A stretch of DNA of 64,000 bases from a virus. How positions within the stretch are numbered: the first letter of the stretch is position 1; each line of letters begins with the position of its first letter. The translations under genes were made by a program, and so were the position numbers. This document shows, piece after piece, positions 1-64,000 of this stretch. The stretch lies in IMG/VR virus record IMGVR_UViG_3300025195_000023, positions 9,087-73,086 of that record; one strand, written 5' to 3'. The notes beneath the pieces were generated by a model. It was not told the DNA's origin. It searched no databases and saw only the letters and a list, made by a program, of their open reading frames with translations.

Positions 1-103
1 GGCTAGTTTCAACCGGTGCAACTTCGTGAGTGTCACGCCAATCTCGCACCTGCGCCCAGGTTGCTGGTCGGTTATCCGGATTAAGTTGTAGAGACCGCTT
101 CAA
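1..103 (-). CDS. Partial tail-fibre assembly/chaperone-like protein (DUF4376-like), runs off the left edge
   Basis: TTG start at 103 behind AGGAGG; reads MKRSLQLNPDNRPATWAQVRDWRDTHEVAPVETS; overlaps the stop of 81..494; lies downstream of the tail fibre. Confidence 0.5.
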   Translation of the reverse strand, partial: MKRSLQLNPDNRPATWAQVRDWRDTHEVAPVETS

Positions 104-494
104 TGGTCACCTCCTGCCTGAGATAGGGAACGGCGTCAAAGGTCAGAGTGTAGTTGCCGGGAAGATCGGTAGACAACTGAACCTCTCCGTCATTGACTAC
201 ATCCTCCTGGCCGTCGGGCCAGATAACCGTGGTGCCAACTGGTACGTTGCTGATGGTTAAAACATCCAGCCCATCAGCAATGATTTGTAGTTTATCTTTC
301 TGAAAAGCAAATGATTGTTTTGCAAGAACTTGGCCATTAGCTACATACAGGTCATCACCAAGATCGTCACCGTAAGTCAATAGCGCTGCTGTTGGCGAGA
401 AATCTGCAGGATCGACAGATCGTAATTCGCCGCTGCCTTTCACGATCACATATCCTGTCGATGGCTCATATACTACATAATTGTAGAGAATCAT
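81..494 (-). CDS. Tail-fibre-associated hypothetical protein
   Basis: 137-aa ORF coupled (ATGA overlap) to the tail fibre gene. Confidence 0.6.
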   Translation of the reverse strand: MILYNYVVYEPSTGYVIVKGSGELRSVDPADFSPTAALLTYGDDLGDDLYVANGQVLAKQSFAFQKDKLQIIADGLDVLTISNVPVGTTVIWPDGQEDVVNDGEVQLSTDLPGNYTLTFDAVPYLRQEVTIEAVSTT

Positions 495-3400
495 CTTTTT
501 ACCCCTAATACGGTTGCAAAAACATTTCTGCAGGCGGCACCACCGGCACTTCCCCTATATTGCACTTTTATACTAACCCCTGTATTTGGAAATGACAGTT
601 TGGTAGACGCACCGGCAGTAATGTATCCTGTGCCTAGTCTGGATCCACTTCCGCGAACAACACCGGCGACTACAAGTCGTAAATAACCGTTGCCATCCGC
701 CTCACCGTTAGTTCCGCCTTGCACTTCTCCGCCCCAAGTCACTAGTGCATCAATATTGCCAGTAGTTTCGGTATAATAAGTAAAAGATATTACATCGACC
801 CAACTAGTGGCACCTCCACGACTGCCGTCAGTTTGCGCCTGCAGCAGTGTTACGGCATTCCCCCTGATCTGCAGCGTATCGACGTAGGCATCCCCAGTGT
901 AGATCTTGGTGCCGTCAATCCAGGTGAAGCCGGGCTTTACCCAGTAGTCCGTCAGGGCAGACGACGCCCGGGAACTGCTACCAATGCTCGCCACATAGGG
1001 ATCGTCACCACCGCCACCAGACCCATACAGCTCCCATTCGTAGCCATGGTTGCCGGTATTTACTGAGTTTCCGTTCATCCACACCCGGACATAGCGGGCA
1101 AACTTGCCAATTGGTGTAATGGTTGGGAACTCATAGCCGACCTCGTAGCCGCCAGCGGCTGATCGAGACCAGACAAAACCCGTCGCATTGCCACCGTTGG
1201 TAGGGCCGGAACCAACAACATACTCCCAGGTGTTTCCATCCGTAGACACGGCAATGGCGTACTTGTATCTGCGCCCATCCAGGGCGTAGAAAAACATCCT
1301 GTTTTCGCTGACATATCGCTCAGAACCAAGGTCTGCCTGCAAGTACTGCACGCCGCCGGGTATACTCCAGTAGTCTGAAGAGATTGCCCTAACGCCGTCG
1401 CTTATGTAAGCCGCGTTGGTAATAGTCGCCGAGCTAGTGGTGGTAGCCCCCGAACGGATAAAGTTCCCGGACTTGTAGTTCTGGTACTTCGGCACCCCAC
1501 CAATCTGCACCGAATCCGCTATGTAACCAGTGTCCATTTCCACATGGCCGCGAAACGTTCCGTTGTTGGCTTCAATAGTACCGTCTGCCCCCAGCTTCCA
1601 GCCAGATTGTCCCGCAACAAAATTATCAGATTCTGCCTGTCGAGCAACGAGGTTATCCACGTCGATATAGTCAGCCTTGAGCTTCCCATTGTTTACAACC
1701 ACCGAGCCACTTTCATCACGGAGCTTGGAGAACGTCAACTCGTTAATAGCTGCCTGGTCAATGAATACCTCACTTCCCTCGATGATCAGGGGCAACTTAC
1801 CACCATCAATAGAGCCATCTGGCTGTAACTTACCGACCCAGAAACGGTCTACATCAAACCCAGCTTCTACGGACTGGCCTTGTGTGGCTAAACCAAACCC
1901 ACCGACATATTTCGTACCGTTACTGTCTGACTGTACCTTGACCGTGTACTGGCTGTTGAGGTTACCGATATCATCCTTATAGGCCCGCATACGCTGTTCC
2001 ACGTTGGCGGTCTCGTTATCCCCGTCAGTGATCTGGACACCCTTGACCACTTCAGCAATGGCATGCATATCGAGCCAGGTACCTGCTGCCGCCTCACAAG
2101 AGTCCTTTGTGGTCTTCGACCCATCCGGAGCCCCGTTAATCAAGCAGTAACCAATCTGTGCCTGTTTGAAGTCCTGTATTGCGGCAGACACCTGATTCCC
2201 GGTATACAGGTTGATGGGTTGCCAGGTTGCCCCATCCCATTGGTAGGGCTTGTCACCATCACCCTCATCGAGCCAGAGATCCCCTACCTTCGCTTCTGTC
2301 GGGGCGGAGGGTTGTCGACTAATCCGGGTCTTGTTCTGGTCACTGGCGAGCGCCCAGGACGCACCGTTCCAGAGATACAGCGTGTTACCTGAATCCGTAT
2401 CAATCCAGAGGTCACCGACGCCTTCAGCGGTCGGTGCTGTAGCCTGGTAGTACGTCGTAATTTTACCATCAGCCGTGGCCTGTGCGTCTTCTGCAGCAGC
2501 GATCGCCATGGCAATGGAGTTGTCCTGGATCAGTTTCCAGTTGGTGCCGTTCCAGCGGTACGCTTGATCGTTGTCCGTGTCGAACCAGAGATCCCCCAGG
2601 TCCGTGGTGTTATTCAGTCCAGTCGGGGCGGTAGCCTGGTAATAGGTCCGGATGGCGTTGTCAGCGACAGCCTGTGCCGCCTCCGCTGCACTCATTGCAT
2701 CGTTAGCCGCCTGTTGAGCTGTGACCAAATCCGAAGCCAGTTGGGAGATACGCTGATCTGTACCCAGTACCCAACCGGTTGTCTCACCTTGCCAGACGTA
2801 CAACTTGTTGTTGTCGTCTGTATCAAGCCACAGATCCCCGATGTTCTCCGGCAAGGCCGGGGGATTGGCCTGGAAGTACGTCCGGGTTTTTCGACCTACG
2901 CTGGCTTCCAGTGTCGTGATACTTTGAGCCATCGCACCATCCGCATTGGTTCGGGCCTTGCGTTCATCCTCGATGGCTGCAAAGGCTGCACCGATACCAC
3001 CGTCCTGAGCGTTCACCCAGTTCGTCCCATCCCATTGGTACAGGCGGTTATCCTCAGCGGTATTCACCCACAGGTCGTTTTCATTAACGATACGTACTGC
3101 CGGATCCGGGGGAACGTCACTCCGGAAAATCTGTGAGGTGGACGCCACCAGCGTCTGTACCTGCTGACTCAAGGCCTCGTCGGCATCGGCCCGGGCTTGG
3201 GACTCAGAGGTAATGGCCGCGGCATTGTCCGCTGAACTGGCTTCCACCGTAGTAATACGCGAAGCCAGTGCGGAATCTGCATCTGCCCGGGCTTTCTGTT
3301 CGGTCTGTACGTCTGCGGCATTATCCTGAACGGATGCACTGAGCGTGTCCAGACGCGAACTGAGTGCGGAATCTGCTGTTGTACGGGCCTGCTCTTCTGA

Positions 3401-4378
3401 GTTGATAGCAGCAAACGCAGCCTGAATACCTGTGTCCTGGGTATCGACCCACTCCAACCCAGTCCACTGATACAGCCGGTTACCGTCACTGGTATCGAAC
3501 CAGAGGTCATTCAGGTTGATCGGAGTCGTGCCCGGGGTAGGCGCCGTATCCGCCCGGAAGATTCTGACGGACGTTGCAATCACCGTATCAATCCGCTCAC
3601 CCAGTGCCTCGTCAGCGGTCGCCCGTGTAGTGGACTCCGAGGTAATGGCTGCGGCATTGGTGTCTGTTTCAGCCTGTAGCGTACTGATATCGGAAGCCAG
3701 TGCATCATCTGCTGTAGCCCGTACTGTCTGTTCCTCCAGGATCAGGGCATTGTTGTCCTGTTGTTGAGCAAAGAGGAGATTCAGAGACTCCACAATGGAG
3801 GAGTCGCCCTCCGTGCGCTCGGTGACTTCCTGTCGAATCAGGGTATCCACATCGGCTACTACCTGCTCCATACCGGCCAGAGCCGAAGCGAACATATCAT
3901 CCGAGTTCACCCGATCCAGTCGCTCAGCCAGGATCTCATCCTTGTTGGTGTCGATCTCGTCAATACGATTCCGTAGGGCCGTTGCCAGCAGACCATCATT
4001 GATCTCGCCGGACAACATCAGAATCATTTGCTCAATCGTAGGACGGGCTGTAGCGGATGCCGGGCCAAGCAATTCCCCGACGGTACCGTTAACAGACACA
4101 TGCTGGACCCAGTAGTAATACTGGATCGGCGTGGCAGACTCTGTCTTGTCGTAGAAGAAATCCCCATTGACCTTCCGTAGAAGTACACGAGTCTCCGGAT
4201 CAGCCGACCCACTCCGGTACAGCCTACTGTGGGCCACTGCATGTGCATTCAATTCTGGATAGGTCCAGGTGACGTCAATACCCCCGAACGCCGGGGATGC
4301 AGAGATCAGTGAGTTATTTAAGTCAGGATCCCCAGGTTTCGGGAAGTTACCCGATCCCGTTCCACAATAATCAGCCAT
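491..4378 (-). CDS. Tail fibre / host-specificity protein
   Basis: 1295 aa; FN3-like N-terminus; repeated coiled-coil units (ARxxADxAL); about 6 repeats of GDLWxDTxxxNxxYxWxGxxW; DUF1983-like YTVKVQ...GFGL segment; discoidin/F5-8C-like domain near the C-terminus. Confidence 0.8.
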   Translation of the reverse strand: MADYCGTGSGNFPKPGDPDLNNSLISASPAFGGIDVTWTYPELNAHAVAHSRLYRSGSADPETRVLLRKVNGDFFYDKTESATPIQYYYWVQHVSVNGTVGELLGPASATARPTIEQMILMLSGEINDGLLATALRNRIDEIDTNKDEILAERLDRVNSDDMFASALAGMEQVVADVDTLIRQEVTERTEGDSSIVESLNLLFAQQQDNNALILEEQTVRATADDALASDISTLQAETDTNAAAITSESTTRATADEALGERIDTVIATSVRIFRADTAPTPGTTPINLNDLWFDTSDGNRLYQWTGLEWVDTQDTGIQAAFAAINSEEQARTTADSALSSRLDTLSASVQDNAADVQTEQKARADADSALASRITTVEASSADNAAAITSESQARADADEALSQQVQTLVASTSQIFRSDVPPDPAVRIVNENDLWVNTAEDNRLYQWDGTNWVNAQDGGIGAAFAAIEDERKARTNADGAMAQSITTLEASVGRKTRTYFQANPPALPENIGDLWLDTDDNNKLYVWQGETTGWVLGTDQRISQLASDLVTAQQAANDAMSAAEAAQAVADNAIRTYYQATAPTGLNNTTDLGDLWFDTDNDQAYRWNGTNWKLIQDNSIAMAIAAAEDAQATADGKITTYYQATAPTAEGVGDLWIDTDSGNTLYLWNGASWALASDQNKTRISRQPSAPTEAKVGDLWLDEGDGDKPYQWDGATWQPINLYTGNQVSAAIQDFKQAQIGYCLINGAPDGSKTTKDSCEAAAGTWLDMHAIAEVVKGVQITDGDNETANVEQRMRAYKDDIGNLNSQYTVKVQSDSNGTKYVGGFGLATQGQSVEAGFDVDRFWVGKLQPDGSIDGGKLPLIIEGSEVFIDQAAINELTFSKLRDESGSVVVNNGKLKADYIDVDNLVARQAESDNFVAGQSGWKLGADGTIEANNGTFRGHVEMDTGYIADSVQIGGVPKYQNYKSGNFIRSGATTTSSATITNAAYISDGVRAISSDYWSIPGGVQYLQADLGSERYVSENRMFFYALDGRRYKYAIAVSTDGNTWEYVVGSGPTNGGNATGFVWSRSAAGGYEVGYEFPTITPIGKFARYVRVWMNGNSVNTGNHGYEWELYGSGGGGDDPYVASIGSSSRASSALTDYWVKPGFTWIDGTKIYTGDAYVDTLQIRGNAVTLLQAQTDGSRGGATSWVDVISFTYYTETTGNIDALVTWGGEVQGGTNGEADGNGYLRLVVAGVVRGSGSRLGTGYITAGASTKLSFPNTGVSIKVQYRGSAGGAACRNVFATVLGVKR

Positions 4379-4485
4379 AAAGAAACACCCTACAAAACCG
4401 GTTTGTGTTCATTGTACGGAATCACTTTATGCCTGTTCCAAAATATCCAATACCCTACGCCCACATAAATAAAGAGGAAACCAAT

Positions 4486-5214
4486 ATGAAAGCCACCTAT
4501 CTCGACCACATGGGCTCAGATTTAACCGTGGTGAATGCGGCTCGATGTAGTTTCGGTGCTGAATCCAACGAGCTAACTGAAAAGGACAGAGGTCTTATTC
4601 AGTTCCTGGCCCGTGGTTGTATGACCAAAGATTGGCAAGAAGCAGTCGATAATCTTCAATGCACAACTGATACCCAAGAAATAAACGGTTACTTGAAGTG
4701 GGCTAAGAACATGCCGACTCACTGGACACCGTTCTCCCATGCCATGATCTCCATGCGAGAAACCGTGCCGATCTTTGTAGCCCGTCAGAGATTCAAACAT
4801 ATGGTTGGCTTCACTTATAACGAAGTGTCTCGCCGCTATGTGGACGATACACCGGAGTTCTATGTACCAGAAGTATGGCGTGCTCGTCCTGAAGGTGGGA
4901 TCAAGCAAGGTAGTGGCGGTGAGCATGAGTACAGCGAAAACATCAAGGACGGTTATGGTGAGATTGTCCGTCAACTCAGTAGTTATTATTCAGAGATGAT
5001 CGAGAATGGTGTGGCCCCGGAACAAGCCCGAATGGTATTGCCTCAATCCATGCTGACTACCTACTGGGTGACTGGTTCGTTATACGCATGGGCCAACGCC
5101 TACATCCAGCGTAGTGATAGTCACGCCCAGAAAGAAATCCAAGACCTTGCTGCTCAGTGGGACGATATCATCCGTCCCCTGTATCCAGTCAGCTGGTCTG
5201 CTCTCGTGGATTAA
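4486..5214 (+). CDS. thyX: Flavin-dependent thymidylate synthase
   Basis: GSDLTVVNAAR, HWTPFSH, PIFVARQRFKH...YNEVSRRY, APEQARMVLP, HAQKEI motifs; ATG 4486 follows GAGGA. Confidence 0.95.
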   Translation: MKATYLDHMGSDLTVVNAARCSFGAESNELTEKDRGLIQFLARGCMTKDWQEAVDNLQCTTDTQEINGYLKWAKNMPTHWTPFSHAMISMRETVPIFVARQRFKHMVGFTYNEVSRRYVDDTPEFYVPEVWRARPEGGIKQGSGGEHEYSENIKDGYGEIVRQLSSYYSEMIENGVAPEQARMVLPQSMLTTYWVTGSLYAWANAYIQRSDSHAQKEIQDLAAQWDDIIRPLYPVSWSALVD

Positions 5215-5267
5215 ATATCCACACAATAATCCATGCACATGGATACGCTAAAAGGTTCCCGCAACAC

Positions 5268-5292
5268 AGGGCTGTTATTTGCAGCCCTTTTT
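5268..5292 (+). terminator. Intrinsic terminator-like hairpin between thyX and nrdJ
   Basis: AGGGCTG-ttatttg-CAGCCCT followed by a T-run. Confidence 0.55.
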
Positions 5293-5309
5293 AATTCACT
5301 GGAGTAATT

Positions 5310-7550
5310 ATGAAATCACCCCGATCTGACAATAACCTTTTGGCCGCCAAAGCCATGATGGCTGAATCCAAGTTCTTTATGGGTTATGCCCGTTATCTTG
5401 ACGAGCAGGACCGTTACGAGACTTGGGAAGAAGCCGTTGCCCGGGTAATGGATATGCACCGGGAAAAGTACAAGGAGGTTATGTCGGATGAGCTGGAACA
5501 GCTGATCCAGTTTGCCCAGGATGCCTATACCAACTCCAAGGTATTGGGTGCCCAGCGGGCCCTGCAGTTTGGTGGTCCACAAATCTTCCAGCATGAGGGA
5601 CGACTGTACAACTGCAGTGCCTCTCACCTGGATCGACCCGAGTTCTTCCAGGAAGCCATGTACCTGTTGCTGTGTGGCTGCGGTGTGGGCTTCTCGGTAC
5701 AGACCCACCACATTGCACAGTTCCCGGACATTGCCCCGCGACGAGACGACCTGTCCAAGGTCTTCATCATCCCGGACAGCATTGAGGGCTGGGCCGATGC
5801 GTTTGGTGTACTGGTTTCCAGCTTCATTCCCGAAGGCCAGCATGCGCCGTTCCCGGAGTACCAGGGCTGTCATGTGTCGTTTGACTTTTCAGAGATCCGA
5901 CCCAAAGGGGCCTTCATCTCCGGCGGCTTCAAGGCTCCCGGGCCTGACGGTCTGCGAGCGTCCCTGAACAAGTGTGAAGACTTGATGAACCGTGCGGTAC
6001 GTCAGGGCAATCGACTGAAATCCATCGACGCCTATGACTTTGTCATGCACATGGCCGATGCCGTTCTCAGTGGCGGTGTCCGACGGTCAGCTACCATCTG
6101 CCTGTTCTCCAAGGACGACAAGGAGATGATGAACGCTAAGACCGGTGACTGGTTCAAGGCCAACCCTCAGCGTGGTCGATCCAACAACTCCGTTGTACTG
6201 GTTCGCGGTGAGGTCACCTACGAGGAATGGCAATCCATCAAGGAATCGGTACGAGAGTTTGGTGAGCCAGGCTTCATCTGGACGGACTCCACAGAGTTTG
6301 CCTACAACCCCTGCGTTGAGATTGGCATGCTGCCCAAGACGGAAGACGGTCGCTCTGGATTCCAGATGTGTAACCTGTCCGAGATCAATGGCGGTGCCTG
6401 TACTACGGCCGACGAGTTCTTCGCTGCCTGCCGTGCCGCAGCCATCCTGGGTACCCTGCAAGCCGGATACACCAACTTCACCTACCTGACCGACGCCACC
6501 CGGGAAATCGTTGAGCGTGAGGCGCTGATCGGTGTCTCGGTCACAGGCTGGATGAACAACCCAGACGTACTGTTTAACACTGAAAACATGAAGAACGGTG
6601 CCTACATCGTTCGTAATGTAAACAAGGAAGTGGCCCACCTGATCGGGATCAACCCTGCAGCCCGGACCACCTGTGTGAAGCCCTCAGGTAACGCCTCAGT
6701 CCTGCTGGGCACAGCCTCGGGCATTCATGGAGAACACTCCCCTCGGTACTTCCGAAACGTCCAGATGAACGACCTGGACGGGGCCCTGGCACTGATCCAG
6801 GAACGGAATCCGGACATGGTGGAAACCAGTGTCTGGAATCCTAACGGTACCGACAAGATCGTGAGTTTCCCGGTGATCTCCGACGAGGGCTCGATCTACA
6901 AGGACGACCTGCTAGGCGTCAAGCAGCTGGAGTACGTCAAACTGGCTCAACAGTACTGGGTAGAGTGTGGGACCAACCTGGACCTGTGTACTGATCCCCG
7001 TAACCGTCATAACGTCTCCAACACCATCACAGTGGATGATCTGGACGAAGTGTTCGACTACATCTGGGACAACCGGGAATGGTTTGCCGGTATCAGCCTA
7101 CTGTCTGCCTTTGGCGACAAGGCCCTGCCGCAGTCACCGTTTACCCAGGTACGTACCGCAGAAGAGATACAGGCACTCTATGGCCCAGCTGCCATGTTCG
7201 CGTCCGGCCTCATCGTTGATGGCCTTCACGCCTTCTCCAGTGATCTCTGGAAGGCCTGTGACTCTGCCATGGAGTTGGGTGCATCTCTGAGCCCCCATGG
7301 CTCCCACGACCTGCTGAAGCGGGACTGGGTACGTCGTGCGGTTCAGTTCGCAGACAACTACTTCGGGGGTGACATGCGGAAGATGACGGACTGCCTGAAA
7401 GATTGTCACTTGTTGCACAAGTGGGAAACCATTGCCCGAACCATTGAACCGATCAACTTCACCGAAGCGATGGGTAAGCAGGAGTACACGGACGTCAGTA
7501 CGATGGGTGCCCAGGCCTGTTCAGGTGGTGCCTGTGAGATAGCTTTCTGA
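5310..7550 (+). CDS. nrdJ: Class II (adenosylcobalamin-dependent, monomeric RTPR-type) ribonucleotide reductase
   Basis: GCGVGFSV, GGVRRSA, NPCVEI, CNLSEIN, TTCVKPSGNAS and C-terminal CSGGAC; no beta-subunit gene in the window. Confidence 0.85.
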   Translation: MKSPRSDNNLLAAKAMMAESKFFMGYARYLDEQDRYETWEEAVARVMDMHREKYKEVMSDELEQLIQFAQDAYTNSKVLGAQRALQFGGPQIFQHEGRLYNCSASHLDRPEFFQEAMYLLLCGCGVGFSVQTHHIAQFPDIAPRRDDLSKVFIIPDSIEGWADAFGVLVSSFIPEGQHAPFPEYQGCHVSFDFSEIRPKGAFISGGFKAPGPDGLRASLNKCEDLMNRAVRQGNRLKSIDAYDFVMHMADAVLSGGVRRSATICLFSKDDKEMMNAKTGDWFKANPQRGRSNNSVVLVRGEVTYEEWQSIKESVREFGEPGFIWTDSTEFAYNPCVEIGMLPKTEDGRSGFQMCNLSEINGGACTTADEFFAACRAAAILGTLQAGYTNFTYLTDATREIVEREALIGVSVTGWMNNPDVLFNTENMKNGAYIVRNVNKEVAHLIGINPAARTTCVKPSGNASVLLGTASGIHGEHSPRYFRNVQMNDLDGALALIQERNPDMVETSVWNPNGTDKIVSFPVISDEGSIYKDDLLGVKQLEYVKLAQQYWVECGTNLDLCTDPRNRHNVSNTITVDDLDEVFDYIWDNREWFAGISLLSAFGDKALPQSPFTQVRTAEEIQALYGPAAMFASGLIVDGLHAFSSDLWKACDSAMELGASLSPHGSHDLLKRDWVRRAVQFADNYFGGDMRKMTDCLKDCHLLHKWETIARTIEPINFTEAMGKQEYTDVSTMGAQACSGGACEIAF

Positions 7551-7551
7551 G

Positions 7552-7758
7552 GTGACTATGTCAGATAGGATGGACGCACTTAACCGCACCAAACCCTCTG
7601 ACGCTTACGGGTGCCCCTCTTGTGGGGCACCTGTTAAGTGTTCAATCGAGCAGGGTAAGAGTGCAAGTAGTTGCTGGTGCATGACGCTTCCACCACAAGG
7701 CAGCCCTGAAGAGGGCGGTCGTTGTGTGTGCAAAAGCTGCTTGCTGGGTAACCCGTAA
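7552..7758 (+). CDS. Cysteine-rich CWC family small protein
   Basis: CPSCG...C...CWC...CVCKSCL pattern. Confidence 0.7.
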   Translation: MTMSDRMDALNRTKPSDAYGCPSCGAPVKCSIEQGKSASSCWCMTLPPQGSPEEGGRCVCKSCLLGNP

Positions 7759-8068
7759 GCGGGTGCCAAGGGACGCAGCGTAGCGTAGTCCCGCCAGGCA
7801 CGTAGCGAACGGGTTACCTTCTGAAATCCCCTATTAACTCTTCGTAATAATCTACTTAGACTCGCCGCCCTTACGCCTTCCGTGCTTCGTCGGCCGTACT
7901 CGCTACGCTCCGTGCGGCTCCTTGCACACGGCGACGGGCTGAGTTTTGAGCAGGGGTTCTCCGAACCCTTGGTGAATCTGCCAGGAAGTGTCTGGGAGAT
8001 TCAGGGAGGGCTCACCGTTGCCGTCAGGTAACGGGGAGTTCTCCCCTTATATATTAAGTCGTTTTACG
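7747..8068. other. Intergenic cluster of long imperfect hairpins (origin-like or structured nucleic acid)
   Basis: GGTAACCCGT 7747-7756 / ACGGGTTACC 7809-7818 with nested stems; second long hairpin 7861-7943; three further hairpins to about 8046. Confidence 0.55.
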
Positions 8069-8080
8069 AAATCCGCCTAA

Positions 8081-8482
8081 GTGACTGTTTTGAAAAGCAT
8101 TATTCGCAGTATCGACGAGATGCCTCATCTCAAGGCACGACTGGGTAAGGCCCGGGTAGACCGTATACGGTACGCCCATCAGGCCGATGCCAGTAAGTTG
8201 CCACGATCCACCAATGTTCCCAACACCGTTATGGATGACGTTCAGGGCCTGGTACCACACAGACCTGGATGCCCAATTGCAGACATACTGAGTGGTGCCG
8301 CCCATCTGGACCCAAACCAGAGGGTGCCACTGAGCGTGGACCGATTGTACAACATGCTTCAGTGCATGCCGATGATCAACACACGCGAAGTCAAGAAGAT
8401 GATGGATGTGGATGACCGTCAGGCCCAGCGATATGTTCGGGCCATGAAATTTGCTCTCCCCCATATCTCCTCTCTGGTTTAA
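8081..8482 (+). CDS. Hypothetical protein with possible C-terminal HTH
   Basis: 133 aa; INTREVKKMMDVDDRQAQRYVRAM resembles an HTH; start codon uncertain. Confidence 0.55.
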   Translation: MTVLKSIIRSIDEMPHLKARLGKARVDRIRYAHQADASKLPRSTNVPNTVMDDVQGLVPHRPGCPIADILSGAAHLDPNQRVPLSVDRLYNMLQCMPMINTREVKKMMDVDDRQAQRYVRAMKFALPHISSLV

Positions 8483-8549
8483 CGACGATACGGCAAAACC
8501 TATTGATTTAGGCTTTGCCATAAACCCTGTCAATAAACCAAGGCCATCC

Positions 8550-8942
8550 ATGAAGCAATGTAAGAAAATCGGCTGCACCGTCGAATTTCAATTTTCCGAC
8601 CCCAACGATTACTGCCCCAAGTGCCGGGGCGTGGCTGCCAGTAACGACGAGTTCCTTCGTCAGGAGCTGGAGCCAGAAACCCAGACCTCCTCCGGAGGCG
8701 ACAATGGGTATTGGCTATTGCACATTCCCCACCCCAAGCGACTGGATCCCTACACCGTGGAGTGTGAGGACATCATCGAAGCCATGAACATGACCTTCCA
8801 GGAAGGTGAAGCGTTCAAGGCGCTGTTCCGCAAGTGCAAGATCCGCATGGGCGACGGTAAGCCCGGAGACACCGAGCTACGTTGTTCAGAGAAGGTTGCA
8901 CACTTCGGGGCACGAATGGTGGCCATGGAATCCCGCAAGTAA
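8550..8942 (+). CDS. DUF3310-like phage protein with N-terminal Cys motif
   Basis: ECEDIIEAMNMTFQEGEAFKALFR...ELRCSEKVAHF resembles DUF3310; CxxxxC...CPKC at the N-terminus. Confidence 0.6.
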   Translation: MKQCKKIGCTVEFQFSDPNDYCPKCRGVAASNDEFLRQELEPETQTSSGGDNGYWLLHIPHPKRLDPYTVECEDIIEAMNMTFQEGEAFKALFRKCKIRMGDGKPGDTELRCSEKVAHFGARMVAMESRK

Positions 8943-8957
8943 CCCAAGGAATCCGTT

Positions 8958-9959
8958 ATGCGTAAGTACCTCAACGTACATAACGTACCGTTGTCTATGG
9001 CCGTGTTTCTGGCGACAGACAACTACGACTACGAAGAAAACACCATCTCGGTCACCAAGTTGATCAAACCTGTACGTCAGCTGGTTCTGGCCAGTCGTGT
9101 CCCGGAGAGCCAGGCACTGGAAGATATCAGTGGCCTGGTGAAATCCAGGATGGGCTCCGCCATCCACGATGCGATTGAACGATCCTGGGTGCATAACAAG
9201 GACGCCGCCATGAAGGCACTGGGGTATCCCCAGCGCCTGATTGATAAGGTGCTGATCAACCCGGACCCAGACGCGGTCACCGAAGATCACATTCCGGTGT
9301 ACCTGGAGCAACGCTCCTACAGAGAGGTCATGGGTTATACCGTATCCGGTAAGTTCGACTTTGTGGCAGAGGGCCGTGTCGAGGACTTCAAGTCCACGTC
9401 AACCATGGCCTGGAACAGTGCCGACAAGGCCGAGGACTATGCCCTACAGGGCTCCATGTACCGCTGGCTCAATCCCAAGATCGTGACCGACGATCACATG
9501 GCCATTAACTTCCTGTTCACCGACTTCCAACCGTTCCGGGCCAAGGCAGATCCCAACTATCCGCCCCATGCCACCCCACAGAAGCTCATTCCCCTGAAGT
9601 CTATCGAAGAGACCGATCAGTTCGTCCGCAACAAGCTGACCCTGCTTGAGCGCTTCAAGGACGCTCCAGAAGAAGAGCTACCCCTGTGTACCGATAAGGA
9701 GCTGTGGCGTAAGGCACCGGAGTGGAAGTACTACAAAAACCCCGAAAAGCGAACCAGATCCACCAAGAACTTCAAGGTGGACGAGTTTGGTTCTGAGAAC
9801 GCTGCCCGATCCGCAGCCTACACCCGACTCGCCAAGGACAAGAACGTTGGCGTGGTGGTGGAGGTGCCCGGTGAAGTGGTGGCCTGCAAGTACTGCGCTG
9901 CCTTCCCGATCTGCTCCCAGAAGGATGCACTGATTGCGGATGGCTCACTCAAACTGTAA
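8958..9959 (+). CDS. PD-(D/E)XK exonuclease (N4 gp42-like)
   Basis: GSAIH, SGKFD...EDFKST, QGSMY and terminal CKYC...C; synteny before the primase. Confidence 0.8.
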   Translation: MRKYLNVHNVPLSMAVFLATDNYDYEENTISVTKLIKPVRQLVLASRVPESQALEDISGLVKSRMGSAIHDAIERSWVHNKDAAMKALGYPQRLIDKVLINPDPDAVTEDHIPVYLEQRSYREVMGYTVSGKFDFVAEGRVEDFKSTSTMAWNSADKAEDYALQGSMYRWLNPKIVTDDHMAINFLFTDFQPFRAKADPNYPPHATPQKLIPLKSIEETDQFVRNKLTLLERFKDAPEEELPLCTDKELWRKAPEWKYYKNPEKRTRSTKNFKVDEFGSENAARSAAYTRLAKDKNVGVVVEVPGEVVACKYCAAFPICSQKDALIADGSLKL

Positions 9960-9969
9960 GGAGCCTTCA

Positions 9970-12156
9970 ATGTCTGAAGACCTGCGTATCCGTCCGGTAT
10001 CCGAGATGGATCACCACCCTGTGGCCGACCGACTGGCCCAGATCCTGTGTACCAAAACCCAAAACACCAACCCACTGTTCTTCCGGGTATTGGTGGCATA
10101 CTACTTCTCCGTAGTCTCCACCATGATGCGATGCCAGGTTCAGACCCATGAGGGCAATCGCAAGATCCCTGTGAACTGTTACGCCATTAACCTGGCCACC
10201 TCTGGCGCCGGTAAAGGCAAGTCCACCTCCATTATGGAAGGACAAGTCATTAACCAGTTCCGGGAGCGGTTCACCGAGGAAACCTTGCCTATCCTGGCAG
10301 AACGTAACCTGCCCAACCTGGCCATGCGTCGGGCCGCCCGTAACCAGACCGATCCAGATGAAGAACTGGAGAAGGCCACCAACGAGTTCCACGCCATTGG
10401 TCCGCTGTACTTCAGCTTCGACAAGGGTTCACCGGAAGCCATCAAGGCCATGCGTCACAAGCTGCTGATGGCCAATGCCGGATCCATGAACCTGCAGATC
10501 GACGAGATCGGGTACAACCTGACCGGTTCCATGGAAGCGTTGATCACGTACCTGGAACTGTACGACATTGGTCACATCAACCCGAAGCTCACCAAGAACA
10601 CCAAGGACAATCCACTGCGTGAACAGCTCAAGGGACTGACTCCGGCCAACGCCATGCTGTTTGGGACACCGTCCAAGCTGCTCAACGGCAGCAAGGTAGA
10701 GGAGGAGTTCTACGACCTGCTGGACTCCGGTTACGCACGTCGCTGCCTGTTCGGCTACGTCAAAGGCCATGACCGCAACAAAGACCTGTCCGTAGACGAC
10801 CTCTACGACCTGTTGACCGATGCGGACACCAATGACTTCCTGGATCAGATATCTGATCACCTGGGGAACCTGGCCGACATTATCAACGCCAACAAAACCA
10901 TCGTGATGAGCAAGCGTGTCGCCAAGCTGTTTCTGAAGTACAAACTTCAGTGCGAAGCCGGTGCCGACGAACTACCCGAACACGATGAGATGAAGAAGGC
11001 CGAACTGTCCCACCGCTACTTCAAAGCCATGAAACTGGCCGGTGCCTACGCCTTTGTGGATGACTCCGCAGAGATTACCGAAGCTCACTTTGAGCATGCG
11101 GTGAAACTGGTGGAAGAGTCCGGACAGGCATTTGAGGGCCTACTGACCCGGGATCGTAACTACGCCAAGCTGGCCAAGTACATTGCCGGTGTTGGCCGTG
11201 AAGTGACCCAGGCCGACCTGGTGGAGGATCTCCCGTTCTACCCGAAAGCCGGGAACCAGCAACGGGATCTGATGAACCTGGCCGTAGCCTACGGATACCA
11301 GAACAACATCATCATCAAGCGAGCCTTCAATGACGGGATTGAGTTCCTACGTGGGGAGACCTTGAAGAAGACTGATCTGGATAACATCCGGGTGTCCTAT
11401 AGTACGGACATTGCCGTGGGGTACACCAACGAAACGGCACCGTTCGATCAGCTCCACAAGATGACCCAGGCACCTGGTATTCACTGGGTAAACCACCACC
11501 TCAAGGCCGGGGAATACGGTGAGGGGCACCGTCAGGAAGACAACTGCCTGCCTGGATTCAACATTGTGGTCATCGACGTCGATGGTGGCGTCAATCTGGA
11601 AACAGCGAAGATGCTACTGAAGGATTACAAGTACTTGATGTACACCACCAAGCGCCACGATCCAAACGGTGAGAACCGGTTCCGTATCCTGTTGCCGACC
11701 AACTACGAACTGAAACTGGATGCCAAGGACTACAAAGAGTTCATGGGTAACATCTTCCAGTGGCTCCCGTTTGAAGTTGACGATGGCACCAGTCAGCGTG
11801 CCCGCAAGTGGCTGTCCCACAACGGTCACTACGAGTACAACGACGGCCTGGTACTGGACGTACTGCCATTCATCCCCAAGACCGCCAAGAACGAGGAGCG
11901 CAAACGAGTCATCGACTCTCAGCAATCCCTCGACAACCTGGAGCGGTGGGTGATCAACAACACCGGAGACGGTAACCGCAACAACCAGTTGCTCAAGTAC
12001 GCCTATATCCTGGTGGATGCAGGCTTTGACTTCGAGGGTGTACGGGTTCGTCTACTGGAACTCAACGACAAGCTGCCGGACAAGCTGGAAGAGGCTGAGA
12101 TCATGGGCACCATCATGGTGACCGTGTCCAAGGCCCTGGCTAAGCGAGCAGCGTAA
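9970..12156 (+). CDS. DNA primase (N4 gp43-like; P-loop domain plus prim-pol/PriCT region)
   Basis: SGAGKGKS Walker A; DVD...YTTKRH...RFRILLP AEP-like motifs; GNRNNQL C-terminal motif. Confidence 0.8.
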   Translation: MSEDLRIRPVSEMDHHPVADRLAQILCTKTQNTNPLFFRVLVAYYFSVVSTMMRCQVQTHEGNRKIPVNCYAINLATSGAGKGKSTSIMEGQVINQFRERFTEETLPILAERNLPNLAMRRAARNQTDPDEELEKATNEFHAIGPLYFSFDKGSPEAIKAMRHKLLMANAGSMNLQIDEIGYNLTGSMEALITYLELYDIGHINPKLTKNTKDNPLREQLKGLTPANAMLFGTPSKLLNGSKVEEEFYDLLDSGYARRCLFGYVKGHDRNKDLSVDDLYDLLTDADTNDFLDQISDHLGNLADIINANKTIVMSKRVAKLFLKYKLQCEAGADELPEHDEMKKAELSHRYFKAMKLAGAYAFVDDSAEITEAHFEHAVKLVEESGQAFEGLLTRDRNYAKLAKYIAGVGREVTQADLVEDLPFYPKAGNQQRDLMNLAVAYGYQNNIIIKRAFNDGIEFLRGETLKKTDLDNIRVSYSTDIAVGYTNETAPFDQLHKMTQAPGIHWVNHHLKAGEYGEGHRQEDNCLPGFNIVVIDVDGGVNLETAKMLLKDYKYLMYTTKRHDPNGENRFRILLPTNYELKLDAKDYKEFMGNIFQWLPFEVDDGTSQRARKWLSHNGHYEYNDGLVLDVLPFIPKTAKNEERKRVIDSQQSLDNLERWVINNTGDGNRNNQLLKYAYILVDAGFDFEGVRVRLLELNDKLPDKLEEAEIMGTIMVTVSKALAKRAA

Positions 12157-12157
12157 C

Positions 12158-12178
12158 AGGGGGCCTCCGGCCCCTTCT
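12158..12178 (+). terminator. Hairpin after primase
   Basis: GGGGCC-tcc-GGCCCC then TTCT. Confidence 0.4.
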
Positions 12179-12204
12179 ACGAAACAACCAAGAAGGTCTG
12201 TGTC

Positions 12205-12936
12205 ATGCAACAAGAGCAAGTCAACGACAACCTGGTATTGCTGTGCGGTAAATCAGCAGCCGGTAAGTCAGCGTCCCTGATGGGACTGGAAAACCCAGAA
12301 GGTGTGATGTACCTGAACTGTGAAGCCGGTAAGAAATTGCCGTTCCGCAGCAAATTCAAAGAGTACGTCATTACCGACCCCATGCAGGTAGAGGAGGCCT
12401 TTGAGGTCGCAGAGACACTGCCGGACATTCACACCATCGTGATTGACTCCCTCACCTACCTGATGGACATGTACGAGAGCCTGTACGTCATCAATGCCTC
12501 CAACACCATGAAAGCCTGGGGCGAGTTTGCCCAGTACTTCAAGCGTGTGATGCAGCAGCACGTTGCTGGATCGTCCAAGAATGTGGTCTTCATTGCCCAC
12601 ACCAAAGACACCCTCAACGAGGGTGAAATGGTGATGGAGACCGCAGTACCCATCAAGGGTAGTGTGAAGAACAACGGCGTAGAGTCGTACTTCTCCTGCA
12701 TCATCGCTGCCAAAAAGGTGAAGCTCAAGGACCTGGAAGCCTACGGCTCCGACCTGCTGACCGTCACCCCAGAAGAAGAAGCCCTGGGCTTCAAGTACGT
12801 GTTCCAGACCAAGCTCACCAAAGAGACCGTGAACGAGCGGCTGCGTGGGCCACTGGGCCTGTGGGACACCAAAGAAACCTTCATCGACAACAACATGCAG
12901 CTGGTCTTTAACCGTCTGCACGAATACTACGCCTGA
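12205..12936 (+). CDS. Sak4-like AAA ATPase (N4 gp44-like)
   Basis: GKSAAGKS, IVIDSLT, FIAH motifs; lies between primase and SSB. Confidence 0.85.
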   Translation: MQQEQVNDNLVLLCGKSAAGKSASLMGLENPEGVMYLNCEAGKKLPFRSKFKEYVITDPMQVEEAFEVAETLPDIHTIVIDSLTYLMDMYESLYVINASNTMKAWGEFAQYFKRVMQQHVAGSSKNVVFIAHTKDTLNEGEMVMETAVPIKGSVKNNGVESYFSCIIAAKKVKLKDLEAYGSDLLTVTPEEEALGFKYVFQTKLTKETVNERLRGPLGLWDTKETFIDNNMQLVFNRLHEYYA

Positions 12937-12987
12937 TCCGCTCCCGGGCAGTCGTACATCTAACCTGAACCAGAAAGGAATAACATT

Positions 12988-13740
12988 ATGTCACTTCTCA
13001 ACGTAGCAAAAACCGACAACAGCATTGAAGACGAAAAGGATTCCGTAGGCGGTGGCTTTGGCCCCTGGGAATCTGGTCTGTACGCCGCCGAAGTTACCAT
13101 GGCCTACCTGATGCAATCCGCAGGCGGTGCCGTAGGTGTGAACCTGGCCATCAAGAACGATGACGGCCAGGAACACAAAGAGATCCTCTGGATCGCGTCC
13201 GGCAACGCCAAGGGCAACAAGAACTACTACGAAACCCAGACCGGTGAGCGTAAGTACCTGCCGGGCTTCAACACCATGAACAGCCTGGCCCTGCTGACCG
13301 TAGGCAAAGAACTGGGCGAACTGGCCACCGACATGAAGATGGTCAACGTCTACAACCCGGCGTCCCAGAAAGAAGAACCGACCCAGGTCGAGGTCATCAT
13401 GGATCTGCTGGGCCAACGTGCCATCTTCGGTATCCAGAAGCAGATCGTGGATAAGCAGGTGAAGAACCAGGCAACTGGCAAGTACGAGAGCAACGGCGAG
13501 ACTCGTGAAACCAACGAGATCGACAAAGTGTTCCGTGAGCGTGACCGTCTGACCACGGCAGAAATCCGTGCCCAGGCCACCGAAGCTGCGTTCTACAACA
13601 CTTGGGATGCCAAGTGGACCGGTAAGACCCGCAACAAGGCCACGGCCGCTAACGATGCCAACGGTGGTTCTGCAGGTGCTCCGCGTGCCGCAGCAGCATC
13701 TGGCGGTACTGCCAAGCCGACCAAGTCTCTGTTTGGTTGA
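12988..13740 (+). CDS. ssb: Single-stranded DNA-binding protein (N4 gp45-like; late transcription activator in N4)
   Basis: EKDSVGGG, LPGF, RETNEIDKVF; Ala/Gly linker ending KSLFG; synteny. Confidence 0.85.
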   Translation: MSLLNVAKTDNSIEDEKDSVGGGFGPWESGLYAAEVTMAYLMQSAGGAVGVNLAIKNDDGQEHKEILWIASGNAKGNKNYYETQTGERKYLPGFNTMNSLALLTVGKELGELATDMKMVNVYNPASQKEEPTQVEVIMDLLGQRAIFGIQKQIVDKQVKNQATGKYESNGETRETNEIDKVFRERDRLTTAEIRAQATEAAFYNTWDAKWTGKTRNKATAANDANGGSAGAPRAAAASGGTAKPTKSLFG

Positions 13741-13796
13741 TCCGTCTCGCAGGGGCCGCATGCGGCCCCTGACATTCACTGAACCAAGGACTCCCA

Positions 13797-14114
13797 ATGT
13801 CTGACCAAACCATTGAAGATCAGATTGTCGCAAAAGGCCTTACTGCCCCGCGAATCAGCCTGGCCCACGTCCAGAAAATGAAGGAACGGCTGGAGTACCT
13901 CTTTGAGCGGTGTCCAGGAAAAACAACCACCTTCTGTCATGTGTACCTGGACGGTACGTTCTATCTGGCAACGGGCGTGTCTGCCTGTGTGTCACCGGAA
14001 AACTTCGACAGTCAGGTAGGTATCGACGTTGCACGAACCAAGGCAGAAGCCCTGGCGACGGACAAGCTCTATGAGCTTGAAGGATATCGCCTCTGGTCGG
14101 AGCTGAACCAATGA
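13797..14114 (+). CDS. Gp49-family phage protein
   Basis: KGLTAPRI...SACVSPENFD...LEGY signature. Confidence 0.75.
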   Translation: MSDQTIEDQIVAKGLTAPRISLAHVQKMKERLEYLFERCPGKTTTFCHVYLDGTFYLATGVSACVSPENFDSQVGIDVARTKAEALATDKLYELEGYRLWSELNQ

Positions 14115-14371
14115 GTGATCGCATCAAGAAATACCAGTGCATCAAACAGGTCCATGCTGAGCCCATGACCTTCGGAGCCTTCAAGACCTCGATCCGGCGT
14201 GTCCGGGACATGGGCCAAGTAGATCCACTGGAACCCGGATACCATGTGATCTACAGCAAGGGTACCGCTGAGGAGTATCACTCCTGGTCGCCCAAGGCCG
14301 CGTTTGAAGAGGGTTACCTCGAAATCCCTGAGAACGCTCAACCCGTATCACAAGGTCGTAAAGTGTCATGA
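14111..14371 (+). CDS. Hypothetical phage protein
   Basis: KQVHAEPM...PGYHVIY...SWSPKAAFEEGY, a common phage pattern; ATGA coupling. Confidence 0.7.
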   Translation: MSDRIKKYQCIKQVHAEPMTFGAFKTSIRRVRDMGQVDPLEPGYHVIYSKGTAEEYHSWSPKAAFEEGYLEIPENAQPVSQGRKVS

Positions 14372-14676
14372 GCTGCTTACCAATTGGAACCAGAGTCCGA
14401 TGGTCTAGTCAGGCTGGTGGCAGCACAACCACCAAAGAGGGTGTGGTGGTGTACAGTCGGGACAAAGCACACGAAACCTACCCCAGCGCCTTGCACACGG
14501 CCGACTATCCGTTAGGTCTTGCTATCAAGCACTTTCCCGAACATCGGTACATGTTTGACGGGCACACCTGGCTCAACCGCAAAGGCGTGTTGGTAGAGGT
14601 TCGTGATGGTAAAACGTCCCGAGCCAAACCTAAGTTGTATATGCCAAACCCCGGGAGCCTGGAGGTCATCGAATGA
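14368..14676 (+). CDS. Hypothetical protein
   Basis: ATGA-coupled ORF within the operon. Confidence 0.6.
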   Translation: MSCLPIGTRVRWSSQAGGSTTTKEGVVVYSRDKAHETYPSALHTADYPLGLAIKHFPEHRYMFDGHTWLNRKGVLVEVRDGKTSRAKPKLYMPNPGSLEVIE

Positions 14677-15245
14677 ATCCTATCCCTGTCCTTGGGATGG
14701 ATCCCTCACTCAACAACTGGGGGCTGGCCTATGGCCTCTACTACCCGCAGACAGGTGAGATCCAGGTCAAAACGGTCGACGTCCTTCAGCCGGTCTATTC
14801 GACTGGCAAGCAGGTTCGTCAAAACTCCAAAGACCTTGAGCGTGCTGAGCAGCTGTTTAACGGTGCTCTTAAAGCCTCTACCGGAGCCGCAGCCGTTTTC
14901 GTGGAAGTCCCTGTTGGTAGCCAGTCTGCCCGTGCCATGGCTTCCTATGGTGTGTGTGCGGGTGTCCTGGGCGCTCTACGTGCTGCAGGTATCCCGTTCT
15001 ACGAAGTCACGCCCACCGAAGTCAAGCTCGCCACGATTGGCAAGAAAACTGCCAGTAAGGCCGAGATCATCGAACGTGCCGTAAAGCAGCACCCGAAGGC
15101 CAACTGGCCCATGCAAACCAAGAACGGTAAGACCACACCGATTGCCTCCAAAGCTGAACACATGGCCGACGCCATTGGTGCCATCGAGGCCGGTGTGACT
15201 CTCCCACTTTTCAAGCAAACCCTTCACCTACTTTCGGTCGCCTAG
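14673..15245 (+). CDS. RuvC-like Holliday junction resolvase
   Basis: GMDPSL, FVEVP, PTEVK, EHMADA motifs. Confidence 0.85.
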   Translation: MNPIPVLGMDPSLNNWGLAYGLYYPQTGEIQVKTVDVLQPVYSTGKQVRQNSKDLERAEQLFNGALKASTGAAAVFVEVPVGSQSARAMASYGVCAGVLGALRAAGIPFYEVTPTEVKLATIGKKTASKAEIIERAVKQHPKANWPMQTKNGKTTPIASKAEHMADAIGAIEAGVTLPLFKQTLHLLSVA

Positions 15246-15266
15246 ACCCAATCAAAAGGAAACCTC

Positions 15267-15644
15267 ATGCAAATTCAAATTCAACTGAGCCAAGCCGATA
15301 TCGAAGCCGCTATCCGCGACTACCTGGTGAAAGTCGGTATGACCAGTCCGGTCGATACCATCAACTTCACCGTCTCCCGTAAAGGTGGCCAGACCATCGA
15401 AGCGGGTATTGACCTGTCACCTGAAGAAGCATCTACCGCCCCGGTGACTGAAGCTCCCAAAGAGCCAGTGAAACGTGCCCCCAAGGCAAAGGCTGAACCT
15501 ATCCAAGCGCCGGATCCTGCAGAAGCGGAACCTGAGCCAGCTGTGACTGAGCCTCCCTTCGATCCGGATACGCCAGATACGGAGAAAGCCGCTGCCAACG
15601 AAGAGACAGACGAAGCACCACGCGGGAAGTCACTCTTCGGCTAA
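15267..15644 (+). CDS. Hypothetical protein with Pro/Glu-rich linker and C-terminal KSLFG
   Basis: AAGGA RBS; 125 aa. Confidence 0.75.
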   Translation: MQIQIQLSQADIEAAIRDYLVKVGMTSPVDTINFTVSRKGGQTIEAGIDLSPEEASTAPVTEAPKEPVKRAPKAKAEPIQAPDPAEAEPEPAVTEPPFDPDTPDTEKAAANEETDEAPRGKSLFG

Positions 15645-15656
15645 TAGGAGTTTCCT

Positions 15657-15845
15657 ATGAGATTCCTCAAAGCGATAGGGGCAGCATTGATTGCTGCCCT
15701 TGTTACCGCATTGGCCCTCTTCGGAGGGTTCATCTTTACCGTCGTTTCCACTATAGTTTCTGTCGTCCTCGGGCTCTGCATGCTTCTCGGTACCGTGTAT
15801 TACGTGATCTGGGAGTCATTGCAGAACAGGAACAAAACCAAGTAG
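15657..15845 (+). CDS. Small two-TM membrane protein
   Basis: AGGAG RBS; two hydrophobic stretches and a basic tail. Confidence 0.7.
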   Translation: MRFLKAIGAALIAALVTALALFGGFIFTVVSTIVSVVLGLCMLLGTVYYVIWESLQNRNKTK

Positions 15846-15901
15846 TGACCGTAAAGATACGGGCCCTGGTACTTCCGGGGCCCGCTTCTATAAGGATCCC
15901 C

Positions 15902-16249
15902 ATGCGTAACCTCATTCTTCTTCTTGCTCTGGTTGTAACGGGCTGTGCCTCCTCGTCAGGCATTGGAAACAAACTGGATGCCCTGGTGGGCGAGCAGAAA
16001 CAAGTCGTCATCAATACCCTTGGCTATCCCACTCGCACCTTCAAGGCTCCCAACGGCCGTGATGTGTTCCAGTACACGCAGACCCGTCAGTATGAGCGGG
16101 CATCCACGACAATTTACCAGCAGAACCTTGGCACCTCATCTACCTACGGCGGGGGCACCGCTACATCAACGTGTAGCGTATTTTTTGAGTTCTGGCCAAG
16201 CGGCCGTGTTTTCAAGTGGACCAGTCAGGGTAACGGTTGCAACCTGTGA
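15902..16249 (+). CDS. Putative outer-membrane lipoprotein (BamE/SmpA-like pattern)
   Basis: MRNLILLLALVVTG-C lipobox; LVG...VINTLGYP...VFQY pattern. Confidence 0.7.
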   Translation: MRNLILLLALVVTGCASSSGIGNKLDALVGEQKQVVINTLGYPTRTFKAPNGRDVFQYTQTRQYERASTTIYQQNLGTSSTYGGGTATSTCSVFFEFWPSGRVFKWTSQGNGCNL

Positions 16250-16255
16250 ATAGAC

Positions 16256-16284
16256 AAAAGCCCCTCTCTCGGAGGGGCTTTTTT
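16256..16284. terminator. Bidirectional intrinsic terminator between middle genes and vRNAP
   Basis: AAAAGCCCCTC-tctcg-GAGGGGCTTTTTT between convergent genes. Confidence 0.85.
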
Positions 16285-16288
16285 GTGT

Positions 16289-19200
16289 TTACCGGAAGGG
16301 GCTGGTGGCCATTTGCATGGTCAACAGTTCATCCAATACCCCGGGGTAGCCAAAGGCACCCACGTCCAATGGATTGTTCCCGATCCGACCCAGGGCACTG
16401 GACTCCATTACCGTTGGTGCATCCAACAGGTAGGAGAAACCAAAGGCCGTCATCAGACCCCGTACCGGATGGTCACGCATCAGACGCCACAGAACACGTT
16501 GAATCCGCAGGTAGTACTTGGTGAAGAACACCAGACCCTTACGGTTCATATAGTCCAGGGCCCGATGTGAGGGCACGTCGTATACCACAAAGGCATCCCG
16601 AATTTCCCGCAGAGCGTCTTCTTTACTCATGGGGTTATTCTTCCGGGTAAGCAGATGCTGGTACAAAGTGTACCGAGCCACAAAGTCACTCATCTGGGTG
16701 GACTTGAACAAGGCCTTGTACAGCAGGGTGTCCTGGCTCATGTACATATACTTCCCGGCCGTCACCAAACCGCTGGGCAGGTTCTGGGCTTTCCCGTCTA
16801 CCCACTCAGCAATCCGGGACTTGTAGGAGAAGCCGTCATCCTCGGTATCAATATCCTCCATGATGGTCTGGAATTGTCCGGCATCCACCAGTTCAGTTAC
16901 CGGGTTGGTCGCCAAGGCATGCTGCAGTTCCAGGATATCCTGGTTCAGCTGATCCAGTGTCCCACTGTAAGTCTGAGAGTCCCTCAGGTTTTCCAGGCGA
17001 AGCAGTTCACGACGATCTCGCTGGTACCTCAGCAGACCATCAATTGCTACTGCATGATCCCGGGCACCTTTGATAGGGTTGACCCCATACCACAGCAAGA
17101 TGGACAGGTTACTCCGCACGTTACCCAGGAAGGTGAACAGGTTCTTGATCACAACAATATCCTTGATCTCGTTCACCAGCATGTCCCATACCCTACCAAT
17201 CTGCATACCCCGCAACGCAGTCTTATCCTTGAAGAAGAATTCCAGTACGCCGAAGGTCAGCTCTTCCATGAATCCCTGTTCTGCAGACTGCCAGGCTTCC
17301 GACAAGGAGTACTGACGGTACCCAAATACCAGATCCAGTACGTCGTTTCGGACCTTCAGACCGTTACGCCCCCATACATCGCGGATTGCCTGCTTGGTGG
17401 CTTCCGGCAGCATCTGATATGTCTCCCGGATACGCTTGTCTGGACTGTCCGGACCGAACTCCAGGTAACGGGAAGGGTTGTCCCGGTAATCCATGTCGTA
17501 GGTCTCTTTCAGGGCCTCAATCACATTACGGTTGTGTTCCGCTGAGGCAGGCTTGTCATAAATGGCAGACCCCATGGCACCGAGAACCGAATCAACCCGA
17601 GTGTCCCGTTCCAGGAACGCATCCTTATTGGCTTCGGTCATCAGATACCGGTAGTTCACAATCTCACCTTTACGGTTCACCACCGGAGCCAGTGCCACGT
17701 CTTCCCGGTTTGCCAGGTTACGGTTGAAGCCTGGCTTCTCCAGATCCAGTAGGCTCTTGGCCATACGGTTCGTGGTGTTTTGCGTCTTGATTGCCAGGGA
17801 CTGATTCACTTCCTCCGGCAACAGATCGGACATACCACCGTGAATTGCAGACCCTTTCCGACGCATCCCACTCATGGACAGGGCACCGGAGATCCACGGA
17901 GGCAGGCCACCATCCTTACGCACATAGATATGGCGTGTGGTCTGGTCAGGGGCTGCTGGATCTGCCGGTACCATCTCACCCCGAGCGTAGCCTGCTTTCT
18001 CAAGGGCAATCCCTTCGGCCCGTGTGGCTGCTTTCACATCTACATACGGACTGTAAATCTCCTTGATGTATCCCTTGGCAAACAGGTGCGGATCGTTATC
18101 AAACAATTCCACCATGGACTGGTCTTTGTATTTCTGGGCCATGCCCATTACAAACTTCACCCCTTCCGGCATCTCAGTCATCACCCTTGCCGTGATCCGA
18201 CGGGTATCCCCATCAGTGTCCTTCAGGGCATACAGGGTAACCAGTCGATCCAGAATAGCCTTGGACGGTTCCACGATGTTGTCCGGCACCTGGTGAGCAT
18301 CCGGCATCCCCACTTTATGGGCGATGTTGTGGACGTTCATCATCAGGTTACGTGAAGTACGTCCGGTGGCCATGAAGTGCCCTGTTGCCATGGCCTGGTT
18401 CACGTAGTACGCCTGGTGCTTGCCACTGACCTGAGCCAAGGAGGCCTCGGTTTCTTCAATGGCTCGCTGAAGGGCTGCATTATCACGAACCATGTCCGTG
18501 ATCTGCTCCTGGGTATACGTCTCAGCCAGGGCAACCAGGTCGGTCTTCAGTATGCCCTTGGTCAGTGCCTCACGTTCCGCCTCCGTGGCGTCAGGCAGCA
18601 TATCCCGTACCTGCTTGGCGGTGGTGTCCTTTCGGGTTTTCCGCTCGTTCTGGATCACACTGAAGTGATCCATCAGATCAAACAGTTTCTGGGTGGCCGG
18701 AATAGCTCCTCGGACTTCTGAGGCGATACCCAACATCAGATTCTGTCGCTTGGCACCATGACGGTTACGGAAGTTCTCCATATTGTCGAACAACGTATCC
18801 AGCTTATCCTGGGCCGCCATTGAGGTCACTTTGCCCGCAGCACGAATTGTCGCCACAGAGCTGTTCTGAACCATGGAACTCTCAGCCACCTTGGCCACTG
18901 TCTCACGGACAGTACCCCCGGCTTCACGCTGGGCGTTCTCAATCTGGTCGATCACCCCAATTCGTTCATTGGCCAGGCGCCCTTTCCGGGCACTCTCAAT
19001 GTCCACCAACTTGGTCACCAGACGTTCCAGCCTCTCTTGGGCATCCTGGTTACTGACCGTGCCGGAAAAGACATTGGTCAAGGCCTGGGTACCCGCGGTG
19101 AACCAGGACTGAATCTGGTCACCGAGCTTGTCAGTGGCCGCCGTGGTGTCGGCGTTGCCGTTATAGTTCAATGCCTTCTGTAGTGGCGGGTACACCAGAG

Positions 19201-22200
19201 CCATGGCAGCAAATCGGCTGATGTGATCGGAACGACTTTCACCACTCCCGGGCTCCAGAGTGAACAGGAACTTGTGTAGCTGCTCGGCAGCACGACGCTC
19301 AGTGTCCGAAACCAGGGCACCGTCACCGGCTATCAGATCCTCCGGTTTAACCTGGTCACGGGCCTGCTTAAACAGCCGAGCCAGGTCACGGTAGGCCAAG
19401 GTCGAGGTATCCAGAATGCCCTGGATCGTTACTTCAACCTGTTCCAGCACGAAGGCTTCTTTTTGCGACAGCTTCACGTTCTGTGCCTGGACCTTGGATA
19501 CGAACGGTGCCCGACCACTGGCCAGGGCATTAAGGAACACATCTTCCGGTGTCCGGCCTGCTTTCCTGTCCACCATGGCGTAAACACCACCATGCGGGCC
19601 ATGCACTGAGGTCACAACCGAATCCAGCAAGTTAGCCAAATGTCCCCGACTGTCCGTACCTTTCAGGGCCCGGAACACTTCTTCAGTGGTCATCCGGTCT
19701 GTTTCCTGTACAGGATCCGGGGCACTCTGCGTCAGGGTGCTTTCCATGGCTTTTGCTTGCTCAGCCTTGGAGGCCGCCAATAGGCCAGAAGTGTTGGCTA
19801 CCAACAGTTCGATACCGTTACGGCTTCCCCGGAACAGTCCCACGATGGCATCAATGAAGGCCTGCATACCTTTCACGGGCTTACGCTTGAGGTTCCGTGA
19901 CTTCATCTCAATCCGAGCCAGTACATCTTGTTGGAATTCCAGGTTGGTCATACCCCAGGACACCAACTCATTGATGTTACTGACGGCTTCACCGTACTTG
20001 GTCTTCAGGGCAGGACTGGCATCCACGTACTCCCGGGCTTGCTTGAGCAAAGCAGCCAACTCACTGACATACGGTGATACGGCCGGATTGTTGTGCTTCT
20101 TGTCTGCCTTCTTGGCAGCCAGTTCCCCATCAATGGTGGATTGCAGAACCGAGTGAAGCATCTCATGGGCCAGTAATTCCAGGTTCAGGTCGGACTCGAC
20201 AAAGTCCGGGCCCTTCACGTAGATGGTAGAGGCTCCATCTGCTTCCCGACGGAACAGACCCTTCACGTTGTGCGGGTTACGCAGCTTCGGTGCCAGGGAA
20301 ATCGGCGTCTCTGCAGTCACCATCTTGACCTTCAGATCCAGGTCCACATGCTTTTTCACTTCGGCCAGTACCGGACCCAGTAACTGACGACGACGGTCAT
20401 TCTTGGGAATGGTGGCCATGGCCTTACGCATGTGACCCAGCAACTCATTTACCGTCATCTCAGGCTGATTCTGGAAGGCATTAACCAGTACCTGGTTCTC
20501 CGGTGACAGGGTTTTCTCACTGTGTGTGATCGTACCCCAAGGGGTTTCCAGGCGGCCGTTATACGCACGGTTCAGGAAGTCCACCACACGGCGTGCGCCT
20601 CGCTCATCCTGCGTCGCTTCCCGGGCGGCAGTCATCAGCATATCCTGCTGGTTCAGAGGACCATGGGTACCGGTCTGCTTCTGCTGCTCAGCCACCAAAC
20701 GCCCCGTTGCCGCCAAGTCGTCCTTCAGGTCCTGCTCGATGTACTTGTTATCCTGAGCCACATCAATCAGATTCTGGATACGGGCAGGCGGTGCGTACCG
20801 AACGTCCCGGTGGCCAGCTTGTCTCCCTGCCAGATACCTGAACAGAATTTCCCGCATGTTATCCCGTTCGGCCTTGTTCTCCTGTCCCTTGTAGACACGA
20901 CCCAGTGCCTCATCCAGGGAGCCAGTAGTCACATAGACCTGATTCAGCAACCGAAGATCGCGGACGAACTTCTTGTTGTCCTCGGTGATGGGCTTACCCT
21001 GGTCGATCAGGGCCTTCAGGCGGGCTTCTGCGGTTTCGGAGTATCGACGCAAGGCATCAGCAGCCAAACCAGGCTGACGGGCTTTACGGCGGGCCTGGCG
21101 TTGACGGATACGTTCCGCGATGGGTGTCTCCCGACGAGCCACGATCTTTTCCCGGTCCTCTGTCGTCACTTCATAGTGGCCACCAGGATAGCCATACTGG
21201 TTCACAACGGATACGGTCTCCATCCAGTCCATAGCCCGGGAATCCATTTGCTGGGCTTTATCCAGCAGACCACCTACATGGGTACGCAGATCGCTGAAAC
21301 GGTACTTTTTCGTCAGAGCCTGGTAAGCCTTGCGGAATTCTGGATCCTGGTTCAATTCACCCAGTCGGGCCTCAAACCCATCCAGGGTTTCAAACAGGGA
21401 CTGCATGATCTCTTCCGGCAGGGAGTACTCGATCAGGGCGCGTACTGTTTCCTGGTTCATCCGGGAGGCCACTTCCATCAGCTGTTCTGGGGAGCCAATG
21501 GCCGCATCGTGGACGTTCAGGATATTGAACGTCTTGTACACCCGGGAAATGATGGCACTATCCATGGCGTGAATGGCCATGATCACCGACGCCACACCCG
21601 GATCCACTTCCTCAGATTCACCGATCCGGTATTTCCAGGAGGTCAACTGGTTAACCTTGTGGAATTTGGATTCCGGAACCAGTGACGCATTCAGATCACC
21701 CGGTGCCAGCGGAATCGGCCGGGCCATACCGACCTCACCGGTATTGCGCCACAGCTTCTCATCCGAGTGGACCTGTTTGGTCTTGGCCATACGGATACCG
21801 GCAGACTTGCGGCCGCCTTTGGACATGGCTGTATGGAGAATAGGCTGGATATCCTGTACCCGCTTCTGGATCTCCTGCTGCTGTTCCCGAGACAACGTCT
21901 GCAGATAGTTACCGTCAGGATCTCGAGCCAACAGGCCCTGGGCTTCCAGTTCAGCCAGGTATTTACGCTCTTCGTGGTCCCGAACCAGCTTGTACAGACC
22001 AAAGGTCAGACCGGCTGCAGAGTTCAGCGCCTTTCGGTCATCTATGAAGTCCTTGTACTGTTTTTCCAGCACGGTCCCCAGGTGCGTCCCTACGTGGTAC
22101 TCAAACGCCGCTACCAGGGCCTTACGCTGTTTGGGTGTGAAGGTGAAGTCACGCACATTCGCCGTCGTCAGTTTGAACTGCTTGATCTTCTGTGCGTTCG

Positions 22201-25200
22201 GCAAGAATCGGTTGATCTCTTTGAACAGTGCCTTAATGTCCTCCCGATTTTGCTCATTCATGGGTTTCTTCAGGGCAGCATCCAATTGGTCGTACACCTT
22301 GTCGACCAACTGCTCACCCATGGTGGCAATAGAGCCCTTCTCACCGGCACCGAACATCAGCTTGGTCAGCAGGTTCTTGACCGCATTCCGACCCTTGGAG
22401 GATACGCTGGTACCATCTTCGTTACGGAAGTTACCGAACATACGGAACATCAATTCCGTGAACTTACGGGTGTCTTCAGACGATTCACCGGCACGAATCA
22501 GTGTATCCGACAGGTCCCAACTCAAGGTCTGGTACAGGTCCTGTCCCCCCTTGGCCGCCCAGTCTCCGATGAATTCGTGTGCCTGCTCCGCGGTGAAGAA
22601 CCCGCCTTTGGCACCCCACTCAGCCACCAAGCCACCCAACTGACCCAGGGACAGCATAGGCCCATTGGTCTTGCCGTCACCTTCGCTGTGCAGCCGAGAG
22701 ATGAAGGTATCCCCTTCACCCAGGTCTTTCTGATACAGGTGCCACAAGGCATCGAAGCTCCAGCTGTCTTCATCCAGTACGGCAGCCAGTGCGTCCTCCT
22801 GTTCTGGTTCCAGGATGACACCGTTATCCAGCAACTTCAGAATACCAAGAGCCTCTTGGATATCCTCCCGGGCCACCAGTTCGTCGTAAGCCGCCACGGT
22901 ATCTTCCAGGCGTTGCTGGTCGATCTTGCCACCGAAGGCTTCCACCACAGAGACCTTGAACATCATGCCCTGCAAACCGGACAGGTCTTTGGGGACTTCC
23001 ATCTCCCATCCATCCATTTGCATGGCGATCCGGTGGAGTTTCTTCTCCTGCGGGTTAAACGTGGACGAGTCCAGGTGAACCCGTTGTTGACGGGCCACAA
23101 ACCGTTTGAAGTAGAAAGGCTTGGTCTTGTCTTGCCCCATGGACTGGACAAAGTCGAACATGGTGTCGATATGTCGACGCAGTCCGTCATTACGTCCTTC
23201 CAGAGTCTTCAGCAGGTTCTTCTGTGTGGTGTTGGGATCCAGTTCCTGAATGCCCTGTACCTTCTCCAACAGGCGACGGGACATCTTGTTGAGGATGCCT
23301 CGCTCCGGATCCAGCATGTCCTGACGCAGGTAGTGCTTCTGCTTCTGTGCCTCAGCCAACGTCTCCCGCTGTTCCTTGGGCGTATCCTGATTGGTTCTAC
23401 GGGTTTTCTTCGGAACATCAGAATCCTGTGGCTCCTCAAAAACCGGATCCTTCTTGATCTGCTCCACATCAAACAACTTGTGAACCACCGCCTGAGTGCC
23501 TTTGACCTTGTTCTCAAACGACGTCACCTGGGGATTGTCTTCCCAACCCATGGGTGTTTCGACACGGTTAGATCGGACAAAGTAGGTGATTGGGGCTGTC
23601 TTCTTTCCCTTGGGAATCGGAGCCAGATACTCAGCCTGTACACCGATAACCTGCACATAGCCCAAGTCCCGTAACGCACCCAGACCAAGGGCACCAAAAG
23701 CACCGGCTAACTGGCCTTCATGGTTTTGCGGAGCACTCTTATTCAGTTTCTGACCCAGGGCCTGTACAACCCGCTGGCCAATGTCGTTCATCACCAACTT
23801 GTCCCGGGTACCGGCGTCCCACAGATCGTCCCGAGCATCTGGCGGTACCGTCTCACCGTCCTCCAGACCCAGGATACTGCGAATGGCATCCTCGTCGTTG
23901 TACCACAGTTCACTGCCGTTCTCGGACAACCAGGTGAACATACCCACGGCAACGGCAGTACGGACGTTTTCCTCCATCTTGCCGTCTTCATCCATGAAGT
24001 AGTTCAGCATGTTTCGATGCTGGTAGCCTTTCTTCCGCTTGGTCAGCCCGTTGATGTGTTCGATCCACTTCGGCGCGAGTTCAGCAAAGTAGGCGATGGC
24101 CTCACGTTGCTTCTCCCGAATTTCGGGATCTTCAGACAGGGTGACACCCAGGGCCTCCGGGCTGTACTTGTTAGGAACCAACAGATTCGACACATAGTCC
24201 TTGTTGGCTGTCAGAGGCAGTCCTTTGCGCGTGGTGAAGTACGCCTCAGCCAGGTTCTCGGATTCGATGGCATCCTTACCCAAGGTACCGGAAACCTCAT
24301 CCTCCCGGGCGTTACGTCGGGCGTCGATATCCAGTACCGACTCCGGTGCGTTGATACCGTCACCTTTGGCTAGGACTGTGTCAGGCTCTCCAGAGTCATT
24401 TGTGCGTTCTTCAGTAGTTGCCTGTGTATCTCGGCCGGTATTGGTATCTCCCTGATCTCCGTCCCGAGCGACAGGATCGTTGGTGGATCCAGTTTCAGCC
24501 TCTGGTTCAGTAACTGGTTCCGGTGTTGCTGCCTCTGTCTCTGGTTCCGCTTCCGGTTGAGCTTCAGTCGTAGATTGGTTGGCTTCTTCCGCATACACAG
24601 GCTCCTGTTCGATTTCCTGCTCAATGGCCGCAGCGTTATCCGCCAGGGCATCCAGATCATCCACTGGGGCGGCATCGTTAGCCGCAGGACGTGGGGCGGT
24701 ACCAACAGCTTGGGCTGCTTGGAGTTCTTCCAAGGCAGCACCCAGCATCCGGGCTTCCATCTTCATCTTGGCCAGGGTGTCAGTCATCTTCCCTGGCTTG
24801 GCGTTGAAGTTCAGACCCCCATTTTCTTTCAGGGCTTTGTCATCCAATCGCTGACCGGTGTTGATCTCCCACCCCAGGTTCCCCTCGGCATCCTTGGTGG
24901 CGATCATCTGTACCTGACGACCAGACTCAATGGCCTGACGTTGGGCTTCCTCAGCCACCGCTGCCTTTTCATTGTGAGAGTTACTGAACCGCTCCAGGTC
25001 GGACAACAGGCGATTGGCATTGCGTTGATTACCGGTAACCACTGCACGTTGGATTGCCTGACGGTATTGCGGTAGAGATCGGAATCCCTGGCTAGGGTTA
25101 GTGGAGAGGATATCCAGGCTTACCTGGTCAAAATCCTTGGCTTCATCGTCCACTTGCTTACGCTCAGCCAACTTCCGCAGATAGGTACGTTGTTCCTGGG

Positions 25201-27394
25201 ACAGATCCAGAGATGTATCTTCTGCCAGACTGGCTGCTGTTGGTGCATCCAGAATATCCGGGTTTTCCATGGCATACGTCACAGCCTGTGAGGCAGCCTG
25301 TGAGCGTGCTTCTACATCGGCCGTCTCATCGGTCGCCTGCGACACAACATCACTGGCTCCGGCGTCCTGGGTGGCCTCCACGGAGGACTGCTGGCTTTCC
25401 TGACGAACCTCTTCCCGGTACTGCACCAAGCTCCGACGTAACGCTTCCCGGTCTTTCTTGTCCTGGCGGCTATCCTTCTTGGCAGTAGCCATTTCCTTGC
25501 GTAGCTCAGCGGCCCGGGTTCTTAGTGGTTCGATTCCTTCGAGGTTGTCGGACAGCTCACGTTCTTTGATCTGTCCTTCGATATTCTTCAGTTCCTCCTC
25601 GTTCTTGCGGAGCGTCTGAGGGGACATATTCTCGGTGAACTGATCCAGTGCCTGGATCTCAAAGTCCAAACGTTCATCAAGACGATCCAGTGCTTCACGC
25701 GCCTGCTGCTGGAATTCCGGTGCCACACCGCCCTGGGTGTTACGGGCCAAGGTAAGCACGGAGTTGGACAGGGCCTCTACATCAATGTCCGGGGTTTCAT
25801 CCGGATCCAGTAGCCGATCCATCTCACCATCACGGATCATGTCCGCAACCGAACGGTTAGCCTCCCTCTGTACCTCATCGTCTTTCTTGGCCTGGATCGC
25901 CTTGGCTTGCTTAGTTTTGGCACGAGTTTCAGCCACTTCACCGGCCGCACCGATACCTGTACCCACACCGGTACCGATCACCGCTCCGGTAAACACCTCT
26001 TCACCGTCGGCTTCATCCAGGGACGCCCAACCACTTTCCGCACCGGATTGCAGACCTTCGGTCACACCTTCACCGGCACCCTTGCCAGCAGTCCCGGTGG
26101 CCACACCCATGGCTTTACGAGCTATCGAACGTTCAGCCGCCTGAACAATGGCTGCCTCGGCAGCTTCCAGACCTTTGTTCCCGAAGCCCCGGATCAGAGA
26201 CGTATCCATGACGTAATCGGCAGAACCTGAGGCCAGGGCCACCGCCGTCATCAGGGTGTTCTCATCCTGAGTGGGTAGACGGCCTTCACGCTCTTTGAAG
26301 TCCGCAACACCGTTGCGATAGACCTCACTGGCATAGGACAGGTTGGTGGCTGCCAGCAAGGGTTTGAACATGGCACCACCGGCCAGCTCCGGTACGTTCT
26401 CGGACAGGTACTGTAGAACGGCCAGCTTGTTCTCGGACAGATCCAGGCCACCGTCTACCAGCAATTTACCGACAGCCAGGGCTCCAGTCTTCAGGGCACC
26501 GACAGTATCCCCGGAGTCCCACAACTCAGTGGCGGTATCCAGGCCTGCCTTGTTACGTTCCCAAGAGGCCTTCACGTCCTTGATCAACTCATCCCGTGTC
26601 AGTGGGTTGAGCTTACCCTCAACCTTGACAGCATCACTGACTTCCTGACCCTTTTCGAGGTTCTCCAAGGCTGAATCCAATAGTTCACGAGACGTCTTAC
26701 CGTCCACACGGGAACCAGGGGTATGTGTGGCCATATCCCGGTTGCTTACCGGGGTATCCAGGTAAGCCGCTTCGTCCTCGGTAATCGGTACCAGGGCCTG
26801 TTCCTGTTGATCCAGTGCCTTGAGCTGTGTGTCCCGGGTGTCTTTGTCGATCCGGCCCATGAGGTCCGCCACAGAGAGGCGTCGCTTCTGTTCCTGGATT
26901 TGCTCTTTCTGTTTGCGATACATAAGGTCACGGGAATAGATATCCCGGGCCCGATCATCGGTTTGCTCCAGACTACGACGGCCTTGCTCGGTAAAGGGCA
27001 TAGCTCCCAGCCGACCCAGGGCGGCACTACCACCCTCATACGCGGCCGCTGCGTTCTGCTTGGCTTCACCCCACAGAGACCCCAGTTCTAAATCATCGGC
27101 CAACGCCGTACTTTCACGGGCAGCTCGTTCCTGTTCGGCCGCGGAGTAATTCGCCGCCATGTCCTGAAACTGGCGATCCTGGAAGTGCTTCACAGCTTCC
27201 GGAGTTGTTGCTCCACCGTTTTCACGGTAGGCCTTGAAGGTGTCGTACTGTTGCCAGGGTTGAGCATCATTGGCAGCCTGTCGGCGTGCCAGTTCCTGTT
27301 TTTTACGTTCCGCAGCCTCAGCTACCTGGGCCTCCTTGGCCACAGGTGCGAAGCGTGCAATGGCTTGATCCAACATATCCAGACTGTTTGACAT
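16289..27394 (-). CDS. Virion-encapsidated RNA polymerase (N4 gp50-like vRNAP)
   Basis: 3701 aa; motif A EGDGKTNGP, motif B RNAVKNLLTKLMFG, motif C NVHDA; no Cys noticed on visual scan; last gene of the late cluster. Confidence 0.95.
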   Translation of the reverse strand: MSNSLDMLDQAIARFAPVAKEAQVAEAAERKKQELARRQAANDAQPWQQYDTFKAYRENGGATTPEAVKHFQDRQFQDMAANYSAAEQERAARESTALADDLELGSLWGEAKQNAAAAYEGGSAALGRLGAMPFTEQGRRSLEQTDDRARDIYSRDLMYRKQKEQIQEQKRRLSVADLMGRIDKDTRDTQLKALDQQEQALVPITEDEAAYLDTPVSNRDMATHTPGSRVDGKTSRELLDSALENLEKGQEVSDAVKVEGKLNPLTRDELIKDVKASWERNKAGLDTATELWDSGDTVGALKTGALAVGKLLVDGGLDLSENKLAVLQYLSENVPELAGGAMFKPLLAATNLSYASEVYRNGVADFKEREGRLPTQDENTLMTAVALASGSADYVMDTSLIRGFGNKGLEAAEAAIVQAAERSIARKAMGVATGTAGKGAGEGVTEGLQSGAESGWASLDEADGEEVFTGAVIGTGVGTGIGAAGEVAETRAKTKQAKAIQAKKDDEVQREANRSVADMIRDGEMDRLLDPDETPDIDVEALSNSVLTLARNTQGGVAPEFQQQAREALDRLDERLDFEIQALDQFTENMSPQTLRKNEEELKNIEGQIKERELSDNLEGIEPLRTRAAELRKEMATAKKDSRQDKKDREALRRSLVQYREEVRQESQQSSVEATQDAGASDVVSQATDETADVEARSQAASQAVTYAMENPDILDAPTAASLAEDTSLDLSQEQRTYLRKLAERKQVDDEAKDFDQVSLDILSTNPSQGFRSLPQYRQAIQRAVVTGNQRNANRLLSDLERFSNSHNEKAAVAEEAQRQAIESGRQVQMIATKDAEGNLGWEINTGQRLDDKALKENGGLNFNAKPGKMTDTLAKMKMEARMLGAALEELQAAQAVGTAPRPAANDAAPVDDLDALADNAAAIEQEIEQEPVYAEEANQSTTEAQPEAEPETEAATPEPVTEPEAETGSTNDPVARDGDQGDTNTGRDTQATTEERTNDSGEPDTVLAKGDGINAPESVLDIDARRNAREDEVSGTLGKDAIESENLAEAYFTTRKGLPLTANKDYVSNLLVPNKYSPEALGVTLSEDPEIREKQREAIAYFAELAPKWIEHINGLTKRKKGYQHRNMLNYFMDEDGKMEENVRTAVAVGMFTWLSENGSELWYNDEDAIRSILGLEDGETVPPDARDDLWDAGTRDKLVMNDIGQRVVQALGQKLNKSAPQNHEGQLAGAFGALGLGALRDLGYVQVIGVQAEYLAPIPKGKKTAPITYFVRSNRVETPMGWEDNPQVTSFENKVKGTQAVVHKLFDVEQIKKDPVFEEPQDSDVPKKTRRTNQDTPKEQRETLAEAQKQKHYLRQDMLDPERGILNKMSRRLLEKVQGIQELDPNTTQKNLLKTLEGRNDGLRRHIDTMFDFVQSMGQDKTKPFYFKRFVARQQRVHLDSSTFNPQEKKLHRIAMQMDGWEMEVPKDLSGLQGMMFKVSVVEAFGGKIDQQRLEDTVAAYDELVAREDIQEALGILKLLDNGVILEPEQEDALAAVLDEDSWSFDALWHLYQKDLGEGDTFISRLHSEGDGKTNGPMLSLGQLGGLVAEWGAKGGFFTAEQAHEFIGDWAAKGGQDLYQTLSWDLSDTLIRAGESSEDTRKFTELMFRMFGNFRNEDGTSVSSKGRNAVKNLLTKLMFGAGEKGSIATMGEQLVDKVYDQLDAALKKPMNEQNREDIKALFKEINRFLPNAQKIKQFKLTTANVRDFTFTPKQRKALVAAFEYHVGTHLGTVLEKQYKDFIDDRKALNSAAGLTFGLYKLVRDHEERKYLAELEAQGLLARDPDGNYLQTLSREQQQEIQKRVQDIQPILHTAMSKGGRKSAGIRMAKTKQVHSDEKLWRNTGEVGMARPIPLAPGDLNASLVPESKFHKVNQLTSWKYRIGESEEVDPGVASVIMAIHAMDSAIISRVYKTFNILNVHDAAIGSPEQLMEVASRMNQETVRALIEYSLPEEIMQSLFETLDGFEARLGELNQDPEFRKAYQALTKKYRFSDLRTHVGGLLDKAQQMDSRAMDWMETVSVVNQYGYPGGHYEVTTEDREKIVARRETPIAERIRQRQARRKARQPGLAADALRRYSETAEARLKALIDQGKPITEDNKKFVRDLRLLNQVYVTTGSLDEALGRVYKGQENKAERDNMREILFRYLAGRQAGHRDVRYAPPARIQNLIDVAQDNKYIEQDLKDDLAATGRLVAEQQKQTGTHGPLNQQDMLMTAAREATQDERGARRVVDFLNRAYNGRLETPWGTITHSEKTLSPENQVLVNAFQNQPEMTVNELLGHMRKAMATIPKNDRRRQLLGPVLAEVKKHVDLDLKVKMVTAETPISLAPKLRNPHNVKGLFRREADGASTIYVKGPDFVESDLNLELLAHEMLHSVLQSTIDGELAAKKADKKHNNPAVSPYVSELAALLKQAREYVDASPALKTKYGEAVSNINELVSWGMTNLEFQQDVLARIEMKSRNLKRKPVKGMQAFIDAIVGLFRGSRNGIELLVANTSGLLAASKAEQAKAMESTLTQSAPDPVQETDRMTTEEVFRALKGTDSRGHLANLLDSVVTSVHGPHGGVYAMVDRKAGRTPEDVFLNALASGRAPFVSKVQAQNVKLSQKEAFVLEQVEVTIQGILDTSTLAYRDLARLFKQARDQVKPEDLIAGDGALVSDTERRAAEQLHKFLFTLEPGSGESRSDHISRFAAMALVYPPLQKALNYNGNADTTAATDKLGDQIQSWFTAGTQALTNVFSGTVSNQDAQERLERLVTKLVDIESARKGRLANERIGVIDQIENAQREAGGTVRETVAKVAESSMVQNSSVATIRAAGKVTSMAAQDKLDTLFDNMENFRNRHGAKRQNLMLGIASEVRGAIPATQKLFDLMDHFSVIQNERKTRKDTTAKQVRDMLPDATEAEREALTKGILKTDLVALAETYTQEQITDMVRDNAALQRAIEETEASLAQVSGKHQAYYVNQAMATGHFMATGRTSRNLMMNVHNIAHKVGMPDAHQVPDNIVEPSKAILDRLVTLYALKDTDGDTRRITARVMTEMPEGVKFVMGMAQKYKDQSMVELFDNDPHLFAKGYIKEIYSPYVDVKAATRAEGIALEKAGYARGEMVPADPAAPDQTTRHIYVRKDGGLPPWISGALSMSGMRRKGSAIHGGMSDLLPEEVNQSLAIKTQNTTNRMAKSLLDLEKPGFNRNLANREDVALAPVVNRKGEIVNYRYLMTEANKDAFLERDTRVDSVLGAMGSAIYDKPASAEHNRNVIEALKETYDMDYRDNPSRYLEFGPDSPDKRIRETYQMLPEATKQAIRDVWGRNGLKVRNDVLDLVFGYRQYSLSEAWQSAEQGFMEELTFGVLEFFFKDKTALRGMQIGRVWDMLVNEIKDIVVIKNLFTFLGNVRSNLSILLWYGVNPIKGARDHAVAIDGLLRYQRDRRELLRLENLRDSQTYSGTLDQLNQDILELQHALATNPVTELVDAGQFQTIMEDIDTEDDGFSYKSRIAEWVDGKAQNLPSGLVTAGKYMYMSQDTLLYKALFKSTQMSDFVARYTLYQHLLTRKNNPMSKEDALREIRDAFVVYDVPSHRALDYMNRKGLVFFTKYYLRIQRVLWRLMRDHPVRGLMTAFGFSYLLDAPTVMESSALGRIGNNPLDVGAFGYPGVLDELLTMQMATSPFR

Positions 27395-28791
27395 TATTGG
27401 CCCTTCAGGTTCTGACGGAATGTATTTTCGGCCCGGAGAGTGTCCGTGAACTTGGACAACTCGCTGGCTGCGTTATCCTCCAACTCCCGAACAACACGCT
27501 TATTCCGGGTAGACTTAACCCACTCTTTGAAGGCTTTCCGCATTTCCTTATCCAGGTTCTCTTTGACAATGTCCTTGTCACCAAAAAGGACCTCATCCTC
27601 TGCGGATTTCTGGAACGCAACCTTCATGATGTTGCCCCAAGGCGGGGAACTTCCTGGTGGAAGACTTCCATCATCAACCAGAACGGATAGATCGTCCTGA
27701 ATATCAGCATCCTTCTTGATACTGGCCACAATCTCGTTGGTGTCTTGCAGCAGATCAAAATCGTCCACACCGAGTTCACGGGCGTAATCAAACGCATCCC
27801 CTTCTGACATCTGCTGTCCGTCAGTGAAGGCAAACTCCTCGTTGATCGGGTAGTCCTCTCTGGCCCGCTGAAGCTCCTTAGCCTGTTGTTCCTCAAAGGT
27901 CTCTACCCGAGTGAGTTGCTGGGGCAACAGGTCTCGGCTGGATGCCCAGGCTTGCGGTAAACCCGCTACGGCTTGGCTGATCGCTTGTGGCGAAATGCCT
28001 TCCGCCTCGCCGGACTGTACCCACTCGTTGAAACGGTTACGTGCCTCAACCACGCCATTACTGTTTGTAATCAGCTCGCGTACTTTTGACTCTACAGAGG
28101 CTGTGTCACTGCGTGCTTTCTGTGTTTGGTCAAACTCTGTTTGTCGTTGATCTGCTTCGGTCATTCGTACATCGTGCAGTTCACCACCACGCTCAAACTC
28201 AGTACCTTCCCGGGTAAAGCGGACACCGTCCCGGTAGTTATCTGTGATACCACTGAGGCGATCATTCAGCGTGCCCAACAGTTTGGCCTTCGTCGCATCC
28301 TGCACACCCAATCCACTGATGTACTGGGTCAGTTCCTGTTGTGTCGCCTGACGCTGTGCTGGATCCAGGTTGTTGGGCAAGGCCGCAATACGGGCAGAGG
28401 CTTCACCCACCAAGGGTTGTTCCTGGCGAGTCAGCTGCGTCTGATCGTATTCGTATTGCTGATTCGCCTGATCCCGCAATGTGGCCAAGCGTTGATCCAC
28501 CGCGGCTGGATTGATGGCATTGGCATCCACCAGACGGCCCAGGCCCTGACGGAAGTTCTGGATCTCACCGGCTTCCCGGGCTGCCTGTAGCTCCTCCGGG
28601 GTACGGTATTGGCCCAGCATCTCAGTGAACTTCTGCGTGTTGCGGTCGGTCACCCCCTCGGTGTAGCCGTCCAGGGATTTACGGAGACTGTCAAAGGCTG
28701 AGTTGAATGAACCCTCAGCCCCTGTCAGCAGCGAACCGGCCAGGTTGTTTGACCCACCGGAGACATTACGCCAGGTAATCGGTCCTGCCAT
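27394..28791 (-). CDS. Internal virion/ejection protein (N4 gp51 position)
   Basis: Starts MAGPITWRNV; immediately upstream of vRNAP. Confidence 0.7.
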   Translation of the reverse strand: MAGPITWRNVSGGSNNLAGSLLTGAEGSFNSAFDSLRKSLDGYTEGVTDRNTQKFTEMLGQYRTPEELQAAREAGEIQNFRQGLGRLVDANAINPAAVDQRLATLRDQANQQYEYDQTQLTRQEQPLVGEASARIAALPNNLDPAQRQATQQELTQYISGLGVQDATKAKLLGTLNDRLSGITDNYRDGVRFTREGTEFERGGELHDVRMTEADQRQTEFDQTQKARSDTASVESKVRELITNSNGVVEARNRFNEWVQSGEAEGISPQAISQAVAGLPQAWASSRDLLPQQLTRVETFEEQQAKELQRAREDYPINEEFAFTDGQQMSEGDAFDYARELGVDDFDLLQDTNEIVASIKKDADIQDDLSVLVDDGSLPPGSSPPWGNIMKVAFQKSAEDEVLFGDKDIVKENLDKEMRKAFKEWVKSTRNKRVVRELEDNAASELSKFTDTLRAENTFRQNLKGQ

Positions 28792-29204
28792 TATTTAACT
28801 CCCCATTGCTTCATGTACTCGGCCACCGGTTGCGCGTTCGGATTGGCCGACGCACGTACCTGCTGAGCCAGAGCCAGACGGTTATTGGTCAAGTTCTTCT
28901 GGGCACCCCAGTTCATGTCGAATTGGCGCTTGTTCTCGGCCAGCTGTTGCTTGGCCAGGTCCAGCTTCTTCATACCCATCCAACCGTTCATCAGTGTCTG
29001 GGCACCACCCAAGGCCAGACCACCCCACCCGTCTTTGCCCAGGAAATTACTGAACATGCCACCGCCGGAACCGCCACCCAGGTCCATTCCTGACATGAAT
29101 TGCAGTTCGTTATTTCCCAAACCAGGAACAGCATTAAAAGAGTCCGCCATGATGTTGTCCACCATGCTGGTATCTGCCTGACCCCAATTAAGTAATCCGC
29201 TCAT
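28791..29204 (-). CDS. Virion structural protein (N4 gp52-like)
   Basis: Gly-rich, LAKQQL...F..NW..QK..TN pattern; synteny. Confidence 0.7.
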   Translation of the reverse strand: MSGLLNWGQADTSMVDNIMADSFNAVPGLGNNELQFMSGMDLGGGSGGGMFSNFLGKDGWGGLALGGAQTLMNGWMGMKKLDLAKQQLAENKRQFDMNWGAQKNLTNNRLALAQQVRASANPNAQPVAEYMKQWGVK

Positions 29205-31420
29205 AGAAAGGTATCCCCTAGTGTGTTATGTGTTGTTGGTAGTGTAAGGGATATGTCTACGTAAGACTCGACGGATTTATATATGACTGTCCCAATATTA
29301 CCAACATGCACAGTACGGTTATAGAAGTCGTCCGGGCTTTCTCCAATGTGAACCGATGGTACTTGCCCGATGAACTGATATGGATCCAGAAAATCATTGG
29401 TCTCCAATAGTTTCATGGCTTGTTCCAGTTCCGCCATCTTCTGGTCTTTCAATGCGGATAACTCTTCCCCTTCTGCCATAACCGCTTTTAAGTCTTGTTC
29501 CAACATATAGTTGGTCGCATCCATTAACGACGTGGACAGATTCAGGTAGGTTGTCGCATCCGGTACCAGGTCAAAGGCACTGCCTGCTGAGCCTGTAGCC
29601 AGGGCAATGACAGCAATTACAACAGCTGCCTCTACCCCGATTTCCTTAACCACCAGGCGAAACGCATAGGTTGACAGAACAAAGGCACCAACCATGACGA
29701 AGATCATAGCTGCAGCCAACATATAGAGGCCCAATTTAATTGCAGCTGCTATAAGCGGGGCCCCTTTACCCAATGTGAATACCGTAATAACAACCGCAGC
29801 CACAATAAGTAAATTTTTGAAGAACGTCCGTTCGTACCACTTTACTTTTTGCGTGACCCTACTGTTGAAAACCAAATGTAGGCTACGGAAATATAATTGT
29901 TCCCTGACCGGTAATGGGAGTTCCTGAGCCAGTTCGTAATCCACAGGAATCAATACCTTTCCGGAGCCAGCACTACCTTCGTGGGCATAGCCTCGCCAAA
30001 TGTCATAACGCATACGTGGATTAATGACCTGGATCTCATCCACCAGGGTTTCTGATATTTGGTGACGTATGCTGACAACTTCGTATTCATAGTTCCGGGA
30101 AACTCGTCGGACGGTCTCACCCATACTGGTGGTGTGTTCATAGGTCTCCGTCATCGTCTCTGTACGAATCCGGGTAGTGTAGGTACCCACCTTCCCTTCT
30201 TTGGCCGGTCGCACACGCTGCAGGATCTCCCCAAAGCTCAGCGTGGTATGGTAGTCCGCATCACGCCAGACGATGGCATTACCCGACAAGGACGCCACAG
30301 ACAATGAAGGTGACCGCCGGGGCGTCTGACGGTATAACCGCGAGAAGAACCGGTGCAGGTAGCGACGCTCGGCCTGCGACGTGGCATTGATCGGAACCGC
30401 GGCCAACATGACGGCCTGTTCCACATACTCAATATCCGGGTTCTCATGGATCTGGGCACCCAATTCTGCGTAATCCACTCCAATCATACTCAAGAGCTTC
30501 TCGGTGTCCTTGTATTCCTGCGTTCCACGGTACTTCTCGGCCGTGCGGTCTTCCCGGTGATGTCGGAACATGAAGAAGGGGAAATAGGTGCCTGGGCTGG
30601 TGTAGTTCACGTTGAAAACCTGGTTCAACTCCGGATAGGTGGTGTCCCCATCCATGTACGTCCAGTACTTGGTTTTGCCCTCTGCCGTGATGTATTTCAC
30701 CTGGAAGAACTCCCGGTCCTCTGGGTAGTCGCCCATGGGAACGTCCAGGGTTTCCCGTTTCAGTCCACCGGACTCCCATACGATATGGATACGGGCTTTC
30801 TCAGGACTGTCCGGATCCAGTTCATACCCGGCCGGGGTGATAGCACCGCCCAGACCTTGCGTCATGGCCGGGCGTGTGGGTGTTTTACCTGCCCGGGGGT
30901 TATCACCCCACGAGTACACTGCGCCTGCCTCAGTGTCCTCCGAGGAAGCCAGGGGATACACCGCCACAATGTCTTCCAGGTACACCGTTGCACCCTTGGT
31001 CTTGGATAGGCCCGGGATCTCGTTGGTAGCCGGATCATAGTCATACTCGTCCACCAGGTGTTGCCAACCCACATGGATCGGGTTGAGCTGGGCAAACTGG
31101 GAGTACTCGATGGTCACCGCCTGACCTTCAATCCGTTCAAGGACCTGGCGAATTACGTCAGAGCCTGTATTGCGATTCAAGACGTGGGCATTAGGCAACC
31201 CGTACACATAGTTCCCTCGCTTGGCGTGGCGATACATGCGTTGCATGTCCAGTACCGGCCCATTGAGGGATTCCTCGATCATGGTGTCTACCATACCCTC
31301 GTTTCGCATCAGTCCCATGATCATGGCTTGCTTGATGGTGTCTGGCATTGCGCTATCTTCAACCACCCGGACTACGCTGGTATCGACGCTGGTTTTCTTC
31401 TTGCTGCTGAATAGCCCCAT
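29201..31420 (-). CDS. Structural protein (N4 gp53-like)
   Basis: MGLFSSKKK start behind GGAG; KVKWYE followed by hydrophobic segments; ESPDDFYNRT. Confidence 0.75.
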   Translation of the reverse strand: MGLFSSKKKTSVDTSVVRVVEDSAMPDTIKQAMIMGLMRNEGMVDTMIEESLNGPVLDMQRMYRHAKRGNYVYGLPNAHVLNRNTGSDVIRQVLERIEGQAVTIEYSQFAQLNPIHVGWQHLVDEYDYDPATNEIPGLSKTKGATVYLEDIVAVYPLASSEDTEAGAVYSWGDNPRAGKTPTRPAMTQGLGGAITPAGYELDPDSPEKARIHIVWESGGLKRETLDVPMGDYPEDREFFQVKYITAEGKTKYWTYMDGDTTYPELNQVFNVNYTSPGTYFPFFMFRHHREDRTAEKYRGTQEYKDTEKLLSMIGVDYAELGAQIHENPDIEYVEQAVMLAAVPINATSQAERRYLHRFFSRLYRQTPRRSPSLSVASLSGNAIVWRDADYHTTLSFGEILQRVRPAKEGKVGTYTTRIRTETMTETYEHTTSMGETVRRVSRNYEYEVVSIRHQISETLVDEIQVINPRMRYDIWRGYAHEGSAGSGKVLIPVDYELAQELPLPVREQLYFRSLHLVFNSRVTQKVKWYERTFFKNLLIVAAVVITVFTLGKGAPLIAAAIKLGLYMLAAAMIFVMVGAFVLSTYAFRLVVKEIGVEAAVVIAVIALATGSAGSAFDLVPDATTYLNLSTSLMDATNYMLEQDLKAVMAEGEELSALKDQKMAELEQAMKLLETNDFLDPYQFIGQVPSVHIGESPDDFYNRTVHVGNIGTVIYKSVESYVDISLTLPTTHNTLGDTFL

Positions 31421-31435
31421 TACTTGCTCCTGTAC

Positions 31436-31466
31436 AAAAGAAAAGGGAGCCCTATGGCTCCCCTTC
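31436..31466 (-). terminator. Intrinsic terminator after the gp54-like gene
   Basis: Minus strand GGGAGCC-atag-GGCTCCC-TTTTCTTTT. Confidence 0.65.
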
Positions 31467-31490
31467 ATTCTCCGGATTTATCAGCTGGCT

Positions 31491-32369
31491 TCAGGCATTT
31501 ACGCCGTTCAGCATGGCATCCACCGCTCGTTTGATGGCTGCATCGTTCAGACCATTACCATCTACGGTCTGGCCACCGTCCGTCGTTTGTCGGACGTTCC
31601 AGGTATCAATCATGATCTTTGCGGTCTTCTGCTCAGCATCTCGTTTGAACCCGTTGGCCTGAGCGTCGTACAGCGACTTCTGCTTGCCAACCACGGAGTC
31701 AGCGTCTACACCTACACCGGAGGTCTGGGCCTGCTCGGTTACCTTCTTCTGGTTCAGCAATGCCGTCTCGGATACCAGCTTGAGCTTCTGCTCCATCAGA
31801 ATGTCGTACTCGCCACGGAGCTTACATTCCTGGGCCACCAGTACAGTGTTCTCGGTGATGGCATTGGCGGTCTGTTGCTCGATCAAACCTGTCTGTGCTT
31901 CGGTCTGTGTCTTTTCCGCCTGCAGGTTCTGCAGCTGCTGCTCCTGTACGGCCGCCTGGGCATCCAGTAACGCACCCTGTTTGGGAATGTTCAGGGCCTC
32001 TGCAGTCAGGTTGGCGGTCTGCTGCTCAATCTGAACTGTCTGGGATTTGATCTGATCTTCCTGGGCGGCCAGATTCAGTGTCTGCTGCTCGATCTGAGCC
32101 TGGTTCAGGCCTTCGGTGATCAGTTGCTTTTCCAGAAGCTGGGCTTCCAGGTCCACTTTCTGCTGAGCCAGGAGGAACTGCAGTGAGCGGTCCATGACCG
32201 CCTGCAAGGCCCCGAGGTAGACCGTGGCATACTCACTGCCTTTGATCCGGCCCTTTGAGTACTCTGCGTCGATATGGGCCTCGGTGGCCCGCATAAGCTC
32301 GTCGAAGATGCCGTTTCCGTTCAAACTCTCCTGACCGGCTGTCAGGTCGGAAATCGTAACTGCTGCCAT
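31491..32369 (-). CDS. Structural protein (N4 gp54-like)
   Basis: GNGIFDELM...EYSKGRIKG.EYA.VY; VGKQKSLY..Q..GFKRDAE. Confidence 0.8.
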   Translation of the reverse strand: MAAVTISDLTAGQESLNGNGIFDELMRATEAHIDAEYSKGRIKGSEYATVYLGALQAVMDRSLQFLLAQQKVDLEAQLLEKQLITEGLNQAQIEQQTLNLAAQEDQIKSQTVQIEQQTANLTAEALNIPKQGALLDAQAAVQEQQLQNLQAEKTQTEAQTGLIEQQTANAITENTVLVAQECKLRGEYDILMEQKLKLVSETALLNQKKVTEQAQTSGVGVDADSVVGKQKSLYDAQANGFKRDAEQKTAKIMIDTWNVRQTTDGGQTVDGNGLNDAAIKRAVDAMLNGVNA

Positions 32370-32390
32370 GGGTCTACCTCAGTCCTGTGG

Positions 32391-32936
32391 TTAAGCGGCG
32401 GCTGTGCCAGCGGCCATTGCCTGGCGTTGGGCCAGTTTCTTGAGTTCCTCTTCTGTCAGAGGCGGCAGCTCTTCAACGTTGAAGGCATTGATCAGCTTAC
32501 CCTCACGGACAGGACGTCCACGGTCGTCACGCTTGGAAACAAACACCTGGCACTGTTTACGTTTGATCATCTTCAGGATGATGCGGGGAACATGCCACTC
32601 GGTATCGAAGGGGACGTACTTCTTGAAGGTACCGGTGATCCGGTTACCCGCACAAAAAATATCGCCGTCGTATTCTTTACGGTTGGGATCCATGCAGGTC
32701 ACACGGACACGAACCAGTTCAGAGGCCTCTTTGATCAGGCGCCGACGTTTGGCTCCTTCGGTCTCTTCCGCTTCTGGTTTGGTTTCTTCGTCGTTAGTGG
32801 CGCCCATGGCTTCCTCGATCTTTTCACGTAGTTTGTCTTCACCGATGTTCGGGTGATACTTGATGCCCAGCACATCCGCTCGGGACTTCAGTGAATCAAG
32901 TGCGGACTCGGTTACGTTGTCTTCAGACATTCTCAT
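32391..32936 (-). CDS. N4 gp55-like protein
   Basis: LKSRADVLGIKYHPNIG; LVRVRVTCMDP; LPPLTEEELKKLA. Confidence 0.8.
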   Translation of the reverse strand: MRMSEDNVTESALDSLKSRADVLGIKYHPNIGEDKLREKIEEAMGATNDEETKPEAEETEGAKRRRLIKEASELVRVRVTCMDPNRKEYDGDIFCAGNRITGTFKKYVPFDTEWHVPRIILKMIKRKQCQVFVSKRDDRGRPVREGKLINAFNVEELPPLTEEELKKLAQRQAMAAGTAAA

Positions 32937-32956
32937 CTACTCCAGTTGTTCGTAGG

Positions 32957-32988
32957 AAAAGGATGGGAGGGGTTATCCCCTCCCAGCC
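32957..32988 (-). terminator. Terminator after major capsid gene
   Basis: GGGAGGGG/CCCCTCCC hairpin with a T-run on the minus strand. Confidence 0.6.
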
Positions 32989-32993
32989 ATGGA

Positions 32994-34163
32994 TCACATC
33001 GGGGCTGCGGTTTTCACCAGGCCGATACGCTCCGGACGCTCCAGCAGGAAGCCGTAGTACCACTTGATGGACATGAAGCCAGTCTCACCATACGGGTCAG
33101 AACGATCCGCGGTTTCAGTACCAGGCTTCTTGTGGGTGATCTTGAACTTCACTGTCTTACCGTCGGTCTGGAAACCAATGGTAGAGAAGGAAGAGTCACC
33201 AACCACCAGCATCGGGAACACGTCGAACTTGCCACCGGTTGCGAAGTGAGTAGTGTTATCTAGTACCGCAGCACCAGCACCGGCCCACTTCATCATTTCC
33301 GGAACCACGACGATGCGGAACTTGCCCACGGTACCGATCTCACCGTTCAGAACAGTACCGCCTGCGGCGTACTTCTCGACGGAGATAAAGGCACGCTCAC
33401 CGTGCAGATCCTTCATGCCTTCCAGGAGGGGCTGAAGTTCAGAACCGATGTACATCACACGACCACCAGGCAGAGTCTTGGTGTCAACCAGACGGGTACC
33501 GGTGATGATCTTGGTCTGCTTCGGAGTACGGTTGTTGTCCAGGTCGATGGACAGACGCAGCAGGTCGTCGTAGGTCACCTCAGAGGTGGCATCTACTTCG
33601 GCATCGTCAGTGGCAGTACCACCAAACTTGACCACACCAGCCGCGTTCAGCAGGTCGATCTGCAGCAGATCCTCGGTGATCTCGTTAGCACCGTTCAGCA
33701 TTTCACGGTTAACGTGCATCATCAGATCAGCGTCAGTATCGAAGTCCAGGGATTCCTGGGTGTACTCGTCGAAGAAACCGAACTTGGCGATGGTGCCTTC
33801 GATTTCCTTACGCTTGAAACCAACACGGTTAACGCGGCCGCCGGTTTCGGACAGCACAGGCATCTTGCCGGTGATGGTGCCCACATCTTTGCTGGAACCG
33901 TACAGGTTACCGTTCTCGATGGTGGCGCCATTGGCGTCAATACCCTGGTCGTTGATGTTGGCATCGTCGAGCAGCGGCAGGTAATGGTACTTCCGCAGCG
34001 TCTTACCCATGTGCTTGGGCATAGCGGTTACGTCCGCCAGCTGGCCAAAGTACTGTTCCTTACGCATCTCGATGAGAGCGCGTTTGATGTAATGATCCGT
34101 GCGGAGCTGCTTACCGATACCGGACGGAGCACCGTTTACTGGATCGTTATATTGTCTGGACAT
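32994..34163 (-). CDS. Major capsid protein (N4 gp56 family)
   Basis: [56 protein letters not shown]. Confidence 0.95.
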
Positions 34164-34179
34164 AGGCTACCCTTAATTC

Positions 34180-35364
34180 TTACAGGAGATTTGGATCGAA
34201 CGCCTTCTCGAACTCGTCATCCGGCAGTGACAGCGGATTAAAGTCCGGTGCTTTCGCAGCAGGCTTTTGTCTGGTTGAGCTTGCGGCTCGTTTTTTCTGG
34301 TTGAGCTTCGGGTCCGGTTTACGGGCTACGCGCTTCTTCACCACGGTCTTACCTTCGGATGCGTTATCAGCAGTGCCTGGTGTTTCCGTAGTGTTAAAGG
34401 CGCCCTCGCGGTGCAACCGTTCGCCTACCTGGTTGTAGGCTTCCAGATCCGAGAGCCCGGACAAGCGACCAAACGTGCGTTCCTTCTCGACCTCACTGGA
34501 CACCTTTTCAAAGATCCCACTGGCCATGTGGTCATTGATGGTCTCAATCAGTGTTGGGTCATTGGCGATGAACTGCTTGCTCTTGCTATCCCACTTATTG
34601 CTGATGACGTCGATGGTGTTGGCATACGTAGGTGTGTCCTGGATCCGTTCCAGTACCTCGTCCAACGCCATCTCCCGATCATCGACAGTGTAAGTTTCGG
34701 GCTTGTAGTCGCTATCACTGTCAACATCCATTTCAAGCGGATCCAGTCCGCTATCCTTGATCAACTTCTGAATGGCTTCTGGCTTCTTCTTATCCAGGTC
34801 AATCAGATAATTGAGTCGGTCTTCACCCAGAAGGTCATGCTTTTCCAGCAGCTTCAGGGTCTTCAAAGACGGCTTCAGTGCAGCCATCTTCTTGTTGTAG
34901 TTAGCGCCCATCTGCATGAGGGTACGAACCTCGTCGATGGACTTGACCTGCATTTCTTTACCGTTGGCCTTGAACGGGGCCATCAGGCGTTCGTATTCCG
35001 CCTTGTAGTCAATGGCCTCAGTATCCTGGTCCTCGCTGGCATCTTCGTCTTCGTCCTCATCGGACGCTTCGGCGTCATCCAGTTCGTCGGTGTCGGATGC
35101 TTCGTCGTCATCAAGGGCCTCCTCATCGGTACCCTCATCAACGTCTTCATTCTCTTCCTCGTAGGAGGAATCCTCAGCGTCGTCCTCTTCCGGCTGCGCC
35201 TCCGAGTCCTCGGCGTCGGATTCCTCCAAAGCACCCTCTTCCTCAGTCAGTTCAGGCTCGTCGTAGGCGGCCTCAAACGCTGAGGGGTCCATCTGAGCAA
35301 AGGCATCATCGGACATGCCCAGGGCATCCTGTGCCTGGTCATTGGTCTCAGTAGTCATGCTCAT
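34180..35364 (-). CDS. N4 gp57-like protein (acidic N-terminus; scaffold/tape-measure annotation)
   Basis: Long Asp/Glu tract, then APFKANG...LMQMGANYNKKM. Confidence 0.85.
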   Translation of the reverse strand: MSMTTETNDQAQDALGMSDDAFAQMDPSAFEAAYDEPELTEEEGALEESDAEDSEAQPEEDDAEDSSYEEENEDVDEGTDEEALDDDEASDTDELDDAEASDEDEDEDASEDQDTEAIDYKAEYERLMAPFKANGKEMQVKSIDEVRTLMQMGANYNKKMAALKPSLKTLKLLEKHDLLGEDRLNYLIDLDKKKPEAIQKLIKDSGLDPLEMDVDSDSDYKPETYTVDDREMALDEVLERIQDTPTYANTIDVISNKWDSKSKQFIANDPTLIETINDHMASGIFEKVSSEVEKERTFGRLSGLSDLEAYNQVGERLHREGAFNTTETPGTADNASEGKTVVKKRVARKPDPKLNQKKRAASSTRQKPAAKAPDFNPLSLPDDEFEKAFDPNLL

Positions 35365-35705
35365 TCATCGGCTCCTTCTGCACGCAGGTCGTCAAGAACG
35401 TCTTCACATTCACGAATAGCGTCCTTGGCCATTTCGGCCTGGTAACGCAAGAAGTTGAGGAACTGGGTAAAGGAACCAATGCCGTCAATGTCCCGAAGGA
35501 TATTGGCCTGGTGTTTTGGATCCTGCATGGCAGCATCACCCTTTGCATGAACAAGTCGAACAGCTTCTTTATTCAGATAGTGTTCCTGAATAACTTTTTT
35601 GAAGTCCCGGTTCTTTTCGAGACGTTCAAGGGATTTACCCAGCTCAACAAGTTCCTTGGCTTCCTTAATGTTCATTTCCAGTTCAACAACGTCTTGGCTA
35701 CTCAT
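35361..35705 (-). CDS. N4 gp58-like protein
   Basis: LERL..NRDFKKVI...Y...EAVRLV; between portal and gp57. Confidence 0.8.
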   Translation of the reverse strand: MSSQDVVELEMNIKEAKELVELGKSLERLEKNRDFKKVIQEHYLNKEAVRLVHAKGDAAMQDPKHQANILRDIDGIGSFTQFLNFLRYQAEMAKDAIRECEDVLDDLRAEGADE

Positions 35706-35791
35706 AATAAGTCCGGCTCTACTGCGTTAGTGGTCAATAGGTTTTAACTTTCAAGAACCTTAAACAAATTCAAATCGTTTATCACAACTTT

Positions 35792-37939
35792 TTATTCACG
35801 GTTCTTCATTAAGTATTCCCGGAGCTTATTACTATGCTCTTCCTGTTGTTTAAGTTGATGCTCAAGTATCTTTGTCTTTCCTTGCGCTTCAGCTTGTGCG
35901 GCTTGTTTCTGCAAATCGCGTTCCTGTTTAACGCCCGACTCTTGTTCCACATAATCCAGGTTCTTCAAATCGGTATCGCTTTGCAGGTTGGATGCTTTCG
36001 CAGAATCCAGCTGAGCATTGGCCCGGTTCTCAATGATCTTGGAATCAATCTCCTCAATCTCTTTTTGAAGTTTGAGCAGTTCCAGTCGCTGGATTTCCTG
36101 TTGGATCGGATCCGGTTGCGGCTGGAAGGTCTCAATGCGGTGAGCCAGGTCAGGCATCTTCCGCAGCGTGGCAATTTCAGACAGGATGATCTTGCGTAGG
36201 TTGGGGTCTTCGTTGGGACCCAGGGTCTGTAGCATGAAGGCCAGCTCACTGGCTTTCTTCTCGTCTTCCTCGGCGGTGGAGATGGACAGCTTCAGGTCAT
36301 ACTGGCCAGCCAGCTCGTCCCGACGAATCTCGACGTACTCTCCGTTGGTTACACGGACCACTTCTTTCTCGTCCAGGAACACTGCGTTCATGGCCACGAT
36401 CTTCCGGGCAATCTGGATCATCCCATCAGACAGGCGACGGAGGATACCCATCTCCCGCTTGGAGGCCGCATCCAGGGCACCTCGAACACTGGCGGCCACA
36501 TCACCCAGGGAAGTACCCGACACACCCTGGCTGTAGGCTTTCACACCGGTCAGGGACTCCGCTTCCATGTTCTGGCTCTGTAGCATGAACTGAGCGGACT
36601 GCGGGATCTCAGGGAAGGTGTGCATGTTGACGCCCTGACGTGGGTCCACGTTGGCGTTGAACTCGTAGTCCAGTCCCTGGCGGAACCGTCGCTTGTTTAC
36701 GGCATCGAGCATGTCTTTACGCATGCCCATCTGACCGTTGGCACTTCGACCGAGGATATCAATCATGCCGCGGGTCACCGCACCCATGATCTTCTGGTTG
36801 TCTTCCAGCAGGGCCCCATCCGGTTCACCGTAGATGGAACGGCGTTTGGGCAGGTACTGGATAACGACAAAAGGAATTTCCTGGTCCGGGTAGGGGTTGT
36901 CTTCCATCCGGATCAGTGTGTCACCAACCCAGCTGGCTACAATAGGCTTAACAACACCAGAACCATCAATATCACGATATCCCCAGTACTCATAAACGAC
37001 AATTTTCTTACGGGCCTCGTCTGCAAAGCTGAAACCAGACGACGTATCGGAGCCATGGTCTGGCTCGGACAATGGGGTACTGTTTGAGAGATTGATCTTG
37101 TCGAGGTTGGTGTATTTTCCATCTTTTTCCAGTTCCGATAGCGAGGACTCAAAGCTGTAAATGACAAAGCTGGCTTTACTGATATCACCTTGGCAGGTCG
37201 GGTCGATGATAACGTTGCGGTAGTCACAAATATCAATCGTGGGTTGGTTAACCACGGTCTTGGAGACCATCTCCTTGACCATGCCTGTGATCTTGGGTCG
37301 GATCGGGTCACCAGTTTCAAGCGTAAGGTCGTGGGCTTCCTGGAGTTCTTCCGGTACTTCGGCATAGTACTCTCCTGGGTTGGCCGCCTTCATCTCTGCC
37401 AGCTCCTGGTGCAGCTCGGCATAGGTGGGATCCACCACGAATTCGACCTGGGGGACCTCCTCCTCCACTTCTTCTTCAATGAAGTCCCAGCCGACGCGGC
37501 AAATGATTGTGCCCTCGTCCACACCGGTACGCACGTATTCATCAATGAACTTGGTTTTATTGATGGCTCGGCGGAATTGGTAATTTAACAGGATCTGGTT
37601 TTGAACAGCGCCTTGTTTGTCTTCCCATGTAACAGGTTCAACGTCAAACAAGTCTTCGGTAGTAAGGAAGGGTTCTGTTAATGCAGCGTAACGCCACTCA
37701 GCTTGTTTACGGATCAGTTTAGGGACAATGCGAGAACGCCCTTTCGGGGCATTTACTTTCGCACTGCCTTCCACATTCAAGTTATCCAGGTACCGATCAA
37801 TCTGGCCAACTTGTTCTTGGTGAATGGAAGTAGCTTCCTGTAAATCCGCTTTCAATTCGCGGATTGACGGCTCCTTCTTCCATTTCGTTAGCCGGACATT
37901 ATTGTTGTCCAGGTCTATCACTTGTTCACTTTCACTCAT
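35792..37939 (-). CDS. Portal protein (N4 gp59-like)
   Basis: GRSRIVPKLIRKQAEWRY, YEYWG, NPYPD..IPFV, AESLTGVK. Confidence 0.93.
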   Translation of the reverse strand: MSESEQVIDLDNNNVRLTKWKKEPSIRELKADLQEATSIHQEQVGQIDRYLDNLNVEGSAKVNAPKGRSRIVPKLIRKQAEWRYAALTEPFLTTEDLFDVEPVTWEDKQGAVQNQILLNYQFRRAINKTKFIDEYVRTGVDEGTIICRVGWDFIEEEVEEEVPQVEFVVDPTYAELHQELAEMKAANPGEYYAEVPEELQEAHDLTLETGDPIRPKITGMVKEMVSKTVVNQPTIDICDYRNVIIDPTCQGDISKASFVIYSFESSLSELEKDGKYTNLDKINLSNSTPLSEPDHGSDTSSGFSFADEARKKIVVYEYWGYRDIDGSGVVKPIVASWVGDTLIRMEDNPYPDQEIPFVVIQYLPKRRSIYGEPDGALLEDNQKIMGAVTRGMIDILGRSANGQMGMRKDMLDAVNKRRFRQGLDYEFNANVDPRQGVNMHTFPEIPQSAQFMLQSQNMEAESLTGVKAYSQGVSGTSLGDVAASVRGALDAASKREMGILRRLSDGMIQIARKIVAMNAVFLDEKEVVRVTNGEYVEIRRDELAGQYDLKLSISTAEEDEKKASELAFMLQTLGPNEDPNLRKIILSEIATLRKMPDLAHRIETFQPQPDPIQQEIQRLELLKLQKEIEEIDSKIIENRANAQLDSAKASNLQSDTDLKNLDYVEQESGVKQERDLQKQAAQAEAQGKTKILEHQLKQQEEHSNKLREYLMKNRE

Positions 37940-38004
37940 AAGTGTGCAACCCCAGTCATGTACAGTTCGGTACATGGTATGTAAATCAAAAATGGAGTGC
38001 AGAA

Positions 38005-38436
38005 ATGAATATCAAACCATTACATGAAGGATTTAAGTGCCCAATTAAGGGATCCAGTGCTGCCGGGGGCTATGATATTTATATGCCTGAAGGTGGTGTA
38101 TTGGATCCTGTGGCCGATAAAGGGAAATTAGTGGGCCTGGGCTTTGCGGCCGAAGTCCCGCCTGGCCATGTGGCCAAGATTTACCCCAGATCCAGTACCG
38201 GAGCCAAGCACGGATTGGAGTTGAACAACACCGTAGGCATCATTGACGCGGATTATCGGGGCGAATGGATGGCTTGCTTGCGGGTAAAGGACGGACATGC
38301 CTTCTCGTGGGAAGCCGGTGACCGTATTTTGCAGTTTGTGATCGTGCCTGTGGCGGACGTCAACCTGATGGTGGTGGATGAGCTTGATGAAACACACCGC
38401 GGCGAAGGCGGTTTTGGTTCAACAGGAGAAAAGTGA
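38005..38436 (+). CDS. dut: Trimeric dUTPase
   Basis: AGGYD, PRSS, GIIDADYRGE, RILQ, RGEGGFGSTG motifs. Confidence 0.95.
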   Translation: MNIKPLHEGFKCPIKGSSAAGGYDIYMPEGGVLDPVADKGKLVGLGFAAEVPPGHVAKIYPRSSTGAKHGLELNNTVGIIDADYRGEWMACLRVKDGHAFSWEAGDRILQFVIVPVADVNLMVVDELDETHRGEGGFGSTGEK

Positions 38437-38735
38437 TGACAGAGAAAACGCTACACAACAGTGACGTATCCGGTGCGCGTGAAAACGTGAAGGACATTCG
38501 GGTGGTTGGTAACGGGGATTTGTTCCAGCTGCTGTGCAAGGCTTCAAGCCAGAAAGAGGGGTGGATGAAGTCCACCAAGGCTATGCAGACCGGCACTGGG
38601 TGCGTGGTCCAGGTGACCACTCAGCAACGCAACCCCGATGGAACGTATGCCGTGGCGGAAGCCGTAACGTTTGTTCCTGGGGTCACTATTGTTGAAGACA
38701 ATAACGGCGGGAGGAAACTCGTCGTAAAACTGTAA
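38433..38735 (+). CDS. Conserved hypothetical phage protein
   Basis: LLCKASSQKEGWMKSTKAM...GCVVQVTTQ; coupled to dut. Confidence 0.7.
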   Translation: MMTEKTLHNSDVSGARENVKDIRVVGNGDLFQLLCKASSQKEGWMKSTKAMQTGTGCVVQVTTQQRNPDGTYAVAEAVTFVPGVTIVEDNNGGRKLVVKL

Positions 38736-38764
38736 CGGTCAGGGGGCTAAGCCCCCTTTCCCCG

Positions 38765-39409
38765 TTATACCCACCCGTTACTGTGGAAACGATCCTGATG
38801 GTACCCCTGATCCAGGGGATATCCATCATTCACCAAGCGCTGACAGGCCTGCTCGTACTTGGCCGCGTAGTTGTTGCCATCATGGAAGGCCTCGGTCATC
38901 CCAATCGGGTTCATAACACGGCTGGCCACGAAGTACAGCAGTGGTTCCAGGTACATCGGAGGTAGGTCAATGTCCACCATGTTCGGTGGATAGTACGTCT
39001 CCTCCGTCCCGAAGGGTTTGTGGTCTGCCCGATAGGTCACCAGCAGCATGGTTGCATCCAGACTGGCCGGAACCACCAGGGTCCGGTAGTTCGGGGTATG
39101 TAGTGACTCAGGTTCGTTGAGGATATTGAGTAGGTACTCGTTGTCCTCCGTGTCCTTCACTGACTCAATCCGGAGTAAGTCAGGCAGATCCAGTACATAT
39201 CGAGTCTCTCCCGGCTCCAGAACCAGGGAGTGGACCTGCTCCTTGATGAAGAACCGTGTATGCAGTGCCGTCAGCCCCATACGGACGTGGGTCAACAGCT
39301 GCTTCTTGTTTTCTTCCGTCAGTTCGCCCCGGGACGGATCGGTGAGGAACACATTACGCAGCTCCCCATGGCTCAGGTGATCAAAGATATCTTGCAGTTT
39401 CATAGGCAC
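38765..39409 (-). CDS. Head-tail adaptor/structural protein (N4 gp67-like)
   Basis: LSHGEL, GLTALHTRF, YRADH, LLYFVASR; downstream of terminase. Confidence 0.8.
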   Translation of the reverse strand: MPMKLQDIFDHLSHGELRNVFLTDPSRGELTEENKKQLLTHVRMGLTALHTRFFIKEQVHSLVLEPGETRYVLDLPDLLRIESVKDTEDNEYLLNILNEPESLHTPNYRTLVVPASLDATMLLVTYRADHKPFGTEETYYPPNMVDIDLPPMYLEPLLYFVASRVMNPIGMTEAFHDGNNYAAKYEQACQRLVNDGYPLDQGYHQDRFHSNGWV

Positions 39410-39414
39410 TCCCG

Positions 39415-41025
39415 TTACACGATGTAGGACGCAATGGGGCTGTCGTAGTCGTCAGCGTCTTCCATATCCCAGATAGGATCATTATCCCGTTGCACCAGGT
39501 CCCCTGTCTCAGAAGGTTTCCAGGTGGTGAGCTGAGCCAGCTGACTGATGGTATCCAGGAAGTCATCCTGCTTGGATCGGAACCCACCCTTTGAGGCCAG
39601 GGACAGTTCGTTCATGGCTTCACGCAGCTCCGGAGTGTCCCGCTTCTCAATCGGGAAGAACATCTTCCGTTGCTTGAACATGGGTACCATGATGTTGAAC
39701 CGTTCCAGCTTGTTGGTGGTCGGCCGCAGCCCTGGCTTACCGCTGTTGTTCTCAGACGCCAACGGGAAGTACACATTGCGGGTCATCATCTCGTTCATGA
39801 TCCAGGGAATGAAGCCGCCCTGCTGTCCCGAGACCTCGATACCCACACCCTGTGGCCGGTACTGTTGTGCCAGGCGGAACAGGTCGTTGATGTTCTGATC
39901 CATGAGCTGACGACGACAGACACCGTCTACCCACAGCCAGTCCCCGTTGTTATTCAGGGCCCACACGCTGATTACCGAGAAGTCGGACTTCTCCTTCTCA
40001 CTGGTGGCAAAGTCGGTGGTGATGTAGAAGTTGAACACATGCTGGTTGCTCAGCACGTTGCGGATGGAGTACCAGAGGATCTCATCGTCCTGGATCAGGC
40101 GATCATCGTCACTCATGATCCGCAGCATCAGTTCCTGGTTGAAGGTATCCACCTTGCCCAACAGCTTGGCTTTGTCGTACTGCTCTTTCACGTAGTCGTA
40201 TGTGAAACGATCTGGCCAGCTGCCCCGGAACTCCTCCCGGGAACAGGGGAACTGCTCGCACACCGGAAACACGTTCACTGCCCAGGCCCCGGACTCTACC
40301 GCTTTGTACAGGGGATCCTTGGCGTTAAACGGTGTTCCGGACCAGATCATCATGTTCTTGGTCGGGTGCAGGGCGTATTCCACCGCCTTGTACACCGTAT
40401 CCTCCACAGCCGCGATGACCGTTGCAGAGCGGGCATCCTCATCCGAGATCAAGTCATCGAGAATGGCCAACTGGGGACGTTTACCCATTTCCTTGGCACC
40501 CCGTACACCGGTCTTGGCACCGTACCCCTTGACGATGAACACCTTGCCATCGGCGTTGTGGAACTCCCAACGGATATCGGTGAACTTGGCCACCGGAATG
40601 TATTCCTTGAGGAAGTCGGAGTTATCCCGTCGGAACTCCAGGTTCTTCCGCATGTTCTTCACACCGTTCTCAATGGAGTCCGACACGTACAGGGCCAGGT
40701 CCACCTTTCCGAAGCCGGGCAACTCCCCATAGACCGCAATGTACAGGAACAGGTATTCCCCCATCACAGTGGTCTTGGCGATCCCCCGGTGACACAGGTT
40801 TGCGATCCGTCGGCCACCATCGGCAATCGTATCCAGCATGTGGTAGTGGACCAGGGGCGTCAGGTTCTCCTCACCTTCTTCCCCGTTCACCAGCTTGATG
40901 AAGGTCACGAACTCCAGGGCAAAGTCACTGGGGACGTAGGAAGGGTCCGGGACATAGTTGACGGCATTGAGGTAGTCCTCTACCCCCATGTGCTTCTTGA
41001 GAGCCTGGGCGACAGAATCACTCAT
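39415..41025 (-). CDS. terL: Terminase large subunit (N4 gp68-like)
   Basis: CHRGIAKTT, GVRG...RPQLAILDDL, GTPF, TTDFATS, KQDDFLD. Confidence 0.95.
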   Translation of the reverse strand: MSDSVAQALKKHMGVEDYLNAVNYVPDPSYVPSDFALEFVTFIKLVNGEEGEENLTPLVHYHMLDTIADGGRRIANLCHRGIAKTTVMGEYLFLYIAVYGELPGFGKVDLALYVSDSIENGVKNMRKNLEFRRDNSDFLKEYIPVAKFTDIRWEFHNADGKVFIVKGYGAKTGVRGAKEMGKRPQLAILDDLISDEDARSATVIAAVEDTVYKAVEYALHPTKNMMIWSGTPFNAKDPLYKAVESGAWAVNVFPVCEQFPCSREEFRGSWPDRFTYDYVKEQYDKAKLLGKVDTFNQELMLRIMSDDDRLIQDDEILWYSIRNVLSNQHVFNFYITTDFATSEKEKSDFSVISVWALNNNGDWLWVDGVCRRQLMDQNINDLFRLAQQYRPQGVGIEVSGQQGGFIPWIMNEMMTRNVYFPLASENNSGKPGLRPTTNKLERFNIMVPMFKQRKMFFPIEKRDTPELREAMNELSLASKGGFRSKQDDFLDTISQLAQLTTWKPSETGDLVQRDNDPIWDMEDADDYDSPIASYIV

Positions 41026-41719
41026 CTACAGGCTCCCCGGTCTTGTCATAGGTCAGCTTGCTGTGGGCCACCTCCTGGGCATTCATCTGCCCGGATTGCA
41101 CCTGTAGCCGCTGCTGTGCTGCCAGGGCCATCGTAGCCTCCCGCAGGGCTGCGATAGAGCTGTCTTCCTTCTGGCTCACCTCCAACTCCACCTTCTGGGT
41201 CTCAGGCATCTTCAGGTGGGTCAGGATAGAGTTGGCTGCATCTGATCGAACCTTCTCACTCTTGGCGTTACTCATCAGGTCTGCCTGGACATTCAGGGCC
41301 CGCTGATACAGATCCTGGTTCAACACCCAACTGGGAATCAGGGATTGCTCCATGATCAACGTCACCAGCTTGGACTTATTGTAGGCCGTCACATAGCTGG
41401 CTTGGTCCTTGGGCTGTACACCCCGGGCCATCCAGTCCTGGATCTTGTCCGGAAAGGTTGCAGTGAACGCTGCCATATTGGTTTTACCCATCAACTTCTG
41501 GCTCACGTACTTCACAGCGTCAATGTAACTGGACAGTTTGAACTTACCGTCCTGCATCACATTGGCATAACTCAACAGGTTCTCACGGTAGACTTCATAC
41601 ATATCTGGATCACCCAGAGTAGTATTCATCTTGTCGATAAGTTCCTGGTTAACTGACTTCTTTACCCGGGCGGGTAATGCTTCTTTGAACTGATCAACTG
41701 TTAAGGCATCCATACTCAC
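41018..41719 (-). CDS. N4 gp69-like protein (candidate terminase small subunit)
   Basis: YIDAVKYVS, AYNKSKLV, SEKVRSDAANSILTHLK; directly upstream of terL. Confidence 0.75.
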   Translation of the reverse strand: MSMDALTVDQFKEALPARVKKSVNQELIDKMNTTLGDPDMYEVYRENLLSYANVMQDGKFKLSSYIDAVKYVSQKLMGKTNMAAFTATFPDKIQDWMARGVQPKDQASYVTAYNKSKLVTLIMEQSLIPSWVLNQDLYQRALNVQADLMSNAKSEKVRSDAANSILTHLKMPETQKVELEVSQKEDSSIAALREATMALAAQQRLQVQSGQMNAQEVAHSKLTYDKTGEPVDE

Positions 41720-41773
41720 CTCAATGCATTAGGTATATCGGGTGACTATAGGGCAGTGCAGTTATATCTGCTG

Positions 41774-41803
41774 GGAAAAAGAAGCCCCACATAAGTGAGG
41801 CTC
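41774..41803 (-). terminator. Terminator after the DUF5675-like gene
   Basis: Minus strand GAGCCTCAC-ttat-GTGGGGCTT-CTTTTT. Confidence 0.6.
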
Positions 41804-41834
41804 AATAGGAAGACAACCATGCAGAACCAGTATA

Positions 41835-42290
41835 TCAAGGATATTCCATAATGAACGGTCGAATATCCAACGACCAATCACTGTGCTGATCCAGCAAGGC
41901 CATTACTTCCCTGAACGCGGAGCGAGAGTCCAGAACCGATGGTACCCACTGGCCTTTACGGTTTTGAGAGACCTCATAGCGTTTACCAACACCAATGCAC
42001 CCTGCAAGGTCATCCATCCAATTCGCGGGATGCAGCATAATGTAGCTTCGACCTGGGACATTGGTAACTTCCCATCCTTCACGGAACTCACCACCACTGG
42101 TTCGTTGTACCACGGGAGAGTAACGCTTCTCCAGGTAATACAGGCCATCAGGAATACAGGAAACAAACGGTTCATTATTAATCCATGGGCGTTCAATCGT
42201 ATAAAAGACTTCCCCGGTTGGAAACTTCAGTTCACCAAAGACACCCCAGGGTGTAAAAGCATTACGGGTTAATACAACGTTTTTAGACAT
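41835..42290 (-). CDS. DUF5675-family protein (candidate peptidoglycan-active enzyme/endolysin)
   Basis: TIERPW...SCIPDGLY...VPGRSYIMLHPAN...GCIGVG. Confidence 0.7.
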   Translation of the reverse strand: MSKNVVLTRNAFTPWGVFGELKFPTGEVFYTIERPWINNEPFVSCIPDGLYYLEKRYSPVVQRTSGGEFREGWEVTNVPGRSYIMLHPANWMDDLAGCIGVGKRYEVSQNRKGQWVPSVLDSRSAFREVMALLDQHSDWSLDIRPFIMEYP

Positions 42291-42451
42291 AACTCCTCAC
42301 AATCAATAAGTAGTCGAGGAGTTACTTATACCAATTTCGATTTCAGGTTTTTGGGAAAAAATTAAAATTGGGTACGGAGGCAGTGCTGACAGGTAGGACT
42401 AAATAAAAACAACTACCCCCCCGGTACCTTCTACCTACCTTCTCTACACTA

Positions 42452-42471
42452 GCCCTTCGGGTGTGCTACGG
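42452..42471 (+). promoter_or_regulatory. vRNAP hairpin promoter 1
   Basis: GCCC-TTC-GGGT-GTGCTACGG; template-strand C-GAA-G triloop as in N4 early promoters. Confidence 0.75.
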
Positions 42472-42501
42472 ATCCATCCATCAACTTCGGAGTACTATCC
42501 T

Positions 42502-42699
42502 ATGTTCGCAGCACTAGCCCAACTGTGGTCAGCCATGTCAGCCCTGTTCTCAGCCGTCGAGCGAGGTGCAACAGCCCTCGATCACCTTGCCCGAGTAGGC
42601 GAGGAGACCGCAGCCGAGTACGCAGACGATGCAGCCAAGGCCAGAGCCAAAGCTCGCCGTCAGGTCACAGCCGCCAGAACCAAGGCCAAGACCAAGTAA
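42502..42699 (+). CDS. First early gene (N4 gp1 position), small helical protein
   Basis: GGAG RBS; directly after promoter 1; followed by a terminator. Confidence 0.7.
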   Translation: MFAALAQLWSAMSALFSAVERGATALDHLARVGEETAAEYADDAAKARAKARRQVTAARTKAKTK

Positions 42700-42705
42700 G
42701 CATCA

Positions 42706-42733
42706 GGCTCCCTTCGGGGAGTCTAGCTTTCTT
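42706..42733 (+). terminator. Terminator with UUCG loop
   Basis: GGCTCCC-TTCG-GGGAGTC then T-rich tail. Confidence 0.65.
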
Positions 42734-42873
42734 CTACACAACTACACATCTACACAACTGGAGATAGATAGTTTAACCCTGAAAGGGGACTGTACTTCTG
42801 ATTCACCTGAGCCTCAGCTCAGTGCCAGATACACTCCGTGTATGCCATGAGTCCAATACATTAGGAGTACGTT

Positions 42874-43080
42874 ATGTCTGCACCACTGAAGCTCTACCCT
42901 TGCAGGGGAGTGAATCTCTACTCACATCCACTGATGAAACAGTTCTTCTCTACGTCTGCCAATGACGAGCAATGTGAAAAGGTAGGAGAGAACAGTGAGA
43001 CTGATCCAGTTGATTTCACTGTTAACTCACCATTACCTGATAACTCAACATCAAACATCATCAATCTCTTCAAACGTTAA
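42874..43080 (+). CDS. Small early hypothetical protein
   Basis: AGGAG RBS; 68 aa. Confidence 0.45.
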   Translation: MSAPLKLYPCRGVNLYSHPLMKQFFSTSANDEQCEKVGENSETDPVDFTVNSPLPDNSTSNIINLFKR

Positions 43081-43174
43081 GCTAACAGTCTCTACCTATG
43101 AACCGATACGAAGCCGATAGGCTAACTGTATTGAGTCTCAGTAGAGGCTTCACCTCTATTTATTAAGTCGTTTT

Positions 43175-43194
43175 GCGCTTCGCGTGTGTTGCGG
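43175..43194 (+). promoter_or_regulatory. vRNAP hairpin promoter 2
   Basis: GCGC-TTC-GCGT-GTGTTGCGG. Confidence 0.75.
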
Positions 43195-43241
43195 AAGACA
43201 TAGCATTCTGCTGTGTCATTGCTCACCACTGGAGGTGACCT

Positions 43242-43434
43242 ATGTATTCCAACGACGAGCTTGCTGCTATGGAGTTCCTGGCTGATCTTGAGCAACAGGA
43301 CTTGGAGCATCAACGGTACGTTGCTGAGTGCGAGCTTGATCAGCTCGTAGCCATGCAACCGGAACAGTTGGGTGCTGGCTGTAAGCCTCTGCCTATCCAC
43401 TTCCGCGATGCCTATGGCATCGACATACCCTTCT

Positions 43435-43436
<2 letters not shown>
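43242..43436 (+). CDS. Small acidic early protein
   Basis: GGAGG RBS; ends DIPF, an SSB-tail-like motif. Confidence 0.7.
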
Positions 43437-43484
<48 letters not shown>

Positions 43485-43485
43485 C

Positions 43486-43505
43486 GCGCTTCGCGTGTGT
43501 CACGG
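43486..43505 (+). promoter_or_regulatory. vRNAP hairpin promoter 3
   Basis: GCGC-TTC-GCGT-GTGTCACGG. Confidence 0.75.
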
Positions 43506-43544
43506 CAGGCATGTGCCTGTATTCACACTTGGGAGAGTGACGCT

Positions 43545-43730
43545 ATGAGCTTACAAATGCCAATTGACGCCAGATATCACATCACTGTGTTCGATGAGTC
43601 TGGTGCCGTCATCCACTACGACGATCTTGATCGTGAAGCCATGGATGAGTTCCGTATGACTCACATGGACGATGATCTTGACTATGCCATCGAGTATGGC
43701 ATCAAGCGTGGAGGCCAGATCCATGAATGA
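43545..43730 (+). CDS. Small acidic early protein
   Basis: GGGAG RBS before ATG 43545. Confidence 0.65.
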   Translation: MSLQMPIDARYHITVFDESGAVIHYDDLDREAMDEFRMTHMDDDLDYAIEYGIKRGGQIHE

Positions 43731-43821
43731 TCTGGGCTTCTACGGATTGCTTGCAGTCCTGTCATTGGCAGGGCTGTGGCTGGTGTGGGACGACTTCAAG
43801 TCCCACCGTAAATCACGTTAG
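43723..43821 (+). CDS. 32-aa single-TM early peptide
   Basis: GGAGG RBS; MNDLGFYGLLAVLSLAGLWLVWDDFKSHRKSR; followed by a UUCG terminator. Confidence 0.6.
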   Translation: MNDLGFYGLLAVLSLAGLWLVWDDFKSHRKSR

Positions 43822-43847
43822 GCACCTTCGGGTGCCTTATCTTTTTC
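43820..43847 (+). terminator. Terminator with UUCG loop
   Basis: AGGCACC-TTCG-GGTGCCT then ATCTTTTT. Confidence 0.7.
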
Positions 43848-43957
43848 TACACAGCCATGCAACCTAACCTTTAACAATTTCTGACATTTCGGAGGTAGTC
43901 CCATGCCTAAACATGTATAAAATGCACCGCATTTCCATGCGAGAATGTGTCGCATTA

Positions 43958-43977
43958 ACACTTCGTGTGTGTTACGG
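43958..43977 (+). promoter_or_regulatory. vRNAP hairpin promoter 4
   Basis: ACAC-TTC-GTGT-GTGTTACGG (stem covaries relative to the other copies). Confidence 0.75.
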
Positions 43978-43999
43978 GATCACAACACGGAGATAGATA

Positions 44000-44137
44000 A
44001 TGATCACCATCCTGTACTGCTGCCCTGTCTGTGGCTGTCACTGGGAACAATCCCTGAGCCAGACCGAGACAGTTATCACGCCTGAGTGCCAATGCCCGTC
44101 CTGCGAGGAGCCCGTTAGCGGAGTACTGAGTCGCTAG
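44000..44137 (+). CDS. 45-aa zinc-ribbon-like early peptide
   Basis: GGAG RBS; CPVC...CPSC; lies between promoters 4 and 5; below the ORF-track cutoff. Confidence 0.6.
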   Translation: MITILYCCPVCGCHWEQSLSQTETVITPECQCPSCEEPVSGVLSR

Positions 44138-44143
44138 TGCGTG

Positions 44144-44163
44144 ACGCTTCGCGTGTGGTACGG
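44144..44163 (+). promoter_or_regulatory. vRNAP hairpin promoter 5
   Basis: ACGC-TTC-GCGT-GTGGTACGG; upstream of the gp2-like and RNAP II genes. Confidence 0.75.
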
Positions 44164-44216
44164 ATCGTTTAGCAATGGTGCTGGACTTAACTAATTGAAT
44201 ACAGTGGAGTATTGAT

Positions 44217-44513
44217 ATGGGATTCCAAACTGCAACTGCAACCAACAACGTTCGTTCCTTCGACCGTCCGGTGAATGCCCAGAATGATCAGTGGAAGTCT
44301 GATGCCTTCATCAACTTGTACGTTCCGACCCGTCAGGGTGGTCGTCGTAAGCTGGGCTCTGTGGGCCTGAAGCTGAGTAAGCCGATGGAAAAGCAGATCC
44401 TCGACTTCTTGGCTGACTCCGGTGAGGAAGGTCTGGCCCAGCTCAAAGAGCGACTGGTGCTGGACTTCCAGCGTGCCGATGGACAGAACGGTGATGAACT
44501 CGACCTCGGTTGA
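44217..44513 (+). CDS. ssDNA-binding RNAP II activator (N4 gp2/Drc-like)
   Basis: WKSDAFINLYVPT..GGRRKLG.VGL pattern; early region before RNAP II. Confidence 0.8.
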   Translation: MGFQTATATNNVRSFDRPVNAQNDQWKSDAFINLYVPTRQGGRRKLGSVGLKLSKPMEKQILDFLADSGEEGLAQLKERLVLDFQRADGQNGDELDLG

Positions 44514-44530
44514 TTGTCACCAATGCACTG

Positions 44531-44565
44531 AAACAGGGATGCCTTCGGGTGTCCCTGTTTTGTTT
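44531..44565 (+). terminator. Terminator with UUCG loop
   Basis: AAACAGGGATGCC-TTCG-GGTGTCCCTGTTT-TGTTT. Confidence 0.7.
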
Positions 44566-44590
44566 CTACCTTCCGATAAAGAGTTGAACC

Positions 44591-44779
44591 ATGAGCAAGT
44601 ATCCGCTGATCAAGCTGTTCTCTGACACCTTTGGTGGTACCAAGCGTACTGATCGACCTGCTCCACGTAAGCCAGCCAAACAGACTGAAGAGGCTGCAAA
44701 GCAAGCCATCATGCAGGCCAAGCTCAAGCGTGCCCGTAAGAAGGCCAAGCGTGCTGCCAACCTACAGAAGCAGGGGTAA
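44591..44779 (+). CDS. Small basic protein
   Basis: 62 aa; Lys/Arg-rich C-terminus (AKLKRARKKAKR). Confidence 0.65.
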   Translation: MSKYPLIKLFSDTFGGTKRTDRPAPRKPAKQTEEAAKQAIMQAKLKRARKKAKRAANLQKQG

Positions 44780-44814
44780 ACCCGTTCACATCGTTCGTTA
44801 TTGAGGAGCAAACC

Positions 44815-45741
44815 ATGACCCAACGAATGCTGCCACGCGATACGCAACTGGCCAATGAGTACACCTTTAGCCGCAAGTTCATTGATGGCTACATATTGAA
44901 GGAGATCGAGTCAAATCCCGACATGATTGCCAAGGTTAACCATGGTGTGCAACTGCTCACAGATTGGTTGGCCAAGGATCATGGGTACGCCAGCAAGAAC
45001 CATCGTCTGGCCCAATTGGCTGACATTGATCTGGAGGAACTGGTCAAGCAACTGTTCGTGGGTGTGGCGTACTGCCAGACACCGGAACTGTTTACCAGTG
45101 TCACAGCGATGCTGGCTGGTCGTGTGAAGTTCGACGACAAGGCTGACAGCATCCTCACAGTGGCTGAGATCATGTCAGTGCTGTGCCTCACGGACGCCTT
45201 CGACATTATCAAAGGCGAGGCCAGTGATTCACTGGTGATCCAGTCGAACATACCTCTGAGTGACCAGCTGCTCCGGTACGTGGTGCAATCCGGTTACCTG
45301 CCACCGATGGTCTGTGAGCCAGAGCACGTAAGCTCCAACTATGACAGCGGGTACCTCACCCACAATGACTGTCTGATCTTGGGCAAGGCCAATGGCCACT
45401 CCGGTGATATCTGTCTGGACGTGATCAACAAGCAGAACAGTGTGGCCCTGAAGCTCGATCTGGACTTCCTCAAGACCGTTGAAGAGGAGCCCGCTCACGA
45501 CTTGGACACGCCTGAAAAAGCCCAGCAATGGGCTGAGTTCAAGCGTCAGTCCTATCAGCGATACCTGCTGATTGCCCAACAGGGAAACCAGTTCTGGTTG
45601 ACAAACAAAGTCGACAAACGTGGTCGCCTGTATTCACAGGGATACCACATCACCACACAGGGCTCTGGCTTCAAAAAGGCGATGATTGAGTTTGCCGAGG
45701 AGGAGATCGTCGAAGGAGTACCGGATGCTTGGACAACATAA
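44815..45741 (+). CDS. RNA polymerase II subunit 1 (N4 gp15-like)
   Basis: LPPMVCEP, DKRGRLYSQGYHIT.QG..FKKA; split T7-type RNAP. Confidence 0.92.
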   Translation: MTQRMLPRDTQLANEYTFSRKFIDGYILKEIESNPDMIAKVNHGVQLLTDWLAKDHGYASKNHRLAQLADIDLEELVKQLFVGVAYCQTPELFTSVTAMLAGRVKFDDKADSILTVAEIMSVLCLTDAFDIIKGEASDSLVIQSNIPLSDQLLRYVVQSGYLPPMVCEPEHVSSNYDSGYLTHNDCLILGKANGHSGDICLDVINKQNSVALKLDLDFLKTVEEEPAHDLDTPEKAQQWAEFKRQSYQRYLLIAQQGNQFWLTNKVDKRGRLYSQGYHITTQGSGFKKAMIEFAEEEIVEGVPDAWTT

Positions 45742-45929
45742 CCAGATCACGTACCTGTACTTCTGCACGTTGGGTGGCTTGTCTCACCCACGTTGCAGGA
45801 AGGCCCACAGACAGAACGGGAACCACACCTACTTCACCTATCACCTGATCACCTGAATAACAGTCCCCACAGCCGGTCTCCGGCCGGTTGGCGGGGCCCA
45901 TAACAGAAGACATTACTGGGAGAACAGAC

Positions 45930-47174
45930 ATGCAGCTATTCACAGGCTGGGATTACCTATTGATTGATGTGGCCAACCAGTTTGGTCACGACAAAGAACT
46001 GTTCGCAGACCGGATCCAGTGGACAACTGAGAATCTGGAACACCTCGAGGAGTTGGCCGATGAGGCTGATGAGAGAGCCCTGTACCTCAAGGGTGTACAG
46101 GCCATCCGTAAGGCTCAACAGGGTGTGCCTACTGGCCACATGATCGGTTTCGACGCGGTATGCAGTGGCATGCAGATTATGTCCACCCTGACCGGTTGTG
46201 AAGCCGGTGCCAATGCCACAGGGCTGGTTGATCCCAACCGTCGTGCAGACGCTTACACCGACTGTACCGGTATCATGCAGCGGTTCATCCCTACCTTACC
46301 GGACAACGAGCGGAAGAAGATCAAGCAGGCGGTAATGACCGTCCTGTACGGATCCAAGCGTGAGCCCAAGAACCTCTTCGGTGAAGGTACCGAGGAACTC
46401 AATGCCTTCTACAAGGCCATGGGTGAACTGGCACCGGGAGCCGTAGAGCTACTGGAAGACCTGCTCAACAGCTGGCAGCCATTCGCACTGAGCCATGAAT
46501 GGGTACTCCCTGACGGTTACGAAGCCAAGGTCAAAGTCATGACCAAGGTTGAGAAGCGACTGGAGGTAGATGAACTGGATCATGCTACGTTCAGCTACGA
46601 GTACTACGTCAACGAAGGACAGGAGAAAGGCCTCAGCAACGTGGCCAACGTCGTGCATAGCATCGACGCCTACGTACTCCGTAGCCTGATCCGCCGCTGC
46701 AACTACGACCATGGTCTCATCCTATGGGCGTCTGAGGTTATCGAAATGGTCTTGCTGGAACGTGCCACAGGTGTAGAACACTCAGTGGATACCTACTGGC
46801 TCGACGACGACTTCAACCACTTACGTGAGCGATACGAAGCCACCCAGATGCCGGATATCCGGATTCTGGACTACTGTGGTGTCCTTGAGATCAAAGCCCT
46901 GTCCAGTGACCACCTGCGGGCACTGGCCAACATCGTGAACAGCATGCTGGAGCATAAGCCCTTCCCTATCGTGTCTGTCCACGATGAGTTCAAGTGCCAT
47001 GCCAACAACATGAACTGGCTGCGTCTGCACTACCGCGATATCTTCGCAGAGATGGCAGATTCCACCATCCTCGATGATGTACTGAGCCAGCTGTACGGTA
47101 CCCAAGGGCACTTCCCCAAGAAGTCTCCGAACCTTGCAGCCAAGATCCGCAACTCCAACTACGCACTGTCCTGA
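45930..47174 (+). CDS. RNA polymerase II subunit 2 (N4 gp16-like)
   Basis: FDAVCSGMQ (A), RKKIKQAVMTVLYG (B), ANVVHSIDA, VHDEF (C), C-terminal YALS. Confidence 0.93.
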   Translation: MQLFTGWDYLLIDVANQFGHDKELFADRIQWTTENLEHLEELADEADERALYLKGVQAIRKAQQGVPTGHMIGFDAVCSGMQIMSTLTGCEAGANATGLVDPNRRADAYTDCTGIMQRFIPTLPDNERKKIKQAVMTVLYGSKREPKNLFGEGTEELNAFYKAMGELAPGAVELLEDLLNSWQPFALSHEWVLPDGYEAKVKVMTKVEKRLEVDELDHATFSYEYYVNEGQEKGLSNVANVVHSIDAYVLRSLIRRCNYDHGLILWASEVIEMVLLERATGVEHSVDTYWLDDDFNHLRERYEATQMPDIRILDYCGVLEIKALSSDHLRALANIVNSMLEHKPFPIVSVHDEFKCHANNMNWLRLHYRDIFAEMADSTILDDVLSQLYGTQGHFPKKSPNLAAKIRNSNYALS

Positions 47175-47332
47175 GGTAAACCATGGAACTACTCAAGATT
47201 ATCGGCTATATCACGATTTCCAGCACACTCATAGGGGTAGCAGTTGGAAGCTGTATCTATGGGATATTGACACTCATAGGCTAAGACGTGATTAACAGCG
47301 GGCCTCCGGCCCGTCGGTGAGTGTGAACCTTT

Positions 47333-47370
47333 GAGATCAGTCCTACGGGACTGGTCTCACTTCTTTTTTC
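47333..47370 (+). terminator. Terminator ending the early region
   Basis: GAGATCAGTCC-tacg-GGACTGGTCTC-ACTTCTTTTTT. Confidence 0.75.
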
Positions 47371-47540
47371 ATGTTGCTGACTTCTCCCAGTTAGCGTCAT
47401 TCGCTTGGGCACCTTCCGGTGCCCAGGCTCTTTTATTCTGGCTCTCCCAGCCACTGATTATCCAAGCCATAGATAGTCAGACCGATATTCTAACTTCCCG
47501 AAATTGACCCTTTCCGACGATATACAGCCGAGGCCCTATC

Positions 47541-48023
47541 ATGACCGTAAAATGCCTGAATGACTTCGATCAAGCCGCCATTGTCCACTACTACACCCAC
47601 GGCAAAATGAACCAGACAGAACTGGCTCTACACTTTGCCGTTCATCGCAGGACTATCCAACGTGTCCTGATTGATAAAGGTGTCCTGGTCTACAAGGACA
47701 AAGGCCCCAAGCCTGTCCCACTCAAGCCCAGACCCCTTCAGAAGTCCTTACCTTTTGACCGCCCATCGCACCTGACTCGCCGTGAGCAGCAGGATATGCA
47801 GATAGTCAAGATCGTCCGGGATGCCGGTTACGAGACCGCAGAGGACGTGAAGAAGCGACTGGACACGCCACCACTGACCCGAACCAACGTGGAGCTTTAC
47901 CTGTGCCGACTGCCAGATAGTCAGTTTGCCGCTTTGGCTTACGCGGTAGGCCTGGTTCGTCTCAAACAGATCCAGGACCGCTCAGAAGCGTCCAGGAAGG
48001 ACCAGGAGGCTGCCAATGGCTAA
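47541..48023 (+). CDS. HTH DNA-binding protein
   Basis: MNQTELALHFAVHRRTIQRVL HTH. Confidence 0.7.
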   Translation: MTVKCLNDFDQAAIVHYYTHGKMNQTELALHFAVHRRTIQRVLIDKGVLVYKDKGPKPVPLKPRPLQKSLPFDRPSHLTRREQQDMQIVKIVRDAGYETAEDVKKRLDTPPLTRTNVELYLCRLPDSQFAALAYAVGLVRLKQIQDRSEASRKDQEAANG

Positions 48024-48978
48024 CGTCATGCCCAACCCCTTGTACCCACGCAAAGACAGCCTGGAAGAGGCTGAGCAGTACCTACGTACACAGCTGCCCA
48101 TCACAAGTCCGAACGAGTTGACAGCAACATTGGCGATTTACCGCAACACCCTACTGCGCCTGGTTCAGCAGAGAGCTACCCATGAAGAATGCCACTGTAC
48201 GCCCTAAGGTTTACCGCCTCTACATGCCCTGGGACTCCATCCACAAATGCGTCTCTGTACGGGCCGTTGAGGTGATTGGAACCAACCAGGTTCGTATCCA
48301 TTCCAGTCGAGTCACTCAATTCGTTGAGAACGATCCAGACACCCTCAGACAGCACGGGTACTACCCGACACCTGCAGAGGCTATCGAGGCCTTGGACGAA
48401 CTTAAAGCAATCTGACACAGGACACCCACCATGACCGATGAACAATATCAAGTCATCCAGTCCCTACGGGATGAGGGCTATGCCGTCACCGTCTTTACCC
48501 CCGAAGAGCTGGCCAACACCGACTCCGGAGAATGCGAAGACCTTATGGTTGAGCGGGGCTGGGATTACATTCACCACAACAAAGACGAGGGAGAATAATG
48601 CCCACCGTCAGCGAACTCGCAGAACAGCAATACCCAGGCAAAGTCTTCGACACCGCATTACCCCAGCAGTGGGTTAAACGCATGACCGAACGTGGCTTCG
48701 ATCCCCGTGGACACTTCGTCACGCTGTATCCCACCTCCCCAATGCTGGGATTCTACATGGCACCAGTCACACCCCAAGGTGTGGAAATGGCTGCCCGCGT
48801 TTGTTCAATGGAGGCCTGAGCCATGTGGATAGTCGTAGCCGGTAACCCAATGGACGGTATTACATTTTATGGCCCTTTTGACGATGGCAACTATGCCAAC
48901 GACTGGGCCGAAGACGAACTCAACAATACTGGTTGTGATTGGTGGGTTTCAGAACTCACACAGCCTGACCAGGAGTAA
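48016..48978 (+). CDS. Run of five small hypothetical genes (48016-48207, 48182-48415, 48431-48598, 48598-48819, 48823-48978)
   Basis: Tightly packed or overlapping short ORFs with RBSs; two read by hand below the track cutoff. Confidence 0.55.
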
Positions 48979-48980
48979 CT

Positions 48981-50087
48981 ATGAACCAGAACCACATCAC
49001 CCTTTACCAGAACCATGGCTCAGCAATAGGTTACTGGGAAGCCTGGGTTGAGCCGGATGGACTCGTCATGATCCAGTACGCAAGATCACTGGACGGTAAG
49101 CCTGTTCTGAAGCAATACCAGGCCTACGCCAAGAACGTAGGTAAAGCCAACGCCACCACACCTTATGAGCAGGGTGTTCTGGAGATCCAGAGCAAAGCCC
49201 GTCGTAAGATGGACAAGGGTTACGTACAGACCCTGGAAGAAGCCAAAGCTCCCAGCACCAATGCCATGGGCCTCCTCAAACCGATGCTGGCCACGCCCTT
49301 TGACAAGGTGAAACCAGAAAAGATTGAGTGGGACCGTGCTTATGCCCAGCCCAAGCTGGACGGTCACCGAGCCCTGTACAAGGACGGTGTGCTGTACTCC
49401 CGTCAAGGCAAGACCCTGAAGCTCCCACACATTCAGGACGCCATTAATCGTGCAGGCATTGGCCACATGCACCTGGACGGTGAGCTGTACATTCACGGCA
49501 AGTCCCTCCAGGAGATCAGCAGCCTGGTGAAGAAGTATCAGCCTGAGTCCTACAAAGTCGAATATCACATCTACGATACGATTGACGACAAACCCTTTTC
49601 CCACCGGTTCAACCTGCTCAAGGCCTACGAATACGACTGGCTGGCCAGCTTACCTCTCAAACTGGTCGAGACCTGTCCGATCAGTGATGTAGAGGGTTTG
49701 ATGACTTTACACAGTCAATTCCGGGCAGAAGGGTACGAAGGTACTATGCTCCGCCACAGTGATGAAGGTTACCAACATGGTAAGCGAGCCAGAACACTGC
49801 TGAAGCTCAAAGAGTTCCACGATGCCGAGTTCACCGTTGTGGACTACGAACAAGGCAAGCCCTACATCACCGATGAAGGCGTCTTCAATGTTCCGGTCTG
49901 GATCTGTGATGCAGGCAATGGCAAGACCTTCAATGTGACTGCACCAGGCAACATGCACGAGAAAGACGCTCAGTGGCGTGGTGTGAACAGCTACATCGGC
50001 AAACCTCTCACCGTCAAATACCACTACCTCAGTAAGGACGGTATCCCACAACTACCCGTCGCACTCCGCTTCCGCGAGGACGTGTGA
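48981..50087 (+). CDS. ATP-dependent DNA ligase
   Basis: KPMLA, QPKLDGHR, LDGELY, EGYEGTM, LLKLK, P.LPV...FR. Confidence 0.92.
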   Translation: MNQNHITLYQNHGSAIGYWEAWVEPDGLVMIQYARSLDGKPVLKQYQAYAKNVGKANATTPYEQGVLEIQSKARRKMDKGYVQTLEEAKAPSTNAMGLLKPMLATPFDKVKPEKIEWDRAYAQPKLDGHRALYKDGVLYSRQGKTLKLPHIQDAINRAGIGHMHLDGELYIHGKSLQEISSLVKKYQPESYKVEYHIYDTIDDKPFSHRFNLLKAYEYDWLASLPLKLVETCPISDVEGLMTLHSQFRAEGYEGTMLRHSDEGYQHGKRARTLLKLKEFHDAEFTVVDYEQGKPYITDEGVFNVPVWICDAGNGKTFNVTAPGNMHEKDAQWRGVNSYIGKPLTVKYHYLSKDGIPQLPVALRFREDV

Positions 50088-50139
50088 ACAGGTGCCCATC
50101 CGGGCACCGTGTGACTTTTAATCGCAGAAGGACATTCTT

Positions 50140-51186
50140 ATGGGAATGGCAGTCAGTCTACCGGATGCCCGGCAGATGATTGAACAATGCCTACAGGCCC
50201 GGGTTACGCCCTTTTTGAAAGGCAGCCCAGGCTGTGGAAAATCCTCGCTCATCCACCAGATCGCGGAGGAGTACAACCTCATGGTCATTGACCTGAGATT
50301 GGCTACCGCAGATCCCACCGACCTGAACGGGTTCCCGGACATTGATCGTCAGCGCCGAAAGGCTGGCTACTTGCCCATGGATACGTTCCCGGTCGAAGGC
50401 GATGAGTTACCCATCAACCCGAAAACCGGCAAACCTTACAGTGGTTGGCTGATTTTCCTCGACGAATTGCCACTGGCCGACAAGGCTGTACGCAAGGCGG
50501 CCTACAAGCTGATCCTGGATCGGATGGTTGGACAGTATCACCTGCACAAGCGTGTTGCCCTGGTTGCCGCAGGTAACCTGGATACCGACAACGCAGACGC
50601 CGGAGAACTGGACAACACAGCCCTACAGTCCCGAATGGTTCACATGACCATGAAAGTAGACGTAGATGCCTGGTTGGACTGGGCCCGTACCCACGGTATC
50701 GACCACCGGATCACCAGTTACATCAACTGGCGTCCGGACGTACTGTTCAAATTCAATCCAGACCATGACGACGAGACATTCGCCTGTCCACGGACCTGGG
50801 AATTCACCAGTCGTCTGATCAAGGATAAGCCGGTGCTTAACTGGCTGGATCGTGTCCTACTCAGTGGCACCATCTCTGAGGGCGTAGCCCGGGAGTTCTG
50901 TGGTTACACCGAAATCCAGAATGACCTACCCGACCTCAAGACCATTCTGACCCGACCGGCCGATGTACCGGTACCGACCGAACCGGCAGTGTGCTGGGCA
51001 TTGTCCGGCAAGCTGGGACACGAAGCCACTGAGAACAACATCGAGCAACTCATGAAGTTCATCACCCGGATCCCCAGGGAATTCCAGATGATCACCATGA
51101 GGGAAATACTCAAACGAAACCATGGGATGGATCGGCACGACGCTGTCCAGCCCTGGTTGCTCGACAACGCTGAGGAGTTCTTCTAA
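50140..51186 (+). CDS. MoxR-like AAA+ ATPase (N4 gp24-like)
   Basis: GSPGCGKS, IFLDEL, AAGN, ALQSR, CPRTWE. Confidence 0.88.
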   Translation: MGMAVSLPDARQMIEQCLQARVTPFLKGSPGCGKSSLIHQIAEEYNLMVIDLRLATADPTDLNGFPDIDRQRRKAGYLPMDTFPVEGDELPINPKTGKPYSGWLIFLDELPLADKAVRKAAYKLILDRMVGQYHLHKRVALVAAGNLDTDNADAGELDNTALQSRMVHMTMKVDVDAWLDWARTHGIDHRITSYINWRPDVLFKFNPDHDDETFACPRTWEFTSRLIKDKPVLNWLDRVLLSGTISEGVAREFCGYTEIQNDLPDLKTILTRPADVPVPTEPAVCWALSGKLGHEATENNIEQLMKFITRIPREFQMITMREILKRNHGMDRHDAVQPWLLDNAEEFF

Positions 51187-51195
51187 GGAGACGCT

Positions 51196-52302
51196 ATGTC
51201 TGCCCACCAGAAGGCACTGGATCGTGCCAAGATCGCACTCATGTCCGACAAAAACTCGGGATTCATCACCACCGTGTGTTTCAACCTGAAGCACATCTGG
51301 GACAACAGTATCTCGACGGCCTGCACCAATGGATTGGTTATCCGGTACAACATTGACTTCTGGAACAGCCTGGACAAGGAGGAGCAGCTGTTCCTCCTGC
51401 TCCACGAAACCTGGCATGTGGCCTTTATGCACATGGCTCGCCTGAAGGAGCGTGATCCCCGCAAATGGAACATTGCCGCGGATTACGTCATCAACTACAT
51501 GCTGGTTTCCCTGGGGTACAAGATGCCCAAGGGAGGCCTGTATGACGCTCAGTACGCGGATATGTCCACGGAGCAGGTATACAACCTACTTCCCGACGAT
51601 CCAAAGGAAGACTTGCCTATGTCTGACCTGGAAGATCCCGGGGATTCCGATGACACCACACCAGAGCAGGCACAGGCCGAGATCGAGGATATCCTGGTCC
51701 GGGCCCACCTACAGTCACAGATGACCAACCGTCCCCCAGGCATGATGCCAGAGGAAATCCAGCTGTACATCAACAGCCTGATGAATCCGCAACTGCCCTG
51801 GAACCGGATCCTGAGCCGGTACGTTGCCCGTTTGAGTAAATCCGATTGGTCCTGGCGACGACCCAACCGCCGGTACTTCCCGGATCATTACCTGCCCTCG
51901 CAGTACAGCGAGACGCTGTGTGATATCGCCATGGCCGGTGACATTTCCGGATCAGTATCTAACGAGACCTTCAAGCAGTACTTGTCGGAGGTCTACGCGG
52001 TGCTGCACAAGGAAAAACCCGAAACCCTTACCTTCATGCAGTTCGACACCACAATCAAACAGGTCGATGTGATCGAGGATCTACAGGACCTGATGAACGT
52101 GAAGCTGCATGGACGTGGTGGTACGGACATTAACCCGGTCATCCAGTGGGTGGCTCAAAACAAACCCAGCCTGATGGTCATCCTGACCGATGGCCACTTC
52201 GACCTGGTCGAACCCAACCCCAAGGTGCCCATTATCTGGGCCATCAGTGACAACCCCAACTTCTCACCACCCTACGGCAAGGTGATTCACCTGCCATCCT
52301 GA
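51196..52302 (+). CDS. Metallopeptidase-like/VWA protein (N4 gp25-like)
   Basis: TACTNG, HETWH, WNIAADYVIN, DISGS MIDAS, GRGGTD, LTDG. Confidence 0.88.
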   Translation: MSAHQKALDRAKIALMSDKNSGFITTVCFNLKHIWDNSISTACTNGLVIRYNIDFWNSLDKEEQLFLLLHETWHVAFMHMARLKERDPRKWNIAADYVINYMLVSLGYKMPKGGLYDAQYADMSTEQVYNLLPDDPKEDLPMSDLEDPGDSDDTTPEQAQAEIEDILVRAHLQSQMTNRPPGMMPEEIQLYINSLMNPQLPWNRILSRYVARLSKSDWSWRRPNRRYFPDHYLPSQYSETLCDIAMAGDISGSVSNETFKQYLSEVYAVLHKEKPETLTFMQFDTTIKQVDVIEDLQDLMNVKLHGRGGTDINPVIQWVAQNKPSLMVILTDGHFDLVEPNPKVPIIWAISDNPNFSPPYGKVIHLPS

Positions 52303-52313
52303 AGGAGCGCCTC

Positions 52314-53564
52314 ATGAGCGATTCGATTACCCTGACCGAAGGCCAGCAGAACGCTTTTGAGGCCTTTAAGAAATTCATCCTGAGTCCCAAGGACAATGTC
52401 TTTGTTCTTGAGGGCTACTCAGGCACCGGTAAAACCACCCTGGTTCGTCGCATCCTGGAGTTCATCCCCAAGCTCCAGAAGATGTACCGCACCGTGGCAC
52501 CCCATGCCAAAAACGACCTGAACATTGTTTTGACGGCCACCACCAACAAAGCCGCTGAAGCACTCTCCCAGATTGTCGGTGAGCCTGTCAGAACCATTCA
52601 CGGGGCCATTGGCTTGCGTGTACACAAGGACTACAAAACCGGACAGACCCGGTTGGTTCCCCGACAGGGTGCTGATCCTGTGAGTGATTCCATCGTCTTT
52701 GTTGACGAAGCCAGCTATATCGACGAATCACTGCTCAAGTACATACTGGCTCGGTGCCAGAACTGCAAGATCGTGTTCATTGGCGATCCAGCTCAGTTGC
52801 TGAACGTTGGCTGCCAGAAGTCCCCGGTGTTCAACGACCGGTTCCCGACTGCCAAGCTGACTGAAGTGGTACGCCAGGCTGAGGGCAACCCCATCATTGC
52901 CATGGCCACCAGCTTCCGTAACACGGTCAACACCGGGAACTGGGAATCCTTGACGGTGGACGGGGTACACATCAAACACCTGCCCCGGGACGAGTTTGAG
53001 GATGCCATTATCCAAGAGTTCAACGACCCAACCTGGACACACAACCGATCCAAGGTACTGGCCTGGACCAACCGGTGCGTCATCAACTTCAACCACGCTA
53101 TCCGCAAGTGTGTCCAAGGCACACCACAGATTCACGTAGGCGACTACGTAATCTGTAACCGCTTCATCTCAATCAAAAAATGCACCTTGAAGACCGATCA
53201 GCTATGCCGGGTAACCGGTATGGGACCCCTGGAAACCCGACAAGATGTAGAGGGGCACAAAGTGCAATTGGACAACCGACACGTTGCATTCCTACCCAAT
53301 GACCCCGACCAGAAAGAGCAAGCCATCAATAAGGCCCAGGCGGAAGATAACATCGCTGCCCTTCGCACGATGGATGAGTGGGTGGATTTACGGGCAGCGT
53401 ATGCCTGCACCATCAACAAGTCTCAAGGCTCTACCTATGACAAGGTTTTCATTGACCTTGACGACGTCGCTCGATGCCGTGATGGGAACCAGATCGCACG
53501 GATGCTCTACGTAGCCGTGAGCCGAGCCAGAGAGACTGTGTACCTCACAGGAGACCTGGTATGA
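52314..53564 (+). CDS. SF1 (Dda/RecD-like) DNA helicase
   Basis: GYSGTGKT, ATTNKAA, VDEAS, GDPAQL, VVRQ, TINKSQGSTY, YVAVSRA. Confidence 0.92.
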   Translation: MSDSITLTEGQQNAFEAFKKFILSPKDNVFVLEGYSGTGKTTLVRRILEFIPKLQKMYRTVAPHAKNDLNIVLTATTNKAAEALSQIVGEPVRTIHGAIGLRVHKDYKTGQTRLVPRQGADPVSDSIVFVDEASYIDESLLKYILARCQNCKIVFIGDPAQLLNVGCQKSPVFNDRFPTAKLTEVVRQAEGNPIIAMATSFRNTVNTGNWESLTVDGVHIKHLPRDEFEDAIIQEFNDPTWTHNRSKVLAWTNRCVINFNHAIRKCVQGTPQIHVGDYVICNRFISIKKCTLKTDQLCRVTGMGPLETRQDVEGHKVQLDNRHVAFLPNDPDQKEQAINKAQAEDNIAALRTMDEWVDLRAAYACTINKSQGSTYDKVFIDLDDVARCRDGNQIARMLYVAVSRARETVYLTGDLV

Positions 53565-54082
53565 CCACGGATATCACCTACGACCCAAAGACCAAGGCGC
53601 TCATCAAGGATCGGCTTTATGAGCACTTGTACGCCCCGGTCAAGGAGAGCTTCAACCAGCGACTGAAGACCATCATTGTCAAGAACTCCGTGCTTCACGG
53701 TAACGACCAACAGTGGTTGTCCTACAAGGGCGAGTACTACGCCATCGACCAGACACAACCCAGGCCACGGCCAATGAACCGGCTACATAAAGAGTTGACC
53801 AGTGTCATGAACGAGTATGTCAATGACCTGGAATACCTGAACCAGCAGGAATTGCCGTATGTCCTGGGCTTCATCAATAACGTTCTGAACTCCTCAAACA
53901 GCCTGCAGGACTATTTCCGGATCTTCCCGGAATCCATTCATGGGCCCCTGAAGGATGTCGCAGACCGGTGTGCCTGTAAGGAAAACCGGCTGGCACCTGA
54001 GACTGTCAAGGAGATCCAGCAAAAGAACCAGATCCCGATAGAATTGATGAAAAAACGTATGGTCCTGAACCTTCTAATTTAA
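53561..54082 (+). CDS. Hypothetical protein (N4 gp38 position)
   Basis: Coupled between helicase and polymerase. Confidence 0.7.
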   Translation: MTTDITYDPKTKALIKDRLYEHLYAPVKESFNQRLKTIIVKNSVLHGNDQQWLSYKGEYYAIDQTQPRPRPMNRLHKELTSVMNEYVNDLEYLNQQELPYVLGFINNVLNSSNSLQDYFRIFPESIHGPLKDVADRCACKENRLAPETVKEIQQKNQIPIELMKKRMVLNLLI

Positions 54083-54092
54083 GGAAACTATT

Positions 54093-56756
54093 GTGCGTCA
54101 CATCATCTTTGAGGAGTCTGACTCCCATCCTATCGCCCTTCTGATCAAAAACACGGCCTTTAACCGTAACGAGATCGTGGCCAACTATGTGTCACCACTG
54201 GCACAGGCCGGGATCCCGTCACGGGACGTCATTGCCTTGGACCTGGCTTACAACCAGGCAGGCAAGGCGCCGGTCAGTTTGATTAAGGAGTACCTGGCCG
54301 ATCTGCTGCCTGCACTGAGTAGTGTGGGTACCAAGATCATCTACTGTGCAGATGCCGCGTATTTCAAGCAGCTTACCGGCCTATCCAAGGCAGAGCCCCA
54401 CCTGGGTTACGTCAAGGACTGCAAGTTAAAAGGCTACGAGGACATGCAAGTGATTCTCGGTGTGAACCACAAATCCCTGCTATACAACCCGGCCAATGAG
54501 CCCAAGCTGCTCATGTCGGTCAACACGTTGATTGACACCATGGGTGGCCAGCACGAACCTCCCGGGAAGGACATCATCAAGCATGCTGTGTATGTGGACC
54601 ATACCGATCTGAACGCCGTCGAGAAAGTCCTGGAAGCCATCCAGGTCCATGACGAACTGACGGTAGATATCGAAACCTTCAGTTTGCGATTCAACGAGGC
54701 CGGTATTGCTACCATCACGTTCTGTTGGGACGAACACTCTGGTGTGGCCTTTGCCGTGGATTATGAGCCATTGCCGGAGAAGAACGAGCACGGTGAGTAC
54801 GGTCGTCAGATCGACAACCAGCCGATCAAGGCCCTCCTGCGTCAGTTCTTTGAGTCCTACCGCGGCACCATGACCTGGCACAACAGTCCTTTCGATACCA
54901 AGGTGTTGATCTTTGAGTTGTGGATGAAGAACGCACTGGATCTGCCAGGACTGCTCACTGGCCTGCACACCCTGCACCAGCGTCTGCATGACACCAAGAT
55001 CATTGCCTACCTGGCCACCAACAGCTGTGCCGGTAACCGTCTGGGCCTGAAAGAACTGGCCCATGAGTTTGCCGGGAACTACGCACAGGAGGAGATCAAG
55101 GACGTCCGCCGTATTCCGCTGCCCCAGCTGCTGGAATACAACCTGGTAGACGGGCTGTGTACCTGGTACGTCAAGAAAAAGTACTACCCGATCATGGTGG
55201 CCGACGATCAGGAAGCCATCTATTACGACCTGATGTTACCGAGCCAGAAGGTCATCACTCAGGTAGAGTTGTCCGGTATGCCCCTGGATATGGACAAGGT
55301 GGCCTATGCCCGCAAGGAGCTTGAGCGGATCAAGGCAGAACACGAACAGGTGTTTGTTAACCACTCGGTTATTCACCGTCTGGAAGACCGCCTGACGTAC
55401 CTGGCCTGGGAAAAGGACTACGCCGACCGCAAGGCCAAAGCCAAGAACCCAGACAAGATCCTGCCCAAGGACCGCAATGCGTTCCCGCGGACAGTGTTCA
55501 ACCCCAACTCCAACCCTCAGATGCAGAAGCTCCTCTATGAGGAAATGGGGCTGCCGGTCATTGACCTGACCAAGAACAAGGCCCCAGCAACCGGGGGAGA
55601 CACCATTGAGAAGCTGATCAACCACACCACGAGCCAGGACTTCATTGAGATCCTGGAAGCCCTCATGGCGTGGTCAGAAGCTGAGAAGATCCTGTCCACC
55701 TTCATCCCGGCCTTCGAGAGGGCCATCCTTAAAGGCGACGGTGTCTACTACCTCCATGGCTCCTTCAATCTGGGAGGTACCAAGTCCGGCCGGTTGTCCA
55801 GCTCCGATCCGAACATGCAGAACCTACCTTCTGGTTCCACGTATGGAAAGCTGATCAAGGACTGCTTCCGGGCACCACCTGGGCACCTGTTCACGGGTGC
55901 AGACTTCAACTCACTGGAGGACTACATCTCTGCCTTAACCACCCGAGACCCGAACAAGTTGAAGGTCTACGAGGAAGGTTACGATGGGCACTCACTGCGG
56001 GCATTCAGCTACTGGCCAGAGAAGTTCCCTTGGGACGAATTGACGCCGGAACTGAGCCATGCTGTCAAGAAGGATCCTCTGCTGGACGCCATTCGGGGCA
56101 AATCCAAGGGACCTACCTTTGCCCTGACGTACCAAGGCACCTGGCACACCCTGGTCAATAGCCTGGGCTTCCCCAAGGAAGACGCCCTGCGTATCGAGGC
56201 GAACTACCACGAACTGTACAAGGTCAGTGACCAGTGGGTTCAGGCCAAACTGGATCAAGCCAGTCAGGACGGGTACGTAACGGTTGCCTTCGGCTTACGC
56301 CTACGGACACCGTTACTGGGCCAAGTTTTGCGAGGCCGAGCCAAGGTACCGTATGAGGCTGAAGCGGAAGGACGTACCGCCGGTAACGCCCTGGGCCAGT
56401 CCTATGGGCTACTGAACAACCGTGCCTGTAACGAGTTCATGCAGAAGGTCTGGCAGAGCCGGTTCAAGTACGACATTCGGCCGGTAGCCATGATCCACGA
56501 TGCCATTTACCTCGTCATTCGTGACGACATTGAAGTGGTGGAGTGGGTGAACCGGGAACTGATCAAATCCATGGAATGGCAGGAACTGCCCGAACTGGTA
56601 CACCCAACCGTCAAGATCGGTGCAGCACTGGATATCTTCTATCCAAGCTGGGCCTACGCCTGCACCCTACCCAACTACGCCGACCAGAGGGAGATTCGCG
56701 CTACGTGCGACACATTTCTCGCTGACCTGGCCGAAAAACAGAAGGAAGCCGCATGA
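54093..56756 (+). CDS. Family A DNA polymerase with 3'-5' exonuclease (N4 gp39-like)
   Basis: VDIET, HNSPFD, YNLVD exo motifs; SGRLSSSDPNMQNLP, ADFNSLE, KGPTFALTYQG, IHDA. Confidence 0.95.
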   Translation: MRHIIFEESDSHPIALLIKNTAFNRNEIVANYVSPLAQAGIPSRDVIALDLAYNQAGKAPVSLIKEYLADLLPALSSVGTKIIYCADAAYFKQLTGLSKAEPHLGYVKDCKLKGYEDMQVILGVNHKSLLYNPANEPKLLMSVNTLIDTMGGQHEPPGKDIIKHAVYVDHTDLNAVEKVLEAIQVHDELTVDIETFSLRFNEAGIATITFCWDEHSGVAFAVDYEPLPEKNEHGEYGRQIDNQPIKALLRQFFESYRGTMTWHNSPFDTKVLIFELWMKNALDLPGLLTGLHTLHQRLHDTKIIAYLATNSCAGNRLGLKELAHEFAGNYAQEEIKDVRRIPLPQLLEYNLVDGLCTWYVKKKYYPIMVADDQEAIYYDLMLPSQKVITQVELSGMPLDMDKVAYARKELERIKAEHEQVFVNHSVIHRLEDRLTYLAWEKDYADRKAKAKNPDKILPKDRNAFPRTVFNPNSNPQMQKLLYEEMGLPVIDLTKNKAPATGGDTIEKLINHTTSQDFIEILEALMAWSEAEKILSTFIPAFERAILKGDGVYYLHGSFNLGGTKSGRLSSSDPNMQNLPSGSTYGKLIKDCFRAPPGHLFTGADFNSLEDYISALTTRDPNKLKVYEEGYDGHSLRAFSYWPEKFPWDELTPELSHAVKKDPLLDAIRGKSKGPTFALTYQGTWHTLVNSLGFPKEDALRIEANYHELYKVSDQWVQAKLDQASQDGYVTVAFGLRLRTPLLGQVLRGRAKVPYEAEAEGRTAGNALGQSYGLLNNRACNEFMQKVWQSRFKYDIRPVAMIHDAIYLVIRDDIEVVEWVNRELIKSMEWQELPELVHPTVKIGAALDIFYPSWAYACTLPNYADQREIRATCDTFLADLAEKQKEAA

Positions 56757-56917
56757 CAGCTGAAGAATTTGACAACCATCACCAGCACGACCTTGGTGAC
56801 GATTTCTGGGGAAGCCATGAGCTGTACCCTGTCGAAGACTGGCAATACGAGGTCTCCAATGATGAAACCCGCCTGGGTTACTGGGACTGGGTTCTGATAA
56901 AAATCGAGACCACCTAA
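56753..56917 (+). CDS. 54-aa acidic hypothetical protein
   Basis: ATGA-coupled to the polymerase; DWQYEVSNDETRLGYWDWV. Confidence 0.6.
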   Translation: MTAEEFDNHHQHDLGDDFWGSHELYPVEDWQYEVSNDETRLGYWDWVLIKIETT

Positions 56918-57318
56918 TGATCTATCCCGACGGTCACCGCCGCTATCGCGTGGTGGATGACTCCGACAACAAAGAGGAGGTGCTGGATTCGTTCAGCATC
57001 CTCCTGCAAGCCGAAATCGCCCTGACCCGGGCACTCAACAATAACGTGGATGCGTACCTGATGGACGCCAAGGAGATGAATTTGGACAGCTTTACCGTCT
57101 ACACCCAACCCGGATGCTTCTTCTGCACCAAAGCCATTGAGCTGCTCAAAAACCACGATCAGGCTGTGAATGTTATCGACATTAACACCGATCCAGAAGC
57201 ACGAAAGCTGATGGTAAAAAATGATTTCAAAACCGTGCCACAGGTCTACCACAACGGTAATCACGTTGGTGGCTATGAAGCCCTGGTTCAGTACATGGAG
57301 ACGGCCAACGCCCAATGA
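56917..57318 (+). CDS. Glutaredoxin/NrdH-like redoxin with N-terminal extension
   Basis: VYTQPGCFFC...TVPQV...HVGGY in the C-terminal ~80 aa. Confidence 0.8.
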   Translation: MIYPDGHRRYRVVDDSDNKEEVLDSFSILLQAEIALTRALNNNVDAYLMDAKEMNLDSFTVYTQPGCFFCTKAIELLKNHDQAVNVIDINTDPEARKLMVKNDFKTVPQVYHNGNHVGGYEALVQYMETANAQ

Positions 57319-57596
57319 TTGAGCAAATCGCTATTGCCGTCTTCGGTCTGACTGCCATCTGGCTGTCTCAGGCGCCCTCTGAAGCCCATCGCAAGTGGGC
57401 ACCAGTCCTTGGCCTGATGAGTCAGCCATTCTGGTTCTACGCCACTCTGGCAGCCGAGCAGTATGGCATCTTCGTACTGACCCTGTTCTACACCCTGGCC
57501 TGGTGCCGCGGTATCAAGAATCACTGGTTCCCGAAACGTGGTGTCCATGCCATGTGGGAGCATCTGAAGAAGGAGTTTACCAGTGAGACCCAGTGA
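57315..57596 (+). CDS. Small three-TM membrane protein (PnuC-like fragment)
   Basis: GLTAIWL...WAPVLGLMSQPFWFY...YGIFVL. Confidence 0.6.
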   Translation: MIEQIAIAVFGLTAIWLSQAPSEAHRKWAPVLGLMSQPFWFYATLAAEQYGIFVLTLFYTLAWCRGIKNHWFPKRGVHAMWEHLKKEFTSETQ

Positions 57597-57789
57597 CTTT
57601 ATCTGCCTTCCACCAGATTCGTTCGACCGTCCCCTGTGCAAGCACAAGGAAACCGGCCTGTATTATTGCGTTCTGGAAGAAGGTATCACCTTCGACGATA
57701 TCCTAGCCGGTAAAGCGGAGCTGTATTACAAGGGCTCCCGAGAAGGTGAACCAGAATACCCAGTCACACTGGAGCCAGACGATGATTGA
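57583..57789 (+). CDS. Hypothetical protein
   Basis: AAGGAG RBS, GTG start, overlapping neighbours. Confidence 0.55.
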   Translation: MRPSDFICLPPDSFDRPLCKHKETGLYYCVLEEGITFDDILAGKAELYYKGSREGEPEYPVTLEPDDD

Positions 57790-58276
57790 TCCACACAAAA
57801 CCAAGTACCACCCGCTGTACTGGTCCATGGTTGAGGCTGCTGCTGACCAGACTGTGGCAACCCGTCACCAAGTAGGGGCCATTGTGGTCACCCCCACTGG
57901 GATGATTAGTGTGGGCTGGAACGGTATGCCCAGCGGTATGGACAACTGTTGTGAGTCCACCATGGTCACTTCTTTGTATAGCGGCGAAAGTCGGCCCAAA
58001 ACCAATCCCGAAGTGATCCACGCAGAACGTAATGCCATCGACAAGATGACTCGTCAAGGAGTACCCACACAAGGCTCCATCCTGTTCGTCTCCCGGGCAC
58101 CCTGCTTTGAATGTGCCAAGGCCATTCATGGCTTGGGGCTGGCTGGAATCTTCTACCAGGAAGATCACGACGACATGCGAGGTGTTGAACTGCTGAAAAA
58201 GACAGGCAATTTCGTCTGCCGTCGAGACAAGATCATCTCATTACAGGAGGCCTCCGGCCTCTCCGCGCTTTCGTAA
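57782..58276 (+). CDS. dCMP deaminase
   Basis: QVGAIVV, GWNG, HAERNAI, PCFECAK. Confidence 0.9.
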   Translation: MIDPHKTKYHPLYWSMVEAAADQTVATRHQVGAIVVTPTGMISVGWNGMPSGMDNCCESTMVTSLYSGESRPKTNPEVIHAERNAIDKMTRQGVPTQGSILFVSRAPCFECAKAIHGLGLAGIFYQEDHDDMRGVELLKKTGNFVCRRDKIISLQEASGLSALS

Positions 58277-58297
58277 ACCAAACCAAGAAGGTCACCC

Positions 58298-58531
58298 ATG
58301 GATACGTTTGAATCCCGGGTGGCCGGTATCCCCTGCCAGATCGAGGTCACCTACTACTCCGAGGATCGTCCTATGCGGGTCACTGGCTCTGGTTTTGGGG
58401 ATGCTGACCCACCCGAACCTGAAGAGTTTGAATTCACTGTACTGGATCGTAAAGGGTATCCAGCCCCTTGGCTGGAAAGGAAGTTAACCAGGGATGATTA
58501 CCAACGCATTAAACAGGAGTACTTACAGTAA
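58298..58531 (+). CDS. Conserved hypothetical phage protein
   Basis: VAGIPCQIEV...VLDRKGYPAPWLERKLT. Confidence 0.7.
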   Translation: MDTFESRVAGIPCQIEVTYYSEDRPMRVTGSGFGDADPPEPEEFEFTVLDRKGYPAPWLERKLTRDDYQRIKQEYLQ

Positions 58532-58740
58532 TGTCCCTGAGGGAAATGATTCTGTCTATTCAAAAACTACTGCATTGTGAATGTCTCAGCGATGTAGTTG
58601 AACGTACTGGTGTATCGTCAGGCACAATTATCCGATGGAAAGAGGAACCACCCGAGCGCCCGTCGTTATTTGTCTTCTATAAGTTGGCCCGATACTTTGG
58701 ATTCCGGCCATCTGTCTCCTTGATGGACAACCTGATTTAA
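58531..58740 (+). CDS. Small XRE/Cro-like HTH protein
   Basis: LSDVVERTGVSSGTIIRWK...PSL....KLARYFG. Confidence 0.7.
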   Translation: MSLREMILSIQKLLHCECLSDVVERTGVSSGTIIRWKEEPPERPSLFVFYKLARYFGFRPSVSLMDNLI

Positions 58741-58818
58741 GGTTAATCCAGTAAGGGGATATATATAGGGACAATATATCAACAACCCTTCTGTGATAAT
58801 GATCAGCTATTAAGTAAC

Positions 58819-59073
58819 ATGGCTGCCATTACTACTTACAAGGGTTATCACATGGCCGTCTCTATTCCTTCCAAAGAAGAAATCCATTCCGACAACATTC
58901 GTATTGGTTTTGCTGAGCTTATTGCTGTGCATCACCGTGGTAAATTGCATTGGGCAATTCCGGGTGGTGGTTATATCCGATCCAAGGTACATGCCACCGA
59001 TTATGCACGAAGACTTAATACGCTCATCACCGTCAATATGAAACGGTTTAACCGAGACTTGCTCTGGTCATAA
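58819..59073 (+). CDS. DUF1317-like phage protein
   Basis: WAIPGG...A..YARRLN; follows an AT-rich promoter-like gap. Confidence 0.5.
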   Translation: MAAITTYKGYHMAVSIPSKEEIHSDNIRIGFAELIAVHHRGKLHWAIPGGGYIRSKVHATDYARRLNTLITVNMKRFNRDLLWS

Positions 59074-59141
59074 TGTTCAACAGGGCCTATATGCTTTCCG
59101 TAAAATGACTCTCCAGTTATTACACGGTAAAGGACGCATAT

Positions 59142-59465
59142 ATGCCCTGGAAAACTGGCCCTGAAATCTGGGATATTGTTGGCGCCCTTATAGTCAGCAT
59201 CGTCTCCGCAGCAGTCTCAATCACCCGACGTATTGTGAACGGATATCCCGCTTCAATGCTTTGGGTGGTGTCGGAGTTTCTCGCGGCCATTCTGGCTGGG
59301 TACCTCATGTATTCCGTCTACCCACACATCGTGGATGACATCCCCAAGTGGTTCACCTTACCTGTGGCTGTTGCCTTTTCTGCTCATGTAGGTGGGCGAC
59401 TCTTTCAGGAGATGGAGAATGAACTCGTTAACCGCTACACCAACCTGTTCGACCGGAGACGCTGA
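59142..59465 (+). CDS. Putative holin
   Basis: 107 aa, three predicted TM segments, charged C-terminus (DRRR), AAGGA RBS. Confidence 0.6.
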   Translation: MPWKTGPEIWDIVGALIVSIVSAAVSITRRIVNGYPASMLWVVSEFLAAILAGYLMYSVYPHIVDDIPKWFTLPVAVAFSAHVGGRLFQEMENELVNRYTNLFDRRR

Positions 59466-59466
59466 T

Positions 59467-59637
59467 ATGACGTCTTCAGAACTCATGGCCGTTGCCCGGG
59501 CAGAACAGGATTGGCGTGACGGATTATCAGCAGATGAAAACCCCTTCCCGGTTGGCTCTGCTGAATACCGTCACTACCAGGATCACTTCGACCGCCTCAT
59601 GGTGGAAGAAGCGATACGCGACCAGTCCGCCGCGTAA
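59467..59637 (+). CDS. Small hypothetical protein (RMF/CrpP-like NPF motif)
   Basis: GGAG RBS; G.S..ENPFPVGS.EY..Y. Confidence 0.5.
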   Translation: MTSSELMAVARAEQDWRDGLSADENPFPVGSAEYRHYQDHFDRLMVEEAIRDQSAA

Positions 59638-59647
59638 AGCGGACATT

Positions 59648-59969
59648 CAATTAACCCTTCTGTGAAGGGAAGGGTTGATTGTTCCTCAAGATTGACCGGT
59701 GTTGGGTTCAAAGTCAGGACAAGCCCCTGGCCACCGGTCACCTATACAATCCATCGATGAAGGCACTGGATTGGGTCTTGCTTTGTATGCCCAAAGAGTG
59801 AAACGGATTATCACTTTTAGGATCCGCAAGATACCTAACTGGTCTGATCAACCGGGTAATGGTAACCAGGGTTAGTAGCCTGCAGTGTCTTCTTTGATGG
59901 GTTGTGCCCTCTCCTCCTCTCCCAAGGGGTTCCCCATAACCCCGACTCCACTGCCCACGGGGAGGGCAC
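59648..59969 (+). ncRNA. Candidate structured non-coding RNA(s)
   Basis: Four closely spaced folded domains, including a 156-nt multibranch structure; G-U pairs favour the + strand. Confidence 0.55.
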
Positions 59970-59999
59970 TCCCTCCTAGTCTGAACCAAGGAAAAACCA

Positions 60000-60179
60000 A
60001 TGAAAGATCCCGTCATTACTGTGGCCCTGAGCCGCAGTCAGATCATTGAGCTATTGGCCAACAGCAACATGGGCCCACACAGTACCAACACCTTGTTTGA
60101 AGCCCGGAAGATCCTGCGACGAGTGATCCGGGAATCGCTGGCCAGCAATGAAGTGCCAACCACAAAACGGAGGGCCTGA
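60000..60179 (+). CDS. 59-aa hypothetical protein
   Basis: AAGGA RBS; MKDPVITVALSRSQ...; below the track cutoff. Confidence 0.5.
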   Translation: MKDPVITVALSRSQIIELLANSNMGPHSTNTLFEARKILRRVIRESLASNEVPTTKRRA

Positions 60180-60315
60180 TGCCATACACCATGCAAATCC
60201 ATACCTGTGCCGCTGCCCAGTCCCTCCACCAACTCCAAACAGCCATCAAACGGCCCAATCAAAGGAAACACTCTATGAACCTGAATAATGCTGCCCTGCT
60301 GGAAACCAAGGAGTA

Positions 60316-60714
60316 ATGACCATGTCCAAGACGACAACACGGGATCGCCTCTACACTGCCGCCCTGTATTTACGGGCACATTGTGTCCAGCCACAAAAGG
60401 TGTCCATCAACGAGTTCACCAGGCAGTTCACGGTGTCCTCCAATACGGTAGCTGAGTTTATTGATGCCGGTCTGATCACGCGAGTAGGTAGGGCCCTCTA
60501 TGTACGGACAGATAAGCCAGTCACTCTGGCGGTGATTGACGAGATCCTGGCCAAGCGTCAGAACGGCTATATACCAAAGGTTCCAGAACTGTACGGTAAA
60601 CAGGCTTCGGCCAATGATTCCGCAACAGGCACCGTTACCTTGGCTCAGTACCAGGAACTGGAAAAACGGGTATCGGCCCTTGAACAACTTCTGATCCGGA
60701 AGGGTGCCGCATGA
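60316..60714 (+). CDS. Putative winged-helix DNA-binding protein
   Basis: AAGGAG RBS; SINEF...VSSNTV..F.DAGLI.RVGR..Y; coiled-coil tail. Confidence 0.55.
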   Translation: MTMSKTTTRDRLYTAALYLRAHCVQPQKVSINEFTRQFTVSSNTVAEFIDAGLITRVGRALYVRTDKPVTLAVIDEILAKRQNGYIPKVPELYGKQASANDSATGTVTLAQYQELEKRVSALEQLLIRKGAA

Positions 60715-61211
60715 CACGACGACTTTCCGCTGACACGATCCGCCACCGCTTGGTGCAGATCAACCCAGAGGAACTGGACGGCCGGTGTGACCAACGCTTC
60801 AAGCAGGTCTACCAACAGATCCAGGTGTCATGGAAGGACATTGTGAGTTACTACGCCGAGAACGGGTACACCTGGGAAGACGCCGCAAACCAGTTTGGGC
60901 TGAAGACCTTCACGCTCAAAGCCTACTGTAAGCGAGCAAACCTGTCCTTTCCCTGGCAAGGTCCCCGAGGCTGGAAGGCACGGAAACGCCAAAGCGAAAC
61001 CAAGAAAGGTATCCGACCTTCCGGAGGGATCATCCCCAAGGAATTCACCGTCTTCGGACGGACGGCACCCTTGAAAACCTTGATCGCGGAGTTCTCCCCA
61101 CCAGGGTTGACCTACGCATGTGTGTACCAACGTCTATCACGGAACTGGTCATTGGATAAGGCACTGACCTACCCCAAAGGCTGTCCACTGATCCTGACCC
61201 AGGCGGCATGA
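60711..61211 (+). CDS. Putative DNA-binding protein (HTH plus HNH-associated-like C-terminus)
   Basis: GYTWEDAANQFGLK..TL; LTYACVYQRLSRNWSLDKALT. Confidence 0.55.
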   Translation: MTRRLSADTIRHRLVQINPEELDGRCDQRFKQVYQQIQVSWKDIVSYYAENGYTWEDAANQFGLKTFTLKAYCKRANLSFPWQGPRGWKARKRQSETKKGIRPSGGIIPKEFTVFGRTAPLKTLIAEFSPPGLTYACVYQRLSRNWSLDKALTYPKGCPLILTQAA

Positions 61212-61405
61212 GCGGTTATCACTGCCGGACACAGTCCGGCTTTATCCCTTTGCTCATTGCTGCCTGTATTCTCGGTTCATTAATAAAGATCAACGTGCGG
61301 CACCCTCCCTCATGCGTGACAGTGACTGGAATCAAAGCCGCTCAGATGCTGCCCAGCGGCCGGCAGAACTTTACCTACTATGAGAAGGAGGTGTGTGATG
61401 AGTGA
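61208..61405 (+). CDS. Small membrane/secreted peptide
   Basis: QSGFIPLLIAACILG hydrophobic segment; ATGA-coupled. Confidence 0.5.
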   Translation: MSGYHCRTQSGFIPLLIAACILGSLIKINVRHPPSCVTVTGIKAAQMLPSGRQNFTYYEKEVCDE

Positions 61406-62057
61406 TAGAGAAGAGTTTGAAGAGCGCAATCCTGTGCCAGATAGCGCCACATGGAACGAGAAGAAGCAAGGCTATTACTGGAGCAACTACCCGGCCGTAG
61501 CGCACCTGTTCAATGATAAATGGGAAGTGTGGCACGAGGCTGTTGAATATGTCCGCGCCCAAAGTGGGCAAGGTGCGGAGCCGGTTGCGAAGATAGTCTC
61601 GGGTTATTCAGGTGACCCCGACACTTGGAACGACTTGGAAATCAAACCACTCGATCTTTCAGGTTGCAAAGTAAACGACTTGCTTTACACCCAACCCCAT
61701 CCTGCCCAGCAAGGGAGTGTGCCGGATGTAGGTGCGATGGCTGCCGCTAAAGGCGCTGTCGAATTTGCAGAGGATGAGCAGATGGTGCGCGACTGTCCGG
61801 GTGTGGCAGCAGAGACAATAAAGGAGCTGGCGAATCTCATTTTATCTACCACGCCCCAGCCAGAGGCTGATGGGTGGGTTAAGTGCAGCGAGAGGTTGCC
61901 GACCGAGGCGGATGGCGACTGGGACGGGCAAGTTATTGTTTTAGACGATCATGGTGAAATGGCTTGCACAAACTGGAGCGTAGCAACTCGCAAGATCATT
62001 ACCCACTGGAAACCAACCGGACTCAAGCGGCCACAACCGCCGAAGGAGAGTGCGTGA
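61398..62057 (+). CDS. Mosaic DUF551-domain protein (Ea-region type of temperate phages)
   Basis: EPVA...LLYTQP and WVKCSERLP...ITHWKP modules. Confidence 0.7.
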   Translation: MSDREEFEERNPVPDSATWNEKKQGYYWSNYPAVAHLFNDKWEVWHEAVEYVRAQSGQGAEPVAKIVSGYSGDPDTWNDLEIKPLDLSGCKVNDLLYTQPHPAQQGSVPDVGAMAAAKGAVEFAEDEQMVRDCPGVAAETIKELANLILSTTPQPEADGWVKCSERLPTEADGDWDGQVIVLDDHGEMACTNWSVATRKIITHWKPTGLKRPQPPKESA

Positions 62058-62383
62058 TGGCTGTAGATAGCGAAACTTATATGGCGGTTTGTGGTGAGGT
62101 TCAGGATTTGCGACGGCAGCTTGCCAAGAGTGAGGCACGAGTGGCGGAGCTTGAGGCTGACAACGAACATCAGCGAGAGCGCCGGAACGCGGCTCGGGAG
62201 TGCATTAAGAAAATGGGTGATGGCAGCCCTTGGCTCCTCCGCAAGCAGGCCGAGGCGGTAGAAAAATCAGCCCTCTTATTTCCGGGGCGTGAGCTAACCG
62301 ACATTCGGTGCTCGTTACACACAGAAGCCCAACGCCTGAGACAACAAGCCGAGCGCCCACAACCACCACAGGAGGGCGAGTAA
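62057..62383 (+). CDS. Ead/Ea22-like coiled-coil protein
   Basis: AKSEARVAELEA; KQAEAVE...EAQRLRQQA. Confidence 0.55.
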   Translation: MAVDSETYMAVCGEVQDLRRQLAKSEARVAELEADNEHQRERRNAARECIKKMGDGSPWLLRKQAEAVEKSALLFPGRELTDIRCSLHTEAQRLRQQAERPQPPQEGE

Positions 62384-62385
62384 CC

Positions 62386-62766
62386 ATGTACTGGTTCCTG
62401 ACCCTGGCTTTGCTCCTTCTGGTGGACACCTACCTGTTCACCAAGGGGTACGACACGTTTTTCTTTTCCCACAAGACCCAAGCTGAAAAGCAGATTCAAC
62501 AGAGGATAATCATGAGCAAGCAACTCAACCCTGAATTGATCAACCCCCGCTACGTTCAGATCAAGCGTAAACAAGCTGCTGAGATCCTGGGCGTATCCCC
62601 GGCAACCTTTGACCGTATGCGGAAGGACGATCCAGACTGCCCCAAGGGCTTTACCCGGAATGACTCCAAGATCGCTCAGGTGTATTTCCGCCTGTCCGAT
62701 ATCTATACCTACAGCGAACAGCTCATGAATCGCTCTCAGCCCGCCTCAGAGGCCACGAACGGTTAA
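62386..62766 (+). CDS. AlpA/excisionase-like HTH protein (internal start 62512; in-frame upstream TM peptide from 62386)
   Basis: IKRKQAAEILGVSPATFDRMRKDDPDCPKG...VYFRLSDI; convergent with the integrase. Confidence 0.75.
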   Translation: MYWFLTLALLLLVDTYLFTKGYDTFFFSHKTQAEKQIQQRIIMSKQLNPELINPRYVQIKRKQAAEILGVSPATFDRMRKDDPDCPKGFTRNDSKIAQVYFRLSDIYTYSEQLMNRSQPASEATNG

Positions 62767-62767
62767 C

Positions 62768-64000
62768 CTACCCATTGCCCTGGACTAATCCGATTACAGG
62801 GTCCTCCGGCTTGCTGGTGCCCTTCTCCAGCGCTTCCAGGTAATCCGCATACCACTGCATCATGGCTCGCCTTTGTTCCAGATACTGGGCCTTGTTGTAT
62901 ACCCCCGCCATACCGTCCTCGACGTGAGCCAACTGGGCTTCTACCCAGTCCTTGGGCCAACCATGCTCCCGTAGCAGGGTACTGGCCGTATGACGGAAAC
63001 CGTGGCCCACAATCCTACCCTCGTAGCCAACCTGTACGATCACCTTCTTGATCGCATTCTCGCTCAGGGTAGGATTCTTTGAGCCATAGCCCGGGAAGAC
63101 ATATCGACCTGCCCCGGTGTACGGTTGCAGGGCTTTCAGCTCCTGTACCGTTTGGGATGCCAGGGGAACCGTGTGTTCCCTTCGCATCTTCATCTTCTCT
63201 GCACGGATGACCCAGAGACCTTTATCCAGATCCAGTTCTGTCCATTCCGCAAATCGGGCCATGCCCGGGCGACTGGCAGTACGCAGAGCCAACCAAACCA
63301 TGGTTTCGGTGACCTGCCGTACCTTCGCTTCTCGAATAGCTTTCAGGAATCCCGGAAGGTCAGGCTCCAACAGATGTGGATAGTGGTTTCGTGTAAAACG
63401 ATCCACCGCAACATGCTTCAGCTCACTGGCTGGATTGTGTTCGGTCTTACCCTCGGCAATGGCCAGGGAGAATATCTGGTTGATCCAGCCCCGGAGCTTA
63501 CCTGCCATTACATGGGCACCTCGATCCTCCATAGATTGCTGGATCGTCGTACAATCCAAGCGTGTGACTTCTTCCAGTGTCTTGTTACCCAGCCGGGGCA
63601 ACACTTCTTTGTCCAGGTACATTCTCATCTGACGTGTTGTGCCAGGGGCCCGACCGGATTTCAGTTTTCGCTGATACCAGTGTTCCGCTGCATCCATGAA
63701 CAGGATCTTGGGAACCTCCGGAGCGGTATTGAGTTCCTCCCCATCGGAGACTTTCTTCAACAGTTCCCGGGCTTTTTCCCGTGCCGCTTTACCGGACACT
63801 GCCGGATAGCCACCGATCCCTTTCCAGGCCCACTTACCGTTGGGCCGTTTGTAACGCACCACCCAGGATTTACTGCCACCGGCCTTGACCCGAAAATACA
63901 ATCCAGGACTGTCATTCTCCTGATAGTCCCGTTCCTCGGGTTCCAGCTTCTCCAACACACTGTCCGCCATCGGACGGCGCTTAATCTGTGAGCGTTTCAT
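62768..64000 (-). CDS. int: Tyrosine integrase, P4 family with N-terminal arm-binding domain
   Basis: GLYFRV...GSKSW..RY arm domain; catalytic R (TASRPG), K (KMKMRREH.VPL), HGFR, LAH, VYNKAQY all present. Confidence 0.95.
   Translation of the reverse strand: MKRSQIKRRPMADSVLEKLEPEERDYQENDSPGLYFRVKAGGSKSWVVRYKRPNGKWAWKGIGGYPAVSGKAAREKARELLKKVSDGEELNTAPEVPKILFMDAAEHWYQRKLKSGRAPGTTRQMRMYLDKEVLPRLGNKTLEEVTRLDCTTIQQSMEDRGAHVMAGKLRGWINQIFSLAIAEGKTEHNPASELKHVAVDRFTRNHYPHLLEPDLPGFLKAIREAKVRQVTETMVWLALRTASRPGMARFAEWTELDLDKGLWVIRAEKMKMRREHTVPLASQTVQELKALQPYTGAGRYVFPGYGSKNPTLSENAIKKVIVQVGYEGRIVGHGFRHTASTLLREHGWPKDWVEAQLAHVEDGMAGVYNKAQYLEQRRAMMQWYADYLEALEKGTSKPEDPVIGLVQGNG

Follow-up and report, generated by a model that had tools for sequence, protein, structure and literature searches.

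A short intergenic gap of an N4-like provirus encodes an RNA of an uncatalogued, lineage-restricted family that occurs in marine integrase-bearing N4-like phages. The gap spans 362 nt (59638-59999, between a 56-aa gene and a 59-aa gene) of the window, by which we mean the whole 64-kb stretch of DNA analysed, out of a 73-kb provirus record. We hold with high confidence that a conserved RNA structure is present on its + strand. The locus consists of a conserved core and one to three long-stem modules, whose interiors (60-135 nt) are interchangeable among relatives. The window represents the minimal form: a single module (alpha) follows the core, a tail comes after it, and the upstream module is absent. 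All four structural elements that the first-pass annotation had claimed at 59648-59969 are in the sequence at these positions. As that annotation had also supposed, the family is not a recognised one, and a scan of the whole window with Rfam 15 gave 0 matches at gathering score.

Genomic setting and distribution of the locus

The window carries the hallmarks of N4-like phages, namely a 3701-aa virion RNA polymerase, an SU10-type portal, a split T7-like RNA polymerase and a family-A DNA polymerase, and its portal shows 58% identity to cultured Schitoviridae portals. The phage is temperate: a tyrosine integrase gene is located at 62768-64000, where the window ends, and an excisionase-like gene at 62308-62766. 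Neither a tRNA nor a host flank was found in the provirus record. According to the available portion of PMC10654107, temperate members of the N4-like phages (Schitoviridae) have been recognised only recently, and integrase-bearing N4-like genomes, many of them marine, are on record; the term 'non-coding' occurs 0 times in that portion.

On its upstream side the RNA locus is anchored by a conserved holin-family gene of 107 aa on the + strand (59142-59465; phrog_6854, E 1.6e-34). It is followed by the conserved 56-aa gene (59467-59637, + strand), which has no match in Pfam or PHROG, and the RNA starts directly past the stop codon of this gene. Homologues of the 56-aa gene were located by tblastn directly 5' of the RNA in L003, L005, L011, L012, L013, L014 and L017, where the labels L002-L039 denote related loci or contigs of virus and metagenome origin. 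On the other side, the 59-aa gene (60000-60179, + strand) is the usual first conserved gene 3' of the locus, with homologues downstream in L002, L003, L005, L007, L011, L012, L013 and L014 by tblastn and in L029 by reading. For the 132-aa downstream protein no viral relatives were found.

A coding role of the gap was considered and dropped. The + strand ORFs within it reach at most 58 aa, the core lengths among homologues (105, 135, 121 and 119 nt) differ by non-multiples of 3, and an SD-like start after the first core hairpin opens, by reading, different frames in L003 and L005. A promoter scan, of a kind that does not cover phage-polymerase promoters, found no sigma-70-like site in 59107-61000, and a terminator scan found no terminator-like site in the gap. 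As neither the gap nor the sequence preceding it yielded a promoter, transcription from upstream is assumed.

Related loci were gathered through homologues of the holin, which are 47-64% identical. A protein search with the holin led to two related viral contigs, L002 and L003. The block common to the window and L003 then supplied an exact pattern, which was scanned once over metagenome contigs and gave 13 stretches; judged by their flanks, eight were true homologues (L005, L007, L011-L015 and L017) and five were chance matches. When 185,579 species genomes were scanned for this pattern, the five stretches recovered were all judged from their flanks to be chance matches, and hence no host was found there. 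Among the pattern scans of viral contigs, one returned the L003 contig alone and another returned 4 stretches, 3 of them chance. A six-sequence holin alignment retrieved 13 viral loci, including one new locus with the RNA (L029) and ten without it, while the holin alignment scan of genome contigs gave nothing. No match to the gap was obtained by blastn against 50,697 phage records. Covariance model R1, built from the core with a seed that lacked L029, nevertheless found L029 with 70.9 bits (E 5.6e-18); the window contains a single match to it, and L002 and L030-L039 contain no match.

The homologues fall into about six lineages, namely the window, L003/L017, L005/L012/L013/L014, L011/L007, L015 and L029. 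In all of them the RNA locus is syntenic, lying just 3' of the holin gene and the 56-aa gene. The identical window sequence was present in several marine metagenome runs, and four runs contained no variants inside the RNA and thus no extra covariation. As L002, a close relative, has an 85-aa ORF in the RNA slot and no RNA, the RNA is dispensable; this contig does possess an integrase gene and an xis-like gene.

Folding and covariation of the core and the closing stem

Folding of the gap (59638-59999) by RNAfold gave -135.3 kcal/mol on the + strand, compared with -116.1 +/- 6.3 kcal/mol for shuffled sequences (z -3.03, with 1 of 100 shuffles as good). The - strand gave z -0.42, and 28 of 100 shuffles were as good. 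This comparison with shuffles had been proposed in the first-pass annotation, and its outcome is in favour of a structured RNA on the + strand. The minimum free energy (MFE) structure includes the hairpin HP1, the stem P2, the long closing stem and the tail hairpin. In L003 the gene-free stretch of 441 nt, which has blocks in common with the window, gave z -4.88 on the + strand versus -2.22 on the - strand.

The conserved elements follow a fixed order among the loci. Directly 3' of the 56-aa gene come 0-2 upstream long-stem modules, then CCCAUCAUUCAAY, HP1, a linker and P2; 3' of P2 come ACCUA with a few further bases, a long-stem module, the tail and a terminator. The lead motif AUUCAA (59645-59650, + strand) precedes HP1 and is found in all nine listed homologues, with one A fewer in L011. 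The same motif, as (U)UCAAY, also precedes the long-stem modules. The idea that it is a repeated promoter was rejected, since the motif has only one exact occurrence in the window and, with up to 2 mismatches allowed, it matches 5 times where 4.97 matches are expected.

HP1 (59648-59681, + strand) is a hairpin of 13-15 bp that is part of the MFE structure and has a CAAY/RUUG base. Its loop is UGUGAA in the window and GUAGGA in most relatives, and compensatory changes occur at 4 of its 7 modelled pairs. The single-stranded linker CUCAAGAU (59685-59692, + strand) contains UCAAGAU, which is invariant in the alignments; among the loci the linker after HP1 reads UCUCAAGAU. P2 (59693-59740, + strand), likewise in the MFE structure, has an outer stem formed by 59693-59701 and 59732-59740 and encloses an insert of variable length, 10-43 nt in relatives. 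The consensus of the outer stem is GACCGG(C/UG) paired with (G/CA)CCGGUC, and 2 of 7 pairs show compensatory change. Within P2, an inner hairpin, AAAGUCAGG-loop-CCUGGC at 59710-59731 (the hairpin is also placed at 59713-59731), is invariant in sequence and keeps a conserved U-G wobble. All six of its stem pairs are unvarying in the nine rows that have letters there; this invariance says nothing for or against pairing and shows a sequence constraint. All pair counts of the core were taken on an alignment fitted to the model. Two further alignments, in which MAFFT misplaced the middle part of one and the 3' portion of L029 in the other, were kept out of the counts. At the DNA level, the core is 75-83% identical to relatives, compared with 62-71% for the adjacent holin gene, and the excess of conservation over the coding flank is modest to moderate.

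The long closing stem of the alpha module, which spans 59747-59904, gives the clearest covariation. Its 5' strand (59747-59768, + strand; base CAAUCCAUC) pairs with its 3' strand (59883-59904, + strand; ending in GAUGGGUUG) at probabilities of 0.94-1.0, except for one U-U mismatch, and the 22 modelled pairs of the window comprise 18 Watson-Crick pairs, 3 G-U and the 1 U-U. MAFFT was given thirteen modules, representing nine types, and aligned them with no structural information. In this alignment 92.0% of 286 cells pair, while 73.1 +/- 1.4% do so with the 3' letters shuffled (0 of 500 shuffles reach the observed value); these counts are not probabilities, and because the sequences are few and related and some contigs near-identical, such shuffle statistics overstate independence. 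When the partner strand is slid by 1-3 columns, pairing falls to 35-50%. Changes on both sides occur at 16 of 22 pairs, and the base of the stem reads GAUGGG in 8 of 9 module types, with CCAUC or CUAUC as its partner (YYAUC/GAUGGG). The closing stem is therefore strongly supported by covariation. The first-pass annotation had suggested a homologue comparison, which thus bears out the closing stem most clearly, HP1 and the outer stem of P2 in part, and adds nothing on the invariant inner stem.

The kind of mismatch tolerated in this stem differs by strand. With one row per module type, 198 cells contain 163 Watson-Crick pairs, 22 G-U, 3 A-C and 10 other combinations. The excess of G-U over A-C means that the + strand is the folded one, at the RNA level. 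Selection at the RNA level on this strand, which had been proposed from the G-U mismatches of the window, is thus upheld by the G-U excess, the covariation and the strand-specific z-score. The same data bear on a DNA-level explanation, in which the locus would be a replication origin, a single-stranded DNA recombination site, a miniature inverted-repeat element or a functionless palindrome-rich remnant. Inverted repeats with conserved termini, interiors exchanged between phages and the position in a gene-turnover hot spot would suit it. Against it stand the strand-specific mismatches, the + strand preference in folding, the co-oriented terminators that follow the locus, and upper stems that covary and keep no single repeat consensus. 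The element also occurs in one copy in the window (the stem-end pattern has 1 exact match besides its own complement, and R1 has 1 match). We therefore consider a DNA-level element very improbable. Resemblances to a hammerhead, an integron attC site, a CsrA sponge and an anticodon loop were also weighed and, by reading, discarded.

Inside the closing stem, the claimed architecture fared less well. The first-pass annotation had described a 156-nt three-way junction at this place, of which the closing stem of about 21 bp stands and is conserved. The enclosed 114-nt alpha cargo (59769-59882, + strand) has two near-isoenergetic folds. The proposed first arm with its inner hairpin reaches -57.6 kcal/mol against an MFE of -58.7 kcal/mol, that is 1.1 kcal/mol more, with a pair probability of about 0.26. 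No gapless register gives the proposed second arm more than 6 of its 9 pairs, and neither fold contains it. No homologue or recognisable motif of the alpha cargo was found among the relatives' loci.

The tail (59905-59969, + strand) starts with a CU-rich stretch, GUGCCCUCUCC..., that pairs with GGGGAGGGCAC around a small GGGGUU/AACCCC hairpin. This fourth hairpin of the first-pass annotation is present in the MFE structure of the window, but as such it is window-specific, and relatives share no more of it than the CU-rich 5' element. In L007, L011, L015 and L029 the tail begins with GCGUCUUC.. and finishes with a hairpin plus U-run. Since the tail of the window has no U-run, it is not an evident terminator, unlike those of the relatives.

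Exchangeable modules in related loci

The stems of the long-stem modules measure 20-26 bp and share the base YYAUC with GAUGGG, above which they covary. Exchange of interiors is clearest between alpha of the window and gamma of L011 and L007: their stems are nearly identical, and their interiors (114 versus about 112-135 nt) are unrelated. A second case is the interior of about 95 nt named epsilon/zeta, which has conserved loops and helices that covary in their own right (12 of 40 pairs compensatory). This interior is located upstream of HP1 in L003, L005, L014 and L017, and downstream of two inserted genes in L029. These two genes lie between P2 and the module and are, by reading of their N-termini, membrane-anchored and lipoprotein-like; the core and the module are thus separable units within one gene string. 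L015 contains three modules in tandem and, in addition, another unit, weakly core-like, that has a terminator to itself. Where an upstream module is present, the GAUGGG of its 3' end can alternatively pair with the CCCAUC that follows, as seen in 5 of 5 such junctions.

The gamma interior contains two hairpins resembling the T arm of tRNA (GGUUCGA), and the T arm abuts the closing stem in the manner of an acceptor stem. The T-loop sequence is found in no other module. No complete tRNA mimic was detected, as ARAGORN reported none and the best tRNA-clan match scored 16.8 bits (E 1.9); in the window, the T-loop-like motif is absent and ARAGORN finds no tRNA.

A Y-RNA-like scaffold was weighed as well; the part of PMC4201824 available reports Y RNAs of bacteria and phages that include tRNA-like domains. 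On such a reading the long stem would bind Ro60/Rsr and the interior would tether an effector as in YrlA. The overall shape fits, in that a long terminal stem formed from the 5' and 3' ends surrounds a variable interior, and some interiors of the locus do carry T-arm-like hairpins. The locus differs from YrlA, however, in lacking an Rsr/TROVE gene: PF05731 had 0 matches in the 73-kb provirus, while 2 of 14 control genomes were positive. A regular-expression search of the gap and of all 13 modules did not find the Rsr-associated motif of Y RNA/YrlA, GNCGAAN0-1G (PMC4201824, same part), in any of them, and no Rfam model matched. Nor does the window show the tRNA-like domain of YrlA, with its D- and T-arm mimics. 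Moreover, the T arm of gamma lies against the closing stem, unlike the YrlA arrangement in that part of PMC4201824. Y RNA membership is therefore largely refuted, and we give a Y-RNA-like scaffold hardly any credence.

The island of L011 extends over about 670 nt and includes an abiF-motif RNA (RF03085) at 1681-1742, outside any long-stem frame. It agrees with the model at every conserved consensus position and scores 35.0 bits (E 1.5e-4 in 686 nt), just short of the gathering score, 37 bits. It was the closest match to any Rfam family across the homologue loci, none of which gave anything at gathering score. RNAs with this motif usually lie upstream of an abiF/Abi_2 gene; no ORF of abiF/Abi_2 size was found within the 3.3 kb of L011 sequence examined, and the abiF motif is absent from the window. 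For the window region 59400-60200, the Rfam search at E<=10 returned four chance-level matches of 13-19 bits, compared with gathering scores of 55-71 (E 0.87-7). The abiF-motif RNA is reported, in the accessible part of bioRxiv 10.1101/2025.04.15.648962, to act like a type III antitoxin and neutralise the toxin AbiF.

Downstream of the island the gene content varies. The neighbour is an Rnl2-type RNA ligase gene, the 59-aa gene, an 85-110-aa family or the two membrane/lipoprotein-like genes; L003 has the ligase gene after its island, and near-identical DNA places it likewise in L005, L012 and L013. In all nine relatives whose 3' end is complete, a hairpin plus U-run terminator is present between the RNA and the downstream genes.

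Immunity RNAs such as P4 CI and P1 C4 are small structured RNAs of temperate phages, processed from a longer transcript, and the RNA described here would resemble them in this. The first-pass annotation had offered such an RNA as one possible role, antitermination as another, and had placed the locus upstream of the genes leading to xis. In its general form this explanation holds that the locus is a lysis-lysogeny regulatory RNA, either an immunity or antisense RNA of P4 CI/P1 C4 type or a put-like antitermination element acting toward the xis genes. That the phage is temperate, with an integrase and an excisionase-like gene, and that the RNA lies upstream on the same strand, would agree with it; the terminator after the RNA in relatives makes control of read-through conceivable, and the alternative GAUGGG/CCCAUC pairing could be a switch. 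The window, however, has neither that terminator nor the CCCAUC alternative. No C4-type Rfam model scored, and the complementarity of the RNA to the rest of the 64-kb window was at chance level (best 13 nt, E 0.28; seed pairings would be too short to show), so the immunity analogy found no backing; compared with P4 CI and P1 C4, the locus is also much larger and modular. The antitermination proposal is unsupported as well, as the downstream genes vary and the temperate relative L002, a provirus with both an integrase gene and an xis-like gene, has no RNA. Likewise, no functional tie to xis was found: the downstream neighbour changes among relatives, a terminator intervenes in them, and in the window about 2.3 kb with some six genes separate the RNA from the excisionase-like gene. 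A lysis-lysogeny role thus appears improbable.

Candidate roles and known systems

The locus belongs to a known kind, that of a phage structured RNA with helices like processing stems. RNase III stems are near-perfect helices of about two turns that flank stable RNAs, as in rRNA precursors, and they also occur between the cistrons of T7 early mRNA; stems of 20-26 bp are long enough as a substrate. The closing stem of the window is a helix of about 20 bp or more formed from the flanks of an RNA segment. The modules resemble RNase III stems in this near-perfect helix of about two turns, some with a single internal mismatch, and, like those of T7 early mRNA, they lie between cistrons of a phage operon. 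They differ in having a conserved base sequence (YYAUC/GAUGGG, with UCAAY before it) and in having exchangeable non-coding interiors and tandem stacking beside a conserved core that is not a stem.

Our preferred reading, which we hold tentatively and at a little less than even chances, is a co-transcribed array of structured RNAs that would be freed by cleavage of double-stranded stems and serve as accessory or counter-defence RNAs. The locus would be co-transcribed with the upstream genes. An RNase III-type nuclease specific for double strands would cut its near-perfect two-turn helices, which would thereby serve as processing stems in the way of rRNA precursors and T7 early mRNA. Such cutting would free the enclosed cargoes as stable small RNAs, and the core would remain as a structured 3' end or a platform for protein binding. 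The cargoes would be accessory RNAs, probably counter-defence or decoy RNAs. In favour of this reading are the strand-specific folding, the syntenic homologues, the covariation of closing stem and core, the exchange of interiors within one frame, the different places taken by the epsilon/zeta interior, the T-arm-like and abiF-like hints, the neighbouring Rnl2 gene, the terminators and the conservation of the core. A decoy RNA, which the first-pass annotation had listed among its suggestions, is compatible with the data and is for us part of the preferred reading. The cargo idea rests on the relatives rather than on the window, because the alpha cargo has no homologue or recognisable motif.

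A stricter version of the preferred reading, which seems doubtful to us, is an RNA cassette array. In it a fixed frame (UCAAY-YYAUC...GAUGGG-UUG) would release swappable cargoes, the frames would serve as swap joints and the whole would be a counter-defence island. Its cargoes would be the tRNA-arm mimics, a nearby abiF-antitoxin mimic and the epsilon/zeta RNA, next to RNA-repair genes (Rnl2).

Several observations count against the preferred reading. The window lacks the terminator of its relatives, L002 lacks the RNA, and the conservation of the core is only moderately above that of its flank. In addition, the abiF motif is outside the frame and below the cut-off, and the T-arm-like hairpins are incomplete as tRNA mimics.

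The main rival to the preferred reading is a purely cis-acting mRNA element, which we regard as possible, if somewhat unlikely. This rival retains the processing and denies a function in trans. The stems would then be intercistronic or 3'-end processing or stability signals of the holin transcript, like the RNase III sites of T7 early mRNA, the tail might tune translation of the next gene, and the module interiors would be functionless. The element does lie at the end of a conserved gene pair before a terminator, L029 has two protein genes set between core and module in one gene string, and the stems are of sufficient length for RNase III. In L007, L011 and L029 the CU-rich tail is able, by reading, to pair with GGAG in the ribosome-binding site of the gene that follows; the downstream ribosome-binding site of the window, however, is not sequestered in the MFE structure. 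A stability or processing role needs structure and not sequence, yet the loops, the linkers and the inner stem of P2 are conserved in sequence. Besides conserved loops, the epsilon/zeta interior has a covarying fold of its own; up to three modules stand in tandem, as in L015, and cargoes of 60-135 nt would be superfluous for such a role.

Two further phage systems invite comparison. PeSL promoter-terminator cassettes occur in T4-type phages (PMC2839356 and PMC4122927, the available parts of each). As described there, they resemble the locus in that a repeated conserved stem-loop motif bounds exchangeable units in a hyperplastic phage region, but they flank protein genes and include a promoter, whereas here the arms pair mutually around an RNA interior. 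The locus is without a detected promoter, and selection acts on RNA pairing. The pseudo-ToxI of phage phiTE is a phage-encoded mimic of a defence RNA (PMC3475682, available part). Judged by the accessible parts of the sources, pseudo-ToxI and the abiF RNA RCd22 resemble the abiF-like motif of L011, in that a phage has a small structured RNA and no cognate toxin gene. The L011 motif, however, is seen in one relative, below the cut-off and outside the long-stem frame, and the cargo of the window matches nothing. A narrow search of the literature on N4-like non-coding RNA, phage Y RNAs or tRNA-like RNAs and Schitoviridae lysogeny did not find the element described, nor did it find any account of RNA cargoes being swapped within a conserved frame next to a conserved core.

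Few structured phage RNAs are known, and almost none come from N4-like (Schitoviridae) phages. The locus adds a well-supported new RNA family with an unusual trait: phages keep the helical frame and exchange the RNA inside it, and one and the same interior occurs at different positions. If the frames are processing signals, the locus would be an RNA counterpart of the anti-defence gene-cassette hot spots of phages and a pointer to new decoy RNAs. Under the cis-acting reading, too, it documents how N4-like phages punctuate their long transcripts.

Interiors and junctions of the long-stem modules

One type of interior enclosed by the long stems is itself a conserved RNA of about 95 nt, here called epsilon/zeta. 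It was located in five related phage contigs (L003:3484-3602, L017:1634-1763, L014:1782-1908, L029:4263-4390 and, on the minus strand, L005:2122-2249) and is not found in the window. Epsilon/zeta has conserved loops and covarying helices of its own (compensatory pairs, 12/40), and it gave no match in Rfam.

At all five module-HP1 junctions counted (in L003, L005, L011 and L015), the upstream module ends at its 3' side in GAUGGG, and CCCAUC stands 4-5 nt further on. These two motifs could pair as a 6-bp hairpin in competition with the base of the long stem, which makes the junction a possible switch. The junction hairpin is absent from the window.

Within the RNA island of L011, an abiF-motif RNA (RF03085) was matched on the plus strand at 1681-1742, with a score of 35.0 bits against the gathering value of 37 (E = 1.5e-4, 686 nt searched). 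No abiF-sized gene was present in the 3.3 kb of L011 sequence examined, and the RNA may be a phage-borne antitoxin mimic.

Core variants and a second core-like unit

Two adjacent substitutions (GG to AA) in the 5' strand of P2 in L013 (minus strand), one of the near-identical contigs, disrupt two pairs of the outer stem; the copy could be decaying, or the change could stem from assembly or sequencing. In L015, the core model gave a weak second match on the plus strand (409-490; 23.4 bits, E = 2e-4), which has its own terminator at its end. Because this match lies between two long-stem modules, L015 may carry two transcription units of this phage RNA type on one contig.

Genes adjoining or replacing the RNA island

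In some relatives, the terminator of the island is directly followed by a T4 Rnl2-type RNA ligase gene (L003:3917-4846, plus strand; PF09414 and PF18043). The same gene lies 3' of the island in L005, L012 and L013, whereas the window has no copy of it. The slot after the island, or in place of it, is also taken by a family of 85-110-aa proteins (L002:3572-3829; L015:907-1167), which occurs in L011 as two tandem copies (2293-2562 and 2572-2904). These proteins share an N-terminal PRYWYY-like motif and a central PhGTQ motif, and matched neither Pfam nor PHROG. In L029, two genes (3281-4236, plus strand) are inserted between the core and its long-stem module. By reading, one has a transmembrane-like start and the other a lipoprotein-type signal start; they may be spanin-like lysis genes beside the holin gene.

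Phage type and lifestyle

N4-like (Schitoviridae-type) phages have long been viewed as strictly lytic. The provirus (whole window; 16289-27394 and 62768-64000, both on the minus strand) is of this type and carries a tyrosine integrase and an excisionase-like gene. Genomes of this kind have already been reported (PMC10654107). Since it encodes these two genes, the provirus in the window is a temperate member of the N4-like group.

Follow-up and report, generated by a model that had tools for sequence, protein, structure and literature searches.

An N4-like phage genome with its own integration module, probably a prophage of a marine gammaproteobacterium

The 64,000-nucleotide stretch of DNA analysed here (the window) probably represents, at roughly three chances in four by our own estimate, most of an intact-looking temperate N4-like (Schitoviridae-type) prophage that resides in the chromosome of a marine gammaproteobacterium and carries its own integration module in a fixed slot. 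The window is the final 64 kb of a 73,086-bp IMG/VR record (G000), which is classed as 'provirus', is 99% complete according to CheckV and was trimmed at gene boundaries. Judged by its gene content, the DNA outside the module at 62386-64000 is a complete N4-type genome. Temperate N4-like phages as such are already known, and the phage described here is a well-documented further example.

Results

The giant virion RNA polymerase (vRNAP) gene that marks the N4-like phages (Schitoviridae; about 3,500 aa) is present as a single ORF of 3701 aa (Table 1). The genome also codes for a two-subunit phage RNAP II and an N4-type SSB (phrog_743, E = 6.7e-74), which we take to be the counterparts of N4 gp15, gp16 and gp45, and the PHROG search further revealed a helicase gene. 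Capsid, portal, terminase, DNA polymerase and primase, likewise expected of an N4-type genome, all gave PHROG matches at E = 3.7e-98 or lower. The capsid matches 481 phage records, and the best among the matches listed are N4-like phages. Inspection of the ORFs and PHROG alignments revealed no frameshift in the vRNAP gene or in any hallmark gene, in agreement with an earlier note on this DNA that had described a full N4-type gene set without obvious frameshifts. At the DNA level, the window had no match in E. coli genomes, and its similarity to cultured phages was confined to 184 nt of int.

Table 1. Features discussed in the text, with positions in the 64,000-nt window.
Feature	Position	Strand	Description
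vRNAP (N4 gp50 type)	16289..27394	-	3701 aa, one open frame; phrog_2206 'virion RNA polymerase', E 0, 1720 bits, residues 159-3695
Structural/packaging block	32994..41025	-	Capsid, portal and large terminase by PHROG
Major capsid	32994-34163	-	phrog_1357, E 9.7e-140
Portal	35792-37975	-	phrog_1216, E 2.9e-254
Large terminase	39415-41025	-	phrog_38, E 3.7e-98
RNAP II subunit gene 1	44815-45741	+	phrog_2166 'N4-like RNA polymerase', E 2.7e-102
RNAP II subunit gene 2	45888-47174	+	phrog_2051 RNA polymerase, E 7.4e-151
DNA polymerase	54093..56756	+	phrog_17, E 4.3e-150; in the + strand block closed by xis
Cro/C1-type HTH protein	58531..58740	+	69 aa; Pfam HTH_26, E 1.2e-4, 22.7 bits (cut-off 22)
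Variable accessory region	59466..62383	+	Between a conserved 107-aa holin-family gene and xis
xis upstream extension	62386..62511	+	In-frame, 42 codons, hydrophobic
xis-like core	62512..62766	+	84 aa; candidate recombination directionality factor, convergent with int
int, tyrosine integrase	62768..64000	-	410 aa; arm-type DNA-binding N-terminal domain, P4/CP4-57-like architecture

The ATG of int is the last base of both the window and the record. Since all 13 aligned homologues begin with MKR at the same column, we consider the gene to be whole. Three Pfam domains scored above their cut-offs, Arm-DNA-bind_3 (PF13356, 1.4e-15), Phage_int_M (PF22022, 5e-19) and Phage_integrase (PF00589, 5.4e-21), and the NCBIfam model PRK09692 aligned with residues 7-395 of 410 but fell short of its threshold (211.9 bits, cut-off 434). 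The N-terminal and central domains match CP4-like and CPS-53 integrases among PDB sequences (CP4-like domain 3jtz, E = 8.3e-10). In the alignment of 13 sequences, R244, H333, R336, H359 and Y368 are invariant and K271 is at least 90% conserved; going by the family consensus, we assume that these residues form the catalytic R-K-H-R-H-Y set. These data bear out the proposal in the earlier note of a complete P4-family tyrosine integrase with its catalytic residues. The genome, viral and metagenome collections, scans of which may omit the window's own genome, yielded no copy of int more than 92% identical. A Xer-like role in dimer resolution was ruled out by the arm-binding domain and by the tRNA-like core found in relatives (see below).

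A small + strand gene, which we refer to as xis, ends at 62766, a single nucleotide before the int stop codon at 62768-62770. The protein collection holds the 126-aa form that starts at 62386, while the portion conserved in 12 homologues is the 84-aa part starting at 62512 (mean column identity of 58% in the 12-sequence alignment); homologues of 122-126 aa account for 5 of the 120 matches listed. The 42-codon extension may be the genuine N-terminus of the 126-aa form, or else a small membrane peptide that has become fused to xis. A homologous extension is fused to xis in relative L170 (tblastn, 78% identity across 23 aa), and in L164 a similar 61-aa peptide is encoded by a separate overlapping ORF. 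Among 20 inspected loci, 15 have a xis homologue convergent to int (11 of 13 from phages or metagenomes, this count including one ATG-less frame and two called as C-terminal pieces only, and 4 of 7 from bacteria), an arrangement shared by phage relatives and tRNA-Leu islands of bacteria; the homologue is absent or fragmentary in L084, L163 (piece only), L005, L006 and L008.

Sequence searches gave few clues about the function of xis. The best Pfam scores, 19.4 bits for Xre-like-HTH and 18.4 bits for HTH_17 (cut-off 27), were both below cut-off, the AlpA family (PF05930) was absent from the Pfam matches at E ≤ 0.05, NCBIfam gave no match, and none of the 120 listed homologues carries a precomputed Pfam domain. 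The gene matched phrog_66, 'excisionase and transcriptional regulator', at E = 2.5e-4. When compared with PDB sequences, its profile had no significant match to any solved excisionase and recovered only the designed repeat protein 8vd6, no stretch of which was significant alone, and uL29 (E = 0.38). The AlphaFold2 model (pLDDT 84.7) had no Foldseek match at E ≤ 0.001; the top match was the excisionase RdfS (E = 0.021, probability 1.00, TM 0.48/0.58, 19% sequence identity), followed by MerR-type winged helices and the phage P2 DNA-binding protein 4lhf. Hence xis may belong to an unannotated family with an excisionase-like predicted fold, and its position together with this weak fold match makes it a candidate Xis. 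Of the earlier description as an AlpA/Xis-like gene convergent to int, the convergence stands, the AlpA label is not supported, and the Xis part draws weak support from sequence.

In relatives assembled across the junction, the int-xis pair has the replication-gene block on one side and the tail-fibre/lysis block on the other; G008, L083, L084, L091 and L112 all have N4 genes flanking the pair, in the same place and the same order. All five IMG/VR contigs with a related int that were tested carry the N4 capsid gene (73-84% identity). Of the 80 best capsid relatives, 12 are contigs of at least 60 kb, and 10 of these 12 have a PF00589 domain above cut-off; one of the 10 is another 'provirus' record with int at its extreme end. 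None of the five genomes with the most similar bacterial int homologues was found to have the N4 capsid gene. Two N4-like contigs, each standing by itself in Halomonadaceae genome assemblies, have a ParA plasmid cassette in the same slot, accompanied in one by a Rep_3 initiator. A satellite inside the prophage was ruled out by the constant place of the module in relatives.

Independent assemblies support the junction. One Logan contig of run X1 reaches from 43.5 kb, across the DNA polymerase gene, to 231 nt past the int start and then stops, at a point that would fall within the expected tRNA gene, and the Logan contigs of runs X2 and X4 run across the xis-int junction with no differing letter. 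The comparison of these contigs with the window showed neither loose ends nor joints. Over a 12-kb stretch, four runs, each from a different study (2016, 2016, 2023 and 2025), yielded contigs with 0, 0, 2 and 0 differing letters, respectively; runs X8-X15, with small word shares, were excluded from this comparison. As the earlier note had proposed, int and xis thus appear as part of the N4-like genome and not of a neighbouring element, with assembly support across the int region.

The layout of attP is known from the loci of relatives, the source record being cut at the int ATG. Twelve such loci contain, ~160-165 nt upstream of int, a core that resembles the 3′ end of a tRNA and ends in CCA, and the arm-type motif TGTAYAC occurs there 2-7 times per 450 nt, compared to 0.40-0.53 in shuffled sequences, at conserved offsets. 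The core of L112 is identical to the last 23 nt of tRNA-Leu(tag) in a Halomonadaceae genome. Among bacterial int homologues (39-66% identity), 9 of the 11 scanned genome loci have a tRNA gene ~165 nt upstream, which codes for tRNA-Leu in 6. The core of L163, the nearest relative (int 92% identical), had no exact match in 342 Halomonadaceae genomes and matched one of the 342 with one mismatch; therefore, Halomonadaceae are not established as the host family of this phage.

The record begins with the stop codon of a gene for a 122-aa protein and ends with the int ATG. Because it was cut at gene boundaries, neither an att site nor host DNA is visible in it: no tRNA gene was detected in the window or in record positions 1-9500 (L002), no repeat between the two record ends, trimmed as they are, was better than E = 1.7, and the sole match to a tRNA-3′-end-like pattern lies inside the terminase gene. 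The record is a collinear circular permutation of G008, a complete int-bearing relative of 73,935 bp whose ends overlap by 127 bp (classed as 'direct terminal repeats'), opened in the gap upstream of int: G008 positions 634-53120, 53622-53873 and 58207-73627 correspond to record positions 25369-73086, 118-369 and 6574-24523, respectively. In L084, the homologue of the 122-aa gene ends 365 nt before int. Compared with both relatives, the record has the gene order of the attP form opened at attP. In addition, the exact sequences of Int, the 126-aa Xis, the 122-aa end protein and the capsid each occur on 10-18 contigs, from sources that include NCBI, and the longest contig measures 405,366 bp in every case, suggesting that all four are encoded on one contig of that length. 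Integration of the phage in a bacterial chromosome is supported because the exact end genes and the capsid are on record on contigs of up to 405,366 bp, because the record is a circular permutation of an int-bearing relative opened in the int-upstream gap, and because 12 relatives carry a conserved attP in that very gap. The earlier picture of a prophage opened at an att site beyond the int start therefore holds for integration and for the place of the opening, which is where relatives have attP; the att site itself would lie outside the trimmed record.

The accessory region that precedes xis contains small + strand ORFs of 59, 132, 166, 65, 225 and 139 aa, none with a named PHROG or Pfam function, and a gap of ~530 nt without a credible ORF. 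It is shared, patchily, by int-bearing relatives only, and tblastx against G008 gave no match between record positions 68545 and 71597. Upstream of it, the 69-aa HTH protein has tblastn homologues in four distinct int-bearing relatives (L163, L091, L083 and G008) and no match in the two ParA-type contigs. As the relatives in which this Cro/C1-type gene was found all bear int, we take it as the best candidate for a lysogeny regulator. Pfam and PHROG searches revealed no lambda-type repressor, and NCBIfam gave no match for the HTH proteins of 69, 132 and 160 aa or for the 122-aa end protein. Promoter-like sites (4, compared to a mean of 4.4 in shuffled sequences) were not in excess over chance, the terminator scan did not rise above shuffles and placed none of its three + strand sites between genes, and a repeat search over 57.5-64 kb recovered only short chance-like pairs. 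The xis gene is the last on the + strand, but the middle-region operon that the earlier note had it close is not borne out by these signals.

Discussion

How such a phage could integrate and excise can be proposed from the layout of its relatives. After injection and circularisation, Int would bind the TGTAYAC arm-type sites and recombine a core of ~20-25 nt, itself a copy of a tRNA 3′ end, most likely that of tRNA-Leu. In relatives, two of these sites precede the core, and three more (two direct copies and one inverted) lie between it and the int start. Recombination would rebuild the tRNA ~165 nt upstream of int and leave a partial copy beyond the 122-aa gene at the far end. Since the P′ sites overlap the ribosome-binding region of int, Int probably limits its own synthesis. 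Excision would require both Int and the Xis-like protein, and because xis closes the + strand block, synthesis of the latter would have to await transcription of that block.

The same observations could come from a prophage that is integrated and no longer inducible, that is, a recently immobilised or domesticated copy, inherited vertically and perhaps without a route to start its cascade in the absence of injected vRNAP. Neither a repressor nor a host-promoter route emerged from the Pfam and PHROG searches and the promoter scan. The near identity of the 12-kb stretch across four studies fits vertical inheritance in one bacterial lineage, and a prophage immobilised not long ago would be indistinguishable from an active one. 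However, the 3701-aa gene and the hallmark genes are free of frameshifts in a genome of near-full completeness, and the same module and a conserved attP are present in full-length relatives that are not integrated, some with end overlaps; taken as a whole, the lineage therefore shifts from one state to the other. On balance we regard a stranded copy as improbable, and an intact-looking temperate phage as the better reading.

Much less credible still is a free or replicating genome mislabelled as a provirus, with ends that fall at int by chance or by a boundary rule. Provirus callers are known to snap boundaries to integrases, and the record contains no host DNA, but the exact end genes and the capsid lie on a contig 5.5 times the length of the phage. 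Moreover, a free genome would hold an attP gap of ~365-500 nt between the 122-aa gene and int, as in L084 and G008, whereas here the two genes sit at opposite ends, and the X1 contig breaks off shortly after int. The reading to which we give least credence assigns int and xis to an integrative element of their own (a satellite or a tRNA-Leu genomic island) beside an N4-like genome, or explains the junction by misassembly. While bacterial tRNA-Leu islands without N4 genes do carry the same pair, the five relatives with N4 genes in the same order on both sides, the integrase in 10 of 12 near-complete relatives, the independent X1 assembly from the DNA polymerase gene to int and the xis-int bridges of the other runs all speak against this reading. 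An integrated, intact-looking N4-like prophage thus remains our preferred interpretation. A broader and decidedly tentative idea is that one marine N4-like clade holds a single slot for interchangeable persistence cassettes, either Int-Xis-attP targeting tRNA-Leu-type ends or a ParA plasmid module. Persistence might then be the rule, with the small Cro/C1-type protein, found only in int-bearing members, holding off the vRNAP cascade and with induction starting from host RNA polymerase. If true, the logic of lysogeny would be unlike that of lambda.

Integrase-bearing and integrated N4-like phages are already in print (mSystems 2023, PMC10654107), and the novelty of a temperate N4-like phage implied by the earlier note must be given up. 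The main text of that study counts 40 proviral regions that are integrated and 54 genomes carrying hallmark genes of lysogeny, with marine habitats as the largest source, describes cultured N4-like phages as lytic and concludes that some N4-like phages are lysogenic. Its genomes are of the same type as ours: integrase-encoding genomes of the N4 type, drawn from IMG/VR and from bacterial contigs. By a term search, attP, 'attachment site', excisionase, repressor, Halomonas and Marinobacter do not appear in its main text; the present analysis adds to that text a layout for attP, a core of the tRNA-Leu type, a Xis-like family and the constant slot in which the module sits. Neither it nor a search of titles and abstracts disclosed a lysogeny mechanism or att site for N4-like phages. 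With such phages in print, the value of the present case lies in detail rather than in discovery. Because the virion brings in the polymerase with which N4-like phages open an infection, a prophage of this type has no obvious way to begin its lytic programme. A complete integrated example is a concrete system in which to ask how the cascade from vRNAP to RNAP II to host RNAP is silenced and restarted, and it offers a defined integration module, a predictable attP, unintegrated relatives and proteins on record in NCBI. It also bears on therapy and biocontrol, where N4-like phages are assumed to be strictly lytic.

With Escherichia phage N4 and the cultured Schitoviridae, this phage shares the giant vRNAP, the two-subunit RNAP II, the SSB, capsid, portal and terminase, and the strand layout. 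The nearest cultured phages by capsid are Acinetobacter phage vB_IME_Ab2712 and the group of Pseudomonas phage LUZ7; across the 481 matching phage records, capsid identity does not exceed 66.6%. Int has the three-domain architecture of the P4/CP4-57/HK620-type integrases, which have a DUF4102 arm-binding domain and target tRNA 3′ ends; HK620 Int, beside which an attP is annotated, is 34.9% identical. The small size of the candidate Xis and its predicted strand-helix-helix-strand-helix order recur in RdfS (8dgl), the P2 DNA-binding protein 4lhf and the putative excisionase 2kvv, and Xis further resembles MerR-like winged-helix excisionases in adjoining an integrase.

Among cultured phages, the 30 best integrase matches are 33.7-53.4% identical to Int, and all belong to records shorter than 70 kb (64,021 bp at most). 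The nearest listed are those of Pseudomonas podoviruses of ~41-44 kb, vB_PaeP_FBPa19/FBPa42 (53.4%) and UFJF_PfDIW6 (48.8%), which differ from the present phage in family and genome size and are without a virion-packaged polymerase. We assume FBPa19/42 and PfDIW6 to be LUZ100-like. LUZ100 is described as a temperate T7-like phage (PMC10134795) and, on that description, provides a parallel to the present case: a phage group with its own RNA polymerase, regarded as lytic, that gained a lysogeny module.

An intact integrase within a complete N4-type genome

Pfam analyses assigned the int product the three-domain layout of arm-binding tyrosine integrases (see table). The protein aligned over its whole length with the NCBIfam model PRK09692, although its score of 211.9 bits is under the model cut-off of 434, and the MKR start fell at an identical column in all 13 homologues aligned. 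Residues R244, H333, R336, H359 and Y368 were invariant in this alignment and K271 nearly so; we take these six to be the catalytic set, based on consensus. The rest of the record makes up a complete N4-type genome, coding for a 3701-aa vRNAP in a single open frame, both RNAP II subunits, SSB, helicase, capsid, portal, large terminase, DNA polymerase, primase and exonuclease. The earlier note's view of a complete integrase with its catalytic residues, contiguous with a full N4-type gene set, was thus borne out on both counts. Directly ahead of the RNAP II genes, the early region codes for a 98-aa protein (44217-44513) matching phrog_6271 'toxin' (category moron/host takeover, E = 1.1e-13).

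Features of the N4-like phage, in window coordinates
Feature	Position	Strand	Description
int	62768-64000	-	410-aa ORF; Arm-DNA-bind_3 (1.4e-15), Phage_int_M (5e-19), Phage_integrase (5.4e-21)
xis	62386-62766	+	126-aa ORF; conserved core of 84 aa from 62512
Cro/C1-type HTH gene	58531-58740		69 aa; HTH_26, 22.7 bits (cut-off 22)
dCMP deaminase	57746-58276		PF00383, 4.3e-16
Ribonucleotide reductase	5310-7550		phrog_367, 6e-94

The record opens in the gap upstream of int

IMG/VR classes the 73,086-bp record, of which the window covers positions 9087-73086, as a provirus (CheckV completeness 99%). The stop codon of a 122-aa minus-strand gene matching phrog_9646 (function label unknown) occupies record positions 1-3, and the A of the int ATG is the final base. 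The record is trimmed at gene boundaries and therefore holds no sequence outside the phage. No tRNA gene was found in the window or the remaining record start, and a repeat check of the two record ends against each other gave a best score of only E = 1.7.

Related integrases (58-64% identity) occur in IMG/VR contigs of 66-74 kb, and all five of these contigs that were tested carry an N4 capsid gene (73-84% identity). One of the five, the complete int-bearing relative G008 (73,935 bp, 127-bp end overlap, class 'direct terminal repeats'), is collinear with the record from end to end, in circularly permuted form. Positions 634-53120 of G008 correspond to 25369-73086 of the record, the match stopping at the int ATG; the next match, 53622-53873, corresponds to 118-369, in the 122-aa end gene, and 58207-73627 corresponds to 6574-24523. 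At the related locus L084, the end-gene homologue stops 365 nt ahead of int. Taken together, the permutation and this spacing thus indicate that the record represents the phage genome, opened within the gap that precedes int, which is what integration at an attP there would produce.

Exact copies of int, the 126-aa xis ORF, the 122-aa end gene and the capsid protein were each found on 10-18 contigs in a protein collection (sources include NCBI), the longest contig for each of the four being 405,366 bp. This equal length suggests one and the same contig, and presence on it is direct support for integration. One Logan contig of sequencing run X1, possibly the source sample, extends from ~43.5 kb to 231 nt past the int ATG, and contigs of X2 and X4, from other studies, span the xis-int junction with 0 differing letters. 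Independent assembly therefore agrees that int is joined to the N4 genes, as the earlier note had supposed. Across 52001-64000, contigs of runs X1-X4, from four studies dating from 2016 to 2025, show 0-2 differing letters in 12 kb; a phage population would not normally be so uniform, and co-inheritance with a single host lineage explains this more easily.

Three independent lines of evidence support reading the record as a prophage. Of the proposal of a functional prophage opened at an att site beyond the int start, the opening upstream of int stands (permutation relative to G008, L084), as does the integrated state (405,366-bp contig, permutation, attP of relatives); the att site itself is not visible in the trimmed record.

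Relatives carry a tRNA-like attP core between arm sites

The attP layout was drawn from the 450 nt upstream of int in 12 loci with phage genes flanking int on both sides. Two direct TGTAYAC sites, 12 nt apart, lie ~246 and ~234 nt before the int ATG. The core, a segment resembling a tRNA's T-arm, acceptor strand and CCA end, finishes ~160-165 nt before the ATG, and two direct sites and one inverted site follow near int at about -46, -34 and -17, with the third of them directly ahead of the int ribosome-binding site. TGTAYAC occurs 2-7 times per 450 nt, compared to 0.40-0.53 in shuffles. ARAGORN detected no complete tRNA in the 11 metagenome or viral loci of this type that it scanned, and four tRNA genes upstream of int in a twelfth locus scanned alongside, L176.

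Bacterial int homologues (39-66% identity) follow a complete tRNA gene at a distance of ~165 nt in nine of the 11 genome loci scanned, with tRNA-Leu as the neighbour in six; none of the five genomes holding the closest tRNA-adjoining bacterial integrases has an N4 capsid gene. The cores vary among relatives (L083, L084, L086, L091, L112, L163-L173). The L112 core matches the final 23 nt of a Halomonadaceae tRNA-Leu(tag) exactly. One group of cores ends in ...GCCCGCCGCTACCA, implying either a tRNA with A as its first base or a first pair of G-U; others end like tRNA-Leu. Differing cores are expected if the module stays working while changing targets, and several changes of target seem to have occurred within the int family. 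The nearest relative, L163 (int 92% identical), is a fragment of a related N4-like phage whose conservation with the window at the DNA level is highest in the deaminase region (86%); its core resembles a tRNA-Leu 3' end, and the exact core occurs in none of 342 Halomonadaceae genomes.

A small convergent gene is a candidate directionality factor

The xis ORF ends 1 nt from the int stop codon on the opposite strand, so the two genes are convergent. Its 126-aa form, with the start chosen by the earlier reader, is the one on record in the protein collection, and the 84-aa portion is common to 12 homologues. A 42-codon hydrophobic peptide (62386-62511) precedes this core in frame; it is likewise fused in L170 and forms a separate overlapping 61-aa ORF in L164. 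The fusion could mean that Xis is anchored in the membrane, or that two genes are taken for a single one.

The AlpA label given to xis is not supported, as PF05930 is not among the Pfam matches listed for it at E ≤ 0.05 and its HTH_17 match scores 18.4 bits versus a cut-off of 27. The product matches phrog_66 'excisionase and transcriptional regulator' (E = 2.5e-4). A profile of the 12 homologues retrieved 151 proteins at E ≤ 1e-5. Among the 120 listed, none has a precomputed Pfam domain, and the few names ('hypothetical protein', 'DNA-binding protein', 'helix-turn-helix transcriptional regulator') come from Marinobacter, Halovibrio, Marinobacterium, Modicisalibacter and Chromohalobacter. Sequence alone thus hints only weakly at an excisionase. 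An AlphaFold2 model built from the alignment (pLDDT 84.7) had the excisionase RdfS as its best Foldseek match (E = 0.021, probability 1.00, TM 0.48/0.58; none at E ≤ 0.001), followed by MerR-type winged helices, the phage P2 DNA-binding protein 4lhf and the putative excisionase 2kvv, and this predicted fold lends some support to the assignment. Position beside int is a stronger argument than either: 15 of the 20 inspected loci, phage relatives and bacterial islands alike, have a xis homologue that converges on int, and xis therefore reads as a candidate recombination directionality factor of this integrase family.

Proposed control of integration and excision

We propose that the arm sites guide Int and that the tRNA-like core would be recombined with the 3' end of a tRNA gene, probably Leu, restoring the tRNA. 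Int bound at the P' sites, which overlap its ribosome-binding region, may limit its own synthesis. Xis would be produced only once the plus-strand block that it closes is transcribed, and would then direct excision. Promoter-like sites were not commoner than in shuffles, and none of the three plus-strand terminator-like sites lies between genes. Within the block, a ~530-nt gap lacking a credible ORF (59466-60000) directly follows a 107-aa holin-family gene (phrog_6854, E = 1.6e-34).

In N4, early genes are transcribed by the injected vRNAP, middle genes by RNAP II and late genes by host RNA polymerase with the phage SSB. A prophage lacks the injected enzyme, and its induction therefore has to begin with the host RNA polymerase. 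Pfam, PHROG and NCBIfam searches revealed no lambda-type repressor. The 69-aa Cro/C1-type HTH gene has homologues in four distinct int-bearing relatives (L163, L091, L083 and G008) and none in two ParA-type contigs (see below), making its product, on these small numbers, the best candidate regulator of lysogeny. How the polymerase cascade is silenced and restarted in a prophage is the real question raised.

Comparison with related and cultured phages

The best 80 capsid relatives in IMG/VR include 12 contigs of at least 60 kb. Ten of these have a tyrosine-recombinase domain above cut-off, and one of the ten, again a 'provirus' record, terminates with the integrase; the two others gave no ParA or Rep_3 match. 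An N4 capsid gene with 73% identity to that of the window was found in two of 342 Halomonadaceae genomes, both times on a stand-alone phage-sized contig, G173:C6 (74,886 bp, 123-bp end overlap, loci L251-L259) and G342:C16 (75,948 bp), and neither contig carries int or xis. The slot between the replication-gene and tail-fibre/lysis blocks, occupied by int-xis in the window phage, holds a Rep_3 initiator (PF01051, 9.8e-38) and a ParA-type ATPase (PF01656, 1.8e-15) in G173:C6 (L251:12520-18114), and a ParA homologue (47% identity) in G342:C16 (L250:6338-6958). Both are candidate N4-like phage-plasmids.

Integrated N4-like phages are already in print, and the present phage is a well-mapped further member. 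A 2023 survey (PMC10654107) counted 40 integrated proviral regions of N4-like type and reported lysogeny hallmark genes in 54 N4-like genomes; many of these are marine, and its authors concluded that lysogeny occurs in some N4-like phages. Its main text mentions neither attP nor 'attachment site', and the words excisionase and repressor are likewise absent. We found no experimental study of N4-like lysogeny in the literature consulted on temperate, lysogenic or prophage N4-like phages.

By sequence, int resembles CP4-like and CPS-53 integrases in the N-terminal and central domains for which structures are solved. The capsid proteins of cultured phages are at most 66.6% identical to that of the window, and their nearest integrases, among the matches listed, sit in 41-44-kb Pseudomonas podoviruses.
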